A stretch of 28,772 nt of DNA. Origin: Clostridia bacterium (lineage in GTDB: Bacteria > Bacillota > Clostridia > Oscillospirales > CAG-272). This document shows, piece by piece, positions 1-28,772 of this stretch. Numbering within the stretch: position 1 is the first letter of the stretch; the number at the start of each line of letters is the position of its first letter. The translations under genes were made by a program, and so were the position numbers. The stretch spans positions 1-28,772 of the forward strand of contig JAGCJD010000174.1 in assembly GCA_017648425.1 (NCBI GenBank), written 5' to 3'. Under the pieces are notes generated by a model. It did not search any database. It saw only the letters and a program-made list of their open reading frames with translations, and had not been told where the DNA came from.

Positions 1-1
1 C

Positions 2-289
2 ATAGGGAATCATGCGGAGAATTTTATTCGCTCGTTTAATGCGGACATCTGCTTTTTTTCGGTAAGAACGCTGACGAGCGGCGGATCGCTTACTGACAAT
101 GCGATAGAGGAGAACGCCATACGAAAGGTCATGATGTCGCAGTCACGCAAAAGGGTGCTTATGCTAAACTCCGAAAAGGTTGGCGAGCCGTTCATGAGCA
201 ATCTTTGCACGATAAATGAAGTCGATTTTATAGTGAGCGAGCGAGATATTTCCGCACTGTTTGAGGAGCATAAGGAAAAATTTATTTGA
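2..289 (+). CDS. DeoR/GlpR-family transcriptional regulator, C-terminal sensor domain (5'-truncated by window edge)
   Basis: Open frame from base 2 to TGA 287-289 (my translation): ...FNADICFFSV...LTDNAIEENAIRKVMMSQSRKRVLMLNSEKVG...NEVDFIVSE, typical of the DeoRC domain. Confidence 0.8.
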   Translation: MGNHAENFIRSFNADICFFSVRTLTSGGSLTDNAIEENAIRKVMMSQSRKRVLMLNSEKVGEPFMSNLCTINEVDFIVSERDISALFEEHKEKFI

Positions 290-400
290 GCACTTGGATA
301 TAATTGGCAAAAAATTCACACCTTTTTTGTGAAAAAGGTGTGCCAAAAAACTTGCTGAAAATTATTTGTTGTTTGTTTTTTTATTTGTGCATCTCTTTTC

Positions 401-686
401 ATTATACGGGAGGATATTATCCTCCCGTATAATTCGTTTGTTATTTTTGTTTGCCGCATGACGGGCTGTCGAGGCGCCAGCCCCTACCACGGTTTGATTG
501 TAACCCTTTTATTTGCGCCTTACAATATTATTCGTACAATTTTTGGCGTTTTGTCTATATTGAAAAATTTCTCTTTACCCCTCGTAGGGGCGGATATTAT
601 CCGCCCGTTTATACACAAATTTCCGCGTTTCTTCTATCTTTGATTTTCGATATTTCTATTCCTCGGTAGGGGGCGGCGCCTCGACG
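401..686. repeat. Cluster of GTAG-type REP-like palindromes
   Basis: 33-bp palindrome 401-433 (attatacgggaggata-t-tatcctcccgtataat); gtaggggcggatattatccgccc at 584-606; gtagggggcggcgcctcgac at 666-685 and its inverted relative at 467-487. Confidence 0.7.
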
Positions 687-712
687 GTGTGTTTTCACGA
701 AAGAAATTTTGT

Positions 713-1031
713 TCCGCCCCCGGCGGCGGTCGCAACCGTCCCTCGCACCTTTTTGCTCCGCAAAACGGTGCTCGAGGGGAAAGCTCTTTTTCACCAAAAA
801 AACAAAGGGTATCCCAATTGGTACGGAGAGATTTGAATCACTGTTGTAGCTAAGACTCTGCCATCGCAAGGCGCTACTTGCTCGGCACAGCCTAAGCTAC
901 TGCCACTCCTTATTGCTCCCTTTATCCGCCCCCGGCGGCGGTCGCAACCGTCCCTCGCGCCTTTTTGCTCCGCAAAACGGTGCTCGAGGGGAAAGCTCTT
1001 TTTCGCCAAAAAAAGCAAAGGGTATCCCAAT
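713..1031. repeat. ~106-bp direct repeat downstream of tRNA-Ser (copies 713-818 and 925-1031)
   Basis: Near-identical copies tccgcccccggcggcggtcgcaaccgtccctcgc...caaagggtatcccaat with only a few differences. Confidence 0.9.
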
Positions 1032-1045
1032 CGGGATACCCTTTG
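1016..1045 (-). terminator. Rho-independent terminator of tRNA-Ser
   Basis: Hairpin caaagggtatccc-aatc-gggataccctttg with T/A tracts on both sides, directly after the tRNA CCA end. Confidence 0.8.
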
Positions 1046-1051
1046 TTTTTT

Positions 1052-1143
1052 TGGCGGAGAAGGAGAGATTTGAACTCTCGCACCGGGTTTGCCGGTCTAC
1101 ACCCTTAGCAGGGGCGCCTCTTCGGCCTCTTGAGTACTTCTCC
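1052..1143 (-). tRNA. tRNA-Ser (anticodon GCT)
   Basis: Reverse complement GGAGAAGTACTCAAGAGGCCGAAGAGGCGCCCCTGCTAAGGGTGTAG...GAGAGTTCAAATCTCTCCTTCTCCGCCA: cloverleaf, long variable arm, encoded CCA. Confidence 0.95.
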
Positions 1144-1181
1144 ATATGGTGAGCTCGCCGTCTTCAAAACTCACATTCCAT

Positions 1182-1210
1182 ATTATACCCCATTTTTATC
1201 CGTTTGTCAA
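1182..1210 (-). promoter_or_regulatory. Sigma-A promoter of tRNA-Ser
   Basis: TTGACA-17 nt-TATAAT perfect consensus on the minus strand. Confidence 0.85.
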
Positions 1211-1284
1211 TATGTTTTCAATATCTTTTGGCAAAATTATTTTAAAGTTATTTTAATTCCCGTTATGTCGATTGTTTTTGTGGC

Positions 1285-1908
1285 TCACAGCGCCTTGTAT
1301 GCCCCTATGATAGTTGCAGTTACAAAGTCAGCGCTTATTATCGATGCAAGGATTACTGCGAGTATCTTGCATGTTGACGGCGGTATTCTTAGCGCAAGTC
1401 TGTACAGTGTTTCCCAAAGCGTTGCAAAAAACAGTGTTACAAGAAATCCCCATAGCAGACTGTATCCAAGACACACTATTCCAAAAAGATTAAATGCGCG
1501 CTCTGAATAATCCCAGAGTGTAATTCCTATCGCTCTATAAGCAAGTCCTGTTAAAAGCTCTGCTATTGTGGACGCGAGCGTTGTTAGTATAAAATAAATA
1601 AAAAAACGATGGACGGGAGTTGAGATAAGCCGTTTGCCTAAGCTGTTTCTTTTGAGTGGCTCTCCTATCAGACCGCCTATGTTTTTTGGCGTTCCGAAAA
1701 GAACAAAGGACAATATTATGCAAGCTCCGTATATCGGACACACAGGAAGAAAAAGAAGCCCTCGGTCACCACGAGCATTATATATAATAAGTCGTCCCGC
1801 TTTTTCAAAGCACCAACCCATAAAGGATATAAGTATTCCGATAAGCGTCAGTCTGCACGCAAATAAAAATTTGTCCATTCCTTTGTCCCGTTGCTCTTTT
1901 TGTGACAT
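1285..1908 (-). CDS. DUF1113-like membrane protein (putative ABC transporter permease family)
   Basis: 207 aa, several hydrophobic helices, motifs SFMGWCFE, RGLLFLPVCPIYG, LWDYS, SLLWG; GGAGGT RBS. Confidence 0.75.
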   Translation of the reverse strand: MSQKEQRDKGMDKFLFACRLTLIGILISFMGWCFEKAGRLIIYNARGDRGLLFLPVCPIYGACIILSFVLFGTPKNIGGLIGEPLKRNSLGKRLISTPVHRFFIYFILTTLASTIAELLTGLAYRAIGITLWDYSERAFNLFGIVCLGYSLLWGFLVTLFFATLWETLYRLALRIPPSTCKILAVILASIISADFVTATIIGAYKAL

Positions 1909-2010
1909 ATATTACCTCCATGAAAACCTTTTCAACTAATAGCATTAATCATGGAGGGCGGTTTTTATACATATATTTTGTTAGAACTTATTTTGGAGGA
2001 AGGGGCAAAA

Positions 2011-2915
2011 ATGACAGAAAATAAAGGCATGGACAAAAGTGTATTTATGCGCGGGCGCGGACTTGACGATGCTCAGGTAGCTGAGGCGCGTGAAAAATAC
2101 GGTAGCAACACGCTTAATGTCAGAAAAAGCAAGAGCTTTTTGAGAAGATTTTTTGAAAATCTAGGCGACCCGGTTATACGAATACTTTTGGTCGCGCTCT
2201 GCGTAAATCTTTTCTTTGTGTTTAAAGGCGGAGATATAGCCGAAACGGTAGGTATAGCCATTTCGGTGTTTCTTGCCGCTTTTATATCTGCTCTCTCGGA
2301 GAGCGGGGGAGAAAATGCGTTTCGCCGATTGTCACGCGAATGCGCGGACGGTGTGTGCCGTGTAAGGCGAAACGGCAGGATAACGACAGTGCCCATAGAC
2401 GAGATAGTTGTGGGGGACATAGTGCTTGTAAGCGCGGGAGAAAGGATACCTGCTGACGGATACATAATAAGCGGAGGTGTATCCGTGGATCAATCCGCGA
2501 TAACCGGGGAGAGCAAGGAAAAAGAAAAAAAGCCCTCGTCGGGGCTTGACCGCTCTCCATCGTCCCCGTCGGCGCTTTTGCGCGGCTGTCCCGTGCTTTC
2601 GGGCGAGGGGGTAATGCAGGTGTTTGCTGTTGGGGATAATAGCTTTTTGGGTAAAATATCAATAGAGGTACAGACCGAAACAAGAGAAAGTCCACTCAAA
2701 CTGAGACTCACCCGACTTGCTCGTCAGATAAGTCGTCTTGGCTATCTTGCGTCTGTTCTTGTATCACTTGCCTTTTTGTTCAATTGCTTTGTAATTGACA
2801 GCGGATTTGAATGGCAGCTCGTTCTTTTAAAGCTCAGAGATATACCTTATTTGCTTGAAAAATTACTTCACGCGTTCATGCTCGGATTAACAATAATAGT
2901 CGTGGCAGTTCCTGA
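2011..2915 (+). pseudogene. 5' half of a PMCA-type Ca2+-translocating P-type ATPase, interrupted by prophage
   Basis: EAREKYGSN, DEIVVGDIV, GERIPADG, VDQSAITGES (actuator TGES), TM segments, then IVVAVP; similarity stops at the PEGL position (reads PDGAP), there is no DKTGT, and the frame runs into non-homologous DNA to a stop at 3081; RBS GGAGG before ATG 2011. Confidence 0.9.
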
Positions 2916-2930
2916 CGGAGCTCCACGACT
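2898..2930. other. Putative attL of the serine-recombinase prophage (central GA dinucleotide 2914-2915)
   Basis: Imperfect inverted repeat agtcgtggcagttcct-GA-cggagctccacgact centred exactly where ATPase homology ends. Confidence 0.7.
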
Positions 2931-2954
2931 TGGCTGTTCTATCCTCACATCTTC

Positions 2955-2983
2955 ATTATACCACATTTTTCGACATCTGTCAA
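2955..2983 (-). promoter_or_regulatory. Outward-facing sigma-A promoter at the prophage left end
   Basis: TTGACA-gatgtcgaaaaatgtgg(17)-TATAAT with TGn extended -10 on the minus strand. Confidence 0.75.
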
Positions 2984-3724
2984 TATTTTTTGTGAAAATT
3001 TTTTCCAAAAATCGCAAAAAAATTCAAAAAACAATTTTTTTCGGGGAGTTTCTCGGGGGTTTTTGGGTAAAAGCTCATTGAAAATCAAGTAAAATTTCTC
3101 TTGAAAAAGAGAAAGAGCCACTGAGTTTTCGTGAAAAACACTTTGCTTTATCTTTCGTATTTCCGATATTTCCTCGGAAATACGCTCATGCTTTGAAAAT
3201 GCTGATATTTCGCCGCGTATCTCTCTCGCGATAAGTATTATATAATAATATATATAATATATAACGCATGCGCGCTCGTGTGTACGCGCTTACGCGCGCT
3301 CTCTCGCGCTCGCCGTGCGCTCGGGGGTGGCGGCGGAACGATCTTTTTTTCTGTCTTGGCTGAATTTGTGTGACCGAGTGAAAGACGATAGCGCTCCTGC
3401 GCCCTCAAAAACTGTCTGTAAGGCTAAAAAGGGGCAGGGGGTGCTGTCTTACCCTGCCCATATGCGTAAAGATTAAAATACAGCGTTTTTCAAAAGACAA
3501 TTTTTTCCACCTTTCGACAACACCGAGAGAGACCATTCCCCCCTTCGGGGGGTAAGGGGGGTCTCTCTCTGTCTTGTATATGTCTTGTAAAAGTTTTGTT
3601 TTGTTTCTGTATTGTTTCTGTTTTGTTTTGGGTTCAACCGATAGAGCTTTTTTTGTAAGATCCGGGAGCTCTTTCGGCGGTGATTTTATTTGCGTTATAA
3701 GTCGATTTATTCGTGCTTTATTTA

Positions 3725-5104
3725 TTACGCTTCGTTGAATGTAACATCAAAGCTTCCGTCCTTGTAAACGACTATCTTTTTGAGCGTTCGTCCCCAAAAT
3801 GCCTTCTTGCTTTCGGGGGTGAGCGAATTATACATCTGTTCAAAATCTTTGAGCTCTTTTATGTTTATGAACTCCTGCTCGCGTATCTCTTGTCTTTGCT
3901 TTGCTTCGTCAAGCTCCGCTTTGAGGGATAGATAATCTCTCTCGTATATCTCCTTTGGAATGAGATCGGAAAGGTACAGATCTTTGAGCTTTTCTATTTT
4001 TGCCATTATCTTTGAGGTGTCGGGCGCTCTTTTGGGCACGGACGCCTTTTTCATTTTTATTTCTATATTGTATTTTTTTGCCTCGGAAATAAGGTTTTCG
4101 ACAAGCCACGCTTCCAGCTTTTGCTGATTTATCTGCTTTTGCATTTCGCATTGGAGCATACTTCTCGCGGAACAGCGGTAATAGATTATAGTCTTTCCCT
4201 TAGTGCCGTCCTTTTTCTTGTTTGCGTAGCTGTATGTGCTCATTCTTCTTCCGCATTCTCCGCAGAACATAAGCCCTGTGAAAATATAGACATTCGAGGT
4301 CCTTGTCATTGTGCGCTGTCCTCGTGTTTCAAGCAGGGAAGCGGTAAGCTCAAAGGTCTTTTTGTCAATTATCGCGGGACACCAATTTTCAATTCCGTAA
4401 GCCTCGCCTATATACCATTTATTGGTGAGCATATGCTTCATGGATTTTGCGTCGATCGTTACGCCGTATTCGGTGAATATGTATCTTGCTGTTTCTTTCA
4501 TGGAGCGGCAGTCGATATACTTATCGAATGTGGCGCGAGCGATGTTTGCCCGCTGTTCGTCAATAACGGCGCGCTTGTTTTCTATTTTATATCCGAGAGG
4601 GGTGCTGCCGGATATAACATGTCCGTCCTTTACCATATTGCTGAAAACGAATTTTATCCTCTCGGAGGTGCGGTCGGACTCGTCCTGCGCTATCGCCAGC
4701 TTTATGTTGAGCGCAAGGCGACCATTGGCGCTTGTCGTGTCGTAATCCTCGTCCGTTGCCAGCCACTGTACCTTGTGCTTATCAAGTATTGCCTGAACCT
4801 CGTAATAGTCGGATACATTACGGAACCAACGGTCAAGCTTGACAAAAAGGACGACATCTATTTTGCCGTCACGCACATCTTGTATCATTCGCATAAATTC
4901 CGGGCGAGCCGTGTATTTCTTTCGCGCGGATATGCCCTCATCGGTATAGTGGTCCACAACGGTGAGGTCGTTCTCCTCGGCGTAACGGGAAAGGCGCTCC
5001 TTCTGAGCGTCAAGAGAAACGCCGTGCTGCGCCTGCTCCTCGGTGGAAACGCGGGAGTAAAGCGCCGCCCGTCTTATGCTGTCGTCAAATCGTTTTACCT
5101 TCAT
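3725..5104 (-). CDS. Large serine recombinase (phage integrase)
   Basis: 459 aa; YSRVSTEEQ catalytic Ser motif, DEGISA, KLDRWFRN, recombinase domain (PLGY), zinc ribbon CGECG...YYRC, coiled coil. Confidence 0.96.
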   Translation of the reverse strand: MKVKRFDDSIRRAALYSRVSTEEQAQHGVSLDAQKERLSRYAEENDLTVVDHYTDEGISARKKYTARPEFMRMIQDVRDGKIDVVLFVKLDRWFRNVSDYYEVQAILDKHKVQWLATDEDYDTTSANGRLALNIKLAIAQDESDRTSERIKFVFSNMVKDGHVISGSTPLGYKIENKRAVIDEQRANIARATFDKYIDCRSMKETARYIFTEYGVTIDAKSMKHMLTNKWYIGEAYGIENWCPAIIDKKTFELTASLLETRGQRTMTRTSNVYIFTGLMFCGECGRRMSTYSYANKKKDGTKGKTIIYYRCSARSMLQCEMQKQINQQKLEAWLVENLISEAKKYNIEIKMKKASVPKRAPDTSKIMAKIEKLKDLYLSDLIPKEIYERDYLSLKAELDEAKQRQEIREQEFINIKELKDFEQMYNSLTPESKKAFWGRTLKKIVVYKDGSFDVTFNEA

Positions 5105-5108
5105 TCTA

Positions 5109-5708
5109 TTAAATCCTTTGCTCTGATTGCGTAACCGTGGAATGCTCTTTTATGTACTGTGAAAAGAGGGAGTACAGCTTTTGCTCGCATGGGTCCGTCA
5201 GAAATTTGTCCTTTGAATAAAGAAGCTGCATACGCCTTGCCCGCTCCTCGGCGACATGACGCTCGACCATGCAATATTTTGCTATATACTCGCATGAGGT
5301 AATCCCCATGCCCCAAAGTACGCATGAGGGGCAGAGAATTCTGCGCGCAAACATATCGGCGTACTTTTCGGATACATATTTATCATTTTCCGTTCGCATA
5401 TTCCAATACTGTGAATATTTTATCTCGTGTTCAAGGTAGTAGTGTCCAAGCTCATGGGCTATGGTATATCGAGAGCACTCTATGGGGGCGAGGTCGTTAT
5501 AAATTATGCACCATGTGCTTCCGTCATAGAACGACCTGCCGTTTTCTCCTGCTCGGAGCAGTTTTACGCTACTGTTCTTTATTACTTTTATGCCCTCCTC
5601 TCTCCTCGCTATTTTGATTATATCAATAGGCAGAGAGCAGAGTTCACTTTTTATGAGGCACTCCCATGAATTGTCCCTTACACACAAATAGTTTTCATAA
5701 GGTCTCAT
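5109..5708 (-). CDS. ImmA/IrrE-family metallopeptidase (anti-repressor)
   Basis: 199 aa; RYTIAHELGH (HEXXH) and EKYADMFA; lies between integrase and repressor as in ICEBs1-type modules. Confidence 0.9.
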   Translation of the reverse strand: MRPYENYLCVRDNSWECLIKSELCSLPIDIIKIARREEGIKVIKNSSVKLLRAGENGRSFYDGSTWCIIYNDLAPIECSRYTIAHELGHYYLEHEIKYSQYWNMRTENDKYVSEKYADMFARRILCPSCVLWGMGITSCEYIAKYCMVERHVAEERARRMQLLYSKDKFLTDPCEQKLYSLFSQYIKEHSTVTQSEQRI

Positions 5709-5734
5709 TTTCAGTTGGCAATTATTTTATAGCT

Positions 5735-6175
5735 TTATAGCAGTGTGTCGTCGGTTTCGGGAGCATTCTTTATGTCTTTCCAATCATTCTTGCTCATTTT
5801 TACTATTTCGTCCTGCCTTTTGTCAGCGGAGCTTGCCGCCGTGTAAATGCAAACATTGCCGTCTGCTTCAAGTCCGAGCAGACAAAGGACAGCGGGCTGC
5901 ATTTCGGGGTGCATACGGTAAGCGCTGAGTACTCTGAGCTCTATATCGGTAAGGTCGTTGCGCTTTATCTGGGGCTCGGTATCCGCGTTGTCGGCAAAAA
6001 AGTATTCGCGACTTACGCCAAAGTACTGCGCCAGCTTTTCAAGCGTGGTCTTTGAGGGGAGAGTGCCGTTCTTCCATTTAGTTATAGAGCCAGCGGAAAT
6101 GCCGAGCTCCTTTACTACCGCAGAGGGAGTTTTTTGATTTGCCTTGCAAAGCTCGTAAAGATTGTTCCAAAACAT
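5735..6175 (-). CDS. XRE/Cro-CI HTH prophage repressor (ImmR-like)
   Basis: Likely start MFWNNLYELC at 6175 (AAAGGA RBS); HTH TPSAVVKELGISAGSITKWKNGTLP...LEKLAQYFGVS. Confidence 0.88.
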   Translation of the reverse strand: MFWNNLYELCKANQKTPSAVVKELGISAGSITKWKNGTLPSKTTLEKLAQYFGVSREYFFADNADTEPQIKRNDLTDIELRVLSAYRMHPEMQPAVLCLLGLEADGNVCIYTAASSADKRQDEIVKMSKNDWKDIKNAPETDDTLL

Positions 6176-6223
6176 AGTGATATTTCCTTTCTTGCATGTT
6201 CTTCCGTAAATTTTATCAGTTTG

Positions 6224-6305
6224 TTTCACATATGGTGAAATAAATTATATATTTCACTGAAAATGAAAAATACATATTGACATTTCATTGAAAGTGAATT
6301 ATAAT
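6224..6305. promoter_or_regulatory. Lysis-lysogeny switch: three 17-bp operators and rightward promoter
   Basis: TTTCAC-atatg-GTGAAA (6224-6240), TTTCAC-tgaaa-ATGAAA (6252-6268), TTTCAT-tgaaa-GTGAAT (6283-6299); the third fills the spacer of TTGACA(6277-6282)-17-TATAAT(6300-6305). Confidence 0.85.
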
Positions 6306-6420
6306 GTTAACACTGTCAAACAAAACAGACATAATTTCACCCAAAAGAATATATTTAACATCATTGTATCACAAAAATTATGCTGTGTCAATAAAAACAA
6401 TAAAAAAAGGAGGTAGAAAA

Positions 6421-6615
6421 ATGTTAAACGGAAAGCTTGTGAGAACGCTCATGAGAGCCAAGGGATACAGTGGCAGAGAGCTTGCGGCAAGGGTAGGGAT
6501 AAGCGAGTCCATGATGTCTTATATTCTGCAAGGGCTCAGAGAGCCGAATGTGCAGACGCTGGTCCGAATTGCCAACGAGCTTGGCTGTTCGCTTGACGAA
6601 ATGATAATAAGATGA
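6421..6615 (+). CDS. Cro-like HTH regulator
   Basis: AGGAGG RBS, ATG 6421; 64 aa with GYSGRELAARVGISESMMSYILQGLREPN...RIANELGCSLD. Confidence 0.9.
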   Translation: MLNGKLVRTLMRAKGYSGRELAARVGISESMMSYILQGLREPNVQTLVRIANELGCSLDEMIIR

Positions 6616-6675
6616 TAGGACAAGTCGGGGGCTGCATATACTGTAACATCTTATGCTTATCGGGAGGTCGGTAGA

Positions 6676-6834
6676 ATGAAGGGTATGACGGCATCAATAA
6701 AGAACGAGCCGAACATGAATTACATAATGAAGGTGCTCTGCGAGCAGCTCTCCCGACAGGAGATAGGCTCGTACGAATATTCGTACAAATTGGAAAGAAA
6801 GGAGAATTGTTTAAAAAATGCAGAACAGGCGTAA
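6676..6834 (+). CDS. Small hypothetical phage protein (52 aa)
   Basis: Below track cutoff; GGGAGG RBS, MKGMTASIKNEPNMNYIMKVLCEQLSRQ..., overlaps the next start. Confidence 0.55.
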   Translation: MKGMTASIKNEPNMNYIMKVLCEQLSRQEIGSYEYSYKLERKENCLKNAEQA

Positions 6835-7138
6835 GCAAGAAAGACAGACACAGCTGACGCTCGAGCTTGGAAGCGGAGTACAGCTCTCAGAGGCTCAGCT
6901 TTGCAGTGTCGTGTCGCTTGTGGTGGGGCTTGAATACCGCAAGGAAAGGCACGGCGCGTGGGCGCTTGACCAAGAGCATTCGAGCAAAAAGTATTTAAGG
7001 TGGAGGTGCAGCGCCTGCGGACACTGGCAGTCGTCAAGGCGTAACGATAAGAGTGAGCAGATATTTTACATGAATTACTGTCCATTCTGTGGTTCGCAGA
7101 TGGACAAGCCCGCAAGGGAGAGGGCTGAGCAGATATGA
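6818..7138 (+). CDS. Phage zinc-ribbon protein
   Basis: RHGAW...RCSACG...NYCPFCGSQMD (two CxxC pairs); AAGGAG RBS. Confidence 0.8.
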   Translation: MQNRRKQERQTQLTLELGSGVQLSEAQLCSVVSLVVGLEYRKERHGAWALDQEHSSKKYLRWRCSACGHWQSSRRNDKSEQIFYMNYCPFCGSQMDKPARERAEQI

Positions 7139-7578
7139 TGAGTAAGCTTATATTTATAATTCTCGCCTGCGCGCTGTTTGCCGCTTTGGGAGCGTTAGGT
7201 GAGAAAATGCTGCGTCAGGGTAAAGGCGAGGCGGATAATTCCGAGGAGGACGAGCCCGAGAGAAAAAACAGCATACGGGTGCTGATAAAGCCCGCAAGGG
7301 AGAGGGCGTATCTTACATGGATAAAAAACACTCAGGAAAGCTTTGAGAGTATTGTGGGCGGTCATATAAAATCGATTACGATAGCAAATGACATGGTAAT
7401 AGTTTGCAACGACGAGGTCGATGTAAGCGCTTCTCGCTTTAACACGAGAATTTGCGGAGAGCAGTTTTTTGGCGATATAATTATTTGCGGAGCAAGTAAT
7501 GAGGGCTTTGACAGTATTCCTGTAAGTGATGAAACGGTAAGACGCATATTCTGCTCGTTGTTCGCTGTGGAGAGGTGA
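7135..7578 (+). CDS. Hypothetical protein with DUF3846-like C-terminal domain
   Basis: N-terminal hydrophobic segment, then VLIKP...FESIVGGHI...IVCNDE...FFGDIIICG. Confidence 0.7.
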   Translation: MMSKLIFIILACALFAALGALGEKMLRQGKGEADNSEEDEPERKNSIRVLIKPARERAYLTWIKNTQESFESIVGGHIKSITIANDMVIVCNDEVDVSASRFNTRICGEQFFGDIIICGASNEGFDSIPVSDETVRRIFCSLFAVER

Positions 7579-7581
7579 GAA

Positions 7582-7776
7582 ATGCTGGAACTTATTGAAA
7601 AAAAGTGCGCGTGGTGCGGAAGGGTGTTCTATCCTGCGTACAATCATGCGTTCGTAGAGGGACACAAGGACGGCAGACCGCGGTTTTATTTCTGTAAGTA
7701 CACCTGTATGCTCCGATACCGCGAGGACAAGGCAAAGCGGCGTAAGTACAGAAAGAGGGACACGGCTGAAAATTAA
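7582..7776 (+). CDS. Small Cys-containing phage protein
   Basis: CAWCGRVF...YFCKYTCM; GAGG RBS, in operon. Confidence 0.65.
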   Translation: MLELIEKKCAWCGRVFYPAYNHAFVEGHKDGRPRFYFCKYTCMLRYREDKAKRRKYRKRDTAEN

Positions 7777-7823
7777 TTGTATTACTTTTATAGTGTATTT
7801 ATTTTTATTAAGGAGGGGATATT

Positions 7824-8024
7824 ATGACCTTCAAGCATGACGGCTATCATGGTGACGGAAGTATGTGTGTTTATGGATATGACAAAAACGGAGTAAAGGT
7901 CGCTATATTCAAGGGTTATCCCAATTTGCGCAGTGATACGGTAACGCTTTATCCGAGGTCGTGTCTTGCGCCGACCAATGAGAAAATCGGAAAGCAGACC
8001 GTTTCGCTCCGTGTTCTTAAATAA
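7824..8024 (+). CDS. Hypothetical phage protein
   Basis: 66 aa, AAGGAGG RBS. Confidence 0.6.
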   Translation: MTFKHDGYHGDGSMCVYGYDKNGVKVAIFKGYPNLRSDTVTLYPRSCLAPTNEKIGKQTVSLRVLK

Positions 8025-8126
8025 CCGAGGGCGGACAAGCCCTTACCGAAAGTGGAGCTAAGGCTCTTTTTCGGTCTTGTATTGTATCTTATCTTATCGA
8101 CCGTAGGTTAAAGGAGAATTTAAGTC

Positions 8127-8495
8127 ATGTCAATGTCAATGTCGGGTGTCAGGTCGCTCGAAAAAATGCTTATGCTCGTGGGTGAGCAGATAGAGATAGG
8201 TTGCTTTTCGGGAGAGGAGCGCTCGGTGGCGGAGGATATACGCATGATAATTGCGGAGATATATCTTTTGCCGAATAACGCTATGGTGAGGATAGACGGC
8301 GCGGATATACCCTGCGGACTTGTGGCGCAGGTGTATTCGCGTCTTGACGGAACGCATGTCAGAGCAGTAACGGAAAGATTTTTGCTTATTGATTACCCAA
8401 TAAGACACAAAAAAGCATATATTCGAACCGCTCTTTACAACAGAGTGTTTGAGCAGGAGAGCGCAGAAGCAAATGATTTTCGTTCAAGCGTTTAG
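8127..8495 (+). CDS. Hypothetical protein resembling DUF6017/RepA C-terminal-like domain
   Basis: AAGGAG RBS; C-terminal IRHKKAYIRTALYN resembles replication-initiator C-termini. Confidence 0.55.
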   Translation: MSMSMSGVRSLEKMLMLVGEQIEIGCFSGEERSVAEDIRMIIAEIYLLPNNAMVRIDGADIPCGLVAQVYSRLDGTHVRAVTERFLLIDYPIRHKKAYIRTALYNRVFEQESAEANDFRSSV

Positions 8496-8509
8496 AAACG
8501 GAGAGAATA

Positions 8510-9397
8510 ATGCAAAGAGAACGACAGATAAGGTCGGGGAAGCTGTTAGAGGTGGATTTTTACCCTGTTTTTGAAAACGGTAAAAGGCTTCCCGTAAGAG
8601 CTAAGCGCTCCAAGGTGACCTCTGAGGAGCAACAAAGGTATAACCAAAAGACGGCAGTGAGAAAATTCGTTCGACTTATCAACTCAAATTTTGATAACTC
8701 GGATATACTTCTGCATGTTACATATTCGCCCGAGAACGCCCCCGCGAGCTTTGACGAGGCAAAGCGTGAGCTTTACAATTACATACGGCGCATAAAGCAG
8801 CTTCGCAAAAGGGAACTCGCAAGAATAAGCGAGCTTTGCGGGCGATTTCCCGATGACAAGGAGCTCGTAAAAAAGAGGGACAAGCTAAGCGCGCCTTTTT
8901 TGTATTGCAACACGCTCGAGGAGAATGTTTACAAGACTGGAAGATACAAGGGCATGACCTCGTATCATTTCCACTGCTTTATGACAGGAGGGCTCGAACG
9001 CGATGTTATGGAGGAGGCTTGGGGGTTAGGTGTTCGTGTGAATGCTGACAGATACCGCCCCGACAGGTTCGGGCCCGAAACGGCGGCGAGGTACTGCTCT
9101 AAGGATCCTCGCGGTAAAAAGAGGTTCTGTTCTTCCCGCGGTCTTCGCCGTCCGATAGAAGCAAAGCCGAGGGACGGAAGGATAACGGCGAGGGGCGTTG
9201 AGCGTCTTGCGAAAAAGCGATGTGACGACCGAGAATATTGGGAGAACAGATACAAGGGGTATCGTTTTCTTCGTTGCTTTGCAAGATACAACCCCTATAA
9301 TTGCCACTGGTATGTATCGGTGGTCATGTATCGGGCGGAGAGGGACGAGGACATGCCGCCGTGGGGCGATGTAAATGACGAGCAAATGCTGTGGTAG
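8510..9397 (+). CDS. HUH-endonuclease rolling-circle replication-associated protein
   Basis: Motif I LHVTY, motif II YHFHCFM, motif III ARYCSKD in canonical order. Confidence 0.82.
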   Translation: MQRERQIRSGKLLEVDFYPVFENGKRLPVRAKRSKVTSEEQQRYNQKTAVRKFVRLINSNFDNSDILLHVTYSPENAPASFDEAKRELYNYIRRIKQLRKRELARISELCGRFPDDKELVKKRDKLSAPFLYCNTLEENVYKTGRYKGMTSYHFHCFMTGGLERDVMEEAWGLGVRVNADRYRPDRFGPETAARYCSKDPRGKKRFCSSRGLRRPIEAKPRDGRITARGVERLAKKRCDDREYWENRYKGYRFLRCFARYNPYNCHWYVSVVMYRAERDEDMPPWGDVNDEQMLW

Positions 9398-9427
9398 GAG
9401 AAATAATGGGGAAAGGAGAAGGAGCAT

Positions 9428-9664
9428 ATGTCTATATCTAAGGACAGCATTTTTATTAAATGCCCTTTTTTTAAGGCGCATGATGCAAGGCGTATCTTTT
9501 GCGAGGGCATAGTTAAGGATAGCTCTGTCCACCTTTCTTTTATGAGCGCAGATACCAAACGGCAGTACGAAAAAAAGCACTGTGAGCATGGATATGGCTC
9601 ATGCCCTATTTATAAAATAAACGAGCGCAAATACGATGAAATGGGTAATGATACCTCTGTTTGA
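9428..9664 (+). CDS. Small Cys-rich protein directly upstream of the packaging module (candidate late activator)
   Basis: KCPFF...IFCEG...HCEHGYGSCPIY; AGGAG RBS. Confidence 0.7.
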   Translation: MSISKDSIFIKCPFFKAHDARRIFCEGIVKDSSVHLSFMSADTKRQYEKKHCEHGYGSCPIYKINERKYDEMGNDTSV

Positions 9665-9726
9665 GCAAAAAAGATAACATACAGCTTTTAACGCCCGACT
9701 ATCATTTGTTGTTTTTCGGGGGTATA

Positions 9727-9760
9727 GGGCTACCACTTGCTGTTGCTGTTGTTGTATAAT
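9727..9760 (+). promoter_or_regulatory. Putative phage late promoter 1
   Basis: GGGCTACCA-19 nt-TATAAT upstream of terS. Confidence 0.7.
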
Positions 9761-9778
9761 TGTTAAAAAAGGGGGGAT

Positions 9779-10261
9779 ATGGTGCTTAATTGGGAACAGA
9801 TCCGTGTAGATTATATTACTAATGAGTCTGCTTCGTACAGAAAACTTGCTAAAAAATACGGTGTTTCTTACACGGCTGTGGGTGACAAGGCGCGCGCAGA
9901 GGGCTGGATTAAAGAGCGTGAACACTACCAAACCAAAACACTGTCAAAAACAATTGCGGCCGTAAGTAAAAGGCAAGCCTCTCGCGCTACCAGATTACAA
10001 GCCATTACAGACAAGCTTTTGAACAAGATAGAGAGGGCTGTTGATGACCTTGAAATGCGTGAAATCATGACCGATAAAGGCGCTATAAGGCAGATAACAG
10101 GCGCATTGAAGGACATTAAGGATATTCAAATGATCAAGTCTGACGCTGACATAAGGGAGCAAGAGGCGCGCATCAGAGGTCTTGAAAAGCAGATAGAGGG
10201 CGATGTGGGCGCGCAAATAGATATAGTGTTTGCTGACGGAGCAGAGGAGCTTGCAAGGTGA
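9779..10261 (+). CDS. Terminase small subunit (probable)
   Basis: N-terminal HTH NWEQIRVDY...SYRKLAKKYGVS; overlaps the terL start. Confidence 0.78.
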   Translation: MVLNWEQIRVDYITNESASYRKLAKKYGVSYTAVGDKARAEGWIKEREHYQTKTLSKTIAAVSKRQASRATRLQAITDKLLNKIERAVDDLEMREIMTDKGAIRQITGALKDIKDIQMIKSDADIREQEARIRGLEKQIEGDVGAQIDIVFADGAEELAR

Positions 10262-11652
10262 AGCGGATAAGCTGGAATGTGGGAGCTCCAAACGAAAAAC
10301 AACGGCAAATGTTTTTGGATACCCACCGATATATAGGATATGGCGGCGCGAGAGGCGGAGGCAAGTCGTGGGCGGTGCGCAAAAAAATGATATTGCTGTG
10401 CCTTAAATACAGCGGTATAAAATGCGGAATATACCGCAGGACATATCCCGAGCTGCGAAATAATCATGTCGTTCCTCTGCTTACAGAGCTCAGCGGTTTG
10501 GCAAAATACAACGAGAGCAAAAAAACATTTTATTTTCCCAACCGCTCTACGCTTCAACTATGCTTTGCCGACAACCTCAAAGACATAAATCAAAAATTCC
10601 AAGGACAGGAATATGATGCCCTGGCGATAGACGAGGCAACGCAGATAAGCGAGGAATGGTTCTCGATAATTAAAGCTACCATAAGAGGAGTAAATGATTT
10701 TCCAAAGCGTGTGTATATAACCTGCAATCCCGGGGGAATAGGGCATTCGTGGGTGAAAAGGCTTTTTATAGACAAGATATATAAGGACAGCGAAAGGGCG
10801 GAGGATTATAGCTTTATTCAGGCTTTGCCCACCGACAACACGGCATTAATGAACAGCAATCCCGATTATATCAGAACGCTTGAAGCCTTGCCGCCTCAGC
10901 TCAAAAAAGCGTGGTTGGAGGGCTCATGGGACATATTCTTTGGGCAATTCTTTGAGGAGTTTACCAACAATCCCGACCGCTATAAGGATAGATTATGGAC
11001 GCATGTAATAGAGCCCTTTGAAATACCTCCAAATTGGGAGATATACCGCTCGTTCGACTGGGGCTTTGCCAAGCCCTTTTCTTGCGATTGGTGGGCGATT
11101 GACGGCGATGGCAGGGCGTATCTTATATTACAGCTATACGGTTGTAACGGAACGCCTGACGAGGGTGTGAGATGGACGGCGGACAAGGTGTTTTCCGAAA
11201 TTGCAAGGATAGAGAGGGAGCACCGATGGTTAAAGGGAAAATTTATTCGCGGAGTTGCAGACACTGCCATTTGGGCATCAGACGGCGGAGAGCCGATAAT
11301 TGAGAGCGCAGAGCGACACGGCGTATTCTTTGAAAAAGCTGACAAGACGAGAATAAGCGGCTGGATGCAGGTGCATTACAGACTTGCCTTTGATGAAGCG
11401 GGGCGGCCGATGATGTATTTCTTTAACACTTGCAGACACGCTATAAGGACACTGCCGCTGTTGACATACTCGGATACTATGACCGAGGACCTGAATACTG
11501 CGCAAGAGGATCACTTTGCCGATTCGTGCAGGTACTTTTGTATGTCACGACCGATAAAAAGCCGTGATCTGTCAGTGGAATACAAATACAAATTCGATCC
11601 GTTAGATCAATTCAAAGATATGGGCAAAAATAAATATACATATTACGGATAA
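10258..11652 (+). CDS. terL: Terminase large subunit
   Basis: Walker A YGGARGGGKS, Walker B LAIDEATQ, TCNPGGIGHSWV, nuclease domain DWGF and EDHFADSCRY. Confidence 0.95.
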   Translation: MKRISWNVGAPNEKQRQMFLDTHRYIGYGGARGGGKSWAVRKKMILLCLKYSGIKCGIYRRTYPELRNNHVVPLLTELSGLAKYNESKKTFYFPNRSTLQLCFADNLKDINQKFQGQEYDALAIDEATQISEEWFSIIKATIRGVNDFPKRVYITCNPGGIGHSWVKRLFIDKIYKDSERAEDYSFIQALPTDNTALMNSNPDYIRTLEALPPQLKKAWLEGSWDIFFGQFFEEFTNNPDRYKDRLWTHVIEPFEIPPNWEIYRSFDWGFAKPFSCDWWAIDGDGRAYLILQLYGCNGTPDEGVRWTADKVFSEIARIEREHRWLKGKFIRGVADTAIWASDGGEPIIESAERHGVFFEKADKTRISGWMQVHYRLAFDEAGRPMMYFFNTCRHAIRTLPLLTYSDTMTEDLNTAQEDHFADSCRYFCMSRPIKSRDLSVEYKYKFDPLDQFKDMGKNKYTYYG

Positions 11653-11665
11653 CAGGGAGGTACTG

Positions 11666-13558
11666 ATGAATCCATTTAAAACGCTGATAAAGCATGCTCC
11701 TTTGCCAGGAAGCAGGACGATACAAAAGGAAGAATCGGAGGATATAAAGGAAAGCGGAACGGTCGTGGACGAAAAACGCATAGGCGAGTGGATAGCTACG
11801 CTTCGCAGATACAAGAGCGCAAAAGCAACGATAGAGCAAAAGCTTAAAAGCAACGAGAGATTTTGGAGAATGCGACAGTGGAAGGAGGGAGCGCCCGAGG
11901 ACAAGAATGGCATTCCCGCGACAGCATGGCTGTTCACCTGCATACAGTCTAAGCTTGCCGATGCGGTGGAGGCATATCCGAGAGCAAATTTCAGACCGCG
12001 ACAGAGGGACGATGCGGAGGAGGCGAGAATGCTTTCAAGCGTGTGTCCTATAATCGTGGATCAGACAGGATTTAGAAAGACATATAAGAATGTTGCGGAA
12101 TATACGCTTAAAAACGGAGTGGGCGTATATCACATATGGTGGGACGGCGCAAAGCACAACGGACTTGGAGATATAGCTATATCCGAGCAGAATGTGCTTA
12201 ATATATTTTGGGAGCCTGGCATAACGGATATTCAAAGATCAACCTATGTTTTTACTGTGGAGGTCGTTGATATAAGTATACTGCGACACAGATACCCCGA
12301 GCAAGCTCCTAGGATAAAGAGCAAGGTTATTGATGTGAGCAGGTTTATAACAGACGAAAGGGTGGATACGCACGATAAGGTCGTGGTGGTAGATGTCTAT
12401 TACAAGGTAAACGGCGCGCTTCATTACGCAAAGATCGCTGACAATGTATTACTGGAATCGACTGAGAACTGCCCCGAGAGATATCCTTACGGGCTTTATA
12501 AGCACGGAAAATATCCTTTTGTCGTGCAACAGCTCTATCACATAGAGCAGAGCCTTTACGGAACGGGACTTGTGGATATCGGCGCAGATGCGCAGATACA
12601 GATAGACCTTATAAACGAGGCTGTTGTGGAAAACACATTGATGGGAGCAAAACCAAGGTATTTTTCGCAGGTGGGCAACAATTTCAGAGATGAGGATCTG
12701 CTCGATTGGAGAAAAGCGATAGTGCCTTGCGCATCAATATCTGACACCGCATTAAAGCCGATAGAGAGTAAATCCTTGCAGGGCAACTACCTTGATTTTT
12801 TGAACATGAAAACGCAGGAGCTTAAATTTGTTACCTCAAATCAAGATATAAACAACGGCATGGCGCCCTCGGGTATAACTGCCGCTTCGGCATTGGCGGT
12901 GTTGCAGGAGGGAGCGGGACGCTCGTCAAGATTTATCAACAGGACCTTTTATGACGCGTTCTTGGAGGTCATGGAGTTTGTTGTTGAGCTTATGAGAGAA
13001 TTTTACAACACTCAGAGGTGGTTCAGGGTAGCTTCCGATGAGATGGGCGGAGAGGAGGATTTTGTAAGGTATGATAACACGGCGCTTAAAGGCGCTGTCC
13101 AGCTCCTTGAAAATGGGACACAGGCGTACAGAGTTCCCGAGTTTGATATTGAGATAACGGCAGAAAGGGCAAGTCCTTACAAAAAAATGGAGATGAATGA
13201 GCTTGCATTGACATTCTTTAAAATGGGCTTTTTTACTCCGCAAATGACCGATCAGGCAATAGCGTGCTTGTCGATAATGGATTTTGACGGCAAAGAGGAG
13301 ATCATGGACACTATCCGACAAAACGGAGTTCTTGCTGACCGCGTACAGATGCTTCAAGAGCTTGGCATAGCTCTTGCAGCTAAATACAAGGACGCAGAGG
13401 CAATGATGGCGTTACAGCAGAGCTTGGGCGGAGGGGCGCAGTCTATACCGAGCGCAGATGTGGATATACATAGCGCCGTTGCCCCCGATAAAGGCGCGGG
13501 AGAGATAAAGCAGGTGGAGAGGGCGAGAGCTATGGCAAGGAGCAATATCGAGGTATAG
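11666..13558 (+). CDS. Portal protein
   Basis: 630 aa after terL; NFRPRQRDDAEEA, NIFWEPG, YPFV...YGTGLVD, helical repeat pattern. Confidence 0.85.
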   Translation: MNPFKTLIKHAPLPGSRTIQKEESEDIKESGTVVDEKRIGEWIATLRRYKSAKATIEQKLKSNERFWRMRQWKEGAPEDKNGIPATAWLFTCIQSKLADAVEAYPRANFRPRQRDDAEEARMLSSVCPIIVDQTGFRKTYKNVAEYTLKNGVGVYHIWWDGAKHNGLGDIAISEQNVLNIFWEPGITDIQRSTYVFTVEVVDISILRHRYPEQAPRIKSKVIDVSRFITDERVDTHDKVVVVDVYYKVNGALHYAKIADNVLLESTENCPERYPYGLYKHGKYPFVVQQLYHIEQSLYGTGLVDIGADAQIQIDLINEAVVENTLMGAKPRYFSQVGNNFRDEDLLDWRKAIVPCASISDTALKPIESKSLQGNYLDFLNMKTQELKFVTSNQDINNGMAPSGITAASALAVLQEGAGRSSRFINRTFYDAFLEVMEFVVELMREFYNTQRWFRVASDEMGGEEDFVRYDNTALKGAVQLLENGTQAYRVPEFDIEITAERASPYKKMEMNELALTFFKMGFFTPQMTDQAIACLSIMDFDGKEEIMDTIRQNGVLADRVQMLQELGIALAAKYKDAEAMMALQQSLGGGAQSIPSADVDIHSAVAPDKGAGEIKQVERARAMARSNIEV

Positions 13559-13559
13559 C

Positions 13560-13868
13560 ATGATAGCTGTGACCGTAGAGGGGGAATACGCTCTTGTGGT
13601 GGAAGGACACGCGGGACAAGCCCCAAAGGGACAAGATATAGTATGCTCCGCCATGTCTATGCTTATCGGCTCGCTTGCAGAGTTCGTTCTACATAACAGA
13701 GCAAGGTGTATAGATGCCGATGTGGAGCTGACGAACGGATATGCAAGAGTAAGAGCAATTCCTCAAAAGGATTTTGAAAAAGAGCTTTCGGGAGCGTTTT
13801 GCATGGCGACATTGGGTATGGAGATGTTAAAATCACGATACCCCGAATATGTAACGGAAAAAACATAG
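13560..13868 (+). CDS. prp: Phage-encoded Prp-family cysteine protease (prohead maturation)
   Basis: VEGHAG...GQDIVCSAMS catalytic His/Cys motif of ribosomal-processing protease Prp. Confidence 0.9.
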   Translation: MIAVTVEGEYALVVEGHAGQAPKGQDIVCSAMSMLIGSLAEFVLHNRARCIDADVELTNGYARVRAIPQKDFEKELSGAFCMATLGMEMLKSRYPEYVTEKT

Positions 13869-13874
13869 ACAATG

Positions 13875-13908
13875 GGGCTACCACTTAGCGCTTTGATTAT
13901 GATATATT
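13875..13908 (+). promoter_or_regulatory. Putative phage late promoter 2
   Basis: GGGCTACCA-19 nt-TATATT (TGn-extended) upstream of the scaffold gene. Confidence 0.7.
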
Positions 13909-13977
13909 AATATCAAGGAAACGCCAACCTAAAATGGCAGATGGAAGCGCCGACCTAAACGGCAGGAAGGAGTGCGC

Positions 13978-14943
13978 ATGGCACTGAAAAAAACATTTGA
14001 TTTACAGCTCTTTGCAGAGGGCGCGGACGGTGGAGCTCCTGCATCAAGCGGCAGTGGATCAAGCGAGGCAGAGGGAGCAACGGTGGCGAAAAACACAGCC
14101 TATCCAAAGAATATTCCCGAGCGCGCAAAAAAATACTATGACATGGCTATCAAGAAAACGCAGAGTGTCGACACTGCAAACGAGGCTGTCATGGCAGAAA
14201 AAGCAGCGTCCCCCACCGCAGAGGAAACCGTTACTTACGAGCAGCAGCAAGAGCCACGGCAAAAACTGACATATAAGGAGCTCATTAAGTCTGACGAATA
14301 CAAGGCAGAGCATGAGAAGTATGTGCAGAGGGTGGTAAAGGACCGTTTGAAATCCCATTATGAGATACTTGGTCTTGTAGCGCAGAAGTATGGTGTTGAT
14401 GTTAATTCGGAAACATTCAAGGACGATTTGCGCGCAGCACTTGTATCCGATGACAGCGTATATGAAAAATACGCTGAGGAGCATGATGTGTCTATTAACG
14501 AAGCCAAGCGCATGGTGGGCATTGAACAGCAATTAAAGCAGGCGACACAGGAGGCGGCGGAGCGCAAGGAGCAAGAGGAGTACGCTCGTACGATAGACGC
14601 TTTGCGGAGCGTTGCCAAGGGCACAAAATCAGAGTATCCCGAGTTTGATTTGGATACATATATGGCAGACGATCGTTTCAGACGGCTTGTAGTAGCCTTT
14701 GGGGGCGACACTACCAAGGCTTATGAGGCCTTGAACCATAGAACGCTCAAACAGAGAGCGGTCATGGAAGCGGAAACGAGAGCGCAGGCGGCAGTTGCCA
14801 ACAGTGTAAGAGCGAACAAGACGCGTCCGCTGGAAGGCGGAATTTCCTCGACTAACTCAGCAATAGACAGCACTCCCGATTTTAGATCTATGGATCTTGC
14901 GCAGTTGAGGCTGTATGCTGCACAACACAAAATCAAAAGATAG
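13978..14943 (+). CDS. Capsid scaffolding protein
   Basis: Start MALKKTFDLQLFAEG after AGGAAGGAG; acidic coiled-coil between protease and capsid. Confidence 0.82.
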   Translation: MALKKTFDLQLFAEGADGGAPASSGSGSSEAEGATVAKNTAYPKNIPERAKKYYDMAIKKTQSVDTANEAVMAEKAASPTAEETVTYEQQQEPRQKLTYKELIKSDEYKAEHEKYVQRVVKDRLKSHYEILGLVAQKYGVDVNSETFKDDLRAALVSDDSVYEKYAEEHDVSINEAKRMVGIEQQLKQATQEAAERKEQEEYARTIDALRSVAKGTKSEYPEFDLDTYMADDRFRRLVVAFGGDTTKAYEALNHRTLKQRAVMEAETRAQAAVANSVRANKTRPLEGGISSTNSAIDSTPDFRSMDLAQLRLYAAQHKIKR

Positions 14944-14946
14944 TCA

Positions 14947-14966
14947 AGGGGAGAATATTCTCCCCT
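14947..14966. repeat. 20-bp perfect palindrome between scaffold and capsid genes
   Basis: aggggagaatattctcccct directly before the capsid RBS. Confidence 0.8.
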
Positions 14967-14980
14967 AAAAAGGAGAATTT

Positions 14981-15976
14981 ATGAAAACAGCAACAAAAAA
15001 CTTTGATATTCAGCTTTTCGCATTTGAGGCGCCGTCAACTATGACCAAGACGACCACCTCAGGTATATCTTCCACCATAAAGGAGTTTTACGACACCGCG
15101 CTTCTCGAAAACGCAAGAGAAGCTTCCGTGTTCGGACAATTCGGTAAGACGCAGACCATGAGCAACGGTCTTTCGGCAGAGTGGCGCAGATTTAAGACCT
15201 TTGCGCCCGCTACTACTCCTCTTACCGAGGGAGTAGCGCCTTCGGGCTCTACGCTTGGTATAGAGGCTATACACGCAAATCTCTCTCAGCACGGAGATTT
15301 CGTTGCCGTAAGCGATCAGCTTGAATATGCCGCGATAGATGACATAATCTTTGGCGCTACTGAGGAAATGGGAGCGGCAGGCGGAGCAACCGAGGATATA
15401 CTTACTCGTAACGCGTTGCTCGGAGGAACTAATGTAGCGTATTGCGCAAACAGCTCGGGAAATGTACCGACAAGCAGAGGCGACCTTGACGGAACTTCTC
15501 GCTTGACGCCTGAATATGTAAACAAGGCGGCGACACTTCTCAAAAAGATGAAAGCGCCCCGCATAAACGGATACTATGTCGCTATCATTCACCCATCTGT
15601 GGCGGAGGATCTGAGAAACAGCGAGGAGTGGAAGGAATTCCACAAGTACAACGCTGTAAATCCCATATTCAAGGGTGAGATAGGAGAGCTTCATGGCGTT
15701 AAGTTTGTAGAGAGCAACGATGCAAAGATATATAAGAGCGGCGCAAACGCGGTGTACGCAACGCTGTTCTTTGGAGCAGATGCATGGGGAACGCTTGACC
15801 CCGAGGGAATGGGCATGGAAATGATAATCAAGGACAAGTCAGAGATAGGCGGTCCTCTCAATCAGTACTCCACTATCGGATACAAATTCATGCACGGAGC
15901 GGCAATACTTTATCAGGAAAGACTTGTAAGAGTTGAATCCAACTCGTCATACAGCGCCACAGACGAGGCAAACTAA
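14981..15976 (+). CDS. Major capsid protein, N4-gp56 family
   Basis: 331 aa; PLTEGV.P, QHGDF, YVAIIHP, GEIGELHGVKFVES, GPLNQYSTIGYK; leader FDIQLFA. Confidence 0.92.
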   Translation: MKTATKNFDIQLFAFEAPSTMTKTTTSGISSTIKEFYDTALLENAREASVFGQFGKTQTMSNGLSAEWRRFKTFAPATTPLTEGVAPSGSTLGIEAIHANLSQHGDFVAVSDQLEYAAIDDIIFGATEEMGAAGGATEDILTRNALLGGTNVAYCANSSGNVPTSRGDLDGTSRLTPEYVNKAATLLKKMKAPRINGYYVAIIHPSVAEDLRNSEEWKEFHKYNAVNPIFKGEIGELHGVKFVESNDAKIYKSGANAVYATLFFGADAWGTLDPEGMGMEMIIKDKSEIGGPLNQYSTIGYKFMHGAAILYQERLVRVESNSSYSATDEAN

Positions 15977-15994
15977 TTTTATCGGAGGAAATTC

Positions 15995-16243
15995 ATGGCT
16001 ACAACAAGCGGTGAAAAGACAAGAAAGATAACACTTCCGCTTCTTGAAGGGAGAAACGCTGTTCAGGAAGCATTCGTATGTGTCAATTTTAAGCCCTATC
16101 AGATACAGAGAGGCGTGGAGGTAGAGATACCCGAAAGCGTATATAATGTTTTGATGGAATCCGAGAGAGCTAAAAACGAGGCGATACTTGAGCGACAGAA
16201 AAAGGCGCTCAGAAGTCCCGAAAACTCGGAGCGCGTGAATTAA
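15995..16243 (+). CDS. Small virion-module hypothetical protein
   Basis: 82 aa, GGAGG RBS, VCVNFKPYQIQRGVEVEIPESV. Confidence 0.75.
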   Translation: MATTSGEKTRKITLPLLEGRNAVQEAFVCVNFKPYQIQRGVEVEIPESVYNVLMESERAKNEAILERQKKALRSPENSERVN

Positions 16244-16246
16244 AAC

Positions 16247-16278
16247 AAGGGGAGGGGCGTAGTCCCCTCCCGATTTTT
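16247..16278 (+). terminator. Rho-independent terminator after the capsid-proximal gene
   Basis: GC-rich hairpin gggagggg-cgtagt-cccctccc followed by a T tract. Confidence 0.7.
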
Positions 16279-16292
16279 TATAGGAGGAAAGC

Positions 16293-16661
16293 ATGACAAT
16301 ACTTGAAGCCATAAGCAAAGCAGACGAATTCAGAAACAACAGAATAGAAGCGGCGGTAAAGATAGCGATGCTCTCGGAGCTGGACGGGCGGATATACGCC
16401 GAGGTAATAGAGGGAACGAACGCCTTTGAGGGATATAATGAAAGTACGCCAATGGACACGGAGCTTATCGTGCCGTATCCTTACGATGCCTTATATATAA
16501 GCTATTTGGAGTCGGAGATTTGCAGAATAAGCGGAGAAATGTCCAAATACGCTATCGCACGGAGCATATTTGCCGAAAAGTATGAATCGTTTAAGGCGTG
16601 GTATATCCGCTCCCACGAATACAACAAGCCAAACATAAAAATTCCTGTAAGGAGGTATTGA
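16293..16661 (+). CDS. Head-tail adaptor-like protein
   Basis: 122 aa, AGGAGG RBS, position after capsid, ELIVPYPYD.LY..YL motif. Confidence 0.65.
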   Translation: MTILEAISKADEFRNNRIEAAVKIAMLSELDGRIYAEVIEGTNAFEGYNESTPMDTELIVPYPYDALYISYLESEICRISGEMSKYAIARSIFAEKYESFKAWYIRSHEYNKPNIKIPVRRY

Positions 16662-16663
16662 GC

Positions 16664-18790
16664 ATGATATTGCCTGAGCTTCCCATACCAAACCAGACCA
16701 AGGAGATAATACAGACCTTTGGCGGATATAATCACAATATAAGAATAGCGGACAATGAATTTTTTAACATGAGGAATTTATCTGTTATCGGATATCCGAC
16801 ATTAAGTCCAAGGCAAAAGAGAGGGATAGTAAAGAGCCTTCCCGACTGTAATGGATTACTCTCAAAGGACAAGTTGGCGTATATAAGCGGCAATAAGCTT
16901 TACTATGGAGAACAAGAGTTCGCGCTCAACGAAGGCATAACAGAGGAGCGTCAGATAGTTTCAATGGGCGCTTATATCCTTGTGTTTCCTGACGAATATT
17001 ATGTAAACACAAAGGATACGACCGATCATGGAAGCATAAGCGGAGGGTATTACGAGTTAAATACAGAGAACGAGGATCTTTCGTTTTATTTATCAACGGT
17101 TGAGGGAAACGAGGTTCACCCCCTTTACATAACGAAAAAAGGTTCTGCGTCACAGAGCGACGAGGTTGCCGTATGGGAGCTTTTGCAAAGCTTAAAAAAC
17201 AATCGCAAAATATCCACGACAGATAACTGTTATGTTGCAATAAGGAGTGACGGTAACTCGCCTATCGAGGTAACGCTTCCGTTTGACAATACGAATGGCT
17301 CGAACAAGTCGAATTATGTATATATACAAGACCAATCGGTAGCCCAGATAAAGGAAAAAAATATGCAAGGGACAGTTTTTACGCCACTGAAAAGCGGTAT
17401 AACAACGGTCGAGGTAGGACTTGGCTCGGGAAGCGCGACATATTCACGGTATTATTACATAATCGTAAAGGACACGGCAGATCCCACCGATGGAGAATAT
17501 TGGCTTCAAACGGACGGAGATAGCGAGGTCGGTCAGCTCTATGTAGCATCAGGCGGAAGATGGGAGGCAATAAAAAGCTGTATAAAGGCAAAAAGCGGAA
17601 TGCCTTTTGCTAAGGAGGCGTTTGCAAGGCTGAAACAACAAAAAACTTGCAGACTGAGGATTTCAAGCGACAAAGAGGCTTTGCAATATATAACAAAGAA
17701 ATATTCGGAATTGAATGCCTTTGATCCTATAAGCTGTGGGGAAGACTATTTCTTGCTTGAAGGAAGCTTAAATAATTGCTCGTTTGTTGCAATGCCAAGC
17801 AACACCAAAATAGAACTAAGCTTAGATCTTCCCGAAATGGATTTTGTTATGGAAAGCGGAAACCGCTTGTGGGGCTGTAAATACGGGCTGAACAAGGAGG
17901 GGGATTTTTTGAACGAGATATATGCCTCCGAGCTTGGGAATTTCTTTTCGTGGTATTCATTCAAGGGCATATCCACCGATAGCTACGCGGCATCGGTAGG
18001 TACGGACGGAGTGTTTACCGGCGCGGTGAATTACAAAGGTAAGCCGATATTCTTTAAAGAGAATTGCACGCATTCCATATACGGCTCGTATCCCTCCAAT
18101 TTTCAAATAAGCACCGAAGCGGGTATTGGCTTGGAGGAAGGCTCGGCAAGGAGCTTGTGTATTGTCAACAACGCATTGTACTATAAGGCAACGGACGGTG
18201 TGTACAGATACGATGGCGCATCGTATGATAAGCTCTCATTTGCTCTCGGAGATGTTTCTTACAGCAATGCATCAGGGGGGAGCATTGACAATAAGTATTA
18301 TATAGCAATGACGAGCGAGGAGGGAAAAAGAGAGCTGTTCGTATATGATATATCCAAGGGCTTGTGGCACAAGGAGGACGAAGTACAAGCATATTACTTT
18401 GCCCGTCACAAAAACGACCTTTACTTTTACGACAACAGCTCTAAGTATTTGTATACGGTAAAGGCGTCAGAGGGAGAAGCGGAGAGCGATCCTATCACAT
18501 GGGAAGCGGAAACAGGGCCTATCGGCTACAACACGATAGATGCAAAATATCTTGACAAGATACAGCTCCGAATATCTCTGCCTGTCGGAAGCGCTGTCAG
18601 ATTTTTTATAGAATATGACACGGACGGATATTTTGAGTATTTTGGAAATATCACGGGAAAATCAAGTCAGGCGTTCACTCTGCCGTTGTTTCCGCGCAGA
18701 TGCGATCATTTCAGACTGAGACTCAACGGAGAGGGCGAGTGTAAGATATTCAGCCTTATAAAGGTCATAGAGGACGGAGGCGAGCTGTAA
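16664..18790 (+). CDS. Tail/stabilisation (nozzle-like, beta-propeller) protein of podovirus type
   Basis: Start at ATG 16664 after AAGGAGG; beta-rich with repeated Y..DG and WH..D motifs; C-terminal RRCDHFRLRLNGEG. Confidence 0.72.
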   Translation: MILPELPIPNQTKEIIQTFGGYNHNIRIADNEFFNMRNLSVIGYPTLSPRQKRGIVKSLPDCNGLLSKDKLAYISGNKLYYGEQEFALNEGITEERQIVSMGAYILVFPDEYYVNTKDTTDHGSISGGYYELNTENEDLSFYLSTVEGNEVHPLYITKKGSASQSDEVAVWELLQSLKNNRKISTTDNCYVAIRSDGNSPIEVTLPFDNTNGSNKSNYVYIQDQSVAQIKEKNMQGTVFTPLKSGITTVEVGLGSGSATYSRYYYIIVKDTADPTDGEYWLQTDGDSEVGQLYVASGGRWEAIKSCIKAKSGMPFAKEAFARLKQQKTCRLRISSDKEALQYITKKYSELNAFDPISCGEDYFLLEGSLNNCSFVAMPSNTKIELSLDLPEMDFVMESGNRLWGCKYGLNKEGDFLNEIYASELGNFFSWYSFKGISTDSYAASVGTDGVFTGAVNYKGKPIFFKENCTHSIYGSYPSNFQISTEAGIGLEEGSARSLCIVNNALYYKATDGVYRYDGASYDKLSFALGDVSYSNASGGSIDNKYYIAMTSEEGKRELFVYDISKGLWHKEDEVQAYYFARHKNDLYFYDNSSKYLYTVKASEGEAESDPITWEAETGPIGYNTIDAKYLDKIQLRISLPVGSAVRFFIEYDTDGYFEYFGNITGKSSQAFTLPLFPRRCDHFRLRLNGEGECKIFSLIKVIEDGGEL

Positions 18791-18800
18791 TGAGCATACC
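18741..18800 (+). repeat. attL core of nested element (60 bp)
   Basis: gtaagatattcagccttataaaggtcatagaggacggaggcgagctgtaatgagcatacc identical to 24093-24152. Confidence 0.95.
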
Positions 18801-18945
18801 GTTTACGGCAAGCATAAATCCCAAGGGGAAAAACACCGACGAGGTACAGCGCGACTTGATAAGGCAGTTGCAGATACAGAACAGAGAACTGAAAATTATC
18901 ATTGAGGATCTGTACAAGCAAATAAACAAAATCGGAGAGGGCTGA
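18790..18945 (+). CDS. 51-aa virion-module protein, element-borne allele
   Basis: MSIPFTASINPKGKNTDEVQRDLIRQLQIQNRELKIIIEDLYKQINKIGEG; 37/51 aa identical to 24142-24297. Confidence 0.85.
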   Translation: MSIPFTASINPKGKNTDEVQRDLIRQLQIQNRELKIIIEDLYKQINKIGEG

Positions 18946-18964
18946 AAGGCGATTTTTGACGTTT

Positions 18965-18992
18965 TACCCCTTATTTTACCCCTTATAGAATT
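18965..18992. repeat. Putative integrase arm-type sites (left copy)
   Basis: taccccttattttaccccttatagaatt, 27/28 identical to 23956-23983. Confidence 0.75.
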
Positions 18993-19063
18993 TTACCGGA
19001 TTGTTTTTAACCCCCGAAAAAAGGGTAAATTTTGACCGATTTTCGGGCGGTGATTTTGACAGC

Positions 19064-19095
19064 AAAAAAGAGAGGCTTTTTGACCTCTCTTTTTT
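19064..19095. terminator. Bidirectional terminator at element left end
   Basis: aaaaaagagagg-ctttttga-cctctctttttt. Confidence 0.8.
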
Positions 19096-19124
19096 GCCTT
19101 TCCGAACGTATTCGTACAGAGGGC

Positions 19125-20288
19125 TTACGCTTTCATTTTCTCGTAGTAATTTTGCAAACGGTCTGCGCTGTCCTTTTTCATCTTTTCGGACACGTGAGCG
19201 TAAACGTTAAGAGTGAACGCGGCTGTGGCGTGACCGAGCGCTTCCTGTACGGTTTTCGGATTGTCCCCTTCTTGCAAAGCTGTGACGGCGTATGTGTGGC
19301 GCAGATCGTGAAATCTGAAATCGGGACATCCTATTTTTGTGCACACTCTTTTGAAATATGTGTGGAGCATATTCTCGTTGATGTATTTTCCGTCAGCACG
19401 CGTGAATACGAGATTCCAATCGTTTTTCCACCCCAAGCCTACCGCCAAGTGGTTTTTAAATTGCTCTTGGCGAACTCTTTGCAAAATATCCATGACGAAC
19501 GGCGCAGGCGTAAGCGTTCGTGATTTGTTGCTTTTTGGTGTTGAAATATACGGTTGCTCTCCGCGTTGCAAAGTGGTTTGTAATTGTTGCTTGACCGTAA
19601 CAGTTCCGTTCTTGAAATCAACCGCGTCCCACGGCAGTCCCAGCACCTCGCCTCTGCGCATTCCTGTGAATAGAGTGACCAAGAATATGTCTTTGTACGG
19701 AGACGGAAGCGGCTCATCCTCAACGGCTTGCAGAAAGTTGCGAAGTTCTTCTTCCGTGAGCGGGTGCATTTCTTTTTTTTCTTTTGCGGGGAGCTTGCAA
19801 GCGCTTGACGGATTTACGCTTATGTATTTTAACTCTACTGCTTGTTCAAGGGAATAGTGGAGTGTTGCGTGACAGTGTCGTGTTGTTGTCGCTGATAACC
19901 TTTTATTGAGCTGATTGTAAAAGGCTTGTATGTGCGTCGGGGTGAGCGCTTGAAGCTTGATATAGCCTAACTGTGGCTTTATGTAGCGCTCTATATATGC
20001 TTTTTGATTTACGTAAGTACTGCGCTTCACGGTCTGCTTGTAGTATTCCTCTAACCAGATGTCCACCCACTGCCCGACGGTCAGCCTGCTCGGCTCAACG
20101 AACGTTCCCTCGTCTCCCGACTTCTGCGCTTGCCTCATTTGCTTCAAGACTTCCTTTTGCGTGTCGGCGTAAAAGGAACGTCGCTTGCCGGCTATCGTAC
20201 AGCGAGCTTCCCACCGACCGTCCTCACGTTGGCGGACGGAACCGCCGCCCTTTGCATTTCTCTTGTCCTGATGAATAGTGTCTGCCAT
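19125..20288 (-). CDS. Tyrosine recombinase/integrase (ICEBs1/Tn916-like)
   Basis: N-terminal RQREDGRWEAR arm-binding domain; catalytic TGMRRGE, FHDLRH, LGH, TLNVYAH. Confidence 0.96.
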   Translation of the reverse strand: MADTIHQDKRNAKGGGSVRQREDGRWEARCTIAGKRRSFYADTQKEVLKQMRQAQKSGDEGTFVEPSRLTVGQWVDIWLEEYYKQTVKRSTYVNQKAYIERYIKPQLGYIKLQALTPTHIQAFYNQLNKRLSATTTRHCHATLHYSLEQAVELKYISVNPSSACKLPAKEKKEMHPLTEEELRNFLQAVEDEPLPSPYKDIFLVTLFTGMRRGEVLGLPWDAVDFKNGTVTVKQQLQTTLQRGEQPYISTPKSNKSRTLTPAPFVMDILQRVRQEQFKNHLAVGLGWKNDWNLVFTRADGKYINENMLHTYFKRVCTKIGCPDFRFHDLRHTYAVTALQEGDNPKTVQEALGHATAAFTLNVYAHVSEKMKKDSADRLQNYYEKMKA

Positions 20289-20291
20289 TTC

Positions 20292-21038
20292 TTAAATCTC
20301 CTTTTCTGTTTGTGTGTTGAATGTTTTGTCGAGCTTGTCCATAAACCACTTTTCGTAGTATTCGCCTCTCTCACGCTCCGCATCGGCGCGCTCGGACGTG
20401 CGCTCGTTCGCGTCCTGTATAGCCCATAGGCGTATCGTTACGTAGTGATCGTCGTATTTGTACCCCTTGCTTTTGAGCTTCGCGGAGAAGTTTTCGATAA
20501 GAGTGTCGGCTTTGTCCCCAAACTGCTTTTTCAGATCCTCATGCTCCGCTTCGGTCAGATAGACGTTCTTAAATTCTCCGTATGCCTTTTTATCGGGAGA
20601 GGGCGTTCTCGCGCGTGTACGCGCATTTATACTCTCTCCCTCGTAGAGGGAAGAGTGTAAATAGTTATCTGTATTCTGTTTACCGTTATCTGTATTCTGT
20701 TTACCGTTATCTGTATTCTGTATTCCGTATTCTGTAGCTGACTTTTGCTGTGGCTCTGTTTCCTCTTGCTGTGCTTTGCTGTTTTTTGCCGTAGCAAAAC
20801 CGCCTTGCTGTCCTGCTCTGCGCCGAAGCTCCGAAATCTCCTCACCACGTTTGATTTGGTGGAACATTATGGAGACCACGACCCGGAGCGTACCGTCCAC
20901 GTTATCGATAGGGTTACTCCCGTGACGGTGGTAATCTGATATAGCCTTGACTACCTTCCATGCGTCTGCGCCGTCGAGCTGGTCAAGGTCGTCTATCCAA
21001 TCGTAGAACAGATAAAATGCTTTTTCGTTGTCCTTCAT
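20292..21038 (-). CDS. Replication initiator / replisome organiser (DUF6291-like N-terminus)
   Basis: KAFYLFYDW...; internal iteron-like 21-bp repeats; C-terminal YGEFKNVYLTEAE...YDDHYVTIRLWA. Confidence 0.78.
   Translation of the reverse strand: MKDNEKAFYLFYDWIDDLDQLDGADAWKVVKAISDYHRHGSNPIDNVDGTLRVVVSIMFHQIKRGEEISELRRRAGQQGGFATAKNSKAQQEETEPQQKSATEYGIQNTDNGKQNTDNGKQNTDNYLHSSLYEGESINARTRARTPSPDKKAYGEFKNVYLTEAEHEDLKKQFGDKADTLIENFSAKLKSKGYKYDDHYVTIRLWAIQDANERTSERADAERERGEYYEKWFMDKLDKTFNTQTEKEI
20664..20737. repeat. Iteron-like tandem repeats (putative origin) inside initiator gene
   Basis: gttatctgtattctgtttacc x2 plus one degenerate copy; core gtattctgt occurs five times. Confidence 0.8.
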
Positions 21039-21244
21039 ACCGCCGCTGCGCTTGCCTCCGCTTCAAGCCATTTGCAAAGACTATCGACGGGTATCACTAT
21101 GCGTCGCTCCGATACTCGGACGGCGGGGAAGCCCCTGCGCTTTATAAGCTCGTAAGCTACGGGTTTGGATACTCCAAGTACTTTTGCGAGTTCTGCAACG
21201 TCAAGCACGAGCTTGTCGGTTTGGGTAAGTATTGCTGTTGTCAT
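21035..21244 (-). CDS. Excisionase-like HTH (HTH_17 type)
   Basis: VLDVAELAKVLGVSKPVAYELIKRRGFPAVRVSERRIVIP...L.KWL. Confidence 0.88.
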   Translation of the reverse strand: MTTAILTQTDKLVLDVAELAKVLGVSKPVAYELIKRRGFPAVRVSERRIVIPVDSLCKWLEAEASAAAV

Positions 21245-21375
21245 TTGTTTATCCTCTCTTTCGTGTTTTTGATTTTGTGTGACAGCTCCTCGGCTGTCGT
21301 TGCGGTATTTACTGCCTCTGCCGTTTCCCTCAAGCGGACGGTGAATGCGAGAACGTAAGCAATCAGAGTCCTCAT
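21241..21375 (-). CDS. Small hypothetical protein (44 aa)
   Basis: MRTLIAYVLAFTVRLRETAE...; ATGA overlaps with both neighbours. Confidence 0.55.
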   Translation of the reverse strand: MRTLIAYVLAFTVRLRETAEAVNTATTAEELSHKIKNTKERINK

Positions 21376-21686
21376 TCAGTGCCTCTTTCCGGCTTTTCCA
21401 TCTGCGCCCCGCAGAATGGGCAGTAGTTCATGTAGAAGATCTTATCGGACATTCCGCCCTTGGTTGCGGACTGCCAGTGTTCGCACTCTGAACAGATCCA
21501 TCTGACGAATTTTTTGCTCTCGAAGCTCTCATCGGGAAGCCACACGCCGTGGCGCTCTTTTCTGTATTCCTCAGCTGCGAGTGTGTAAGCGAGTTTTTTT
21601 GCCCGGCTTTTGCTCAGCTCGGGTGCCTCAAGCAAAAATTCCGTAAGCTCTTTGGTGCGCTCTCGTAGTCTTTTATCGGTTATCAT
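21372..21686 (-). CDS. Zinc-ribbon protein, homologue of prophage 6818-7138
   Basis: 39/62 identical residues over the C-terminal region by manual alignment. Confidence 0.85.
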   Translation of the reverse strand: MITDKRLRERTKELTEFLLEAPELSKSRAKKLAYTLAAEEYRKERHGVWLPDESFESKKFVRWICSECEHWQSATKGGMSDKIFYMNYCPFCGAQMEKPERGTE

Positions 21687-21689
21687 GCT

Positions 21690-22082
21690 TCATTCCTCCG
21701 TGATTTTTGGATTAAGTATTGCCTGGGCGAAAATATCCGCCTGGCGTTCGACGTGCCGACCGTGTCTGATACGCTGAAGCTCAAGGTATCGCTCAAAGCG
21801 TTCGTGCTCCTCTCTGTGCTTTAGGAAGTAGTGCCCCAGCTCATGAGCCACGGTAAACCGCTTTTGAGAGTGCGTTCTCGTATCGTCGTATACGATTATG
21901 CTCTTATCGTTATGGCAAAATATCCTGCCGTACTCTGTTGGGCATAGCAATCGCACGTCGCTGTTTTTGTATACTTTTATGCCCTCGCCCCGGGCGAGTT
22001 CCAGAACGTCGAACGGTACCGTATCGATACCGTGCTCGCGCAGGACCGAGAGTGCATATTCGGGTATATCTTTGTTTCTCAC
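21690..22082 (-). CDS. ImmA/IrrE-family metallopeptidase (short form)
   Basis: RFTVAHELGH, ERQADIFA; shares EGIKV.KNS.V.LL with 5109-5708. Confidence 0.88.
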   Translation of the reverse strand: MRNKDIPEYALSVLREHGIDTVPFDVLELARGEGIKVYKNSDVRLLCPTEYGRIFCHNDKSIIVYDDTRTHSQKRFTVAHELGHYFLKHREEHERFERYLELQRIRHGRHVERQADIFAQAILNPKITEE

Positions 22083-22092
22083 GATGTGCCCC

Positions 22093-22290
22093 TCAATGCG
22101 TCATGTAGTAACGGTACGCCTCTGTCGCGGTCATATCGTCCCACGCCCATTTAAGGGCGCAGGTGAGCTTGTCAATGGTTGCTCTGTCTATCTGATCGTC
22201 GGGGTATTGCTCGTTCCATTCGTTCACTGCTCTCATGATATATCCCAACATTACGCAGTTCTGCGTTCCGTCCCAATTCTGTATTTCCAT
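22093..22290 (-). CDS. Hypothetical protein (65 aa)
   Basis: In operon, GGAG RBS. Confidence 0.65.
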   Translation of the reverse strand: MEIQNWDGTQNCVMLGYIMRAVNEWNEQYPDDQIDRATIDKLTCALKWAWDDMTATEAYRYYMTH

Positions 22291-22302
22291 GCCGTCTCCC
22301 CC

Positions 22303-22578
22303 TTACGCTATCGAGAAGCGACGTGTGGTCGTCGTCTTTGTGTACTGCTCTGCCAGCTTGGGCATAGCTTTCTTGAATGCCGTTGTGTCAAAGCGTGAGC
22401 CGTTGACGGTAGTCCATCTTACTTTGAACACGTCCACGTTAAGCTCTTCCGTGTTGCGCGCGGTCATTTCCGCCTTGATAGTGTCTTCGAGCGCGGCGAT
22501 CTCTGCTGCGATCTGCTCTGCAAATGCTTTAAGCTCTTTAAGCTCTCTTACTGTGTTTGTCATTTCGTTTGTACTCAT
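22303..22578 (-). CDS. Coiled-coil hypothetical protein resembling the C-terminal part of YqaJ-like proteins
   Basis: AAGGAG RBS; EIAALEDTIKAEM...RFDTTAFKKAMP.L..QY.KTT..RRF. Confidence 0.65.
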   Translation of the reverse strand: MSTNEMTNTVRELKELKAFAEQIAAEIAALEDTIKAEMTARNTEELNVDVFKVRWTTVNGSRFDTTAFKKAMPKLAEQYTKTTTTRRFSIA

Positions 22579-22772
22579 GTCGGTACTCCTTTTCCATAAA
22601 AAATTTTGTTTTTGATTTTCTTTTCCTGCGGAGCTTCGGGGTGAGTGGCGTTAAACATCTATGCCCCCGGCAATCTCACTCTCTCTTATCCACTCTCACT
22701 CTTACCTTGCTTTCTTGTTTTCGGCTTTCGCCTACTTCCGTCTGCCTTGCCGTGTTTCCGCAAAATTTACTC

Positions 22773-22900
22773 TTGACAAATCCGCCTTTTCGTGGTACAA
22801 TGTAGGAGCGAGAGAGGAAAGGCGAACGTCGAAACCTCTCTGCTCCGATTGAACTGGTCGCTCGGTGCTGTGGTAAGTGAGCCGAGCGACCTTGTTTTTT
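22773..22900 (+). ncRNA. Candidate ~95-nt small RNA with own promoter and terminator
   Basis: TTGACA(22773-22778)-17-TACAAT(22796-22801), hairpin ggagcgagagagg/cctctctgctcc, terminator ggtcgctcgg/ccgagcgacc plus T tract. Confidence 0.6.
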
Positions 22901-23054
22901 ACTTGCTTGCTATGTAGTCAAGCAGTTCGACGATTTGGCTGTCAGACCAACCGACGTGGTGGAGATACTCGATAAGCTTCTTCAGCGTGCTGTCGCTCAT
23001 CATCTCGGCATCAGTCCTTTCGTTTACGTTTTCGTGTATGTTCGCCTTATTCAT
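22899..23054 (-). CDS. Small hypothetical protein (51 aa), first gene of the element's leftward operon
   Basis: MNKANIHENVNERTDAEMMSDSTLKKLIEYLHHVGWSDSQIVELLDYIASK; purine-rich RBS; alternative start at 23003. Confidence 0.55.
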   Translation of the reverse strand: MNKANIHENVNERTDAEMMSDSTLKKLIEYLHHVGWSDSQIVELLDYIASK

Positions 23055-23125
23055 TCCCTTGTCCCCCCTTTCGTTCGTTTGTTCGTGATAACGCTCGATT
23101 ACACTCGTTTGTTTATCACACCTCT

Positions 23126-23254
23126 ATTATAGCATATCGTACCCGATATGTCAAGAGACTTTTTGGAAAATATCGGGTACAATATTTCACAAACATTTTT
23201 GAAAATTTTTGTGCAATTTGTATATTGTCCCCGATATGTGGTTTGTGGTATAAT
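23126..23254. promoter_or_regulatory. Divergent promoters with three 16-bp operators (element switch)
   Basis: Leftward TTGACA-17-TATAAT (23154-23126); rightward extended -10 TGGTATAAT (23246-23254); operators atatcgtacccgatat 23134-23149, atatcgggtacaatat 23170-23185, atattgtccccgatat 23222-23237. Confidence 0.85.
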
Positions 23255-23279
23255 ATTTTCGATAGAGAGGGGGGATATT

Positions 23280-23486
23280 ATGCCAGCATCAAAAGCAAAC
23301 CAAAAAGCGGTCGCAAAATACATGAAAGCAAACTATGACGATATTAAGGTCAGAGCCCCAAAGGGAAAGCGAGACCTGATACAAGCTCATGCAAAGTTAC
23401 AGAATGAAAGTACAAATGCGTTTATCAACCGCGCGATAGACGAGACTATCGAGAGGGACAATGTAAAAGAAAAGGGAGAGGGCTGA
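23280..23486 (+). CDS. Ribbon-helix-helix (Arc-like) repressor
   Basis: Start MPASKANQKAVAKY at 23280; YDDIKVRAPKGKRDLIQAHA...STNAFINRAIDE. Confidence 0.75.
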   Translation: MPASKANQKAVAKYMKANYDDIKVRAPKGKRDLIQAHAKLQNESTNAFINRAIDETIERDNVKEKGEG

Positions 23487-23955
23487 CAGCTCTCTCCGTT
23501 TTTGGTTGGCGAGTAAAAGGTGTTTTAATGCCCCTCACGCGCGCGAGGATTGCGTGTACGCGCGTTAAATAGGTAGGGTGGACTACTACACTCTCGCGCA
23601 TACGCAGGACAGAGGGGTTTTTGAGGGTATCGTGTGCGTACGTGCGTATATGGGTGTGTGTACATCCGTAACGAGAGGGCGAAAGAGGGCACACCGGGAA
23701 CGTTCGGAACGTGAGCTGCGCCATCGATACCGATTTATGCCCGGCATATGGCGACCGTCGCGCCGATGGAATGTGAGGTAACTTTCCGAGAGATCTTCGA
23801 GAGATCTTTTTTGCGTTCAATATCTCGGTACGGAGATGGAAAAGTGAACCCCGAAAAGCACGTCGCGATCGAGAGGGATTTTTGCCCCGAAAAATACCCC
23901 GAAAAAGAGGGCAAAAAAGGGTGAAAAACGGGCGTGATTTTTTACCCCCGATTTC

Positions 23956-23983
23956 TACCCCTTATTTTACCCCTTACAGAATT
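23956..23983. repeat. Putative integrase arm-type sites (right copy)
   Basis: taccccttattttaccccttacagaatt. Confidence 0.75.
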
Positions 23984-24092
23984 GCATTAGATTGATTTTA
24001 ACGCCTTTTCGGCGGTTTTTGAAAATCGAAACGCTTTATTTGGATTGAAAAGATTGCCTTAAATTGGTCTTGATTGAACGTGGGAATTGAAA

Positions 24093-24152
24093 GTAAGATA
24101 TTCAGCCTTATAAAGGTCATAGAGGACGGAGGCGAGCTGTAATGAGCATACC
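24093..24152 (+). repeat. attR core of nested element (60 bp)
   Basis: Identical to 18741-18800. Confidence 0.95.
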
Positions 24153-24297
24153 CTTTACCGCAGAAATCAATCCAAAAGGAATAACAGCCGATGAGGTTCA
24201 GAGAGATTTGATACGACAGCTTAGAACGCAGAACAAGGAGCTTGCAGTAATTATAAAGGATCTATATGAGCAGATAGAAAAGATAAAGGGAGGGTAA
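24142..24297 (+). CDS. 51-aa virion-module protein, probable native phage allele
   Basis: MSIPFTAEINPKGITADEVQRDLIRQLRTQNKELAVIIKDLYEQIEKIKGG; followed by phage terminator and late promoter. Confidence 0.85.
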   Translation: MSIPFTAEINPKGITADEVQRDLIRQLRTQNKELAVIIKDLYEQIEKIKGG

Positions 24298-24321
24298 TGG
24301 TGCGCCATTACCCTCCCTTTT
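24285..24321 (+). terminator. Rho-independent terminator
   Basis: 16-bp perfect stem aaagggagggtaatgg-tgcg-ccattaccctcccttt. Confidence 0.8.
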
Positions 24322-24333
24322 GTATGCTCGATG

Positions 24334-24367
24334 GGGCTACCATGAGCGTGTTTTTTTGTGGTATTAT
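24334..24367 (+). promoter_or_regulatory. Putative phage late promoter 3
   Basis: GGGCTACCA-19 nt-TATTAT (TGn-extended) upstream of the ejection-protein genes. Confidence 0.7.
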
Positions 24368-24398
24368 ATAGTAAAACACAAAAGAAAGGGGCTTGAAT

Positions 24399-25289
24399 AT
24401 GGGCTACAAATATCTGCGCGGACAAAGCTATCAAAGCAGAAACAAGGACAAAATAGAAAAACTGACAAAGGAATATACGGATAGGAAATTTAATTACGAT
24501 CCCGACACTGATGCGGCTTATCAGGAGTATGCAAGAATGATGAAGGAAAGCGGTCAAAGAGCTATGGAGGATACAGTGGGAAAGGCATCATCTCTTACGG
24601 GTGGATATGCCAACTCGTATGCGAGCACGGTTGGACAGCAGACTTATAACGATTACATGAAGGAGGCGGCTGCCGCGCATGTCGATTATTATGATAGAGC
24701 GCTTGCTCGTTTTACGCAAGAGGGAAGCGTATTGCAGGATAGGATAAATAGTCTTAAAGCGCAGGAGAGCAGTGACAGAGCGGCGTGGGAGGAGGATTAT
24801 CTTGCGGATCTTGAAAAAATGACGATTACAAACGATATTGATGGCCTTGCTTCAATACATGGCGTGACAACAGATGAGTATCAAAGATATCTTGACAATG
24901 AAGCAAAGAGATCGCTTGTCGCTCCTACACAAGAGATTATTGACAAAGCGGTGTCAGAGTATATGAGAAAAGGATATTTTGAAAAGGAGGTCGCAGACGA
25001 AAGCGAGCTTATTGAGAATATAATCGAGAAATATGTTCAAATGGGATATGATCCCGATGCCCTTACAACGATGCTTGTCGAGGCAAGGAGCGCATACGAA
25101 TATGTTAAGGATCGAGATTGGACAAAAGTTTCGGGCAAAGGAAAAAGCGCGCGCTTCCAAGACCAATTCGGAAACTTGTTCTTTTATGACGAGCTGGAAA
25201 ATTGGACTAAATCTCAAAGCGGAGAGGAAGAGTGGAATATACTCAAAAATAAGCTCAAAGGTATCAAAAAAGGCTCCCAGGAGGATTAA
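24399..25289 (+). CDS. Probable internal virion / DNA-ejection protein
   Basis: Likely start ATG 24399; FNYDPDTDAAYQEY...AMEDT.G.AS.LTGGYANSYA.TVGQQ.YN.YM, helical; position after tail gene. Confidence 0.7.
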   Translation: MGYKYLRGQSYQSRNKDKIEKLTKEYTDRKFNYDPDTDAAYQEYARMMKESGQRAMEDTVGKASSLTGGYANSYASTVGQQTYNDYMKEAAAAHVDYYDRALARFTQEGSVLQDRINSLKAQESSDRAAWEEDYLADLEKMTITNDIDGLASIHGVTTDEYQRYLDNEAKRSLVAPTQEIIDKAVSEYMRKGYFEKEVADESELIENIIEKYVQMGYDPDALTTMLVEARSAYEYVKDRDWTKVSGKGKSARFQDQFGNLFFYDELENWTKSQSGEEEWNILKNKLKGIKKGSQED

Positions 25290-25292
25290 AAA

Positions 25293-28200
25293 ATGGATAA
25301 GGAAACTGCAAAAAGACTTTCTCGGCGTTCAACAGAGCAAGCGCTTGCCAAAAGAGCTCAAAAGGCGGCAAGGCTGGAACAAGCAAAGCTTGAAAAGCAA
25401 ATAAATGAGTGGGAGCTGAACGAAGCCGAAAAAAAACGCTTGGAAGGCTACGACATAAATGCAGCAGAGGCAGAGCTTACAAGGATTACCAACAGCCCCG
25501 ATTATTGGGCGAACATAATAGGGGAGAATACGGCGTTTGATCAAGCTGAGGCGTTGCGCTCGGATATAGATAAGGCAAAGAAAATACAGGAAAGAGCAAA
25601 GGTTTATGACACGGCGTATAACGCCAAGAATGAGTTGCTCAACACCCGAATTGTTGACAACAAGACAAGGATAGAAGAAAATTCAATAATCGACAATATC
25701 ATAAAGAATACCGATAAAGCGTCCCTTGACAGCTATGTTATTCATAACGGAGCGCTTCCCGAAAGCATTGATGCGGATCTTGAAGATATCCGTCAGGAAA
25801 TAATGAACGAAATGTTTTCCAAAAAGGCTTATGAATATGGCAAGGAATTTCCTGTTATCGGAACGGTTGCCAGCGTTGCTTCAAACTTAATGGGCGGCGC
25901 TTTGGCGTATAGCACGATTTCAAAAGACGGCAGAAAATTAAAGGTGAAGAGAAATACTTTATCCGATATTGCAAGTAATCTTCGGGCGGGAGCTTCCTCT
26001 GACATGAGCGATACGGGAGAGTTCCTTTACAATACGGCAGTATCTATGACAGAGTCGGTGCTTGCCGCCCTTATGTCGGGTAGCGGAGGAATGACCTTGC
26101 TCGGAATGTCCGCAGGAACGCAGACGGCAAACGATGTTCTGTCAAGAGGGGGCACAAGCGAGCAAGCGTTAGTGGGCGGAATTGCCGCAGGAGTTTTTGA
26201 GGCTTTTTTTGAAAAGTTTTCTATTGGCGCGTTAAAGTCAATGCAGCTTGACGAAATTACAACCTCGTGGAAGGGCTTTATGAAAAATTTGGGCAAGCAA
26301 ACGCTTACAAATGCTACCGAGGAGGGCGCGACCGAGATAGCTAATACCGTGTTTGATACAATCGCCCTCGGAGATATATCAAATTGGTCGCTTATGATAA
26401 ACGAATATGTAAATCAGGGCATGACTTTGGAGCAAGCAAGAAAAAAGGCGGCGAGCGCGTTTGGTATGCAGACGATTGAGGCTATGGCGTCAGGCGCAAT
26501 CATGGGCTCTGCGTTCGGTCTTGGCGGAGCTGCTGTCGGAGGAATTAAAAGAGCTAAGAACGGCAAAGCCATTATAAACGAAAGCACAAAAGCAACGCTT
26601 GATGATTTGATAGCGGCAGGAGAGGAAATATTCGTTGGCGACGAATACAAGAAAGAGCGCGAGCTTTTAAATGCTATAAAGAAAAATAAGAGCAAGAACG
26701 ATCTTGCTCAAAGGAACAGAGTTGCAAAGCTTGACGAGATAATAACAAAAATCGCGCAGGAGAAAGCAAAAAAAGCTCCTTCATGGGAGGGGCAAAAAAA
26801 GAATATTGTAAACGATGCGCTTGATGATTTGTCGGGAACTCTGCGTACGGCGCGCTCAGAGGCTAAAAACGCAAGGATAGGCAAGGACATAACCTATACC
26901 GATATGCCGCGTATAGTTGATTTTAAGGGAAGCAGTGGCGATGCTGTAATTATAATGCGCTCAAACGGCACGGTGGCAAAGCTTTCCGATATGTCATTTG
27001 AGGACGGCTCGCTGCTTGAAGCATACTTTCTTGCTACAAAAACAGGCTCGGTGGAGAACGCGAACAGGTTTATCGAGCAATACAGATTGTTTAACAAAGG
27101 AATATCCATTGAGCCTTTTTGGTTAGCGTGGATGGGCGTGCAGAACTACGGACAGACAGTAAATTCCGAGAATGCTCTTGACAACGCCCTCAAACGCTAT
27201 AAAAAATATGGCGTTCCCGAAACGGCATTAATGGCGGCTTTTCTGTCGGGCAGAAATTTACGCAAGAGCGCATCGGAAAGCGCGAAAGCGGCGCAACGAA
27301 AATATGAAAAGGCGTGGAAAGAAGCAGGTGGCAAGCTGAGGGACGCAAGGTTTGACGATAGCGCCATAAATGTCAGCAGTCTTACCGAGGACCAAAAGGA
27401 ATATTTGTGCTTCTTAAAAGCATTTTCACGAGTGTTGGGCGCAAATATTGAGGTGTTTGCTTCCGAAAAAGGAAGCAGACGAGAAAACGGCTCTTACAGT
27501 CGAACTACGAACACCTTGCGTATTGATATTAATGCAGGTATTTCAAATGAAGCAAATTATGAGGCGACAAGGAGCTGTATTATAAATACGCTTTCTCATG
27601 AAACGGTGCACAATATGCGAGAGGTAGCGCCCGAGGAGTATGAGGCGCTGAGAGATTTTGTAGTAGAGCTTTTGCAGGAGGACGAGCATTACGATTTTGA
27701 CAAAGCAATAGAAACGGAAATTGAAAGAGCGGCGCAAAATAAAAAAGGCCTCACAAGAGAGGACGCCGTTGAGGAAATAGTGGCGCGTGCATGTGAGAAC
27801 TGTCTTGGCTCATCGGAAACGCTGAAAGACCTTTTGACAGCGCTTTACATTGAGGATAAAAGGGCGGATAACAGCTTTGTAAGAGCTGTGCGAGCGTTTT
27901 TGACAAGGCTTAAAAGGTTCTTTGAAAACATATCAAAGCAGAGGGCAAAGACGCAAGAGGCAGATATAATCGCTGGAAAGGGAAAAAATATAATCTCTGA
28001 AATACAAAAGCGCTTTGATACGGCTCTCCTTGCTATGCGTAAGGGTAATACCGAGAGAAACGGAATAACAAATAAAGATGCCGCGCCGAGTGTAGGGGCT
28101 GATGCCGACAAGCAGAATAGTGATGTCAAATATCAAATGCGCGAAGAAAATTCAAAGGATACTCTTTACATTTACAAGGAAAAGGAGTATAATGATTTTG

Positions 28201-28772
28201 GTTGGGCGGAAGCCAATGGCTTTTTGAGTGCGGGGGAGAACGCTGACTACCTGGCAAAATTTGCAATGCTGAAAGCTCGGAAGGTGAGCTTCCCAAAGAC
28301 CAAACGCAGCGAGTATATGATAGCGGTCAGCGACATTTACGATTACGAATCGGAGGGCGTTGAAAATGTTATCGTTTATGCCAAGGGGACTATCGAGCAC
28401 CCAATTGTTACAAAGGTCATTAGGATAGAGATATTTGAGGAAACAGAAAAACTTGACAAGAAAAGGAGAGAGTTTTATGATATTGGACGGAGAGGCTTAC
28501 AGCCGAAGATTGGAGAGCTTTGCAGATTCTACTATGGAGCTGACGGAAGATCTTATGGCGTATACAAAAGAGATAGCCTTCAAAATGCTGGATCTGACGG
28601 CGGACGACAGTCTGACGGAGGAGCAGTTGGTGGAAAAGCTGCTCGAGCTGAAGGAATTGGCAGATCAGGCGGAGATATAATATATTATCACGATGTTGAT
28701 GATGTAAAAATAAATTCCGAAAGTTCCTTTGACATTACCGCAAATGAGGTTGAGACGATACGGAGCATAGGC
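25293..28772 (+). CDS. Giant polyvalent virion protein (partial, at least 1160 aa) with MPTase-like zinc metallopeptidase domain
   Basis: My translation finds no stop from ATG 25293 to the window end (absent from the track for that reason); Gly/Ala-rich hydrophobic segment, then RENGSY...LRIDINA...LSHETVH (27597-27611)...EEIVARACE, a KYQMR linker and a further globular domain. Confidence 0.85.
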   Translation, partial: MDKETAKRLSRRSTEQALAKRAQKAARLEQAKLEKQINEWELNEAEKKRLEGYDINAAEAELTRITNSPDYWANIIGENTAFDQAEALRSDIDKAKKIQERAKVYDTAYNAKNELLNTRIVDNKTRIEENSIIDNIIKNTDKASLDSYVIHNGALPESIDADLEDIRQEIMNEMFSKKAYEYGKEFPVIGTVASVASNLMGGALAYSTISKDGRKLKVKRNTLSDIASNLRAGASSDMSDTGEFLYNTAVSMTESVLAALMSGSGGMTLLGMSAGTQTANDVLSRGGTSEQALVGGIAAGVFEAFFEKFSIGALKSMQLDEITTSWKGFMKNLGKQTLTNATEEGATEIANTVFDTIALGDISNWSLMINEYVNQGMTLEQARKKAASAFGMQTIEAMASGAIMGSAFGLGGAAVGGIKRAKNGKAIINESTKATLDDLIAAGEEIFVGDEYKKERELLNAIKKNKSKNDLAQRNRVAKLDEIITKIAQEKAKKAPSWEGQKKNIVNDALDDLSGTLRTARSEAKNARIGKDITYTDMPRIVDFKGSSGDAVIIMRSNGTVAKLSDMSFEDGSLLEAYFLATKTGSVENANRFIEQYRLFNKGISIEPFWLAWMGVQNYGQTVNSENALDNALKRYKKYGVPETALMAAFLSGRNLRKSASESAKAAQRKYEKAWKEAGGKLRDARFDDSAINVSSLTEDQKEYLCFLKAFSRVLGANIEVFASEKGSRRENGSYSRTTNTLRIDINAGISNEANYEATRSCIINTLSHETVHNMREVAPEEYEALRDFVVELLQEDEHYDFDKAIETEIERAAQNKKGLTREDAVEEIVARACENCLGSSETLKDLLTALYIEDKRADNSFVRAVRAFLTRLKRFFENISKQRAKTQEADIIAGKGKNIISEIQKRFDTALLAMRKGNTERNGITNKDAAPSVGADADKQNSDVKYQMREENSKDTLYIYKEKEYNDFGWAEANGFLSAGENADYLAKFAMLKARKVSFPKTKRSEYMIAVSDIYDYESEGVENVIVYAKGTIEHPIVTKVIRIEIFEETEKLDKKRREFYDIGRRGLQPKIGELCRFYYGADGRSYGVYKRDSLQNAGSDGGRQSDGGAVGGKAARAEGIGRSGGDIIYYHDVDDVKINSESSFDITANEVETIRSIG
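28477..28680 (+). CDS. Nested out-of-frame 67-aa acidic helical protein (candidate immunity protein)
   Basis: AGGAGA RBS 7 nt before ATG 28477; +1 frame inside the giant ORF; MILDGEAYSRRLESFADSTMELTEDLMAYTKEIAFKMLDL...LVEKLLELKELADQAEI. Confidence 0.6.
   Translation: MILDGEAYSRRLESFADSTMELTEDLMAYTKEIAFKMLDLTADDSLTEEQLVEKLLELKELADQAEI

What the first reader, a model, noticed from the sequence alone, without database searches (positions are those of the whole stretch)
2011..2930. Prophage splits a Ca2+ P-type ATPase at the PEGL ion-binding motif: possible excision-controlled gene switch
Seen: ATPase homology stops at VAVP-D-G. An imperfect inverted repeat (2898-2930) is centred on the GA of what should be the Glu codon (CCT GA|N), and the right half mirrors the host half. 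Known: large serine recombinases cross over at a central dinucleotide, and skin-like elements restore split genes on excision. Inference: precise excision would rebuild PEGL and a working pump, making this a candidate for active lysogeny controlling Ca2+ transport, a target outside the classic sporulation/competence genes.
Basis: partly seen in the sequence, partly recalled or inferred. Interest (0 to 1): 0.7.

Follow-up and report, generated by a model that had tools for sequence, protein, structure and literature searches.

The report
Prophage splitting a calcium-pump gene
A complete 36-kb phage has been inserted by its own serine integrase into the most conserved codons of a calcium-pump gene in a spore-forming gut Clostridium; cutting it out would restore the gene exactly, and relatives of this integrase use the same spot, some as tiny domesticated cassettes and one group as what looks like a flip switch.

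Summary
The ATPase 5' half (2011-2915) stops at VAVP. Its 3' half starts (E)GLPMMIAV on contig C193, which overlaps the window's end by 131 identical bases. The insert is a 35.9-kb prophage. In-silico excision at GA (2914-2915) gives an 890-codon PMCA-type pump gene with all P-type motifs.

The integrase (3725-5104, minus strand) belongs to a lineage dedicated to this site. 12 of 14 genomic loci with the closest integrases (48-68% identity) abut an ATPase half. None of 66 more distant loci does.

The lineage also includes 3.3- and 4.0-kb mini-elements. In three species the two pump halves face away from each other around the integrase. There both halves and the integrase are under purifying selection, which points to a domesticated inversion switch.

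The host is a spore-former. Ca-ATPases are mother-cell sporulation genes in Bacilli and C. difficile, and orthologues carry a sigE/sigK-like -10 box.

Regulated excision of this particular prophage is not shown. Only lysogen contigs were seen, at 5-8x depth.

This scan had already noted the same PEGLP target on other DNA (e1-5024402, e1-4396024, e1-2860925). The inverted form was not among them.

The parts
1285..1908 (-). Host neighbour gene (ABC_trans_CmpB family), divergent from the ATPase gene. The same synteny CmpB | ATPase | LRR/Flg_new | DUF1385 is seen at empty sites in related species.
1970..1977 (+). CATATATT, a sigE/sigK-type -10-like box 34 nt upstream of the ATPase start codon, with ATCAT 17 nt further upstream. 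Candidate mother-cell promoter of the pump gene.
   Evidence: CATA[TC]A.T occurs in 13 of 25 orthologue upstream regions, against 2.5% of random 150-nt windows and a mean of 0.7 of 25 in shuffles (max 4). The consensus is as described in PMC3789822.
2011..2915 (+). 5' half of the PMCA-type Ca2+ P-type ATPase gene: codons 1-301 plus the GA of Glu codon 302. Contains Cation_ATPase_N, the A domain with TGES, and TM1 to half of TM4.
2890..2940 (+). attL: host B arm (to 2913), crossover dinucleotide GA (2914-2915), phage P' arm (from 2916).
   Evidence: GA is the only dinucleotide shared by attL and attR that gives PEGL, and 120 of 120 full-length homologues have PEGLP. attP arms are symmetric around GA in four independent elements.
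2916..28772 (.). Left 25.9 kb of the prophage. It continues through the 131-nt contig overlap to L003 (C193) position 10182, for a total of 35,908 nt.
2955..2983 (-). Perfect sigma-70-type promoter (TTGACA-17-TATAAT with an extended TG) pointing out of the prophage across attL. In the lysogen it is antisense to the ATPase fragment. In the excised circle it would read across attP into the DUF6514 gene.
   Evidence: geometry
3725..5104 (-). Large serine recombinase (459 aa; Resolvase + Recombinase + Zn_ribbon_recom; YSRVSTEEQ catalytic motif), convergent with the ATPase 5' half.
5109..5708 (-). ImmA/IrrE-type M78 metallopeptidase (anti-repressor protease of the lysogeny module).
5735..6229 (-). 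HTH repressor (ImmR/CI-like), followed by a divergent Cro-like HTH_3 gene at 6304-6615 (+).
8510..18790 (+). Replication initiator (8510-9397), small and large terminase (9779-11652), portal (11666-13558), major head protein (14981-15976), internal-virion-protein-like gene (16598-18790).
18741..24152 (.). Nested 5.35-kb tyrosine-integrase element inside the prophage, bounded by a perfect 60-nt direct repeat. It is not part of the ATPase switch.
   Evidence: earlier notes e1-5333350, e1-5333351
25293..28772 (+). 5' part of a giant phage ORF (phrog_22978). It continues in frame into C193 to position 4667 (2671 aa in all) and so ties the two contigs together.

Best explanation
Shown:
- A complete temperate phage of 35.9 kb is integrated by its large serine recombinase into the Glu codon of the PEGL (TM4, ion-binding) motif of a PMCA-type Ca2+ P-type ATPase gene. 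The host is an uncultured, spore-forming gut Clostridium.
- Strand exchange was at the dinucleotide GA (2914-2915).
- The lysogen therefore carries two dead gene halves 36 kb apart.
- attL x attR recombination would restore an 890-codon gene with every P-type motif.
- The recombinase belongs to a lineage that uses this conserved coding motif as its dedicated attB in many Clostridia. Carriers are phages, 3-4-kb mini-elements and, by earlier notes of this scan, ICEs.

Inferred:
- Excision needs an unidentified RDF, as in all large serine integrases.
- The pump gene is probably a mother-cell sporulation gene, so the element most resembles SPbeta in spsM: an active prophage whose excision, on induction and possibly in the sporulating mother cell, also repairs a host gene.
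- I put about 0.35 on excision of this particular prophage being developmentally or otherwise regulated for the host's benefit, and about 0.5 on it being plain, tolerated insertional inactivation.

The confidence given here is for the shown, structural part.
For: Both gene halves are present and complementary in the TIGR01517 profile (positions 41-327 and 324-877). The contigs join by a 131-nt exact overlap, and a 2671-aa ORF crosses the join in frame. The reconstruction is in frame, with TGES, PEGL, DKTGT, DPPR, TGD and GDGIND.

Phage gene set. LSR domains.

The GA crossover rests on three things. It is the only shared dinucleotide compatible with PEGLP, which is invariant in 120 of 120 homologues. 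attP is symmetric around GA in ours and in L136, L137 and L068. In-frame VAVPEGLP is restored in all four.

Site dedication: 12 of 14 loci with LSRs of 48-68% identity abut an ATPase half, against 0 of 66 loci at 51% or less. Further examples come from protein contexts and from G088.

All other family genomes searched have the gene intact, and empty sites show the same synteny.

Spore-former. Ca-ATPase as a mother-cell gene: PMC12999246 and PMC3789822. Conserved sigE/K-like -10 box.
Against: No attB or attP junction was found in the assembly or in the two metagenomes that hold the strain. These are contigs only, at 5-8x depth, so there is no power to detect rare excision.

No RDF was identified. 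No sigE/K-like box lies near the integrase or the DUF6514 gene of this prophage.

Orthology of this PMCA-type pump to YloB or CD2833 was not tested.

An intact allele of this species was not found in the 5.8-billion-protein collection (best hit 75% identity), so the pre-integration site is inferred, not observed.

The genome is a 76%-complete MAG of 298 contigs.
Confidence: 0.88

Rival explanations
1. Plain insertional inactivation. The phage simply uses a conserved coding motif as a reliable landing pad, as others use tRNA genes. The host tolerates loss of the pump, and the gene is restored only as a by-product of prophage induction, which kills the cell.
For: This is a full, apparently functional phage with an ordinary ImmR/ImmA lysogeny module. 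Only the lysogen form was seen. No sporulation-type promoter lies near the integrase. The attB region is conserved at first and second codon positions across the family, which makes it a good anchor. The genome has other P-type ATPases.
Against: The same integrase lineage persists as 3.3-4.0-kb elements that have lost all virion genes but keep an intact integrase. It also persists as an inverted form under purifying selection. That is hard to explain if re-joining the gene had no value. The pump is conserved and intact in all other family genomes searched.
Confidence: 0.5
2. A skin/SPbeta-type developmental rearrangement. In the sporulating mother cell an RDF is produced and the prophage is excised. 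The pump gene is rebuilt and expressed from its sigE/K-type promoter to load Ca2+ for Ca-DPA. The forespore keeps the prophage.
For: The host has SpoIVA and SpoVAC/EB. Ca-ATPases are mother-cell sporulation genes in Solibacillus/Bacillus and sigE-dependent in C. difficile. A sigE/K-like -10 box is conserved upstream of orthologues, including this gene at 1970-1977. Nearly all known intervening elements sit in mother-cell genes, and small ones keep only the recombination unit (PMC6957869), as the mini-elements do here.
Against: There is no direct evidence of excision. No RDF was found. No sporulation promoter was seen on the prophage side. Orthology to YloB/CD2833 is untested. The promoter motif is a consensus match only.
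Confidence: 0.35
3. Vegetative 'active lysogeny' of the Listeria comK type. Reversible excision without lysis occurs in response to Ca2+ or envelope stress, and the episome re-integrates afterwards.
For: The strong outward promoter at 2983-2955 would drive the attR-side DUF6514 gene only in the excised circle. That gives the excised state its own expression programme.
Against: Nothing in the data shows excision or an episome. No Ca2+-responsive element was recognised. The Rfam scan found nothing. The sporulation link explains the target choice better.
Confidence: 0.08
4. Assembly or binning artefact. The two ATPase halves belong to different strains or populations, and the gene is not really split by one element in one genome.
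For: The genome is a fragmented MAG (298 contigs, 76% complete, 3.7% contamination). The join rests on a 131-nt overlap.
Against: An independent Logan contig of 15.9 kb bridges attL. The overlap is exact and a 2671-aa ORF crosses it in frame, with consecutive phrog_22978 profile coordinates. The halves abut at the same profile position. The same architecture recurs in many single contigs elsewhere.
Confidence: 0.03

Closest known systems
SPbeta prophage in spsM of Bacillus subtilis (SprA integrase, SprB RDF)
   Same: An active, full-size prophage inserted by a large serine recombinase inside a host ORF of a spore-former. Precise excision rebuilds the gene. The integrase sits at one prophage end (PMC4191935, PMC5499854).
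   Different: The target here is a Ca2+ P-type ATPase at its PEGL motif, not a polysaccharide synthesis gene. The integrase is unrelated at the family level (best NCBIfam hit is XisF, 165 bits against a cut-off of 375). No SprB-like RDF or sporulation promoter was identified. Excision has not been observed.
skin in sigK (SpoIVCA / CD1231+CD1234), vfbin in spoVFB, gin in gerE (GirC+GirX)
   Same: Degenerate or non-phage elements of a few kb that keep essentially only the serine recombinase unit and split a mother-cell gene. The 3.3-kb (L068) and 4.0-kb (L137) relatives found here look the same (PMC5595907, PMC6957869).
   Different: The window's element is a whole phage, not a remnant. The target gene is new to the papers I could search.
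Listeria phi10403S/A118 in comK (active lysogeny)
   Same: A serine-integrase prophage splits a host gene. Excision restores it and can act as a regulatory switch (A118 integrase: PMC3556126; the comK switch from my own knowledge).
   Different: Reversible, non-lytic excision is the defining feature there and is untested here. The host context here points to sporulation rather than to intracellular growth.
Other PEGLP-targeting serine-recombinase elements noted by this scan (e1-5024402, e1-4396024, e1-2860925)
   Same: The same target motif in the same pump family. One of them shares sequence words with this integrase.
   Different: Those are an 18-kb element and two conjugative elements, whereas this one is a tailed phage. 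I did not examine their DNA. None of the notes mentions the mini or inverted forms.
Synthetic Bxb1 integrase + gp47 'recombinase addressable data' inversion latch (own knowledge)
   Same: The inverted relatives (L136, L138-L141) have attL and attR of a large serine integrase in inverted orientation about 4 kb apart. Recombination would therefore flip the segment rather than excise it.
   Different: The inverted form is a natural arrangement in relatives, not in this window. Flipping has not been observed.

Membership tests
Large serine recombinase (phage-type serine integrase) | N-terminal resolvase catalytic domain with the Ser nucleophile, followed by a Recombinase domain and a zinc-ribbon domain | tested here: met
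   PF00239 (E 2.5e-32), PF07508 and PF13408 are all above their cut-offs. The YSRVSTEEQ motif is present.
Large serine recombinase (phage-type serine integrase) | Short attP/attB sites with quasi-symmetric arms and a non-palindromic central dinucleotide at which strands are exchanged | tested here: met
   GA is the only shared core compatible with PEGLP. attP arms are symmetric at +/-18-22 around GA in four elements. Elements occur in both orientations relative to the gene (classes A and B).
Large serine recombinase (phage-type serine integrase) | A cognate recombination directionality factor is needed for attL x attR | tested here: inconclusive
   No RDF was identified. The DUF6514 gene next to the att site opposite the integrase is a positional candidate only.
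P2B (PMCA-type) Ca2+-translocating P-type ATPase, TIGR01517 | P-type signature motifs TGES, PEGL, DKTGT, TGD and GDGxND, plus N- and C-terminal cation-ATPase domains | tested here: met
   All are present in the in-silico rejoined protein. Pfam domains are found in both halves.
P2B (PMCA-type) Ca2+-translocating P-type ATPase, TIGR01517 | Score above the curated equivalog cut-off (507 bits) | tested here: inconclusive
   The halves score 165.7 and 377.5 bits separately; a simple sum of 543 is only rough. The full-length homologue P0130 (71% identity to the 5' half) scores 580. The best solved relatives are ACA8, PMCA1/2 and LMCA1. Ion specificity was not tested.
Sporulation gene-intervening elements (skin, SPbeta, vfbin, vrin, gin) | The element interrupts an ORF, and precise site-specific excision restores it | tested here: met
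   Shown in silico only: 890 aa, in frame.
Sporulation gene-intervening elements (skin, SPbeta, vfbin, vrin, gin) | The host is an endospore former | tested here: met
   SpoIVA ATPase (378 bits) and five SpoVAC/SpoVAEB matches in G000.
Sporulation gene-intervening elements (skin, SPbeta, vfbin, vrin, gin) | The interrupted gene is expressed in the mother cell | tested here: inconclusive
   By analogy only (YloB, PMC12999246; CD2833 sigE-dependent, PMC3789822), plus a conserved CATA[TC]A.T box upstream of 13 of 25 orthologues. Orthology to those genes was not tested.
Sporulation gene-intervening elements (skin, SPbeta, vfbin, vrin, gin) | Excision occurs during sporulation, driven by a sporulation-controlled RDF or integrase | not testable with these tools
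   Only assembled contigs of two low-depth metagenomes were available. No such promoter was seen near the integrase.
Active lysogeny / phage regulatory switch (comK type) | Reversible excision without virion production that switches the host gene on | not testable with these tools
   No junction or episome data.
Temperate tailed phage (Caudoviricetes) | Terminase, portal and major head protein, plus a lysogeny module | tested here: met
   PHROG matches to terS, terL, portal, major head protein and internal virion protein. An HTH repressor, ImmA and the integrase are present.

The most novel reading that the evidence does not exclude
The integrase lineage to which this prophage belongs has been domesticated more than once. 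In one group of species (L136, L138-L141) a secondary inversion put attL and attR in inverted orientation. The integrase can then no longer excise anything. It can only flip a ~4-kb segment that joins or splits the Ca2+-pump gene. This would be a natural large-serine-integrase inversion latch, probably fired in the sporulating mother cell from the pump's own promoter. In the split state that promoter also transcribes the small DUF6514 gene. The window's phage would be the free-living form of the same recombination unit.
Probability: 0.45. Interest if true: 0.85.

Novelty: new member of a known kind. Interest (0 to 1): 0.65.

Why it matters
Gene-splitting serine-integrase elements are the classic example of programmed DNA rearrangement in bacteria, but the list of targets is short.

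This case adds a calcium pump, cut at its ion-binding motif. It links phage integration to Ca-DPA loading, which is central to spore heat resistance and hence to the persistence and transmission of gut Clostridia.

One integrase lineage appears here at several stages at one site: whole phages, 3-4-kb remnants and an inversion form. Earlier notes of this scan report ICEs at the same PEGLP site, though I did not examine their DNA, and only one of those notes (e1-5024402) is tied to this integrase by sequence. This offers a rare series for studying how a phage integration module becomes a host regulatory device.

The integrases have a short, well-defined attB in a near-universal coding motif (VAVPEGLP). 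Natural variants that differ only in the orientation of the central dinucleotide may interest those who use serine integrases as tools.

Tried and rejected
1. Crossover in the GGA of the Gly codon rather than the GA of the Glu codon. Rejected: it would make the host gene PDGL, while 120 of 120 homologues have PEGLP, and attP and attB arms are symmetric about GA.

2. Reads. Two runs of one animal-gut study hold the strain, as Logan contigs only, at 5-8x. One 15.9-kb contig bridges attL. No loose end at 2915 was among those listed. There is no power to see rare excision, and no RNA holder was listed.

3. IMG/VR. No close relative of the integrase was found (best 25% identity), and there was no exact attP match.

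4. Complex prediction of the integrase C-terminal part with DUF6514: no verdict (0.14, below the mark). It gives no evidence either way.

5. Search for a joined ('ON') pump protein of the inverted-type species: best hit 85% identity, from another species with an empty site.

6. Search for an intact allele of the window's own species: best hit 75% identity.

7. G088 has a junction at VAVPEGL followed by an integrase C-terminus, but the rest was not binned.

8. ENA contigs behind L053/L054 could not be extended.

9. Rfam gathering scan of the window: nothing.

10. A sigE/K-like box near the integrase or DUF6514 of this prophage: none.

11. The TIGR01517 control genomes did not tell me whether B. 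subtilis YloB is in the same equivalog.

12. L060 and L069 (integrases of 64% and 59% identity) show no ATPase half within the DNA held, so they are undecided.

13. The closest integrases in the host's own GTDB family sample are only 39% identical and sit elsewhere.

Full report
THE OBSERVATION

The window is a whole contig (C198) of a 1.37-Mb, 298-contig, 76%-complete MAG. An ORF starting at ATG 2011 matches Cation_ATPase_N and E1-E2_ATPase up to residue 301 and TIGR01517 (PMCA-type Ca2+-ATPase) profile positions 41-327. After ...IIVVAVP it reads D-G-A-P-R-L-G-C-S with no further homology.

It is too short to be significant on its own, and the repeat finder did not list it at its 10-nt minimum. 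Its weight comes from its position.

A 459-aa large serine recombinase (Resolvase + Recombinase + Zn_ribbon_recom, YSRVSTEEQ) lies 810 nt downstream on the opposite strand (3725-5104). It is followed by an ImmA-type M78 peptidase and an HTH repressor.

THE OTHER HALF, AND WHAT LIES BETWEEN

A search of the window's own genome for Cation_ATPase_C found a 591-codon open frame on contig C193. It begins C-R-E-G-L-P-M-M-I-A-V and carries DKTGT, DPPR, TGD, GDGIND and the C-terminal domain. It matches TIGR01517 positions 324-877, which is exactly where the 5' half stops.

The last 131 nt of the window are identical to the first 131 nt of C193. An ORF open at the window's end (25293-28772, phrog_22978) continues in frame to C193:4667, 2671 codons in all. 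The two contigs are therefore adjacent.

The insert is 35,908 nt. It encodes a replication initiator, small and large terminase, portal, major head protein, an internal-virion-type protein, the giant protein and tail-like genes. It also holds a nested 5.35-kb tyrosine-integrase element bounded by a perfect 60-nt repeat, which other agents of this scan have already treated.

THE CROSSOVER

attL reads ..GTT CCT GA C GGA.. and attR reads ..CGG GA G GGA CTG... The host must supply CCT (Pro) on the left and CTG (Leu) on the right. The exchange therefore lies either in GA (2914-2915) or in the following GGA.

- The GGA option would make the host gene PDGL. All 120 full-length homologues retrieved have PEGLP.
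- The reconstructed attP has symmetric outer arms at +/-18-22 around GA.
- The same holds in three independent relatives where both junctions lie on one contig. L137 has perfect 11-nt arms 12 nt from GA on each side; L136 and L068 are similar.

Joining at GA gives 2673 nt, 890 codons, no stop...VAVPEGLPMMIAV....

A LINEAGE DEDICATED TO THIS SITE

In 200 genomes of the host's GTDB family, the orthologue is an intact 870-1050-codon frame wherever the contig allows. The one exception is G088. There the frame ends at VAVPEGL and is followed within 25 nt by the C-terminal end of an integrase-like gene on the other strand.

The integrase has more than a hundred relatives at 53-72% identity in the 5.8-billion-protein collection. 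A scan of species-representative genomes with an alignment of them returned 80 loci.

- Of the 14 loci with the closest integrases (48-68% identity), 12 have an ATPase half right beside the integrase. The other two are undecided for lack of flank.
- Of the 66 loci at 51% identity or less, none has an ATPase half.
- Contexts of four more proteins agree.

The attB region is conserved at first and second codon positions across species. Elements sit in either orientation relative to the gene. In class A, as here, the integrase is convergent with the 5' half. In class B it is co-directional, 20-30 nt upstream of the 3' half. This is what a quasi-symmetric site with a flipped central dinucleotide predicts; that sentence rests on established knowledge of serine integrases.

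This scan had already noted the same PEGLP target three times on other DNA: an 18-kb element and two ICEs.

MINI-ELEMENTS AND AN INVERTED FORM

L068 holds both gene halves 3,302 nt apart. The insert contains only DUF6514, HTH, ImmA and the integrase. L137 holds them 3,978 nt apart, with two small membrane ORFs, an HTH and the integrase.

In L136 (G201), and in L138/L139 and L140/L141 found through related integrases, the order is:

HAD(-), DUF6514(-), ATPase 5' half(-), a 57-61-aa ORF(-), HTH(+), ImmA(+), integrase(+), ATPase 3' half(+).

The two halves diverge, and attL and attR are inverted relative to each other about 4 kb apart.

This is not a misassembly. L138 and L139 are 99.3% identical and L140 and L141 are 99.95% identical, each pair coming from different samples and assemblers. 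The three lineages are collinear at 77-87% nucleotide identity, host flanks included.

Flipping the segment between the sites would give an intact pump gene plus an attP flanked by DUF6514 and the integrase.

dN/dS across these lineages, at dS 0.6-1.5:

| Gene | dN/dS |
|---|---|
| ATPase 5' half | 0.07-0.09 |
| ATPase 3' half | 0.07 |
| Integrase | 0.12-0.19 |
| DUF6514 | 0.13-0.25 |
| ImmA | 0.14-0.20 |
| HTH | 0.08-0.11 |

A dead gene would not stay open and constrained over that distance. The simplest reading is that the gene is periodically rejoined by inversion. That the halves work as two polypeptides cannot be excluded: the 3' half has ATG ATG behind a GAGGGA that could serve as a ribosome-binding site. 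But that would not explain the constraint on the integrase. No joined form was found in the protein collection; the best hit, at 85% identity, is another species with an empty site.

WHY A CALCIUM PUMP

- The host has SpoIVA and SpoVAC/EB.
- YloB, the Ca2+-ATPase of Bacilli, is made in the mother cell at engulfment and sits around the forespore. It is needed for dehydrated, heat-resistant spores (PMC12999246).
- In C. difficile the putative Ca2+-ATPase CD2833 is sigE-dependent (PMC3789822).
- That paper describes sigE and sigK promoters as sharing a CATA-type -10 box such as CATATAAT. CATA[TC]A.T occurs within -120..+30 of the start in 13 of 25 orthologue upstream regions that otherwise do not align. 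The background is 2.5% of random windows and 0.7 of 25 in shuffles, with a maximum of 4. Here it is at 1970-1977. In L138 a CATATAAT precedes the small ORF that heads the split operon.
- Known intervening elements sit almost always in mother-cell genes, and small ones keep only the recombination unit (PMC6957869; PMC5595907).

The target therefore fits the sporulation paradigm. Orthology of this PMCA-type pump to YloB or CD2833 was not tested. The best solved relatives are ACA8, PMCA1/2 and LMCA1.

WHAT IS NOT SHOWN FOR THIS PROPHAGE

- The assembly holds no attB or attP.
- The two runs that hold the strain are contigs at 5-8x and show only the lysogen.
- No RDF was identified. DUF6514, the gene next to the att site opposite the integrase here and in L068, L136 and L138-L141, is a positional candidate, and the complex prediction gave no verdict.
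- No sigE/K-like box lies near the integrase or DUF6514.
- A perfect sigma-70-type promoter at 2983-2955 points out across attL. In the circle it would drive DUF6514, so that gene's expression depends on the integration state, but what this achieves is open.

VERDICT

The structural claim is solid at about 0.9. A regulated, host-serving excision of this phage is possible (about 0.35), as is plain tolerated inactivation (about 0.5).

The kind is known (SPbeta, skin, comK phages). I found no paper naming a P-type ATPase as such a target.

The most novel element lies in the relatives: a conserved arrangement that turns a large serine integrase from an excision enzyme into an inversion enzyme.

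Noticed in passing
L136 (G201:C115) 2909-6888; L138 4388-8240; L139; L140 470-4373; L141: The ATPase 5' and 3' halves face away from each other around HTH-ImmA-integrase, with DUF6514 just downstream of the 5' half. So attL and attR are inverted ~4 kb apart. The arrangement is conserved in three species-level lineages, and all parts are under purifying selection.
   Followed up: partly
L137 (G202:C14) 5949-9927; L068 (rc) 513-3815: Mini-elements of 3,978 and 3,302 nt split the same codon. They carry the integrase and a few small genes and no virion genes. Rejoining gives VAVPEGLP in frame.
   Followed up: partly
window 2955-2983 (-), L003 9841-10119 (-): A perfect TTGACA-17-TATAAT promoter 40 nt inside attL points outward. 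After excision it would sit about 95 nt upstream of the DUF6514 gene at the other prophage end, so this transcription unit is split by integration.
   Followed up: partly
window 18741-24152: A 5.35-kb tyrosine-integrase element is nested in the virion operon. It is bounded by a perfect 60-nt direct repeat and carries its own diverged copy of a 51-codon phage gene. It was already treated elsewhere in this scan.
   Followed up: partly
window 25293-28772 and L003 1-4667: One 2671-codon phage ORF (phrog_22978) spans the contig break. The assembler broke inside it despite a 131-nt exact overlap.
   Followed up: yes
window 700-1150: Upstream of tRNA-Ser(GCT) (1052-1143, minus strand) there is a direct repeat of about 120 nt (about 713-835 and 926-1045) and a tRNA-3'-end-like fragment near 826-845. 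Read depth in this bin is 25-80 times that of the neighbours in all three runs. It may be scars of other integrative elements or a multi-copy repeat.
   Followed up: no
L064/L065/L067 versus window, L056-L063: Related elements sit in opposite orientations in the same attB: the integrase is next to the P arm in one class and next to the P' arm in the other. This is a natural case of orientation being set by the central dinucleotide.
   Followed up: partly
L003 10181-10200; L136 about 2897-2925: At attR a GAGGGA lies 6 nt before ATG ATG (the MM of PEGLPMMIAV), so the 3' half could be translated on its own. In the inverted type the integrase stop codon lies inside the outer arm of attP.
   Followed up: no

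Follow-up and report, generated by a model that had tools for sequence, protein, structure and literature searches.

PICIs are satellites of 12–15 kb and, like the minimal satellites known as PICMIs, occupy host chromosomal sites, unlike the element described here. Residence inside a helper has nonetheless already been published in the form of helper-embedded PICIs (HE-PICIs), with Eco567.11capE as founder (Tommasini, Mageeney and Williams 2023, PMC10111431), so the lifestyle considered here is not unprecedented. A sequence-only reading of the present locus, which gave as background that PICIs and similar satellites usually sit in host sites, omitted the helper-embedded ones. HE-PICIs measure ~11 kb, belong to Gram-negative hosts with lambdoid helpers, and disrupt late genes from inside through identity blocks of ~10 bp, their attP bearing no replacement sequence; their orientation follows that of the late operon, and they have often captured genes for capsid or other late proteins (PMC10111431).

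The window, that is, the whole stretch of 28,772 nucleotides analysed (contig JAGCJD010000174.1), contains an element that resembles HE-PICIs in being a satellite-type island, placed in the late region of a prophage, that encodes an integrase, a protein of the AlpA/Xis type and a replication module of its own; in both cases the integrases fall into one clade with repeated moves into new phage-gene sites. It differs from HE-PICIs in four respects, namely its Clostridial host (a Clostridia MAG, with a phage having a P22-type portal), half the size (5.35 kb), a replacement sequence that spares the target, and, as inferred from its own relatives, a different integrase lineage, derived from elements adjoining tRNA-Ser genes. 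It occupies the 3' end of a gene together with a replacement copy, nothing being broken, runs in the direction opposite to the operon, from which its own terminator separates it, and uses a DUF6291 protein, not a primase, as its putative initiator. Thus, the HE-PICI criterion of location in the late-gene region of a helper prophage is met, whereas those of interrupting a late gene without attP replacement and of co-orientation are both not met. With Gram-positive PICIs and PICMIs (PMC10803314) it shares an integrase, a regulator, an Xis, an initiator with iterons and the absence of virion genes, but it lacks the packaging-hijack genes of PICIs (terS, ppi, cpm and capsid genes), its regulator is of the ribbon-helix-helix (RHH) instead of the CI/Stl type, and its initiator is not a primase-helicase. 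PICMIs likewise have a very small gene content and no capsid-remodelling genes; they are satellites of Vibrionaceae whose helpers are virulent phages (PMC10803314). The 'satellite inside helper' lifestyle, described so far only in enterobacteria, is here extended to a gene-sparing Clostridial form, and this non-disruptive version of helper embedding is unprecedented. We consider, with good confidence, that the locus is a small integrative, self-replicating element residing in a temperate phage genome, i.e., a helper-embedded mini-satellite.

The insertion is discrete: it was made at an identity block of 60 bp that straddles the boundary of a virion gene with the 51-aa gene following it. As the sequence-only reading had proposed for a 5,352-bp element with a 60-bp perfect repeat over the stop of what it called a tail gene and the next gene's start, the block is an exact direct repeat (attL, 18741–18800; attR, 24093–24152) with a spacing of 5352 bp. 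It contains the final 47 nt of the target virion gene, its TAA stop and the initial 11 nt of the 51-aa gene, and past this core homology runs on at 77% across the entire 51-aa gene (192 nt). The target gene (16598–18790, plus strand) encodes 730 aa from a GTG start, or 708 aa if the called start (16664) is used. Its product matches only PHROG 511, 'internal virion protein' (7e-67), and a PDB sequence search with the 708-aa protein found no relative, so that its former label of 'tail gene' lacks support.

Two versions of the 51-aa gene flank the element. The left one (18790–18945, plus strand) is chimeric, its initial 11 nt being given by the core and the remainder by the element as a replacement allele, while the native phage copy (24142–24297, plus strand), followed by a terminator hairpin at 24285–24320, is displaced 5.35 kb from its operon; both show 73% amino acid identity. 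Since the element brings its own allele of this phage gene, integration breaks no phage gene. The attachment region of the element derives from the phage stretch at this gene junction, of which it is a captured copy that has since diverged, and after integration the operon runs from the virion gene to the element's 51-aa allele and then to the element's terminator, with zero phage reading frames lost. This terminator, previously placed at 19064–19095, is found as a perfect 14-bp hairpin with A/T runs on its flanks (19062–19097), likely bidirectional and serving both int and the substitute 51-aa gene; an equivalent hairpin also follows int in three relatives (L170, L171 and L189).

The host prophage carries terminase, portal and capsid genes, and the insertion sits in its late-gene region, between the 708-aa virion gene and two downstream genes (24393–28772, plus strand), which encode a protein of 298 aa and a giant virion protein of >1160 aa (PHROG 22978). 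Int and the whole main operon of the element use the minus strand, opposite to the late genes of the phage, which use the plus strand. The idea that the site marks the end of a transcription unit did not hold, the insertion preceding the unit's last gene, with the native 51-aa gene and its terminator downstream, and the late promoter suggested at 24334 was missed by a sigma-70 scan and stays unverified, even though this stretch is conserved in a related phage with an empty site.

That related phage (L009), from another sample, was recovered in the search for empty sites that had been recommended, and presents the order 708aa-51aa-296aa-1170aa without insert, being collinear with the downstream genes of the window. 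Its 708-aa protein is 88% identical to the target virion protein, and its sequence aligns with the left flank of the window up to the core and then with the right flank beyond it, as in an attB arrangement. Its 51-aa copy is 90% identical in amino acids to the native right copy and 71% to the element-side left copy. Together with the integrase clade of phage genes described below, this empty site bears out the proposal of a satellite in a prophage virion operon using a phage gene as attachment site. The attL junction recurs in the assemblies of three other samples, with an identical 708-aa protein adjoining the same element; all contigs with the identical protein (4/4) also bear the element, and no within-strain polymorphism is documented. 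Neither a blastn search of the target region against the phage GenBank collection nor a single-protein scan of IMG/VR with the 708-aa protein returned anything.

The gene content agrees with the integrase, Xis and initiator with iterons read from the sequence. The integrase (387 aa, 19125–20288, minus strand) matches Pfam PF00589 Phage_integrase (2.6e-28), PF14659 and PHROG 1 (8e-76), and its residues R211, K252, H327, R330, H353 and Y363 are invariant over 35 homologues. It thereby fulfils what is expected of a lambda-type tyrosine integrase, i.e., the R-K-H-R-H-Y residues, an N-terminal SAM-like domain, and arm repeats on both sides of the core. These arm-type repeats form an integrase-proximal block (18962–19014, with 2 x ACCCCTTA at 18962–18985) that is repeated as a distal one (23953–24005, with 2 x the same motif at 23953–23976). 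Next to int on the minus strand is a DUF6291, replisome-organizer-like protein (20292–21038; Pfam DUF6291, 7e-07; PHROG 13246, 2e-08), regarded as a putative replication initiator, whose gene contains three 21-bp iterons (20664–20736) as putative origin. The number of iterons differs by sample, with 3 in the window and 2 in L006, where the protein is 7 aa shorter. This protein is rare, with only 20 relatives in 5.8 billion proteins, and a PDB sequence search with it gave nothing usable. The Xis candidate is a 69-aa HTH_17 (AlpA/Xis-type) protein (21035–21244, minus strand; Pfam, 1.9e-12) that matches PHROG 66, 'excisionase and transcriptional regulator'.

The remaining genes of the leftward operon are small and also on the minus strand. 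A 44-aa ORF (21241–21375) is kept in relatives (79% identity in L171, 62% in L183), and a 104-aa zinc-ribbon protein (21372–21686) is a paralogue, at 47% amino acid identity, of a phage early gene at 6818–7138; its gene is the only DNA that element and phage share outside att. A short ImmA/IrrE-type metalloprotease of 130 aa (21690–22082; Pfam Peptidase_M78, 1.7e-10) has its HExxH motif as HELGH at residue 80 and is 37% identical to the phage ImmA at 5109–5708, and it is an orphan, the element having no XRE partner. Two small conserved genes follow (65 aa, 22093–22290; 91 aa, 22303–22578, PHROG 6244), and the operon is led by a 51-aa gene at 22899–23054 that is conserved in L183, L186, L189 and L194. 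In agreement with the reported lack of capsid and terminase genes, no ORF of the element matches a capsid, portal, terminase, head, packaging or tail PHROG. PADLOC found zero defence systems, only generic M78 (CapP/RmrA) and HTH matches, and Rfam gave a single sub-threshold miRNA match for the element, attributed to chance. Another integrase, at the left edge of the window beside the host tRNA-Ser, was rejected as a candidate.

The claim that the element has its own repressor stands as to the presence of a regulator at 23280–23486, which is, however, an RHH protein and not an XRE one. This Arc-like protein of 68 aa is encoded on the plus strand, with a terminator at 23475–23497. Its model (pLDDT 85.5) gave RHH proteins for all of the best 20 Foldseek matches, with Arc, AmrZ, TacA and CopG among the top ones; TM-scores by target were 0.8–0.87 and probabilities 0.9–0.99, with E-values >0.1 for this 68-aa model. 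Profile matches to Arc reached E-values of 0.02–0.03, and 17 homologues occupy the equivalent position in relatives. Beside it is a divergent promoter/operator region (23126–23254) with a leftward perfect TTGACA-17-TATAAT promoter (23154–23126) and rightward promoters too, in which a palindrome of 16–18 bp occurs in three copies (23134–23151, 23170–23185 and 23222–23239) that are putative operators in the absence of binding data. The regulator of the element is thus, on the basis of the model, of the RHH fold with palindromic putative operators beside its own gene, DNA binding being inferred.

Embedded relatives, all with the gene order of the window element, were retrieved via the element's own initiator protein, so they do not constitute an unbiased sample. 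In L171, L172 and L173, the element is located after the TerL-69aa-portal genes of a related phage. The contig of L189 (5,454 bp) has identical ends of 119 bp, which makes its unit 5,335 bp, and bears a 140-codon fragment, 67% identical to portal residues 516–645, that becomes contiguous only upon circularising the contig; it is probably, as inferred from these ends, the 5,335-bp circular form of a relative with a captured portal 3' end. L186, L187 and L188 lie between the giant virion gene and a DUF6514-recombinase module, and beyond the element there is a second copy of the final ~38 codons of the giant gene. L186, of whose 39-kb contig only half was examined, resembles a free phage genome bearing the element, which is here co-oriented with the late operon; orientation varies among relatives. 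L194 has the same position in an integrated prophage, where 128-bp perfect repeats contain the 3' end of the giant gene, and L193 adjoins residues 308–444 of a phage serine recombinase. Thus, relatives provide replacement 3' ends for portal or giant-protein genes, although the exact sites of L171, L183 and L193 are unmapped because the far ends are absent from their contigs. No core motif common to the identity blocks of the window, L189, L194 and the tRNA-Ser elements was found above shuffled controls. In database searches, the DUF6291 profile had 0 matches in IMG/VR, only a 1.4-kb fragment in JGI metagenomes and only distant matches across 400 species genomes of the same order, while the arm motif matched one locus in IMG/VR, unrelated and at a tRNA-Pro.

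As to mobility, excision and packaging of the window element are inferred. No attP or attB joint of it was found in the four public runs holding the element (low-depth Logan unitigs), but the way such unitigs are built makes them stop at the 60-bp repeat, and the result neither supports nor refutes excision. The circle that had been asked for was met only in the probable one of L189, and the description of a non-disruptive hitch-hiker in its helper is upheld in that no phage gene is broken, while excision of the window element and composite packaging are not shown. An immobile, domesticated cassette left in the phage lineage by a single past integration would likewise give no excision product in these runs and would explain why every contig of the phage strain bears the element, but we find it very unlikely: the 60-bp repeats are still perfect and the ORFs all intact, the catalytic R, K, H, R, H and Y of the integrase are conserved, a perfect consensus promoter with operators is present, iteron number varies across samples, and relatives, one of them probably circular and another with perfect repeats of 128 bp, stand at several distinct phage sites.

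The integrase, Xis-like protein, initiator and iterons, together with the probably circular relative, are what would be expected if embedding only senses helper induction and the element then excises, replicates from its own origin and enters helper capsids by itself in multimeric form, like a classical or minimal satellite, instead of travelling within the phage genome. HE-PICI 11capE does excise late, after composite replication (PMC10111431), and, tentatively, unitig depth in run X1 is lower over the element (~6.5) than over its flanks (~9). Such separate packaging is nevertheless left unexplained, because a pac site, terS and a capsid-size gene were all not found in the element, nor does it have a capsid-remodelling gene or DNA in common with the phage packaging region. 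Moreover, the sparing of all helper genes and the own terminator fit long-term residence, and in the L186 and L187 contigs the element connects late genes to the lysogeny module, the arrangement expected of a phage genome that is not integrated. We consider this possibility unlikely, though not negligible, and it is not mutually exclusive with the element being a passenger. Hardly any weight can be given to a tRNA-targeting island joined to phage DNA by chance, through off-target landing or assembly chimera; the wider integrase family adjoins tRNA genes, a host tRNA-Ser(gct) site is on the same contig and the window is a metagenome-assembled contig, but both junctions are on one contig, the attL one is present in three independent assemblies, the attachment region has diverged from the phage target that it copies, not from a tRNA, and embedded integrases form their own clade with several phage targets.

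For the preferred helper-embedded mini-satellite, the following course can be proposed. The integrase would bind the ACCCCTTA arm repeats at both ends and, with the HTH_17 protein, excise and re-insert the element, while the DUF6291 protein would fire the iteron origin within its own gene. The Arc-like RHH protein might keep the leftward operon, comprising the small genes, ImmA, zinc-ribbon, Xis, initiator and integrase, shut via the three palindromic operators. When integrated, the element would be a passenger of the phage genome, replicated, packaged and lysogenised along with it, and upon derepression a 5.3-kb circle could reach another phage copy bearing the site, although derepression induced by the helper is not shown. 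More speculatively, the orphan ImmA may act on the XRE repressor of the helper, encoded at 5735–6229.

HE-PICIs leave a late gene broken, so that the helper can be assembled only once they have excised, whereas the window element repairs its target and could ride the helper genome indefinitely; the helper-embedded lifestyle would thus have arisen independently in gut Clostridia, in opposite style. Phage genomes from gut metagenomes may hide autonomous passengers annotated as phage lysogeny modules, and satellite searches confined to host sites would miss elements of this class.

In the integrase tree, six embedded rows and two of unknown context form one clade with 100/99 support, nested within a tRNA-Ser clade with 100/100 support. 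This matches the anticipated consistency of phage-gene insertion, in that the nearest clade is in or beside phage genes, the wider family being beside host tRNA genes; all relatives found are from Bacillota MAGs and adjoin tRNA or phage genes. One integrase clade with at least 3–4 unrelated phage targets and an ancestral tRNA-Ser site provides a natural series, usable for studying how tyrosine integrase specificity changes via capture of target DNA. We advance as a tentative possibility, slightly short of an even chance, that a Clostridial mini-satellite lineage left host tRNA-Ser sites to live permanently in phage genomes, gaining new homes by taking into attP the 3' ends of phage genes (those for portal, internal virion protein, giant injected protein and recombinase), whereby every insertion mends its own cut, passing from cell to cell in the packaged genome of the helper, and touching the helper's lysis-lysogeny switch through ImmA and the zinc-ribbon copy.

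The small tRNA-Ser-associated elements (L011–L021, Oscillospiraceae/Eubacteriales MAGs), of which no description appears to exist in the literature searched, have integrases 53–58% identical to that of the window and sizes of 4.6–7.7 kb. They share with it an arm motif at both ends (2 x TAAGGGGTA), an HTH_17 protein, a DUF6291 protein with repeats inside its gene, the PHROG 6244 protein of 91 aa and, divergent from the PHROG 6244 gene, an RHH regulator. Unlike the window element, they occupy chromosomal sites of the host at tRNA-Ser 3' ends, with cores of 24–39 bp; upstream of int they encode a repressor of the CI/XRE type, and their Xis-initiator(-IstB) module is divergent. Window-type elements lack the XRE repressor, have a single operon that extends from the small ORFs as far as int, and possess ImmA and zinc-ribbon genes akin to phage early genes. 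The arm motif is present at both ends of relatives from the tRNA-Ser elements, L013 and L014 included, to the embedded ones, and the DUF6291 genes of L013 and L014 likewise contain tandem repeats.

The window, an entire 28.8-kb contig of a 1.37-Mb MAG (76% complete), is contained in runs from animal gut metagenomes. Host DNA occupies 1-3081, with a tRNA-Ser(gct) gene (1052-1143, minus strand) and a truncated P-type ATPase gene, and a prophage extends from ~3700 to the contig end. It starts with a large serine recombinase (3725-5104, minus strand), followed by an ImmA protein (5109-5708) and an XRE repressor; after these lysogeny genes come early genes, small and large terminase, a P22-type portal, Prp, scaffold and the major capsid protein, and then a 708/730-aa protein (PHROG 511, 'internal virion protein'), a 51-aa gene, a 298-aa gene and a giant PHROG 22978 protein still open at the contig end. 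The truncated P-type cation ATPase gene adjoins the prophage (1951-3725), and in L194 (4447-5361), from another MAG, a distinct phage of this type likewise lies beside a truncated ATPase homologue (54% amino acid identity to the window's); from sequence comparison, this gene seems to be a conserved attB of these serine-recombinase phages.

The perfect direct repeat proposed to flank the satellite-like element is exactly 60 bp long (18741-18800 and 24093-24152, 5352 bp apart) and takes in the virion gene's final 47 nt and stop codon, extending 11 nt into the 51-aa gene. Past this block, or core, both copies are 77% identical across the entire 51-aa gene, the two intact 51-aa genes sharing 73% amino acid identity. 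Insertion into a phage, as inferred in the sequence-only reading, is substantiated by a phage with an empty site in another sample (L009), where genes of 708, 51, 296 and 1170 aa follow one another directly without insert, and which is collinear with the window phage (80-97% protein identity, gene by gene). Before the core its nucleotide sequence matches the left flank of the window, beyond the core the right flank, and its 51-aa protein has 90% identity to the right copy versus 71% to the left one. These identities and flank alignments indicate that the right copy (24142-24297, terminator hairpin 24285-24320) is native to the phage and that the left copy past the core belongs to the element, whose attachment region is thus a diverged copy of the phage stretch formed by the end of the virion gene plus the 51-aa gene. 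A faint likeness to the virion gene end persists even in the 40 nt that precede the right core. On the predicted reading frames, all phage frames stay intact after integration and the small gene is replaced by the element allele, after which stands an element-borne perfect 14-bp hairpin (19062-19097); that this allele swap matters is a hypothesis. As for the late promoter proposed at 24334, the stretch is conserved in L009, but a sigma-70 scan did not detect it. An assembly chimera can be ruled out because the identical attL junction recurs, with identical proteins, in assemblies of three other samples. All three are occupied, and no empty copy of the exact window phage strain was seen. Beside the same junction in L008 (3244-4250), the integrase is called in separate 205-aa and 106-aa pieces, the parts that match being interrupted by a gap, and may be a broken or variant copy.

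Family matches and sequence repeats bear out the proposed integrase, Xis-type protein and initiator with iterons between the repeats, and the absence of capsid and terminase genes. On the minus strand, the element encodes a tyrosine integrase, next a DUF6291 / 'replisome organizer' protein, and then HTH_17 (AlpA/Xis-type) and zinc-ribbon (21372-21686) proteins separated by a 44-aa ORF; these are followed by a short ImmA-type metalloprotease with the motif HELGH (21690-22082), two conserved small genes and a leader gene of 51 aa. A divergent 68-aa gene occupies the plus strand. No element ORF has a structural or packaging family match, and no defence-system match was obtained among them beyond generic protease and HTH models. 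The element ImmA shares 37% identity with the phage ImmA, lacks the C-terminal ~60 aa and is not accompanied by an XRE partner within the element. For the zinc-ribbon protein, identity is 47% to a phage early protein (6818-7138) and 79%, over the part seen, to its counterpart in the related element in L171. It is hypothesized that both proteins act on the helper.

A perfect TTGACA-17-TATAAT promoter reads leftward (23154-23126). A 16-18-bp palindrome is present three times within 23134-23239, one copy overlapping this promoter, and rightward promoter-like sites face the 68-aa gene, closed by a terminator at 23475-23497. Considering that (i) the 68-aa protein has 17 homologues in the same position of related elements, (ii) its weak profile matches are to Arc and AmrZ, (iii) the best structural matches of its model (pLDDT 85.5) are all ribbon-helix-helix proteins, and (iv) different palindromes occupy the same place in related elements, as expected of repressor-operator pairs, it is inferred to be the element's repressor. 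Three 21-bp iterons lie inside the DUF6291 gene. Their array differs by exactly one 21-bp unit from that of the same element in sample L006, and DUF6291 genes of relatives also contain tandem repeats, which fits a putative origin inside the initiator gene, its function not being shown. Two ACCCCTTA repeats ~160 bp inside the left core and two ~90 bp inside the right core, a doublet that flanks all relatives, are probably arm-type integrase sites. At 22773-22801 (plus strand), a near-consensus promoter (11/12 matches) lies antisense within the leftward operon region; Rfam gave no match there, at the candidate sRNA of the sequence-only reading.

All elements with window-type gene order and a readable flank adjoin phage genes, several different ones. 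In L171/172/173 the element comes after the TerL-69aa-portal genes of a related phage, and in L183 after a phage tyrosine integrase plus DUF6514; in L193 its integrase end borders a phage-type serine recombinase (residues 308-444). In L186/187/188, a 4-kb relative separates the 3' end of the gene for a 2817-aa PHROG 22978 protein from a DUF6514-89aa-serine recombinase module, and a diverged duplicate of the giant gene's last ~38 codons stands after it. The same giant-gene position is used in L194, an integrated prophage with the order host ATPase fragment, HTH_3, DUF6514, element and giant gene, where 128-bp perfect repeats include the giant gene's 3' end. The 39-kb L186 contig, only half of which was read, starts at the giant gene's start and runs through late genes, element and recombinase to early genes. 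An unintegrated phage genome would show this order, which suggests that the element remains in the phage when the latter is free.

Three side observations concern these relatives. Between arm repeats and portal gene, L171 (3323-3433) encodes a 37-aa stretch resembling a phage serine recombinase C-terminus (49% identity), which may be a relic of that element's earlier target. Giant-gene-targeting relatives (L186, 8737-9776) have an HTH_26 protein and a short S24 (LexA-like) peptidase instead of the ImmA/zinc-ribbon block, an alternative path to a switch linked to SOS or a repressor. A DUF6514 gene adjoins the recombinase end in three different phages of this group (L183, 6445-6744; L186, 12535-12777; L194, 6042-6314), two with serine recombinases and one with a tyrosine integrase, and the embedded element neighbours it in 3/3.

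A 5,454-bp contig, L189, begins and ends with the same 119 bp, so that its unit is 5,335 bp long and contains the full gene set; it also carries a 140-codon fragment with 67% identity to the portal C-terminus that is contiguous only after contig closure. It is read, from the assembly alone, as a circle whose attP holds a captured portal 3' end, a repeat-bounded integrated copy not being excluded; the end overlap coincides in length with one of MEGAHIT's default k steps. For the window element itself, excision, circle formation and packaging are not shown, the low-depth unitigs of the public runs that contain it breaking at the repeat.

In a maximum-likelihood tree of 77 integrases, omitting near-duplicate loci from the same contigs, six phage-embedded rows group in one clade with two others that have the same architecture but unread flanks (support 100/99); this clade is nested within a clade otherwise of tRNA-Ser-adjacent integrases (100/100). 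The embedded set was collected via the element's initiator protein, so that sampling is not independent of architecture; the phage-gene contexts are independent observations. The group is rare, given that a collection of 5.8 billion proteins yielded only 20 DUF6291 relatives and that just 16 of its best 120 integrase matches fall nearer the embedded clade than the tRNA-Ser one. Identity blocks of different targets, upon comparison, have no detectable shared motif.

Helper-embedded PICIs (HE-PICIs), described by Tommasini, Mageeney and Williams, are ~11-kb Gram-negative elements within late genes of lambdoid prophages, use 14 sites with a single integrase clade, and are explicitly said to disrupt the target gene without replacement sequence (PMC10111431). 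The window element shares their lifestyle and the pattern of one clade with many phage targets. It shows neither gene disruption nor co-orientation, both HE-PICI-defining, and it is half-sized, has a different initiator and belongs to a Bacillota lineage adjoining tRNA-Ser genes. It resembles an HE-PICI in where it lives but is not a member of that family. Full-text literature searches found neither such embedded elements in Gram-positive bacteria nor any paper mentioning DUF6291.

The wider integrase family (40-58% identity) occurs in Bacillota MAGs, where int is followed, after 70-130 bp, by a tRNA gene on the other strand; in the closest tRNA-adjacent relatives this is always tRNA-Ser. These tRNA-Ser elements (4.6-7.7 kb) occupy ordinary chromosomal contexts, with 24-39-bp cores corresponding to the tRNA 3' end. 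They share the integrase, arm motif, HTH_17, DUF6291, 91-aa protein and ribbon-helix-helix protein with the window element but, unlike it, carry an extra CI/XRE repressor beside int. The exact 24-nt core of such relatives (as in L011) is present in the host tRNA-Ser(gct) gene (1052-1143, minus strand), the site being unoccupied. Just beside this gene, a stretch of ~110 bp occurs twice (~700-810 and ~905-1020), and 821-838 holds a partial remnant that resembles a tRNA 3' end; together (690-1143), these may be the scar of an earlier integration.

Follow-up and report, generated by a model that had tools for sequence, protein, structure and literature searches.

The analyzed window, a stretch of 28,772 nucleotides, comes from the metagenome-assembled genome (MAG) of a gut Clostridia bacterium of Oscillospirales type and contains a temperate podovirus-like prophage. 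The phage gene set comprises a serine recombinase, ImmA/ImmR, Rep, terminase, a P22-type portal, capsid, a tail nozzle, a 51-amino-acid (aa) protein, and a giant ejection-type protein. A megablast search of 12 kb against the INPHARED phages gave no match, and neither the nozzle protein nor the integrase described below, each scanned singly against IMG/VR, had a close match there.

The 708-aa product of the plus-strand gene at 16664-18790 (PHROG 511) has an AF2 model (pLDDT 74) that matches the nozzles T7 gp12, SU10, and P22 gp10 (Foldseek E values of 1e-14 to 1e-10, probability 1.0), and an Atlas structure search concurs with this fold. The family has no significant Pfam family, so the assignment rests on the fold; a PDB sequence match was likewise not obtained. 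By its modelled fold, the protein is a podovirus tail nozzle. In every relative examined, the nozzle gene is directly followed by a gene for a 51-aa protein. This small family comprises about 50 sequence clusters with a constant operon position, and the stop codon of the nozzle gene often overlaps its start. At its N terminus the protein has a conserved peptide, after which it continues as a heptad-repeat helix. It matches no Pfam or PHROG family, and a profile search of the PDB retrieved generic leucine-zipper matches only (best E value, 0.0035), with no homology to gp26. The sequence-only reading of this DNA had called it a virion gene, which is plausible given the predicted nozzle upstream and the conserved pairing of the two genes. 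The arrangement resembles that of P22 gp10/gp26 and T7 gp12, with a nozzle or hub fold upstream and a small gene next, placed like gp26 before ejection-type genes, and the 51-aa protein may be a small plug or needle of the nozzle. It differs from P22 gp26 in length (51 versus 233 aa) and has no detectable sequence similarity to it.

Farther downstream, the plus strand at 24393-28772 encodes virion or ejection-type proteins, namely, a 298-aa protein and a giant polyvalent protein, which is 2,671 aa long in the longer contig L049. In the closest phage with an empty site (L178), the order is uninterrupted: nozzle gene, 51-aa gene, hairpin and promoter-like motif, 296-aa gene, and giant gene. A distant prophage (L026) has the same gene order.

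In the window, a 5,352-bp element is bracketed by two intact 51-codon ORFs on the plus strand, the left at 18790-18945 and the right, 5,352 bp farther downstream, at 24142-24297. A perfect 60-bp block with sharp edges on both sides is common to 18741-18800 (attL, with the crossover site inside) and 24093-24152 (attR). It consists of the final 49 bp of the nozzle gene, the overlapping stop and start codons, and the initial 11 bp of the small ORF. The flanks of the empty site in L178 match both outer sides of the window exactly at the repeat ends. The locus thus has an identity block shared by attL and attR and an uninterrupted attB in a related phage, as in target repair, and with the segment brought by the element, the target gene is again in frame and complete at 51 codons.

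The element encodes a tyrosine integrase of 387 aa adjoining the left att site (19125-20288, minus strand; PF00589, PF14659, PHROG 1). On the same strand follow a Rep-like, replisome-organizer-like protein (DUF6291, 20292-21038), an excisionase-type helix-turn-helix protein (Xis) of 69 aa (21035-21244; PHROG 66, HTH_17), and, within 21372-22082, a Zn-ribbon protein (21372-21686) and an ImmA-like M78 peptidase (21690-22082). The Rep-like gene holds three 21-bp iterons (20664-20736), whose copy number differs between samples (Rep of 248 versus 241 aa). An RHH/Arc-like repressor gene lies on the plus strand at 23148-23497 (called as 68 aa from 23280, with a terminator at 23475-23497) and opposes a consensus leftward promoter at 23154-23126. 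The Zn-ribbon and M78 genes have homologues among the early genes of the phage, the former with 68.5% nucleotide identity over 200 bp to 6932-7116. The Zn-ribbon gene is the only element DNA held in common with the phage, and several small ORFs have no assigned function. None of the element's ORFs has a structural or terminase match, as in satellites without virion or packaging genes of their own. The element may be a genuine satellite or a passenger of the phage genome.

Arm-type sites flank the core on both sides. The P' arm (18962-18992, plus strand), starting 17 bp past the stop of the left ORF, contains a doubled TACCCCTTA (18965 and 18977), and the P arm (23953-23983, plus strand), approximately 110 bp before the right identity block, contains the second pair (23956 and 23968). 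The two arms form direct repeat D3, which pairs the left arm with 23953-24005, and these four copies are the only occurrences of TACCCCTTA in the whole window. A search of IMG/VR with a degenerate core pattern plus the arm motif yielded no relevant match; the one locus it picked out (L179) proved to be unrelated, a chance match.

The same junctions are found in four separate metagenome assemblies with 99.8 to 100% identity, which therefore represent one strain and are not independent. Their recurrence argues against a chimeric contig. It also bears on the suggestion that no integration took place and that the locus was either assembled chimerically from two phage variants or produced by phage-phage recombination that captured an integrase module. 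The source MAG is indeed fragmented (298 contigs, 76% complete), and several other assemblies break within the element. Against this, one scaffold of another sample (L044/L048) spans the whole composite, the repeat edges are sharp, the co-oriented doubled arm motifs are shared with integrase relatives of the same architecture at tRNA-Ser genes, and the empty site fits both outer flanks. We consider an origin without integration highly improbable, and the assembly chimera was rejected on the recurrence in other assemblies.

The two ORFs were described in the sequence-only reading as intact, equally long, and identical over 60 bp, with 37/51 identical residues and many synonymous changes beyond the block, and these coordinates and figures were reproduced (BLASTP E value, 2e-26). 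Overall, 53 of 156 nucleotides differ, and identity falls to 63.8% past the block. Of the 33 residues conserved there, 21 are encoded by different codons, which shows saturation of the synonymous sites. For this reason the Nei-Gojobori dS is undefined (pS of 0.96 to 0.99 on 29 to 31 sites), and codon counts are reported instead. The right allele shares 46/51 residues and 88.7% of nucleotides with that of L178, close to the value for the nozzle gene (87.5%), and the left allele shares 63 to 64% of nucleotides with either. Similarly, 59 to 64% of conserved residues are recoded between the left allele and either phage allele, versus 21 to 23% between the two phages. Since the right copy matches L178 like the rest of the phage, it can be assigned as the native copy, and the comparison identifies the left copy, beyond its first 11 bases, as the version borne on attP of the element. 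This agrees with the assignment made earlier from the window itself; the reverse assignment, a native left and a foreign right copy, is refuted by L178.

In a phylogenetic tree, the left allele is sister to the right and L178 alleles (support, 100/93), with no rate acceleration on its branch (0.28 versus 0.25). It retains all invariant and near-invariant columns of the family and the whole hydrophobic heptad core, and its 14 differences from the right allele, at residues 8, 14-16, 28-29, 32, 35-36, 39, 43, 46, and 49-50, fall at family-variable columns, except for E8S and T15N. A word-based homologue search with the left allele retrieved only the allele itself, and an HMM search of 110 related integrase loci found no element-borne 51-aa homologue, leaving no satellite clade of alleles to compare with. 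These observations also speak to the proposal that the left ORF is a decaying relic, a spacer between the attP core and the arm, with the phage using the right copy or neither. The tiny size of the protein and its lack of Pfam or PHROG matches would suit a relic. The left allele has nevertheless kept its frame, length, start, ribosome-binding site, and 70% of its residues at 36% nucleotide divergence, a pairwise value in which selection inside the element is not separable from divergence in an earlier phage donor. With synonymous positions saturated, every family-invariant column retained, and the family conserved in position over its many clusters, a relic seems quite unlikely. The pattern indicates that the element's copy has long been conserved at the protein level.

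The two copies also differ in their transcriptional surroundings. The sequence-only reading placed a terminator and a late promoter after the right copy, and the region 24285-24342 (plus strand) does contain a native terminator hairpin (24285-24320; perfect 16-bp stem, z of -4.8) followed by the late-promoter-like motif GGGCTACCA at 24334-24342. This 9-mer occurs three times in the window, each time preceding a virion gene block (0.09 expected by chance), and L178 carries this hairpin and motif as well after the small gene. Between the left ORF and the 3' end of the integrase gene lies a perfect 14-bp-stem hairpin (19062-19097, inverted repeat I25). The surrounding 76 nt fold with -26.3 kcal/mol (z of -3.7). 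The T-tail rule does not pick out this hairpin; we regard it as a candidate two-way terminator supplied by the element. An ATGA-type overlap links the left ORF to the nozzle gene. The native right copy sits downstream of the terminator of the element's RHH gene with no predicted plus-strand promoter, which hints, in line with the earlier claim, that it is cut off. The left copy is likely the expressed one.

Together, the data are best read as ordinary target repair of the type known from icd and tRNA genes, with a prophage late gene as the target; we assign this reading a probability of roughly 0.75. The element would have entered the junction of the nozzle and 51-aa genes by tyrosine-integrase recombination. 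Its attP would contain, in order, the P arm with doubled TACCCCTTA, approximately 110 bp, the 60-bp block, the remaining 145 bp of the 51-codon gene, 17 bp, the P' arm, the hairpin, and the integrase gene, with the 145-bp remainder representing an old, diverged version of the element's own. Crossover within the block would leave the nozzle gene unaltered and rebuild the small gene from the phage's start and the element's body, with its translational coupling to the nozzle gene preserved. The operon would now end at the element's hairpin, and the native gene body would have moved 5.35 kb away, behind the terminator of the element's repressor gene. That the nozzle operon ends in the element's version after integration, as had been proposed, follows from the uninterrupted order and allele match of L178. 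As the element carries a diverged copy of the gene that it cuts, the phage operon would stay whole and the composite prophage would keep a complete virion gene set with the element in place. The element presumably excises. Logan contigs from public runs over 17.8-25.2 kb, which are of low depth and broken at the repeats, contained no joints of an excised circle or empty site, and no weight can be given to their depth differences. Also counting against target repair as described, the perfect 60-bp block is longer than the site required by a tyrosine recombinase, and conservation between phages does not simply account for it, with 6 of its 60 positions differing from L178. It may be maintained either by homologous exchange close to the crossover or by selection on the match to the site.

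The sequence-only reading had gone beyond simple target repair and proposed that the element may replace a structural component of the helper to bias assembly or packaging, or may only keep the helper viable. In the former case, integration would be a functional allele swap: a nonequivalent 51-aa version would alter the virion, for instance as a nozzle plug or needle, and thereby favor packaging or spread of the element or handicap the phage. The 14 of 51 differing residues do include surface charge swaps on the predicted coiled coil (E39K, K43E, and N46E), and S8, within the conserved N-terminal motif, is absent from 50 other family members. The gene directly behind the nozzle gene also occupies the slot of the P22 needle, and the native copy is apparently cut off from promoters. 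A role beyond repair is not supported, given that the left allele differs almost only at positions at which phages vary among themselves, with invariant residues and hydrophobic heptad positions intact, that its branch is not accelerated, and that no packaging-related gene, packaging-hijack feature, or shared pac-like DNA was detected in the element. A sister element (L038) moreover supplies an identical replacement, which points to plain repair as the habit of the element family. A swap with functional consequences is therefore unlikely. Equally doubtful is its specific form, in which the small protein is a plug or needle that seals the nozzle and the element-evolved version gives particles an element-specified tail tip. 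If true, such a tip would shift stability, triggering of DNA ejection, or host recognition in favor of the element, and a mobile element would edit the virion of its carrier by allele replacement upon integration.

The preferred reading, target repair, is consistent with the relatives of the element. Related integrases (49 to 61% identical) are encoded 90 to 140 bp from the 3' end of tRNA-Ser genes, in elements with the same gene order and the same doubled arm motif adjoining the integrase gene. The majority of the relatives are located there, marking tRNA-Ser as the usual target of the family as judged from sequence comparison. The window's own tRNA-Ser(gct) is unoccupied and has no integrase remnant. 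L038 is flanked by a 128-bp perfect block, which takes the place of the final 41 codons in a homologue of the giant phage gene. The integrases of L038 and the window group in one clade (SH-aLRT, 98) that lies within the tRNA-Ser targeters. The integrase lineage has reached late-gene sites of prophages more than once, at the nozzle/51-aa junction and at the end of the giant gene in L038. The tRNA-Ser elements of gut Clostridia (L123-L136 and L039-L041) have Xis, the p91 protein, the RHH protein, and a Rep-type gene in common with the window element and differ from it in their location at the 3' end of tRNA-Ser(gct/gga).

Among known systems, the helper-embedded PICI (HE-PICI), described in 2023, comes closest. 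Both are small tyrosine-integrase elements nested in a prophage late-gene region, with a doubled arm-type motif on both sides of the attP center. HE-PICIs disrupt a late gene, and their attP lacks a replacement sequence, an arrangement termed regulated gene integrity (PMC10111431; Tommasini, Mageeney and Williams 2023), whereas the window element brings a whole replacement gene. In addition, HE-PICIs run in the direction of the late operon; in the window element, the integrase, Xis, and Rep genes on the minus strand oppose the plus-strand late operon, from which a hairpin insulates them. HE-PICIs carry AlpA, a primase, and captured late genes, in contrast to an iteron-bearing Rep and no late genes in the window element. 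The arm motifs (TGTATTGC versus TACCCCTTA) and the hosts (Gram-negative and lambdoid versus a podovirus-type prophage of Clostridia) differ as well. This comparison was made by features; HE-PICI integrases are placed in the 11capE integrase clade, and the nearest relatives found for the window integrase are the Clostridia tRNA-Ser targeters.

The principle of replacement sequences in attP, including target repair at icd and tRNA genes, is stated in the same study (PMC10111431). As summarized there, attP duplicates the 3' portion of the target gene, which keeps the recombinant gene functional. The window element shares this feature, along with an extended identity block around the crossover and a displaced native fragment at the far end. 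It differs in that the target is the virion operon of another mobile element rather than a housekeeping gene and in that the replacement is a complete small gene that is diverged beyond the usual extent outside the block (64% nucleotide identity). A familiar target-repair trick is thus used in an unusual location.

To our knowledge, the elements nested in prophage late genes that have been described so far all come from Gram-negative lambdoid prophages and disrupt the gene that they enter. The design in gut Clostridia is the opposite: a spare copy of the cut phage gene plus a terminator-like hairpin, with which the composite prophage should still make particles with the element inside. It is now testable whether small integrative elements of this kind travel as cargo within the phage genome or as separately packaged satellites, as is the shift of an integrase lineage from a tRNA gene to phage genes at two sites in the same phage type. 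Two prophage protein families common in this bacterial family also gain context: a fold can be given to that of the nozzle, and the 51-aa family is placed in the operon directly behind it.

The two 51-codon open reading frames (ORFs), a left copy at 18790-18945 and a right copy at 24142-24297, share an uninterrupted stretch of 60-bp identity (18741-18800 and 24093-24152). Within this block lie the final 49 bp of the gene for a 708-aa protein, the stop/start overlap and the initial 11 bp of the small ORF. To its left, similarity between the two regions is absent; to its right, a nucleotide identity of approximately 64% runs to the stop codons. The two proteins are identical at 37 of 51 residues, and 21 of the 33 residues conserved past the block use a different codon, indicating that synonymous sites are saturated while the protein is kept. 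These figures reproduce the coordinates, lengths and identities of the sequence-only reading. Four further metagenome assemblies contain the same junctions (99.8-100% identity), and one of these covers the whole structure; the arrangement is therefore real, although these assemblies represent one strain and are not independent samples.

The window is an entire contig of a metagenome-assembled genome (MAG) of 1.37 Mb and 76% completeness, with relatives in MAGs of gut Clostridia, Eubacteriales and Oscillospiraceae. Outside the element lies a prophage that encodes a serine recombinase, an ImmA/XRE repressor pair, Rep, TerS and TerL. It also specifies a P22/SU10-type portal, Prp protease, scaffold and capsid, followed by genes for an 82-aa and a 122-aa protein, the 708-aa protein, the 51-aa gene, and genes for a 298-aa protein and a giant polyvalent protein (2,671 aa). 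The 708-aa product (16664-18790), an "internal virion protein" of PHROG 511, is predicted to fold as a podovirus tail nozzle. Its AlphaFold model (19-sequence alignment, pLDDT 74) matches podovirus nozzle/hub proteins, including T7 gp12, SU10 and P22 gp10 (Foldseek E values of 1e-14 to 1e-10), and an Atlas structure search agrees with this assignment. Structure prediction thereby specifies as a nozzle what had earlier been called a tail protein. Homologues occur in 90/301 sampled genomes of the host bacterial family, in which such nozzle-bearing prophages are thus common. The 51-aa protein, judged solely by gene position and a coiled-coil-like profile, may be a plug or needle.

A profile search placed the small proteins in a family of approximately 50 clusters of ~50-aa proteins, with an IPFTAEINPKG-type motif at the N-terminus followed by a heptad-repeat helix. 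In all contexts read, the family gene lies 3' of the nozzle gene and 5' of a gene for a ~300-aa protein, frequently with a stop/start overlap. One member, P0038, is encoded by L178, a close relative of the window phage in which the site is uninterrupted: the nozzle gene is followed by the 51-aa gene, the hairpin and promoter-like motif that also follow the right copy in the window, a 296-aa gene and the giant gene. The L178 allele matches the right copy at 88.7% of nucleotides (46/51 aa), with another codon at 21% of conserved residues, close to the values for the nozzle genes of the two phages (87.5% and 23%). In contrast, the left copy is only 63-64% identical to the right copy or the L178 allele, with another codon at 59-64% of conserved residues. 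A phylogeny of 52 family members groups the right allele with P0038 and places the left allele as their sister (support 100/93), on a branch that shows no lengthening. Together, the empty site, the identities and the phylogeny of both alleles mark the right copy as the phage orthologue, as had been proposed, and the left copy as an older offshoot of the same lineage, borne in the attP of the element. Separately, the promoter-like motif GGGCTACCA occurs exactly three times in the window (9727, 13875 and 24334; 0.09 expected by chance), each time before a virion gene block, and L178 keeps the copy after the small gene with one change (GGGACTACCA).

Recombination inside the 60-bp block would leave the nozzle gene intact and fuse the ribosome-binding site and first codons of the phage to the gene body of the element. 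The operon would then be terminated at the element's hairpin, which has a perfect 14-bp stem (19062-19097; z of -3.7) and lies between the left ORF and the integrase gene. The native gene body would gain the element's copy of the 60-bp block. This body is located downstream of the RHH terminator (23475-23497), and no plus-strand promoter is predicted before it, which is weak evidence. The sequence-only reading had seen in this exchange an allele swap beyond simple target repair. However, every invariant and near-invariant column of the family is retained in the left allele, as are the hydrophobic heptad positions; apart from E8S and T15N, the 14 differences of this allele lie at columns variable among phages. 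This pattern is the one predicted by target repair and carries no sign of altered function. L178 differs from the 60-bp block at 6/60 positions; general conservation therefore does not account for its perfect identity. The block may have been kept by selection for a match to the phage site, or by homologous exchange near the crossover in earlier integration/excision cycles.

The 5,352-bp element encodes a tyrosine integrase (19125-20288, minus strand), an HTH excisionase, a Zn-ribbon protein, an ImmA-like M78 peptidase, several small ORFs and a rightward RHH repressor opposite a consensus leftward promoter. It also carries a gene for a Rep-like DUF6291 protein with three internal 21-bp iterons (20664-20736). 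The motif TACCCCTTA is doubled just inside each end (18965/18977 and 23956/23968) and occurs nowhere else in the window. No structural or packaging genes were detected among the element ORFs, and no pac-like DNA common to element and phage was found. The element could be a satellite, or it could equally be cargo that is replicated and packaged within the phage genome. Beyond the att region, the sole DNA-level similarity between the two is that of the Zn-ribbon gene (21385-21569) to a phage early gene (6932-7116), at 68.5% over 200 bp; the ImmA-like protein resembles the phage ImmA. In L045, a metagenome version of the element, Rep has 241 rather than 248 aa, one repeat unit fewer, so the origin-like iteron array varies in copy number between samples.

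Integrases 49-61% identical to that of the window are present in many gut Clostridia MAGs, also neighboured by RHH, p91, Xis and Rep, with the same doubled motif adjoining the integrase. In nearly all such loci with enough flank, a tRNA-Ser(gct/gga) gene has its 3' end 90-140 bp away, and no homologue of the 51-aa gene is present in any of the 110 loci. Within the window, tRNA-Ser(gct) (1052-1143), which this element family usually targets, is unoccupied, with no integrase remnant or arm motif nearby. The window enzyme and three others form a clade (SH-aLRT 98) nested among the tRNA-Ser targeters. One clade member belongs to a 4,971-bp element (L038; G204:C100, 6572-11670) flanked by a perfect 128-bp block that substitutes the last 41 codons at the 3' end of a large gene (>1,291 aa). 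That gene (PHROG 22978) is collinear with the C-terminal 700 residues of the window phage's giant protein (E value of 5e-18), which gives the subclade a second target among prophage late genes. Given this nesting and the two sites, the subclade has switched from tRNA-Ser to late-gene 3' ends in this phage type on at least two occasions. Both elements carry a replacement segment, and that of L038 does not differ from the native sequence.

Of the described systems, the helper-embedded PICI (HE-PICI) comes closest; it likewise nests in prophage late genes, its arm motifs are doubled, and its integrase lineage shows tropism for such sites (PMC10111431). HE-PICIs lack a replacement sequence, and the late gene is therefore delayed until excision (PMC10111431). 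The window element shares neither of the defining traits, absence of replacement and co-orientation, and differs in host, phage type and gene content, which places it outside the family as defined. Its proposed target repair follows the principle well known from icd/tRNA sites (PMC10111431). With these traits absent and the principle known, the element establishes no new mechanism but is a new form of known kinds.

Public sequencing runs yielded solely low-depth contigs, none of which contained a joint. In run X3, which belongs to a different study, fragments of the element match at >=99%, and the sole nozzle-gene contig (17801-18231) differs at 35/431 positions. These matches hint at a possible association of the same element with a more diverged phage variant, the contigs there spanning no junction. 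At another related integrase locus, L133 (1-7529, JAZNEQ010000076.1), the contig opens on the 3' end of an integrase gene and closes with an integrase gene whose 3' end is missing, and two arm-motif sets lie only ~250 bp apart directly after the integrase. This contig resembles a circular or tandem form with an intact attP. Compared to the window arrangement, the arm motifs of L133 and of a further related locus, L122, are inverted relative to the integrase.

Follow-up and report, generated by a model that had tools for sequence, protein, structure and literature searches.

What does an ImmA-type protease do when its gene lies on a small integrase element that carries no repressor partner for it? 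Proteases of this type are the main SOS-independent switch of Firmicutes prophages and conjugative elements, where they have been examined as pairs of repressor and protease in which a sensor is built in. The locus considered here lies in a 28,772-nt stretch of DNA from a Clostridia bacterium (Oscillospirales, CAG-272; GCA_017648425.1, contig JAGCJD010000174.1), the whole of which is called the window below. A preliminary description of the window proposed that the protease of a satellite element could cleave the ImmR repressor of the surrounding prophage and induce this helper.

The left part of the window contains the remains of a host gene and the immunity region of the helper prophage, as follows.

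1951-3081: host P-type ATPase gene, of which only the N-terminal part is left (N-terminal and actuator domains, then a stop).
3725-5104, minus strand: serine recombinase of the prophage.
5109-5708, minus strand: full-length ImmA of the prophage (helper), 199 aa.
5735-6175 (longest ORF to 6229), minus strand: XRE-type ImmR of the prophage, the proposed substrate.
6304-6615, plus strand: Cro-like XRE protein of the prophage, the sole XRE-family protein in the window besides ImmR.

Beyond the Cro-like gene, the prophage continues with early genes, followed by the terminase, portal and capsid genes and by the gene of a 730-aa protein (16598-18790). ImmR is likely to start at Met19 of the longest ORF (position 6175), as its homologue does on contig L001, one of the related contigs treated below. 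The ATPase ORF ends just ahead of the serine-recombinase end of the prophage, which appears to have been inserted into this host gene. The metagenome-assembled genome is 76% complete and contains two M78 genes, both of them within the window.

In the late region of the helper, a 5,352-bp insertion separates the 730-aa gene from a 51-aa gene. It is bordered by direct repeats (18741-18932 and 24093-24284) that share 77% identity overall, with the first ~62 nt identical, and it has the following parts.

18741-18803, plus strand: left att core, identical to 24093-24155.
18963-18985 and 23941-23976: arm-type repeats TTTACCCCTTA, on both sides of the element.
19125-20288, minus strand: tyrosine integrase, in the distal part of the M78 operon.
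20292-21038, minus strand: DUF6291 initiator with 21-bp iterons, in the distal part of the M78 operon.
21035-21244, minus strand: HTH_17 protein, in the distal part of the M78 operon (19125-21244).
21372-21686, minus strand: 104-aa zinc-finger protein, starting at an ATG 3 nt beyond the M78 stop; its RBS is within the last M78 codons.
21690-22082, minus strand: short M78/ImmA-like peptidase, 130 aa, with HELGH at 80-84 and Glu112, and without the C-terminal HTH-like subdomain.
22093-22290, minus strand: 65-aa ORF directly upstream of the M78 gene, its stop overlapping the M78 RBS; without a family match and without an HTH.
22303-22578, minus strand: 91-aa coiled-coil protein (phrog_6244), 56-91% identical across related elements.
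22899-23054, minus strand: 51-aa ORF that opens the leftward operon; it is also conserved in L001 and L004.
23280-23486, plus strand: Arc/RHH-like protein of 68 aa, the presumed element repressor, divergent, with a terminator hairpin at 23475-23497.
24093-24155, plus strand: right att core.

In transcription order, the minus-strand genes encode the 51-aa ORF, the 91-aa protein, the 65-aa ORF, the short M78 protein, the zinc-finger protein, a 44-aa ORF, the HTH_17 protein, the DUF6291 initiator and the tyrosine integrase. Profile searches of the element's ORFs found no capsid, terminase or other structural genes. The element has the layout of a helper-embedded satellite, being an integrase element in the helper late region with capsid and terminase genes of its own absent. 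It resembles the helper-embedded PICIs (PMC10111431) in being a small integrase element within the late-gene region of a presumed helper prophage; these, however, are Gram-negative, rely on AlpA and Bro-type regulation and lack an ImmA-like protease, whereas the present element belongs to gut Clostridia and has an RHH switch. In four DNA sequencing runs of gut metagenomes, the contigs showed neither joints of excision nor an empty site, and no RNA run was listed as containing the locus. Contigs of two gut metagenome runs (X2 and X3) match the element to the right of position 22264 and diverge leftward, toward the 65-aa and M78 genes; this may point to mosaic variants whose protease region differs. 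Three 21-bp iteron-like direct repeats (20664-20736) lie inside the DUF6291 gene, where a repetitive peptide is encoded. BLASTP aligns the zinc-finger protein with the product of a prophage early gene (6818-7138) at 47% identity over 100 aa, which is nearly the full length and not the C-terminal part alone.

Besides the window, five contigs carry the same type of element, namely L001, L004, L179, L180 and, in part, L182. As far as the contigs reach, the shared order is the divergent RHH gene, the 91-aa gene, the short M78 gene, usually the zinc-finger gene, a small ORF, HTH_17, DUF6291 and the integrase. The L001 element (within L001:5971-11892) neighbours a related ImmR/ImmA prophage and begins ~1 kb beyond its tyrosine integrase; the ImmR and ImmA of this prophage are 47% and 50% identical to those of the window prophage. 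The L001 element lies outside the virion operon and has att sites of its own, 49-nt repeats at 6933-6981 and 11844-11892 that span the start of a 75-aa gene. A tblastx hint that its right flank is a host ATPase gene was not confirmed by Pfam. L004 is a 5,454-bp metagenome contig with a 119-nt terminal overlap, self-closing at 5,335 bp, which is compatible with a circle. The arm-type repeats of L004 flank a ~140-aa coiled-coil gene in place of the 51-aa gene, suggesting that the att cassette holds a different captured phage gene in each lineage.

The short M78 ORF is open on the minus strand from a GTG start, with GAGGGG 6 nt upstream. Its product matches the Pfam profile Peptidase_M78 (PF06114) with 41.2 bits against a cut-off of 22, and is assigned to the Peptidase M78/ImmA-IrrE superfamily (PF06114, COG2856) by this profile and by an HEXXH motif with a downstream Glu as the predicted third zinc ligand. 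The HELGH motif is followed by ERQAD..FA starting at residue 112, and the chain ends 18 residues past E112. The residues H80, E81, H84 and E112 are invariant in alignments of 8 and 14 sequences; in an alignment of 43 sequences E81, H84 and E112 are invariant and H80 is conserved in at least 90%. The likeness to the helper's protease pointed out in the preliminary description is borne out, as all three motif strings quoted there occur in both proteins and BLASTP aligns the short protein to the prophage ImmA with 36% identity over 121 aa (E 3e-23). This alignment ends at residue 128 of 130 in the short protein and at residue 130 of 199 in ImmA, so that about 70 C-terminal residues are lacking; the loss itself had been recognised correctly, and its size had been put too low, at ~55 aa. 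According to the alignment and to the domain scheme of PprI (PMC10904395), the lost ~70 residues correspond to an HTH-like subdomain, which in this family comes after the peptidase domain. The gene is therefore predicted to encode only the zinc-peptidase core of an ImmA-type protease, with the catalytic residues intact.

Structural comparison gave matches over residues 1-88 of the chain. In a profile search of the PDB the best match among solved structures was CapP (E 3.6e-17). The AF2 model of the short protein (pLDDT 93) superposes through residues 1-88 on the M. tuberculosis XRE-M78 regulator 6cz6 (Z 9.1), IrrE 3dti (Z 7.2) and CapP 7t5t (Z 6.5), and a long helix (89-123) that contains E112 falls outside all three alignments. 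This helix does not superpose on the solved M78 structures, which limits an active-site reading of the truncated form. Foldseek, run with the model against the PDB, returned no match at E 0.001 or better. Over residues 1-88 the model of the short protein resembles the peptidase fold of IrrE/PprI-DdrO and CapP-CapH (Z 6.5-7.2), whereas those systems have HTH and ssDNA-binding GAF-like sensor domains and a paired XRE substrate gene (PMC10904395; bioRxiv 10.64898/2026.05.16.725639), and the short M78 has neither. In PADLOC, the matches to capP (positions 3-114 of 242) and RmrA (its central part) cover the peptidase core alone, defence partner genes are absent, and neither NCBIfam nor PADLOC gave a system-level assignment. 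The locus therefore lacks both the GAF-like or fused XRE domain and the adjacent defence operon of CapP/CapH or RosmerTA (RmrA).

The loss of the C-terminal subdomain and the unusual packing of the predicted Glu112 helix would also suit a non-catalytic decoy, a core that binds ImmR or the activating signal without cutting, blocks the helper ImmA and stabilises lysogeny. We consider this very improbable: all four zinc and catalytic residues are invariant, or nearly so, throughout a clade whose members share as little as about 40% identity, and a pure binder would not need them.

The clade in question is a defined one. Word-indexed and exhaustive searches recovered a small family, with identities to the short M78 of 61-99% for seven cluster representatives (125-134 aa) and of 41-54% for more distant short members (109-148 aa). 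In an exhaustive search, all matches of at least 42% identity were tail-less, ending within 15 residues of the equivalent of residue 125. A single-protein search of GTDB genomes and IMG/VR gave no close relatives, and a search of genomes, viral contigs and JGI metagenomes with the short-form alignment recovered ordinary ImmA alone, at 41% identity or less; the loci of these ordinary proteins were used as the baseline set. In a maximum-likelihood tree of 131 core domains, 24 tail-less rows and two further sequences of 133 and 145 aa form one clade (support 99/96). The clade falls inside a larger group of ImmAs from Clostridia phages (support 90/95), to which the ImmAs of the window prophage and of L001 also belong. 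This placement indicates that the short M78 descends from the ImmA lineage of Clostridia phages by loss of the C-terminal HTH-like subdomain, and the tail-less orphan clade is a new variant among ImmA proteins. Pairwise dN/dS, calculated for pairs with unsaturated dS, is 0.13-0.19, which points to retention of the orphan gene by purifying selection in a rare family of ~5-kb integrase elements. A decaying, functionless remnant of a captured helper immA might have been expected from a gene that is shorter than canonical ImmA and lacks its partner. That explanation is scarcely credible and already contradicted by the selection and clade data: the dN/dS values are low, the tail-less clade is monophyletic, and both the synteny and the RBS with translational coupling are conserved. 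Judged by these patterns, the short M78 is not a decayed fragment.

Orphan status was assessed with an XRE-HTH profile that was built iteratively from ORFs upstream of ordinary ImmA genes and used in a six-frame scan. In the window, it detected 5738-6244 (minus strand) and 6298-6612 (plus strand) alone, that is, the prophage ImmR and the Cro-like gene; it detected nothing in the window element or in the related elements L004, L179 and L180. The L001 element likewise carries no XRE repressor gene. Pfam likewise found no HTH_3-type protein among the element's ORFs. The sole repressor-like protein of the element is the 68-aa Arc/RHH-like product, and the claim that the protease is an orphan, in an element whose only repressor is of RHH rather than XRE type, has withstood both searches. 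The baseline from public loci makes the departure plain. More than 40 aa follow the Glu helix in 196 of 215 ordinary relatives, and 15 aa or fewer in just one of the 215; of the long-tailed relatives, 184 have enough upstream sequence for a check, and 144 of these are immediately preceded by an XRE ORF. Two features of a canonical ImmA, the C-terminal HTH-like subdomain (for a total of about 170-200 aa) and an XRE gene immediately upstream, are thus missing from the short M78. Compared with ImmA/ImmR of ICEBs1 and phi105 (M78, COG2856), it has a homologous zinc-peptidase core with HEXXH and the downstream Glu, and it too is located on an integrative element, in an operon ending with the integrase gene. 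It differs from them in the absence of an adjacent or co-transcribed XRE ImmR and of the C-terminal HTH-like subdomain of ~70 aa. Moreover, their immA is made together with its repressor, whereas the short M78 gene lies behind a repressed promoter.

The control region of the leftward operon was annotated as follows.

22773-22801, plus strand: antisense promoter, near-consensus.
Within 22773-22900, plus strand: two-hairpin RNA of ~100 nt ending in a T-run (-49.7 kcal/mol, z -5.45).
23126-23154, minus strand: leftward operon promoter, TTGACA, 17-nt spacer, TG (extended -10) and TATAAT, 12/12 to the sigma-70 consensus.
23134-23149, 23170-23185 and 23222-23237: three palindromic operators, ATATYG-N4-CRATAT, over both divergent promoters.
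23225-23254, plus strand: RHH gene promoter.

Three operator palindromes were found where 0.01 were expected. The position of the leftward promoter is constant in five elements, and the palindrome varies among them, being ACTGTGTACAGT in L001, L004 and L180 and ACATT..AATGT in L179. The operator classes match the classes of RHH protein, defined by the N-terminal arm and beta-strand, in 3/3 cases, and these paired classes would amount to immunity types among the elements. Since the operators covary with the RHH class while the promoter stays fixed, the comparison supports the RHH protein as the probable repressor and the M78 operon as repressed. The placement of the gene in a repressed leftward operon, asserted beforehand, is upheld by the consensus promoter and the covarying operators. 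The predicted two-hairpin RNA lies antisense to the leader of the leftward transcript, ahead of the 91-aa, 65-aa and M78 genes, and may add a second gate on the operon; Rfam recognised no family in the element, this RNA included. Homologues of the RHH protein (36-40% identity in the alignment) are followed by a Fic/Doc-family gene in two other elements, overlapping in L018:11719-12572 and 15 nt downstream in L185:9967-10854. Unlike these homologues, the RHH gene of the window stands alone ahead of its terminator.

With this operon architecture a feed-forward loop is possible, in which the protease would cut a regulator of its own element (the Arc-like protein, or the 51-, 65- or 91-aa product), so that leaky expression would lock the active state by positive feedback. 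Such a role would be in keeping with the normal action of ImmA-type proteases inside their own element and with the conservation of the gene in elements whose sole repressor is RHH-type. Against it, the protease is not co-transcribed with the repressor and would be absent when a trigger is needed, and no M78 protease is known to cleave a non-XRE repressor (PMC6872733; PMC10904395). A further argument against it concerns the 91-aa product. Its gene is widespread, being present in 50 of 401 genomes of the order, and at 24 other loci, each in a different genome, no M78 gene occurs within about 1.5 kb; the 91-aa protein is therefore not a specific M78 partner. Its family is often met among the early genes of phages and mobile elements, where it is not tied to M78. 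On balance, we regard cleavage of an own regulator as unlikely. A functional triad of the 91-aa, M78 and zinc-finger proteins was also considered and rejected, given the same 24 loci. For the 91-aa protein, AF2 gave a poor model (pLDDT 63.6). An Atlas feature search yielded unnamed clusters alone.

The short M78 genes of more distant clade members lie in early operons of other kinds. L185 is a ~10-kb serine-recombinase element with two tandem short M78 genes after YqaJ, RecT and an S24 peptidase, its XRE repressor being 5 kb away from them; in L183 a short M78 gene follows a Cro-like gene. In both, the genes belong to early operons and lie away from the repressor gene. Genome G036 has a short M78 gene after an S24-like gene and one canonical M78 elsewhere. 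Each of the tandem genes of L185 (6782-8435) covers its own half of the Pfam profile, one of them positions 44-122 and the other positions 4-86. Direct succession of a short M78 gene to an S24 (LexA/UmuD-like) peptidase gene was seen in two other element types (L185:6782-8435 and L018:10014-10771).

Location in an early operon, as in L185 and L183, would fit a protease aimed at some other target, such as a host XRE regulator, an early or structural protein of the helper (interference) or the repressor of a competing prophage, with takeover or competition rather than helper induction as its role. The adjoining, translationally coupled zinc-finger gene adds to this argument, since its product copies a helper early gene (47% identity), suggesting a helper-directed tool kit. 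A candidate substrate is lacking, however, as is a defence-system partner, the PADLOC matches to capP and RmrA being confined to the peptidase core. We judge this alternative rather unlikely, if somewhat less so than cleavage of an own regulator.

It is quite possible, though short of probable, that the short M78 is an expression-gated protease acting in trans on an ImmR-type repressor of the helper, an interpretation drawn by analogy with characterised relatives. To our knowledge, all characterised M78 substrates are XRE-family repressors; as the element has no XRE protein, the ImmR-type repressor of the helper prophage would be the most likely substrate, and this is the weakest step of the argument. 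The XRE proteins nearest to the element are the helper ImmR and the Cro-like protein. In the quiescent state, as the architecture would have it, the Arc-like protein shuts the leftward promoter and the protease is absent. Because its gene lies behind a repressed promoter, the protease would be made only after derepression or upon entry into a new cell, and derepression, or entry into a cell without the Arc-like repressor, would result in a burst of it. Signal sensing is the task of the C-terminal domains in IrrE/PprI and CapP, and the active site and substrate surface are on the peptidase domain (PMC10904395; bioRxiv 10.64898/2026.05.16.725639). PprI deprived of the GAF-like domain, with the peptidase and HTH domains kept, retains basal cleavage and loses ssDNA sensing (PMC10904395), and the substrate-binding surface has been located on the peptidase domain (bioRxiv 10.64898/2026.05.16.725639). 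By analogy with these proteins, the short form could be a signal-independent protease that is controlled by expression alone, with basal cleavage and docking of the substrate preserved. Cleavage of ImmR would derepress or commit the helper and provide the element with replication, excision and packaging functions, which would make the short M78 a proteolytic counterpart to P4 epsilon or to MpaR of Listeria. The most natural setting would be an element entering a helper lysogen, as with P4 epsilon acting on P2.

Circumstantial support for cleavage of the helper ImmR in trans comes from the two helper-element pairs examined, the window element being inside an ImmR/ImmA prophage and the L001 element beside one, and from the co-residence of short and canonical M78 in G036. 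The early-operon placement of short M78 genes in L185 and L183, away from the repressor gene, is in line with it too. Several considerations weigh against it. The helper carries a complete ImmA of its own and so has no need of a protease from outside; the short protein is just 36% identical to that ImmA, so that shared specificity is not to be assumed. The comparison covers only two helper-element pairs, and the four metagenome runs gave no excision joints. An embedded satellite is copied passively once the helper fires, and it may not need to trigger the helper at all. Finally, a protease whose expression awaits derepression of the element could not act as the first sensor.

The notion of a satellite that triggers its helper is not new in itself. 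The preliminary description had spoken of a reversal of the usual direction, in which the helper induces the satellite, and such a reversal has two precedents: the E (epsilon) protein of P4 derepresses the helper prophage P2 (PMC2995052), and MpaR of the Listeria monocin cleaves the CI-like repressor of a cohabiting prophage (PMC6872733). P4 E provides the logic proposed here, an early function of a satellite that derepresses the helper prophage on entry, but it binds the P2 C repressor, is not a protease and has no sequence relationship to the short M78 (PMC2995052). MpaR is an ImmA-like protease on a phage-derived element and would be the direct precedent for the proposed action in trans. 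It adjoins its own CI-like repressor, however, and the prophages that depend on it have no protease (PMC6872733), whereas the present element has no XRE protein and its helper has an ImmA (5109-5708).

A bolder version of cleavage in trans, more doubtful than cleavage of the helper ImmR as such, would make the tail-less clade a dedicated satellite weapon, a protease made in a burst and independent of a signal that cuts the ImmR of helper-type prophages and sets the timing of the helper for a 5-kb element. If true, P4 epsilon would have its first proteolytic equivalent, and this would be the first case in which a protease lost its sensor domain so as to work by expression alone. The clade defined by the analysis is a conserved one of ImmA-type proteases that have neither a partner nor a sensor subdomain, and the minimal elements carrying them live in or next to ImmR/ImmA prophages of gut Clostridia. 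Should the helper repressor be the target, gut prophages could be induced at the command of their parasites, and substrate recognition would require no more than the peptidase core; if the target is another protein, the family would gain its first non-XRE or non-self substrate.

Follow-up and report, generated by a model that had tools for sequence, protein, structure and literature searches.

An open reading frame (ORF) at positions 28477–28680 is very probably (roughly 0.85) a genuine gene that codes for its own protein, translated by internal initiation. It is overprinted on a single module of a giant prophage gene for a polyvalent protein, a virion-delivered protein of many domains. Ribosomes would initiate independently within the mRNA of the giant gene, from an internal Shine-Dalgarno (SD) sequence and ATG, giving a soluble four-helix protein of about 60–70 residues, and module and passenger gene would be inherited, duplicated and shuffled as a single cassette. 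That the nested gene is translated we infer from sequence comparison; among the RNA runs searched, none contains the locus. The window referred to throughout is the whole stretch of DNA analysed, 28,772 nucleotides. It makes up one entire contig, C198, in a gut metagenome-assembled genome of 76% completeness.

The nested frame and its host gene

The features of the window on which the analysis turns are the following.

25293–28772, + strand: 5′ part (1160 codons) of the host gene, a prophage polyvalent-protein ORF, open to the window end
28167–28703, + strand: host module of about 179 amino acids, from a polyvalent-protein domain family without a name (relatives and AlphaFold2)
28167–28592, + strand: predicted folded part of the host module, residues 1–142 (AlphaFold2, pLDDT 75–96)
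28593–28703, + strand: predicted disordered linker of the host module, residues 143–179 (AlphaFold2, pLDDT below 50)
28464–28469, + strand: putative SD sequence AGGAGA of the nested gene, read in the host frame as AGG AGA (Arg-Arg)
28477–28680, + strand: putative nested gene, 204 nt, 67 codons, from ATG 28477 to TAA 28678–28680, in frame +1 relative to the ORF beginning at 25293
28477–28592, + strand: segment in which both frames encode predicted folded protein, host-module residues 104–142 and nested residues 1–39 (AlphaFold2)
28484–28542, + strand: 59 nt shared without mismatch with the second module copy, on contig C193 (alignment of both copies)

The AGGAGA, a 7-nt spacer (GAGTTTT), the ATG at 28477 and the 67-residue ORF in the +1 frame are all present as the first-pass annotation had stated. 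The ORF has the arrangement of a same-strand nested overlapping gene, being complete with start, stop and ribosome-binding site in a second frame of the strand that encodes the host. Its predicted product (MILDGEAYSRRLESFADS...ADQAEI) is acidic, again as described, with a net charge of −12 and a pI of 4.1. The gene had been placed directly after the host domain; instead, it spans host-module residues 104–171 and overlaps the last ~39 residues of the predicted fold (104–142) together with ~29 disordered residues.

We assign the giant ORF to the polyvalent proteins of a prophage because terminase, portal and capsid genes lie upstream of it and it carries an LPD3 domain further downstream. The genes 5′ of the ORF encode a serine recombinase and an ImmA/HTH repressor pair, together with a large terminase, a P22-like portal and a capsid protein, and the LPD3 domain of the ORF scores 32.9 bits against a cut-off of 27. 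Polyvalent proteins are giant multi-domain ORFs of phages and conjugative elements that combine LPD and effector domains in a context of virion or transfer genes (Iyer et al., 2017; PMC5512222). Judged by its sequence, the ORF agrees with this class in length, LPD3 domain, virion-gene context and the domains of its homologues. A HETVH zincin-like motif, which has no Pfam match, is also visible in it. The complete ORF has 2671 codons; the remainder is on contig C193 of the same assembly, and the basis for joining the two contigs is a 131-nt identical overlap and the continuity of the frame.

The host module is predicted to fold in the order alpha-alpha-beta-beta-beta-alpha-beta-alpha (AlphaFold2). 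A search of 1.84 billion representative proteins returned 375 relatives of the ~180-residue module at E ≤ 0.001, many of them inside proteins of 2000–4700 residues, and homologues also carry ART-PolyVal, MuF_C, PBECR5, LPD3 or MutS_I domains. The module matches no family in Pfam, PDB sequences or PHROG, and a Foldseek search with its predicted fold found nothing except another polyvalent protein. No catalytic-type residue is invariant in the family. PBECR5 and MuF_C are phage nuclease-like domains of polyvalent proteins; that the module is a divergent PBECR/MuF_C domain was ruled out by negative hhalign comparisons with PBECR5 and MuF_C, and the MuF_C domains that we checked contain no +1 ORF. 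The domains adjoining the module vary: ART-PolyVal stands before or after it, PBECR5 follows it once, and LPD3 follows it in the window. The nested gene therefore belongs to the module and not to a neighbouring domain, as no adjoining domain is constant.

The first-pass annotation had described the host frame over these bases as degraded to a Gly/Arg/Ser-rich linker. The string that it quoted, RDSLQNAGSDGGRQSDGGAVGGKAARAEGIGRSGG, is correct, but a Gly/Arg/Ser/Asn-rich tail is present in distant members across the module family, and the linker is ancestral to the family rather than the result of local degradation.

A second copy of the module lies in the same gene 1.6 kb downstream, with 83% nucleotide identity, and holds a second nested ORF (C193:1486–1692). 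Metagenome contigs covering the region were uninformative owing to cross-mapping between the two paralogous copies. The +1 frame of the giant ORF contains 151 stops in 2671 codons, and about one stop-free run of at least 83 codons is expected. Its two longest stop-free runs, 83 and 84 codons, are the nested ORF and its paralogue. Conditional on the host protein sequence and its codon usage, the window copy lacks a +1 stop with a probability of 0.10, because the host segment is hydrophilic with few NTN codons. In the window sequence alone, the open +1 frame is not beyond chance.

Conservation and selection in the overlap

The module is rare in representative genomes (2 of 61 in the same genus and 3 of 399 in the same class). 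Searches with exact peptide words found no close relatives in the viral, genome and metagenome contigs covered, nor did a search of phage and plasmid records. A 37-sequence alignment of the module was too diverse for pattern scans. Out of the roughly 375 family members, 28 copies of the module were compared as DNA. Two are the window's own copy and the second copy in the same giant gene. Nine loci came from GTDB genomes through host-frame motifs upstream of the nested ORF (N-terminal in the module), four distant loci from genome searches, seven by way of the host protein, and four by way of gene calls of the nested ORF; one of these last holds two further divergent copies. Altogether 23 of the 28 copies were found independently of the nested frame, and we refer to these as the unbiased set.

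A start codon is present at the homologous site in all 28 copies (27 ATG and one TTG), and the +1 frame that follows is open in every one, for 59–93 codons. The +2 frame is full of stops. In the unbiased set, no +1 stop is observed where 29.1 are expected from the host protein and its codon usage, whereas the part of the module outside the overlap has 125 observed against 111 expected. An SD match of at least 5 nt lies 4–10 nt upstream of 22 of the 28 nested starts, compared with 4.9% of the other ATGs in the same ORFs; the remaining six have weaker, purine-rich matches. The SD nucleotides are kept while the host residues that they encode vary (RR, RS, RG, RE, RK, KE and QE). The host Tyr codon that provides the nested ATG with its A and T is TAT in 27 of 27 cases, against a background of 62%, and the host residue after this Tyr is always Asp, Glu, Ala, Gly or Val, each with a G-initial codon. 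Taken across homologues, the nested start and open frame lie far beyond chance; the copies are related, so combined probabilities overstate their independence and limit the significance from above. Homologues conserve the ribosome-binding site, the start and the stop, the check that the first-pass annotation had proposed.

We then compared variation by codon position. In the upstream part of the module, mean pairwise difference at host-frame positions 1, 2 and 3 is 0.48, 0.41 and 0.63. In the overlap, aligned by the host protein, the same positions give 0.52, 0.44 and 0.38, and positions of the nested frame give 0.45, 0.35 and 0.55. The periodicity of the overlap is that of the nested frame, with least variation at host third positions, whereas the upstream module has the usual coding pattern. 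By NG86, which gives biased estimates where genes overlap, the median dN/dS in the overlap is 0.41 (nested frame) against 1.21 (host frame), and the nested value is the lower one in 158 of 168 estimable pairs. Divergence at host-frame 'synonymous' sites is 0.62 in the overlap and saturated upstream; synonymous sites outside the overlap are saturated in most pairs of modules.

Amino-acid identity in the overlap averages 0.41 for the nested protein and 0.30 for the host protein. Over the first 24 alignment columns the values are 0.52 and 0.44. Each frame also does better than a codon shuffle that preserves only the other frame, with both figures inflated by shared ancestry. By these comparisons, purifying selection in the overlap acts mainly on the nested frame, in agreement with the earlier proposal that selection acts on it, and the first ~24 nested codons are under dual constraint. 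About 200 nt would therefore encode two proteins, and in ~115 nt of this both products are predicted to be folded.

The module and the nested gene are duplicated in tandem in the window's giant gene and occur as three divergent copies in one relative, and a relic fragment retains both frames. This bears out the suggestion that the two move as one cassette. The arrangement has survived divergence to ~35% identity of the host protein as well as repeated duplication.

The nested protein and its possible role

From an alignment of 21 nested sequences, AlphaFold2 predicts four helices (residues 5–14, 17–27, 31–41 and 48–66) with a mean pLDDT of 94.7 and a pTM of 0.81, values to be read in the light of AlphaFold2 being readily confident for idealised helical peptides. 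Searches of Pfam, PHROGs and the ESM Atlas gave no match to the protein, and none of the 21 nested proteins matches TnpV (Pfam PF14198). Structure searches with Foldseek (PDB, AFDB and Atlas) and exhaustively with VIA-align gave generic helical bundles only, the best matches being designed ones. Among 5.8 billion proteins we found no free-standing homologue; the nested copies recovered there come solely from gene calls on truncated contigs or broken giant genes. Where the giant ORF is cut or truncated, a gene caller does call the nested ORF. The expectation that standard annotation would miss the gene holds whenever the giant ORF is intact, and the family has entered gene calls and protein databases by accident only, from truncated contigs.

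Our tentative guess is that the nested protein acts in the producing cell as a partner encoded in cis, binding either its own module or the giant protein. It could be a neutraliser, or a holding or packaging chaperone, that stays behind at packaging and injection. The first-pass annotation had favoured a special case of this guess, in which the nested gene is an immunity or antitoxin gene whose product, in the producing cell, neutralises a toxin-like effector formed by the host module. We consider the special case unlikely. Each copy of the module has its own nested gene, including the three divergent copies in one giant gene, which fits a cognate pair, but the co-divergence of module and nested protein is no evidence of specificity because physical overlap forces it. 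An exhaustive search with the host-module fold gave small toxins of the RelE/ParE/HigB/YoeB or RNase T1/barnase type as 21 of its 50 best matches, but all have Z ≤ 4.0, under the tool's stated noise level, and Foldseek finds no toxin. The module's lack of a Pfam match and of an invariant catalytic-type residue also counts against this reading, as does the negative hhalign comparison with PBECR5 and MuF_C. The window's nested copy is very acidic, but this strong acidity (net −12) is peculiar to it. Across the family, the nested proteins have a median pI of 5.1 (range 4.1–9.5, some above 9) and the host fold one of 5.4, which is not the pairing of an acidic neutraliser with a basic toxin. The hints in favour of immunity are weak and some of the evidence is contrary; the idea stands neither refuted nor favoured.

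Type II toxin-antitoxin systems and polymorphic-toxin immunity pairs (such as HigBA, ParDE and barnase-barstar) offer a comparison. Here too a small, predicted helical protein is encoded at the end of a compact alpha/beta module, and the weak fold neighbours of the module, all sub-threshold, are RelE/ParE/RNase-type. The module differs in having no sequence or significant structural membership in these families and no family-wide charge complementarity with its partner, and the overlap is ~200 nt instead of a few bases. It is doubtful, though conceivable, that module and nested gene form a self-contained two-protein cassette in which an effector-like domain and its cognate neutraliser or chaperone lie in the same DNA and are duplicated and shuffled without the partners being separated. 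A further idea open to test is that injected polyvalent-protein modules may bring their own partner protein.

Alternative readings of the open frame and known nested genes

We regard it as very improbable that the ORF is not a gene, with an open +1 frame that comes from a stop-poor hydrophilic linker and an SD and ATG that come from the conserved host residues Arg-Arg-x-Ile-Tyr-Asp. For single sequences, the probability of having no +1 stop given the host protein is 0.04–0.58, AGR is the common type of Arg codon in these genomes, and Tyr followed by Asp, Glu or Ala yields an ATG with a probability of 0.36–0.80. Over divergent sequences, however, the joint probabilities (as upper bounds on significance) are very small, and the SD is conserved as nucleotides despite changing host residues. 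Host-frame third positions are the least variable in the overlap, conservation is higher in the nested frame than in the host frame, and the predicted nested fold is confident. A pure by-product of host composition is excluded because of the conservation statistics and the results on the frame under selection.

Still less probable is a programmed +1 frameshift at TTT-T (28473–28476), 3 nt downstream of AGGAGA, yielding a truncated protein of ~1060 residues with a 67-residue helical tail: the window's AGGAGA-GAG-TTT-T resembles the shift site of prfB, where an SD-like sequence aids a +1 shift, but the bases between SD and ATG vary among homologues (ATTT, ATAT, ATCT, TTGT, GTAT) with no conserved slippery site, the 0-frame codon is an ordinary Tyr, and in most homologues a stop in the +1 frame (the TAA of TAAGGAGG) stands just 5 codons before the ATG. 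The ATG is kept in 27 of 28 copies, with ideal SD spacing where the match is at least 5 nt (22 of 28); initiation needs both and a frameshift needs neither. Independent initiation is the simpler reading.

A gene overprinted on the module and translated by internal initiation would have two well-known counterparts. Rz1 of the phage lambda spanin is a small gene wholly inside Rz, on the same strand and in the +1 frame, with its own start; its product is a lipoprotein that binds Rz. The likeness is that of a complete small same-strand +1 gene in a larger phage gene, presumably translated from one mRNA and co-inherited. The differences are that the host here is one module of a 2671-residue multi-domain gene, that the nested product is predicted to be a cytoplasmic four-helix protein and not a lipoprotein, and that the pair recurs as a shuffled, duplicated module. 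The second counterpart is comS, 46 codons inside srfAB of Bacillus subtilis and confined to Bacillus, whose product is a regulatory peptide that frees ComK from MecA/ClpCP. Both are small out-of-frame ORFs in a giant multi-module gene; comS is translated from internal signals on the giant transcript, as the nested gene here would be. In contrast to comS, the nested gene described here is kept across highly divergent elements of uncultured gut Clostridia, and a domain fold is predicted for its product.

Bacteria and their phages have few long same-strand overlapping genes that are solidly supported by comparison, and such genes are discarded in annotation pipelines. Nested genes themselves are known; what is new is a nested gene as an integral, co-shuffled part of a protein module. 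The account of polyvalent proteins by Iyer et al. (2017; PMC5512222) contains neither of the words overlapping and frameshift and describes no nested or immunity genes for them. A full-text literature search for 'polyvalent protein' and 'overlapping gene' together gave a sole match, which by its title and abstract is unrelated. The nested gene would add an unannotated protein family to the genomes of gut phages and mobile elements, and the pair of module and nested gene offers a clean natural system for dual-coding constraint.

A second module copy in the giant gene

The host module, a domain of about 180 residues found in polyvalent proteins, and the +1-frame nested ORF inside it are duplicated within the giant polyvalent-protein gene, 1.6 kb downstream, on the second contig of the source assembly (C193).

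Window 28167-28703: host module, first copy
G000:C193:1017-1727 (L002): host module, second copy
C193:1486-1692: second nested ORF

The two copies are 83% identical, share an uninterrupted run of 59 identical nucleotides (window 28484-28542), and differ by an insertion of approximately 160 nt in the N-terminal half of the second. This repeat is probably why the assembly breaks off where the window ends.

Predicted fold and the N-terminal region

A predicted model of the host module (m2f3a173ac891, window 28167-28592) was used as the query for fold comparison. RelE/ParE/HigB/YoeB toxins together with RNase T1/barnase-type proteins make up the largest part of its weak fold neighbours, accounting for 21 of the 50 best matches, at Z scores of 3.0-3.8, which fall short of significance on the tool's own scale. 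Further upstream, the giant protein carries a zincin-like HETVH motif (window 27540-27560), but a Pfam search with the 1160 residues encoded in the window, at a threshold as loose as E = 0.1, gave no match for it, which leaves the ~950 N-terminal residues unclassified.

The module in relatives

In P0037 (residues 1492-1924; locus L036), a relative of 4727 residues, the end of the nested ORF coincides exactly with the start of a nuclease domain, PBECR5 (Pfam, E = 1.6e-53). Other relatives have an ART-PolyVal domain immediately before the module. The polyvalent gene at L034:3967-8289 is broken into three ORFs of 633, 281 and 514 residues. It contains three divergent module copies whose nested ORFs (93, 78 and 68 codons) are each of a different type, and the record is annotated as a row of small genes.

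The copy at L031:1752-1973 is the only one with valine in place of the tyrosine whose TAT codon supplies the A and T of the nested ATG. Behind TAAGGGAG, its nested frame starts at TTG or else at an ATG that follows two codons later, and the product is longer and basic (74 residues, pI 9.3). P0164, a 62-residue relative, begins at a different ATG.

Another gut genome holds a 156-codon relic of the module, comprising the C-terminal half only (L012:467-937; also L011 and L013-L015). It lies between a response-regulator-like gene and mnmA, with the host and nested frames both still open, and the gene caller picked the nested ORF of 68 residues over the longer host-frame ORF.
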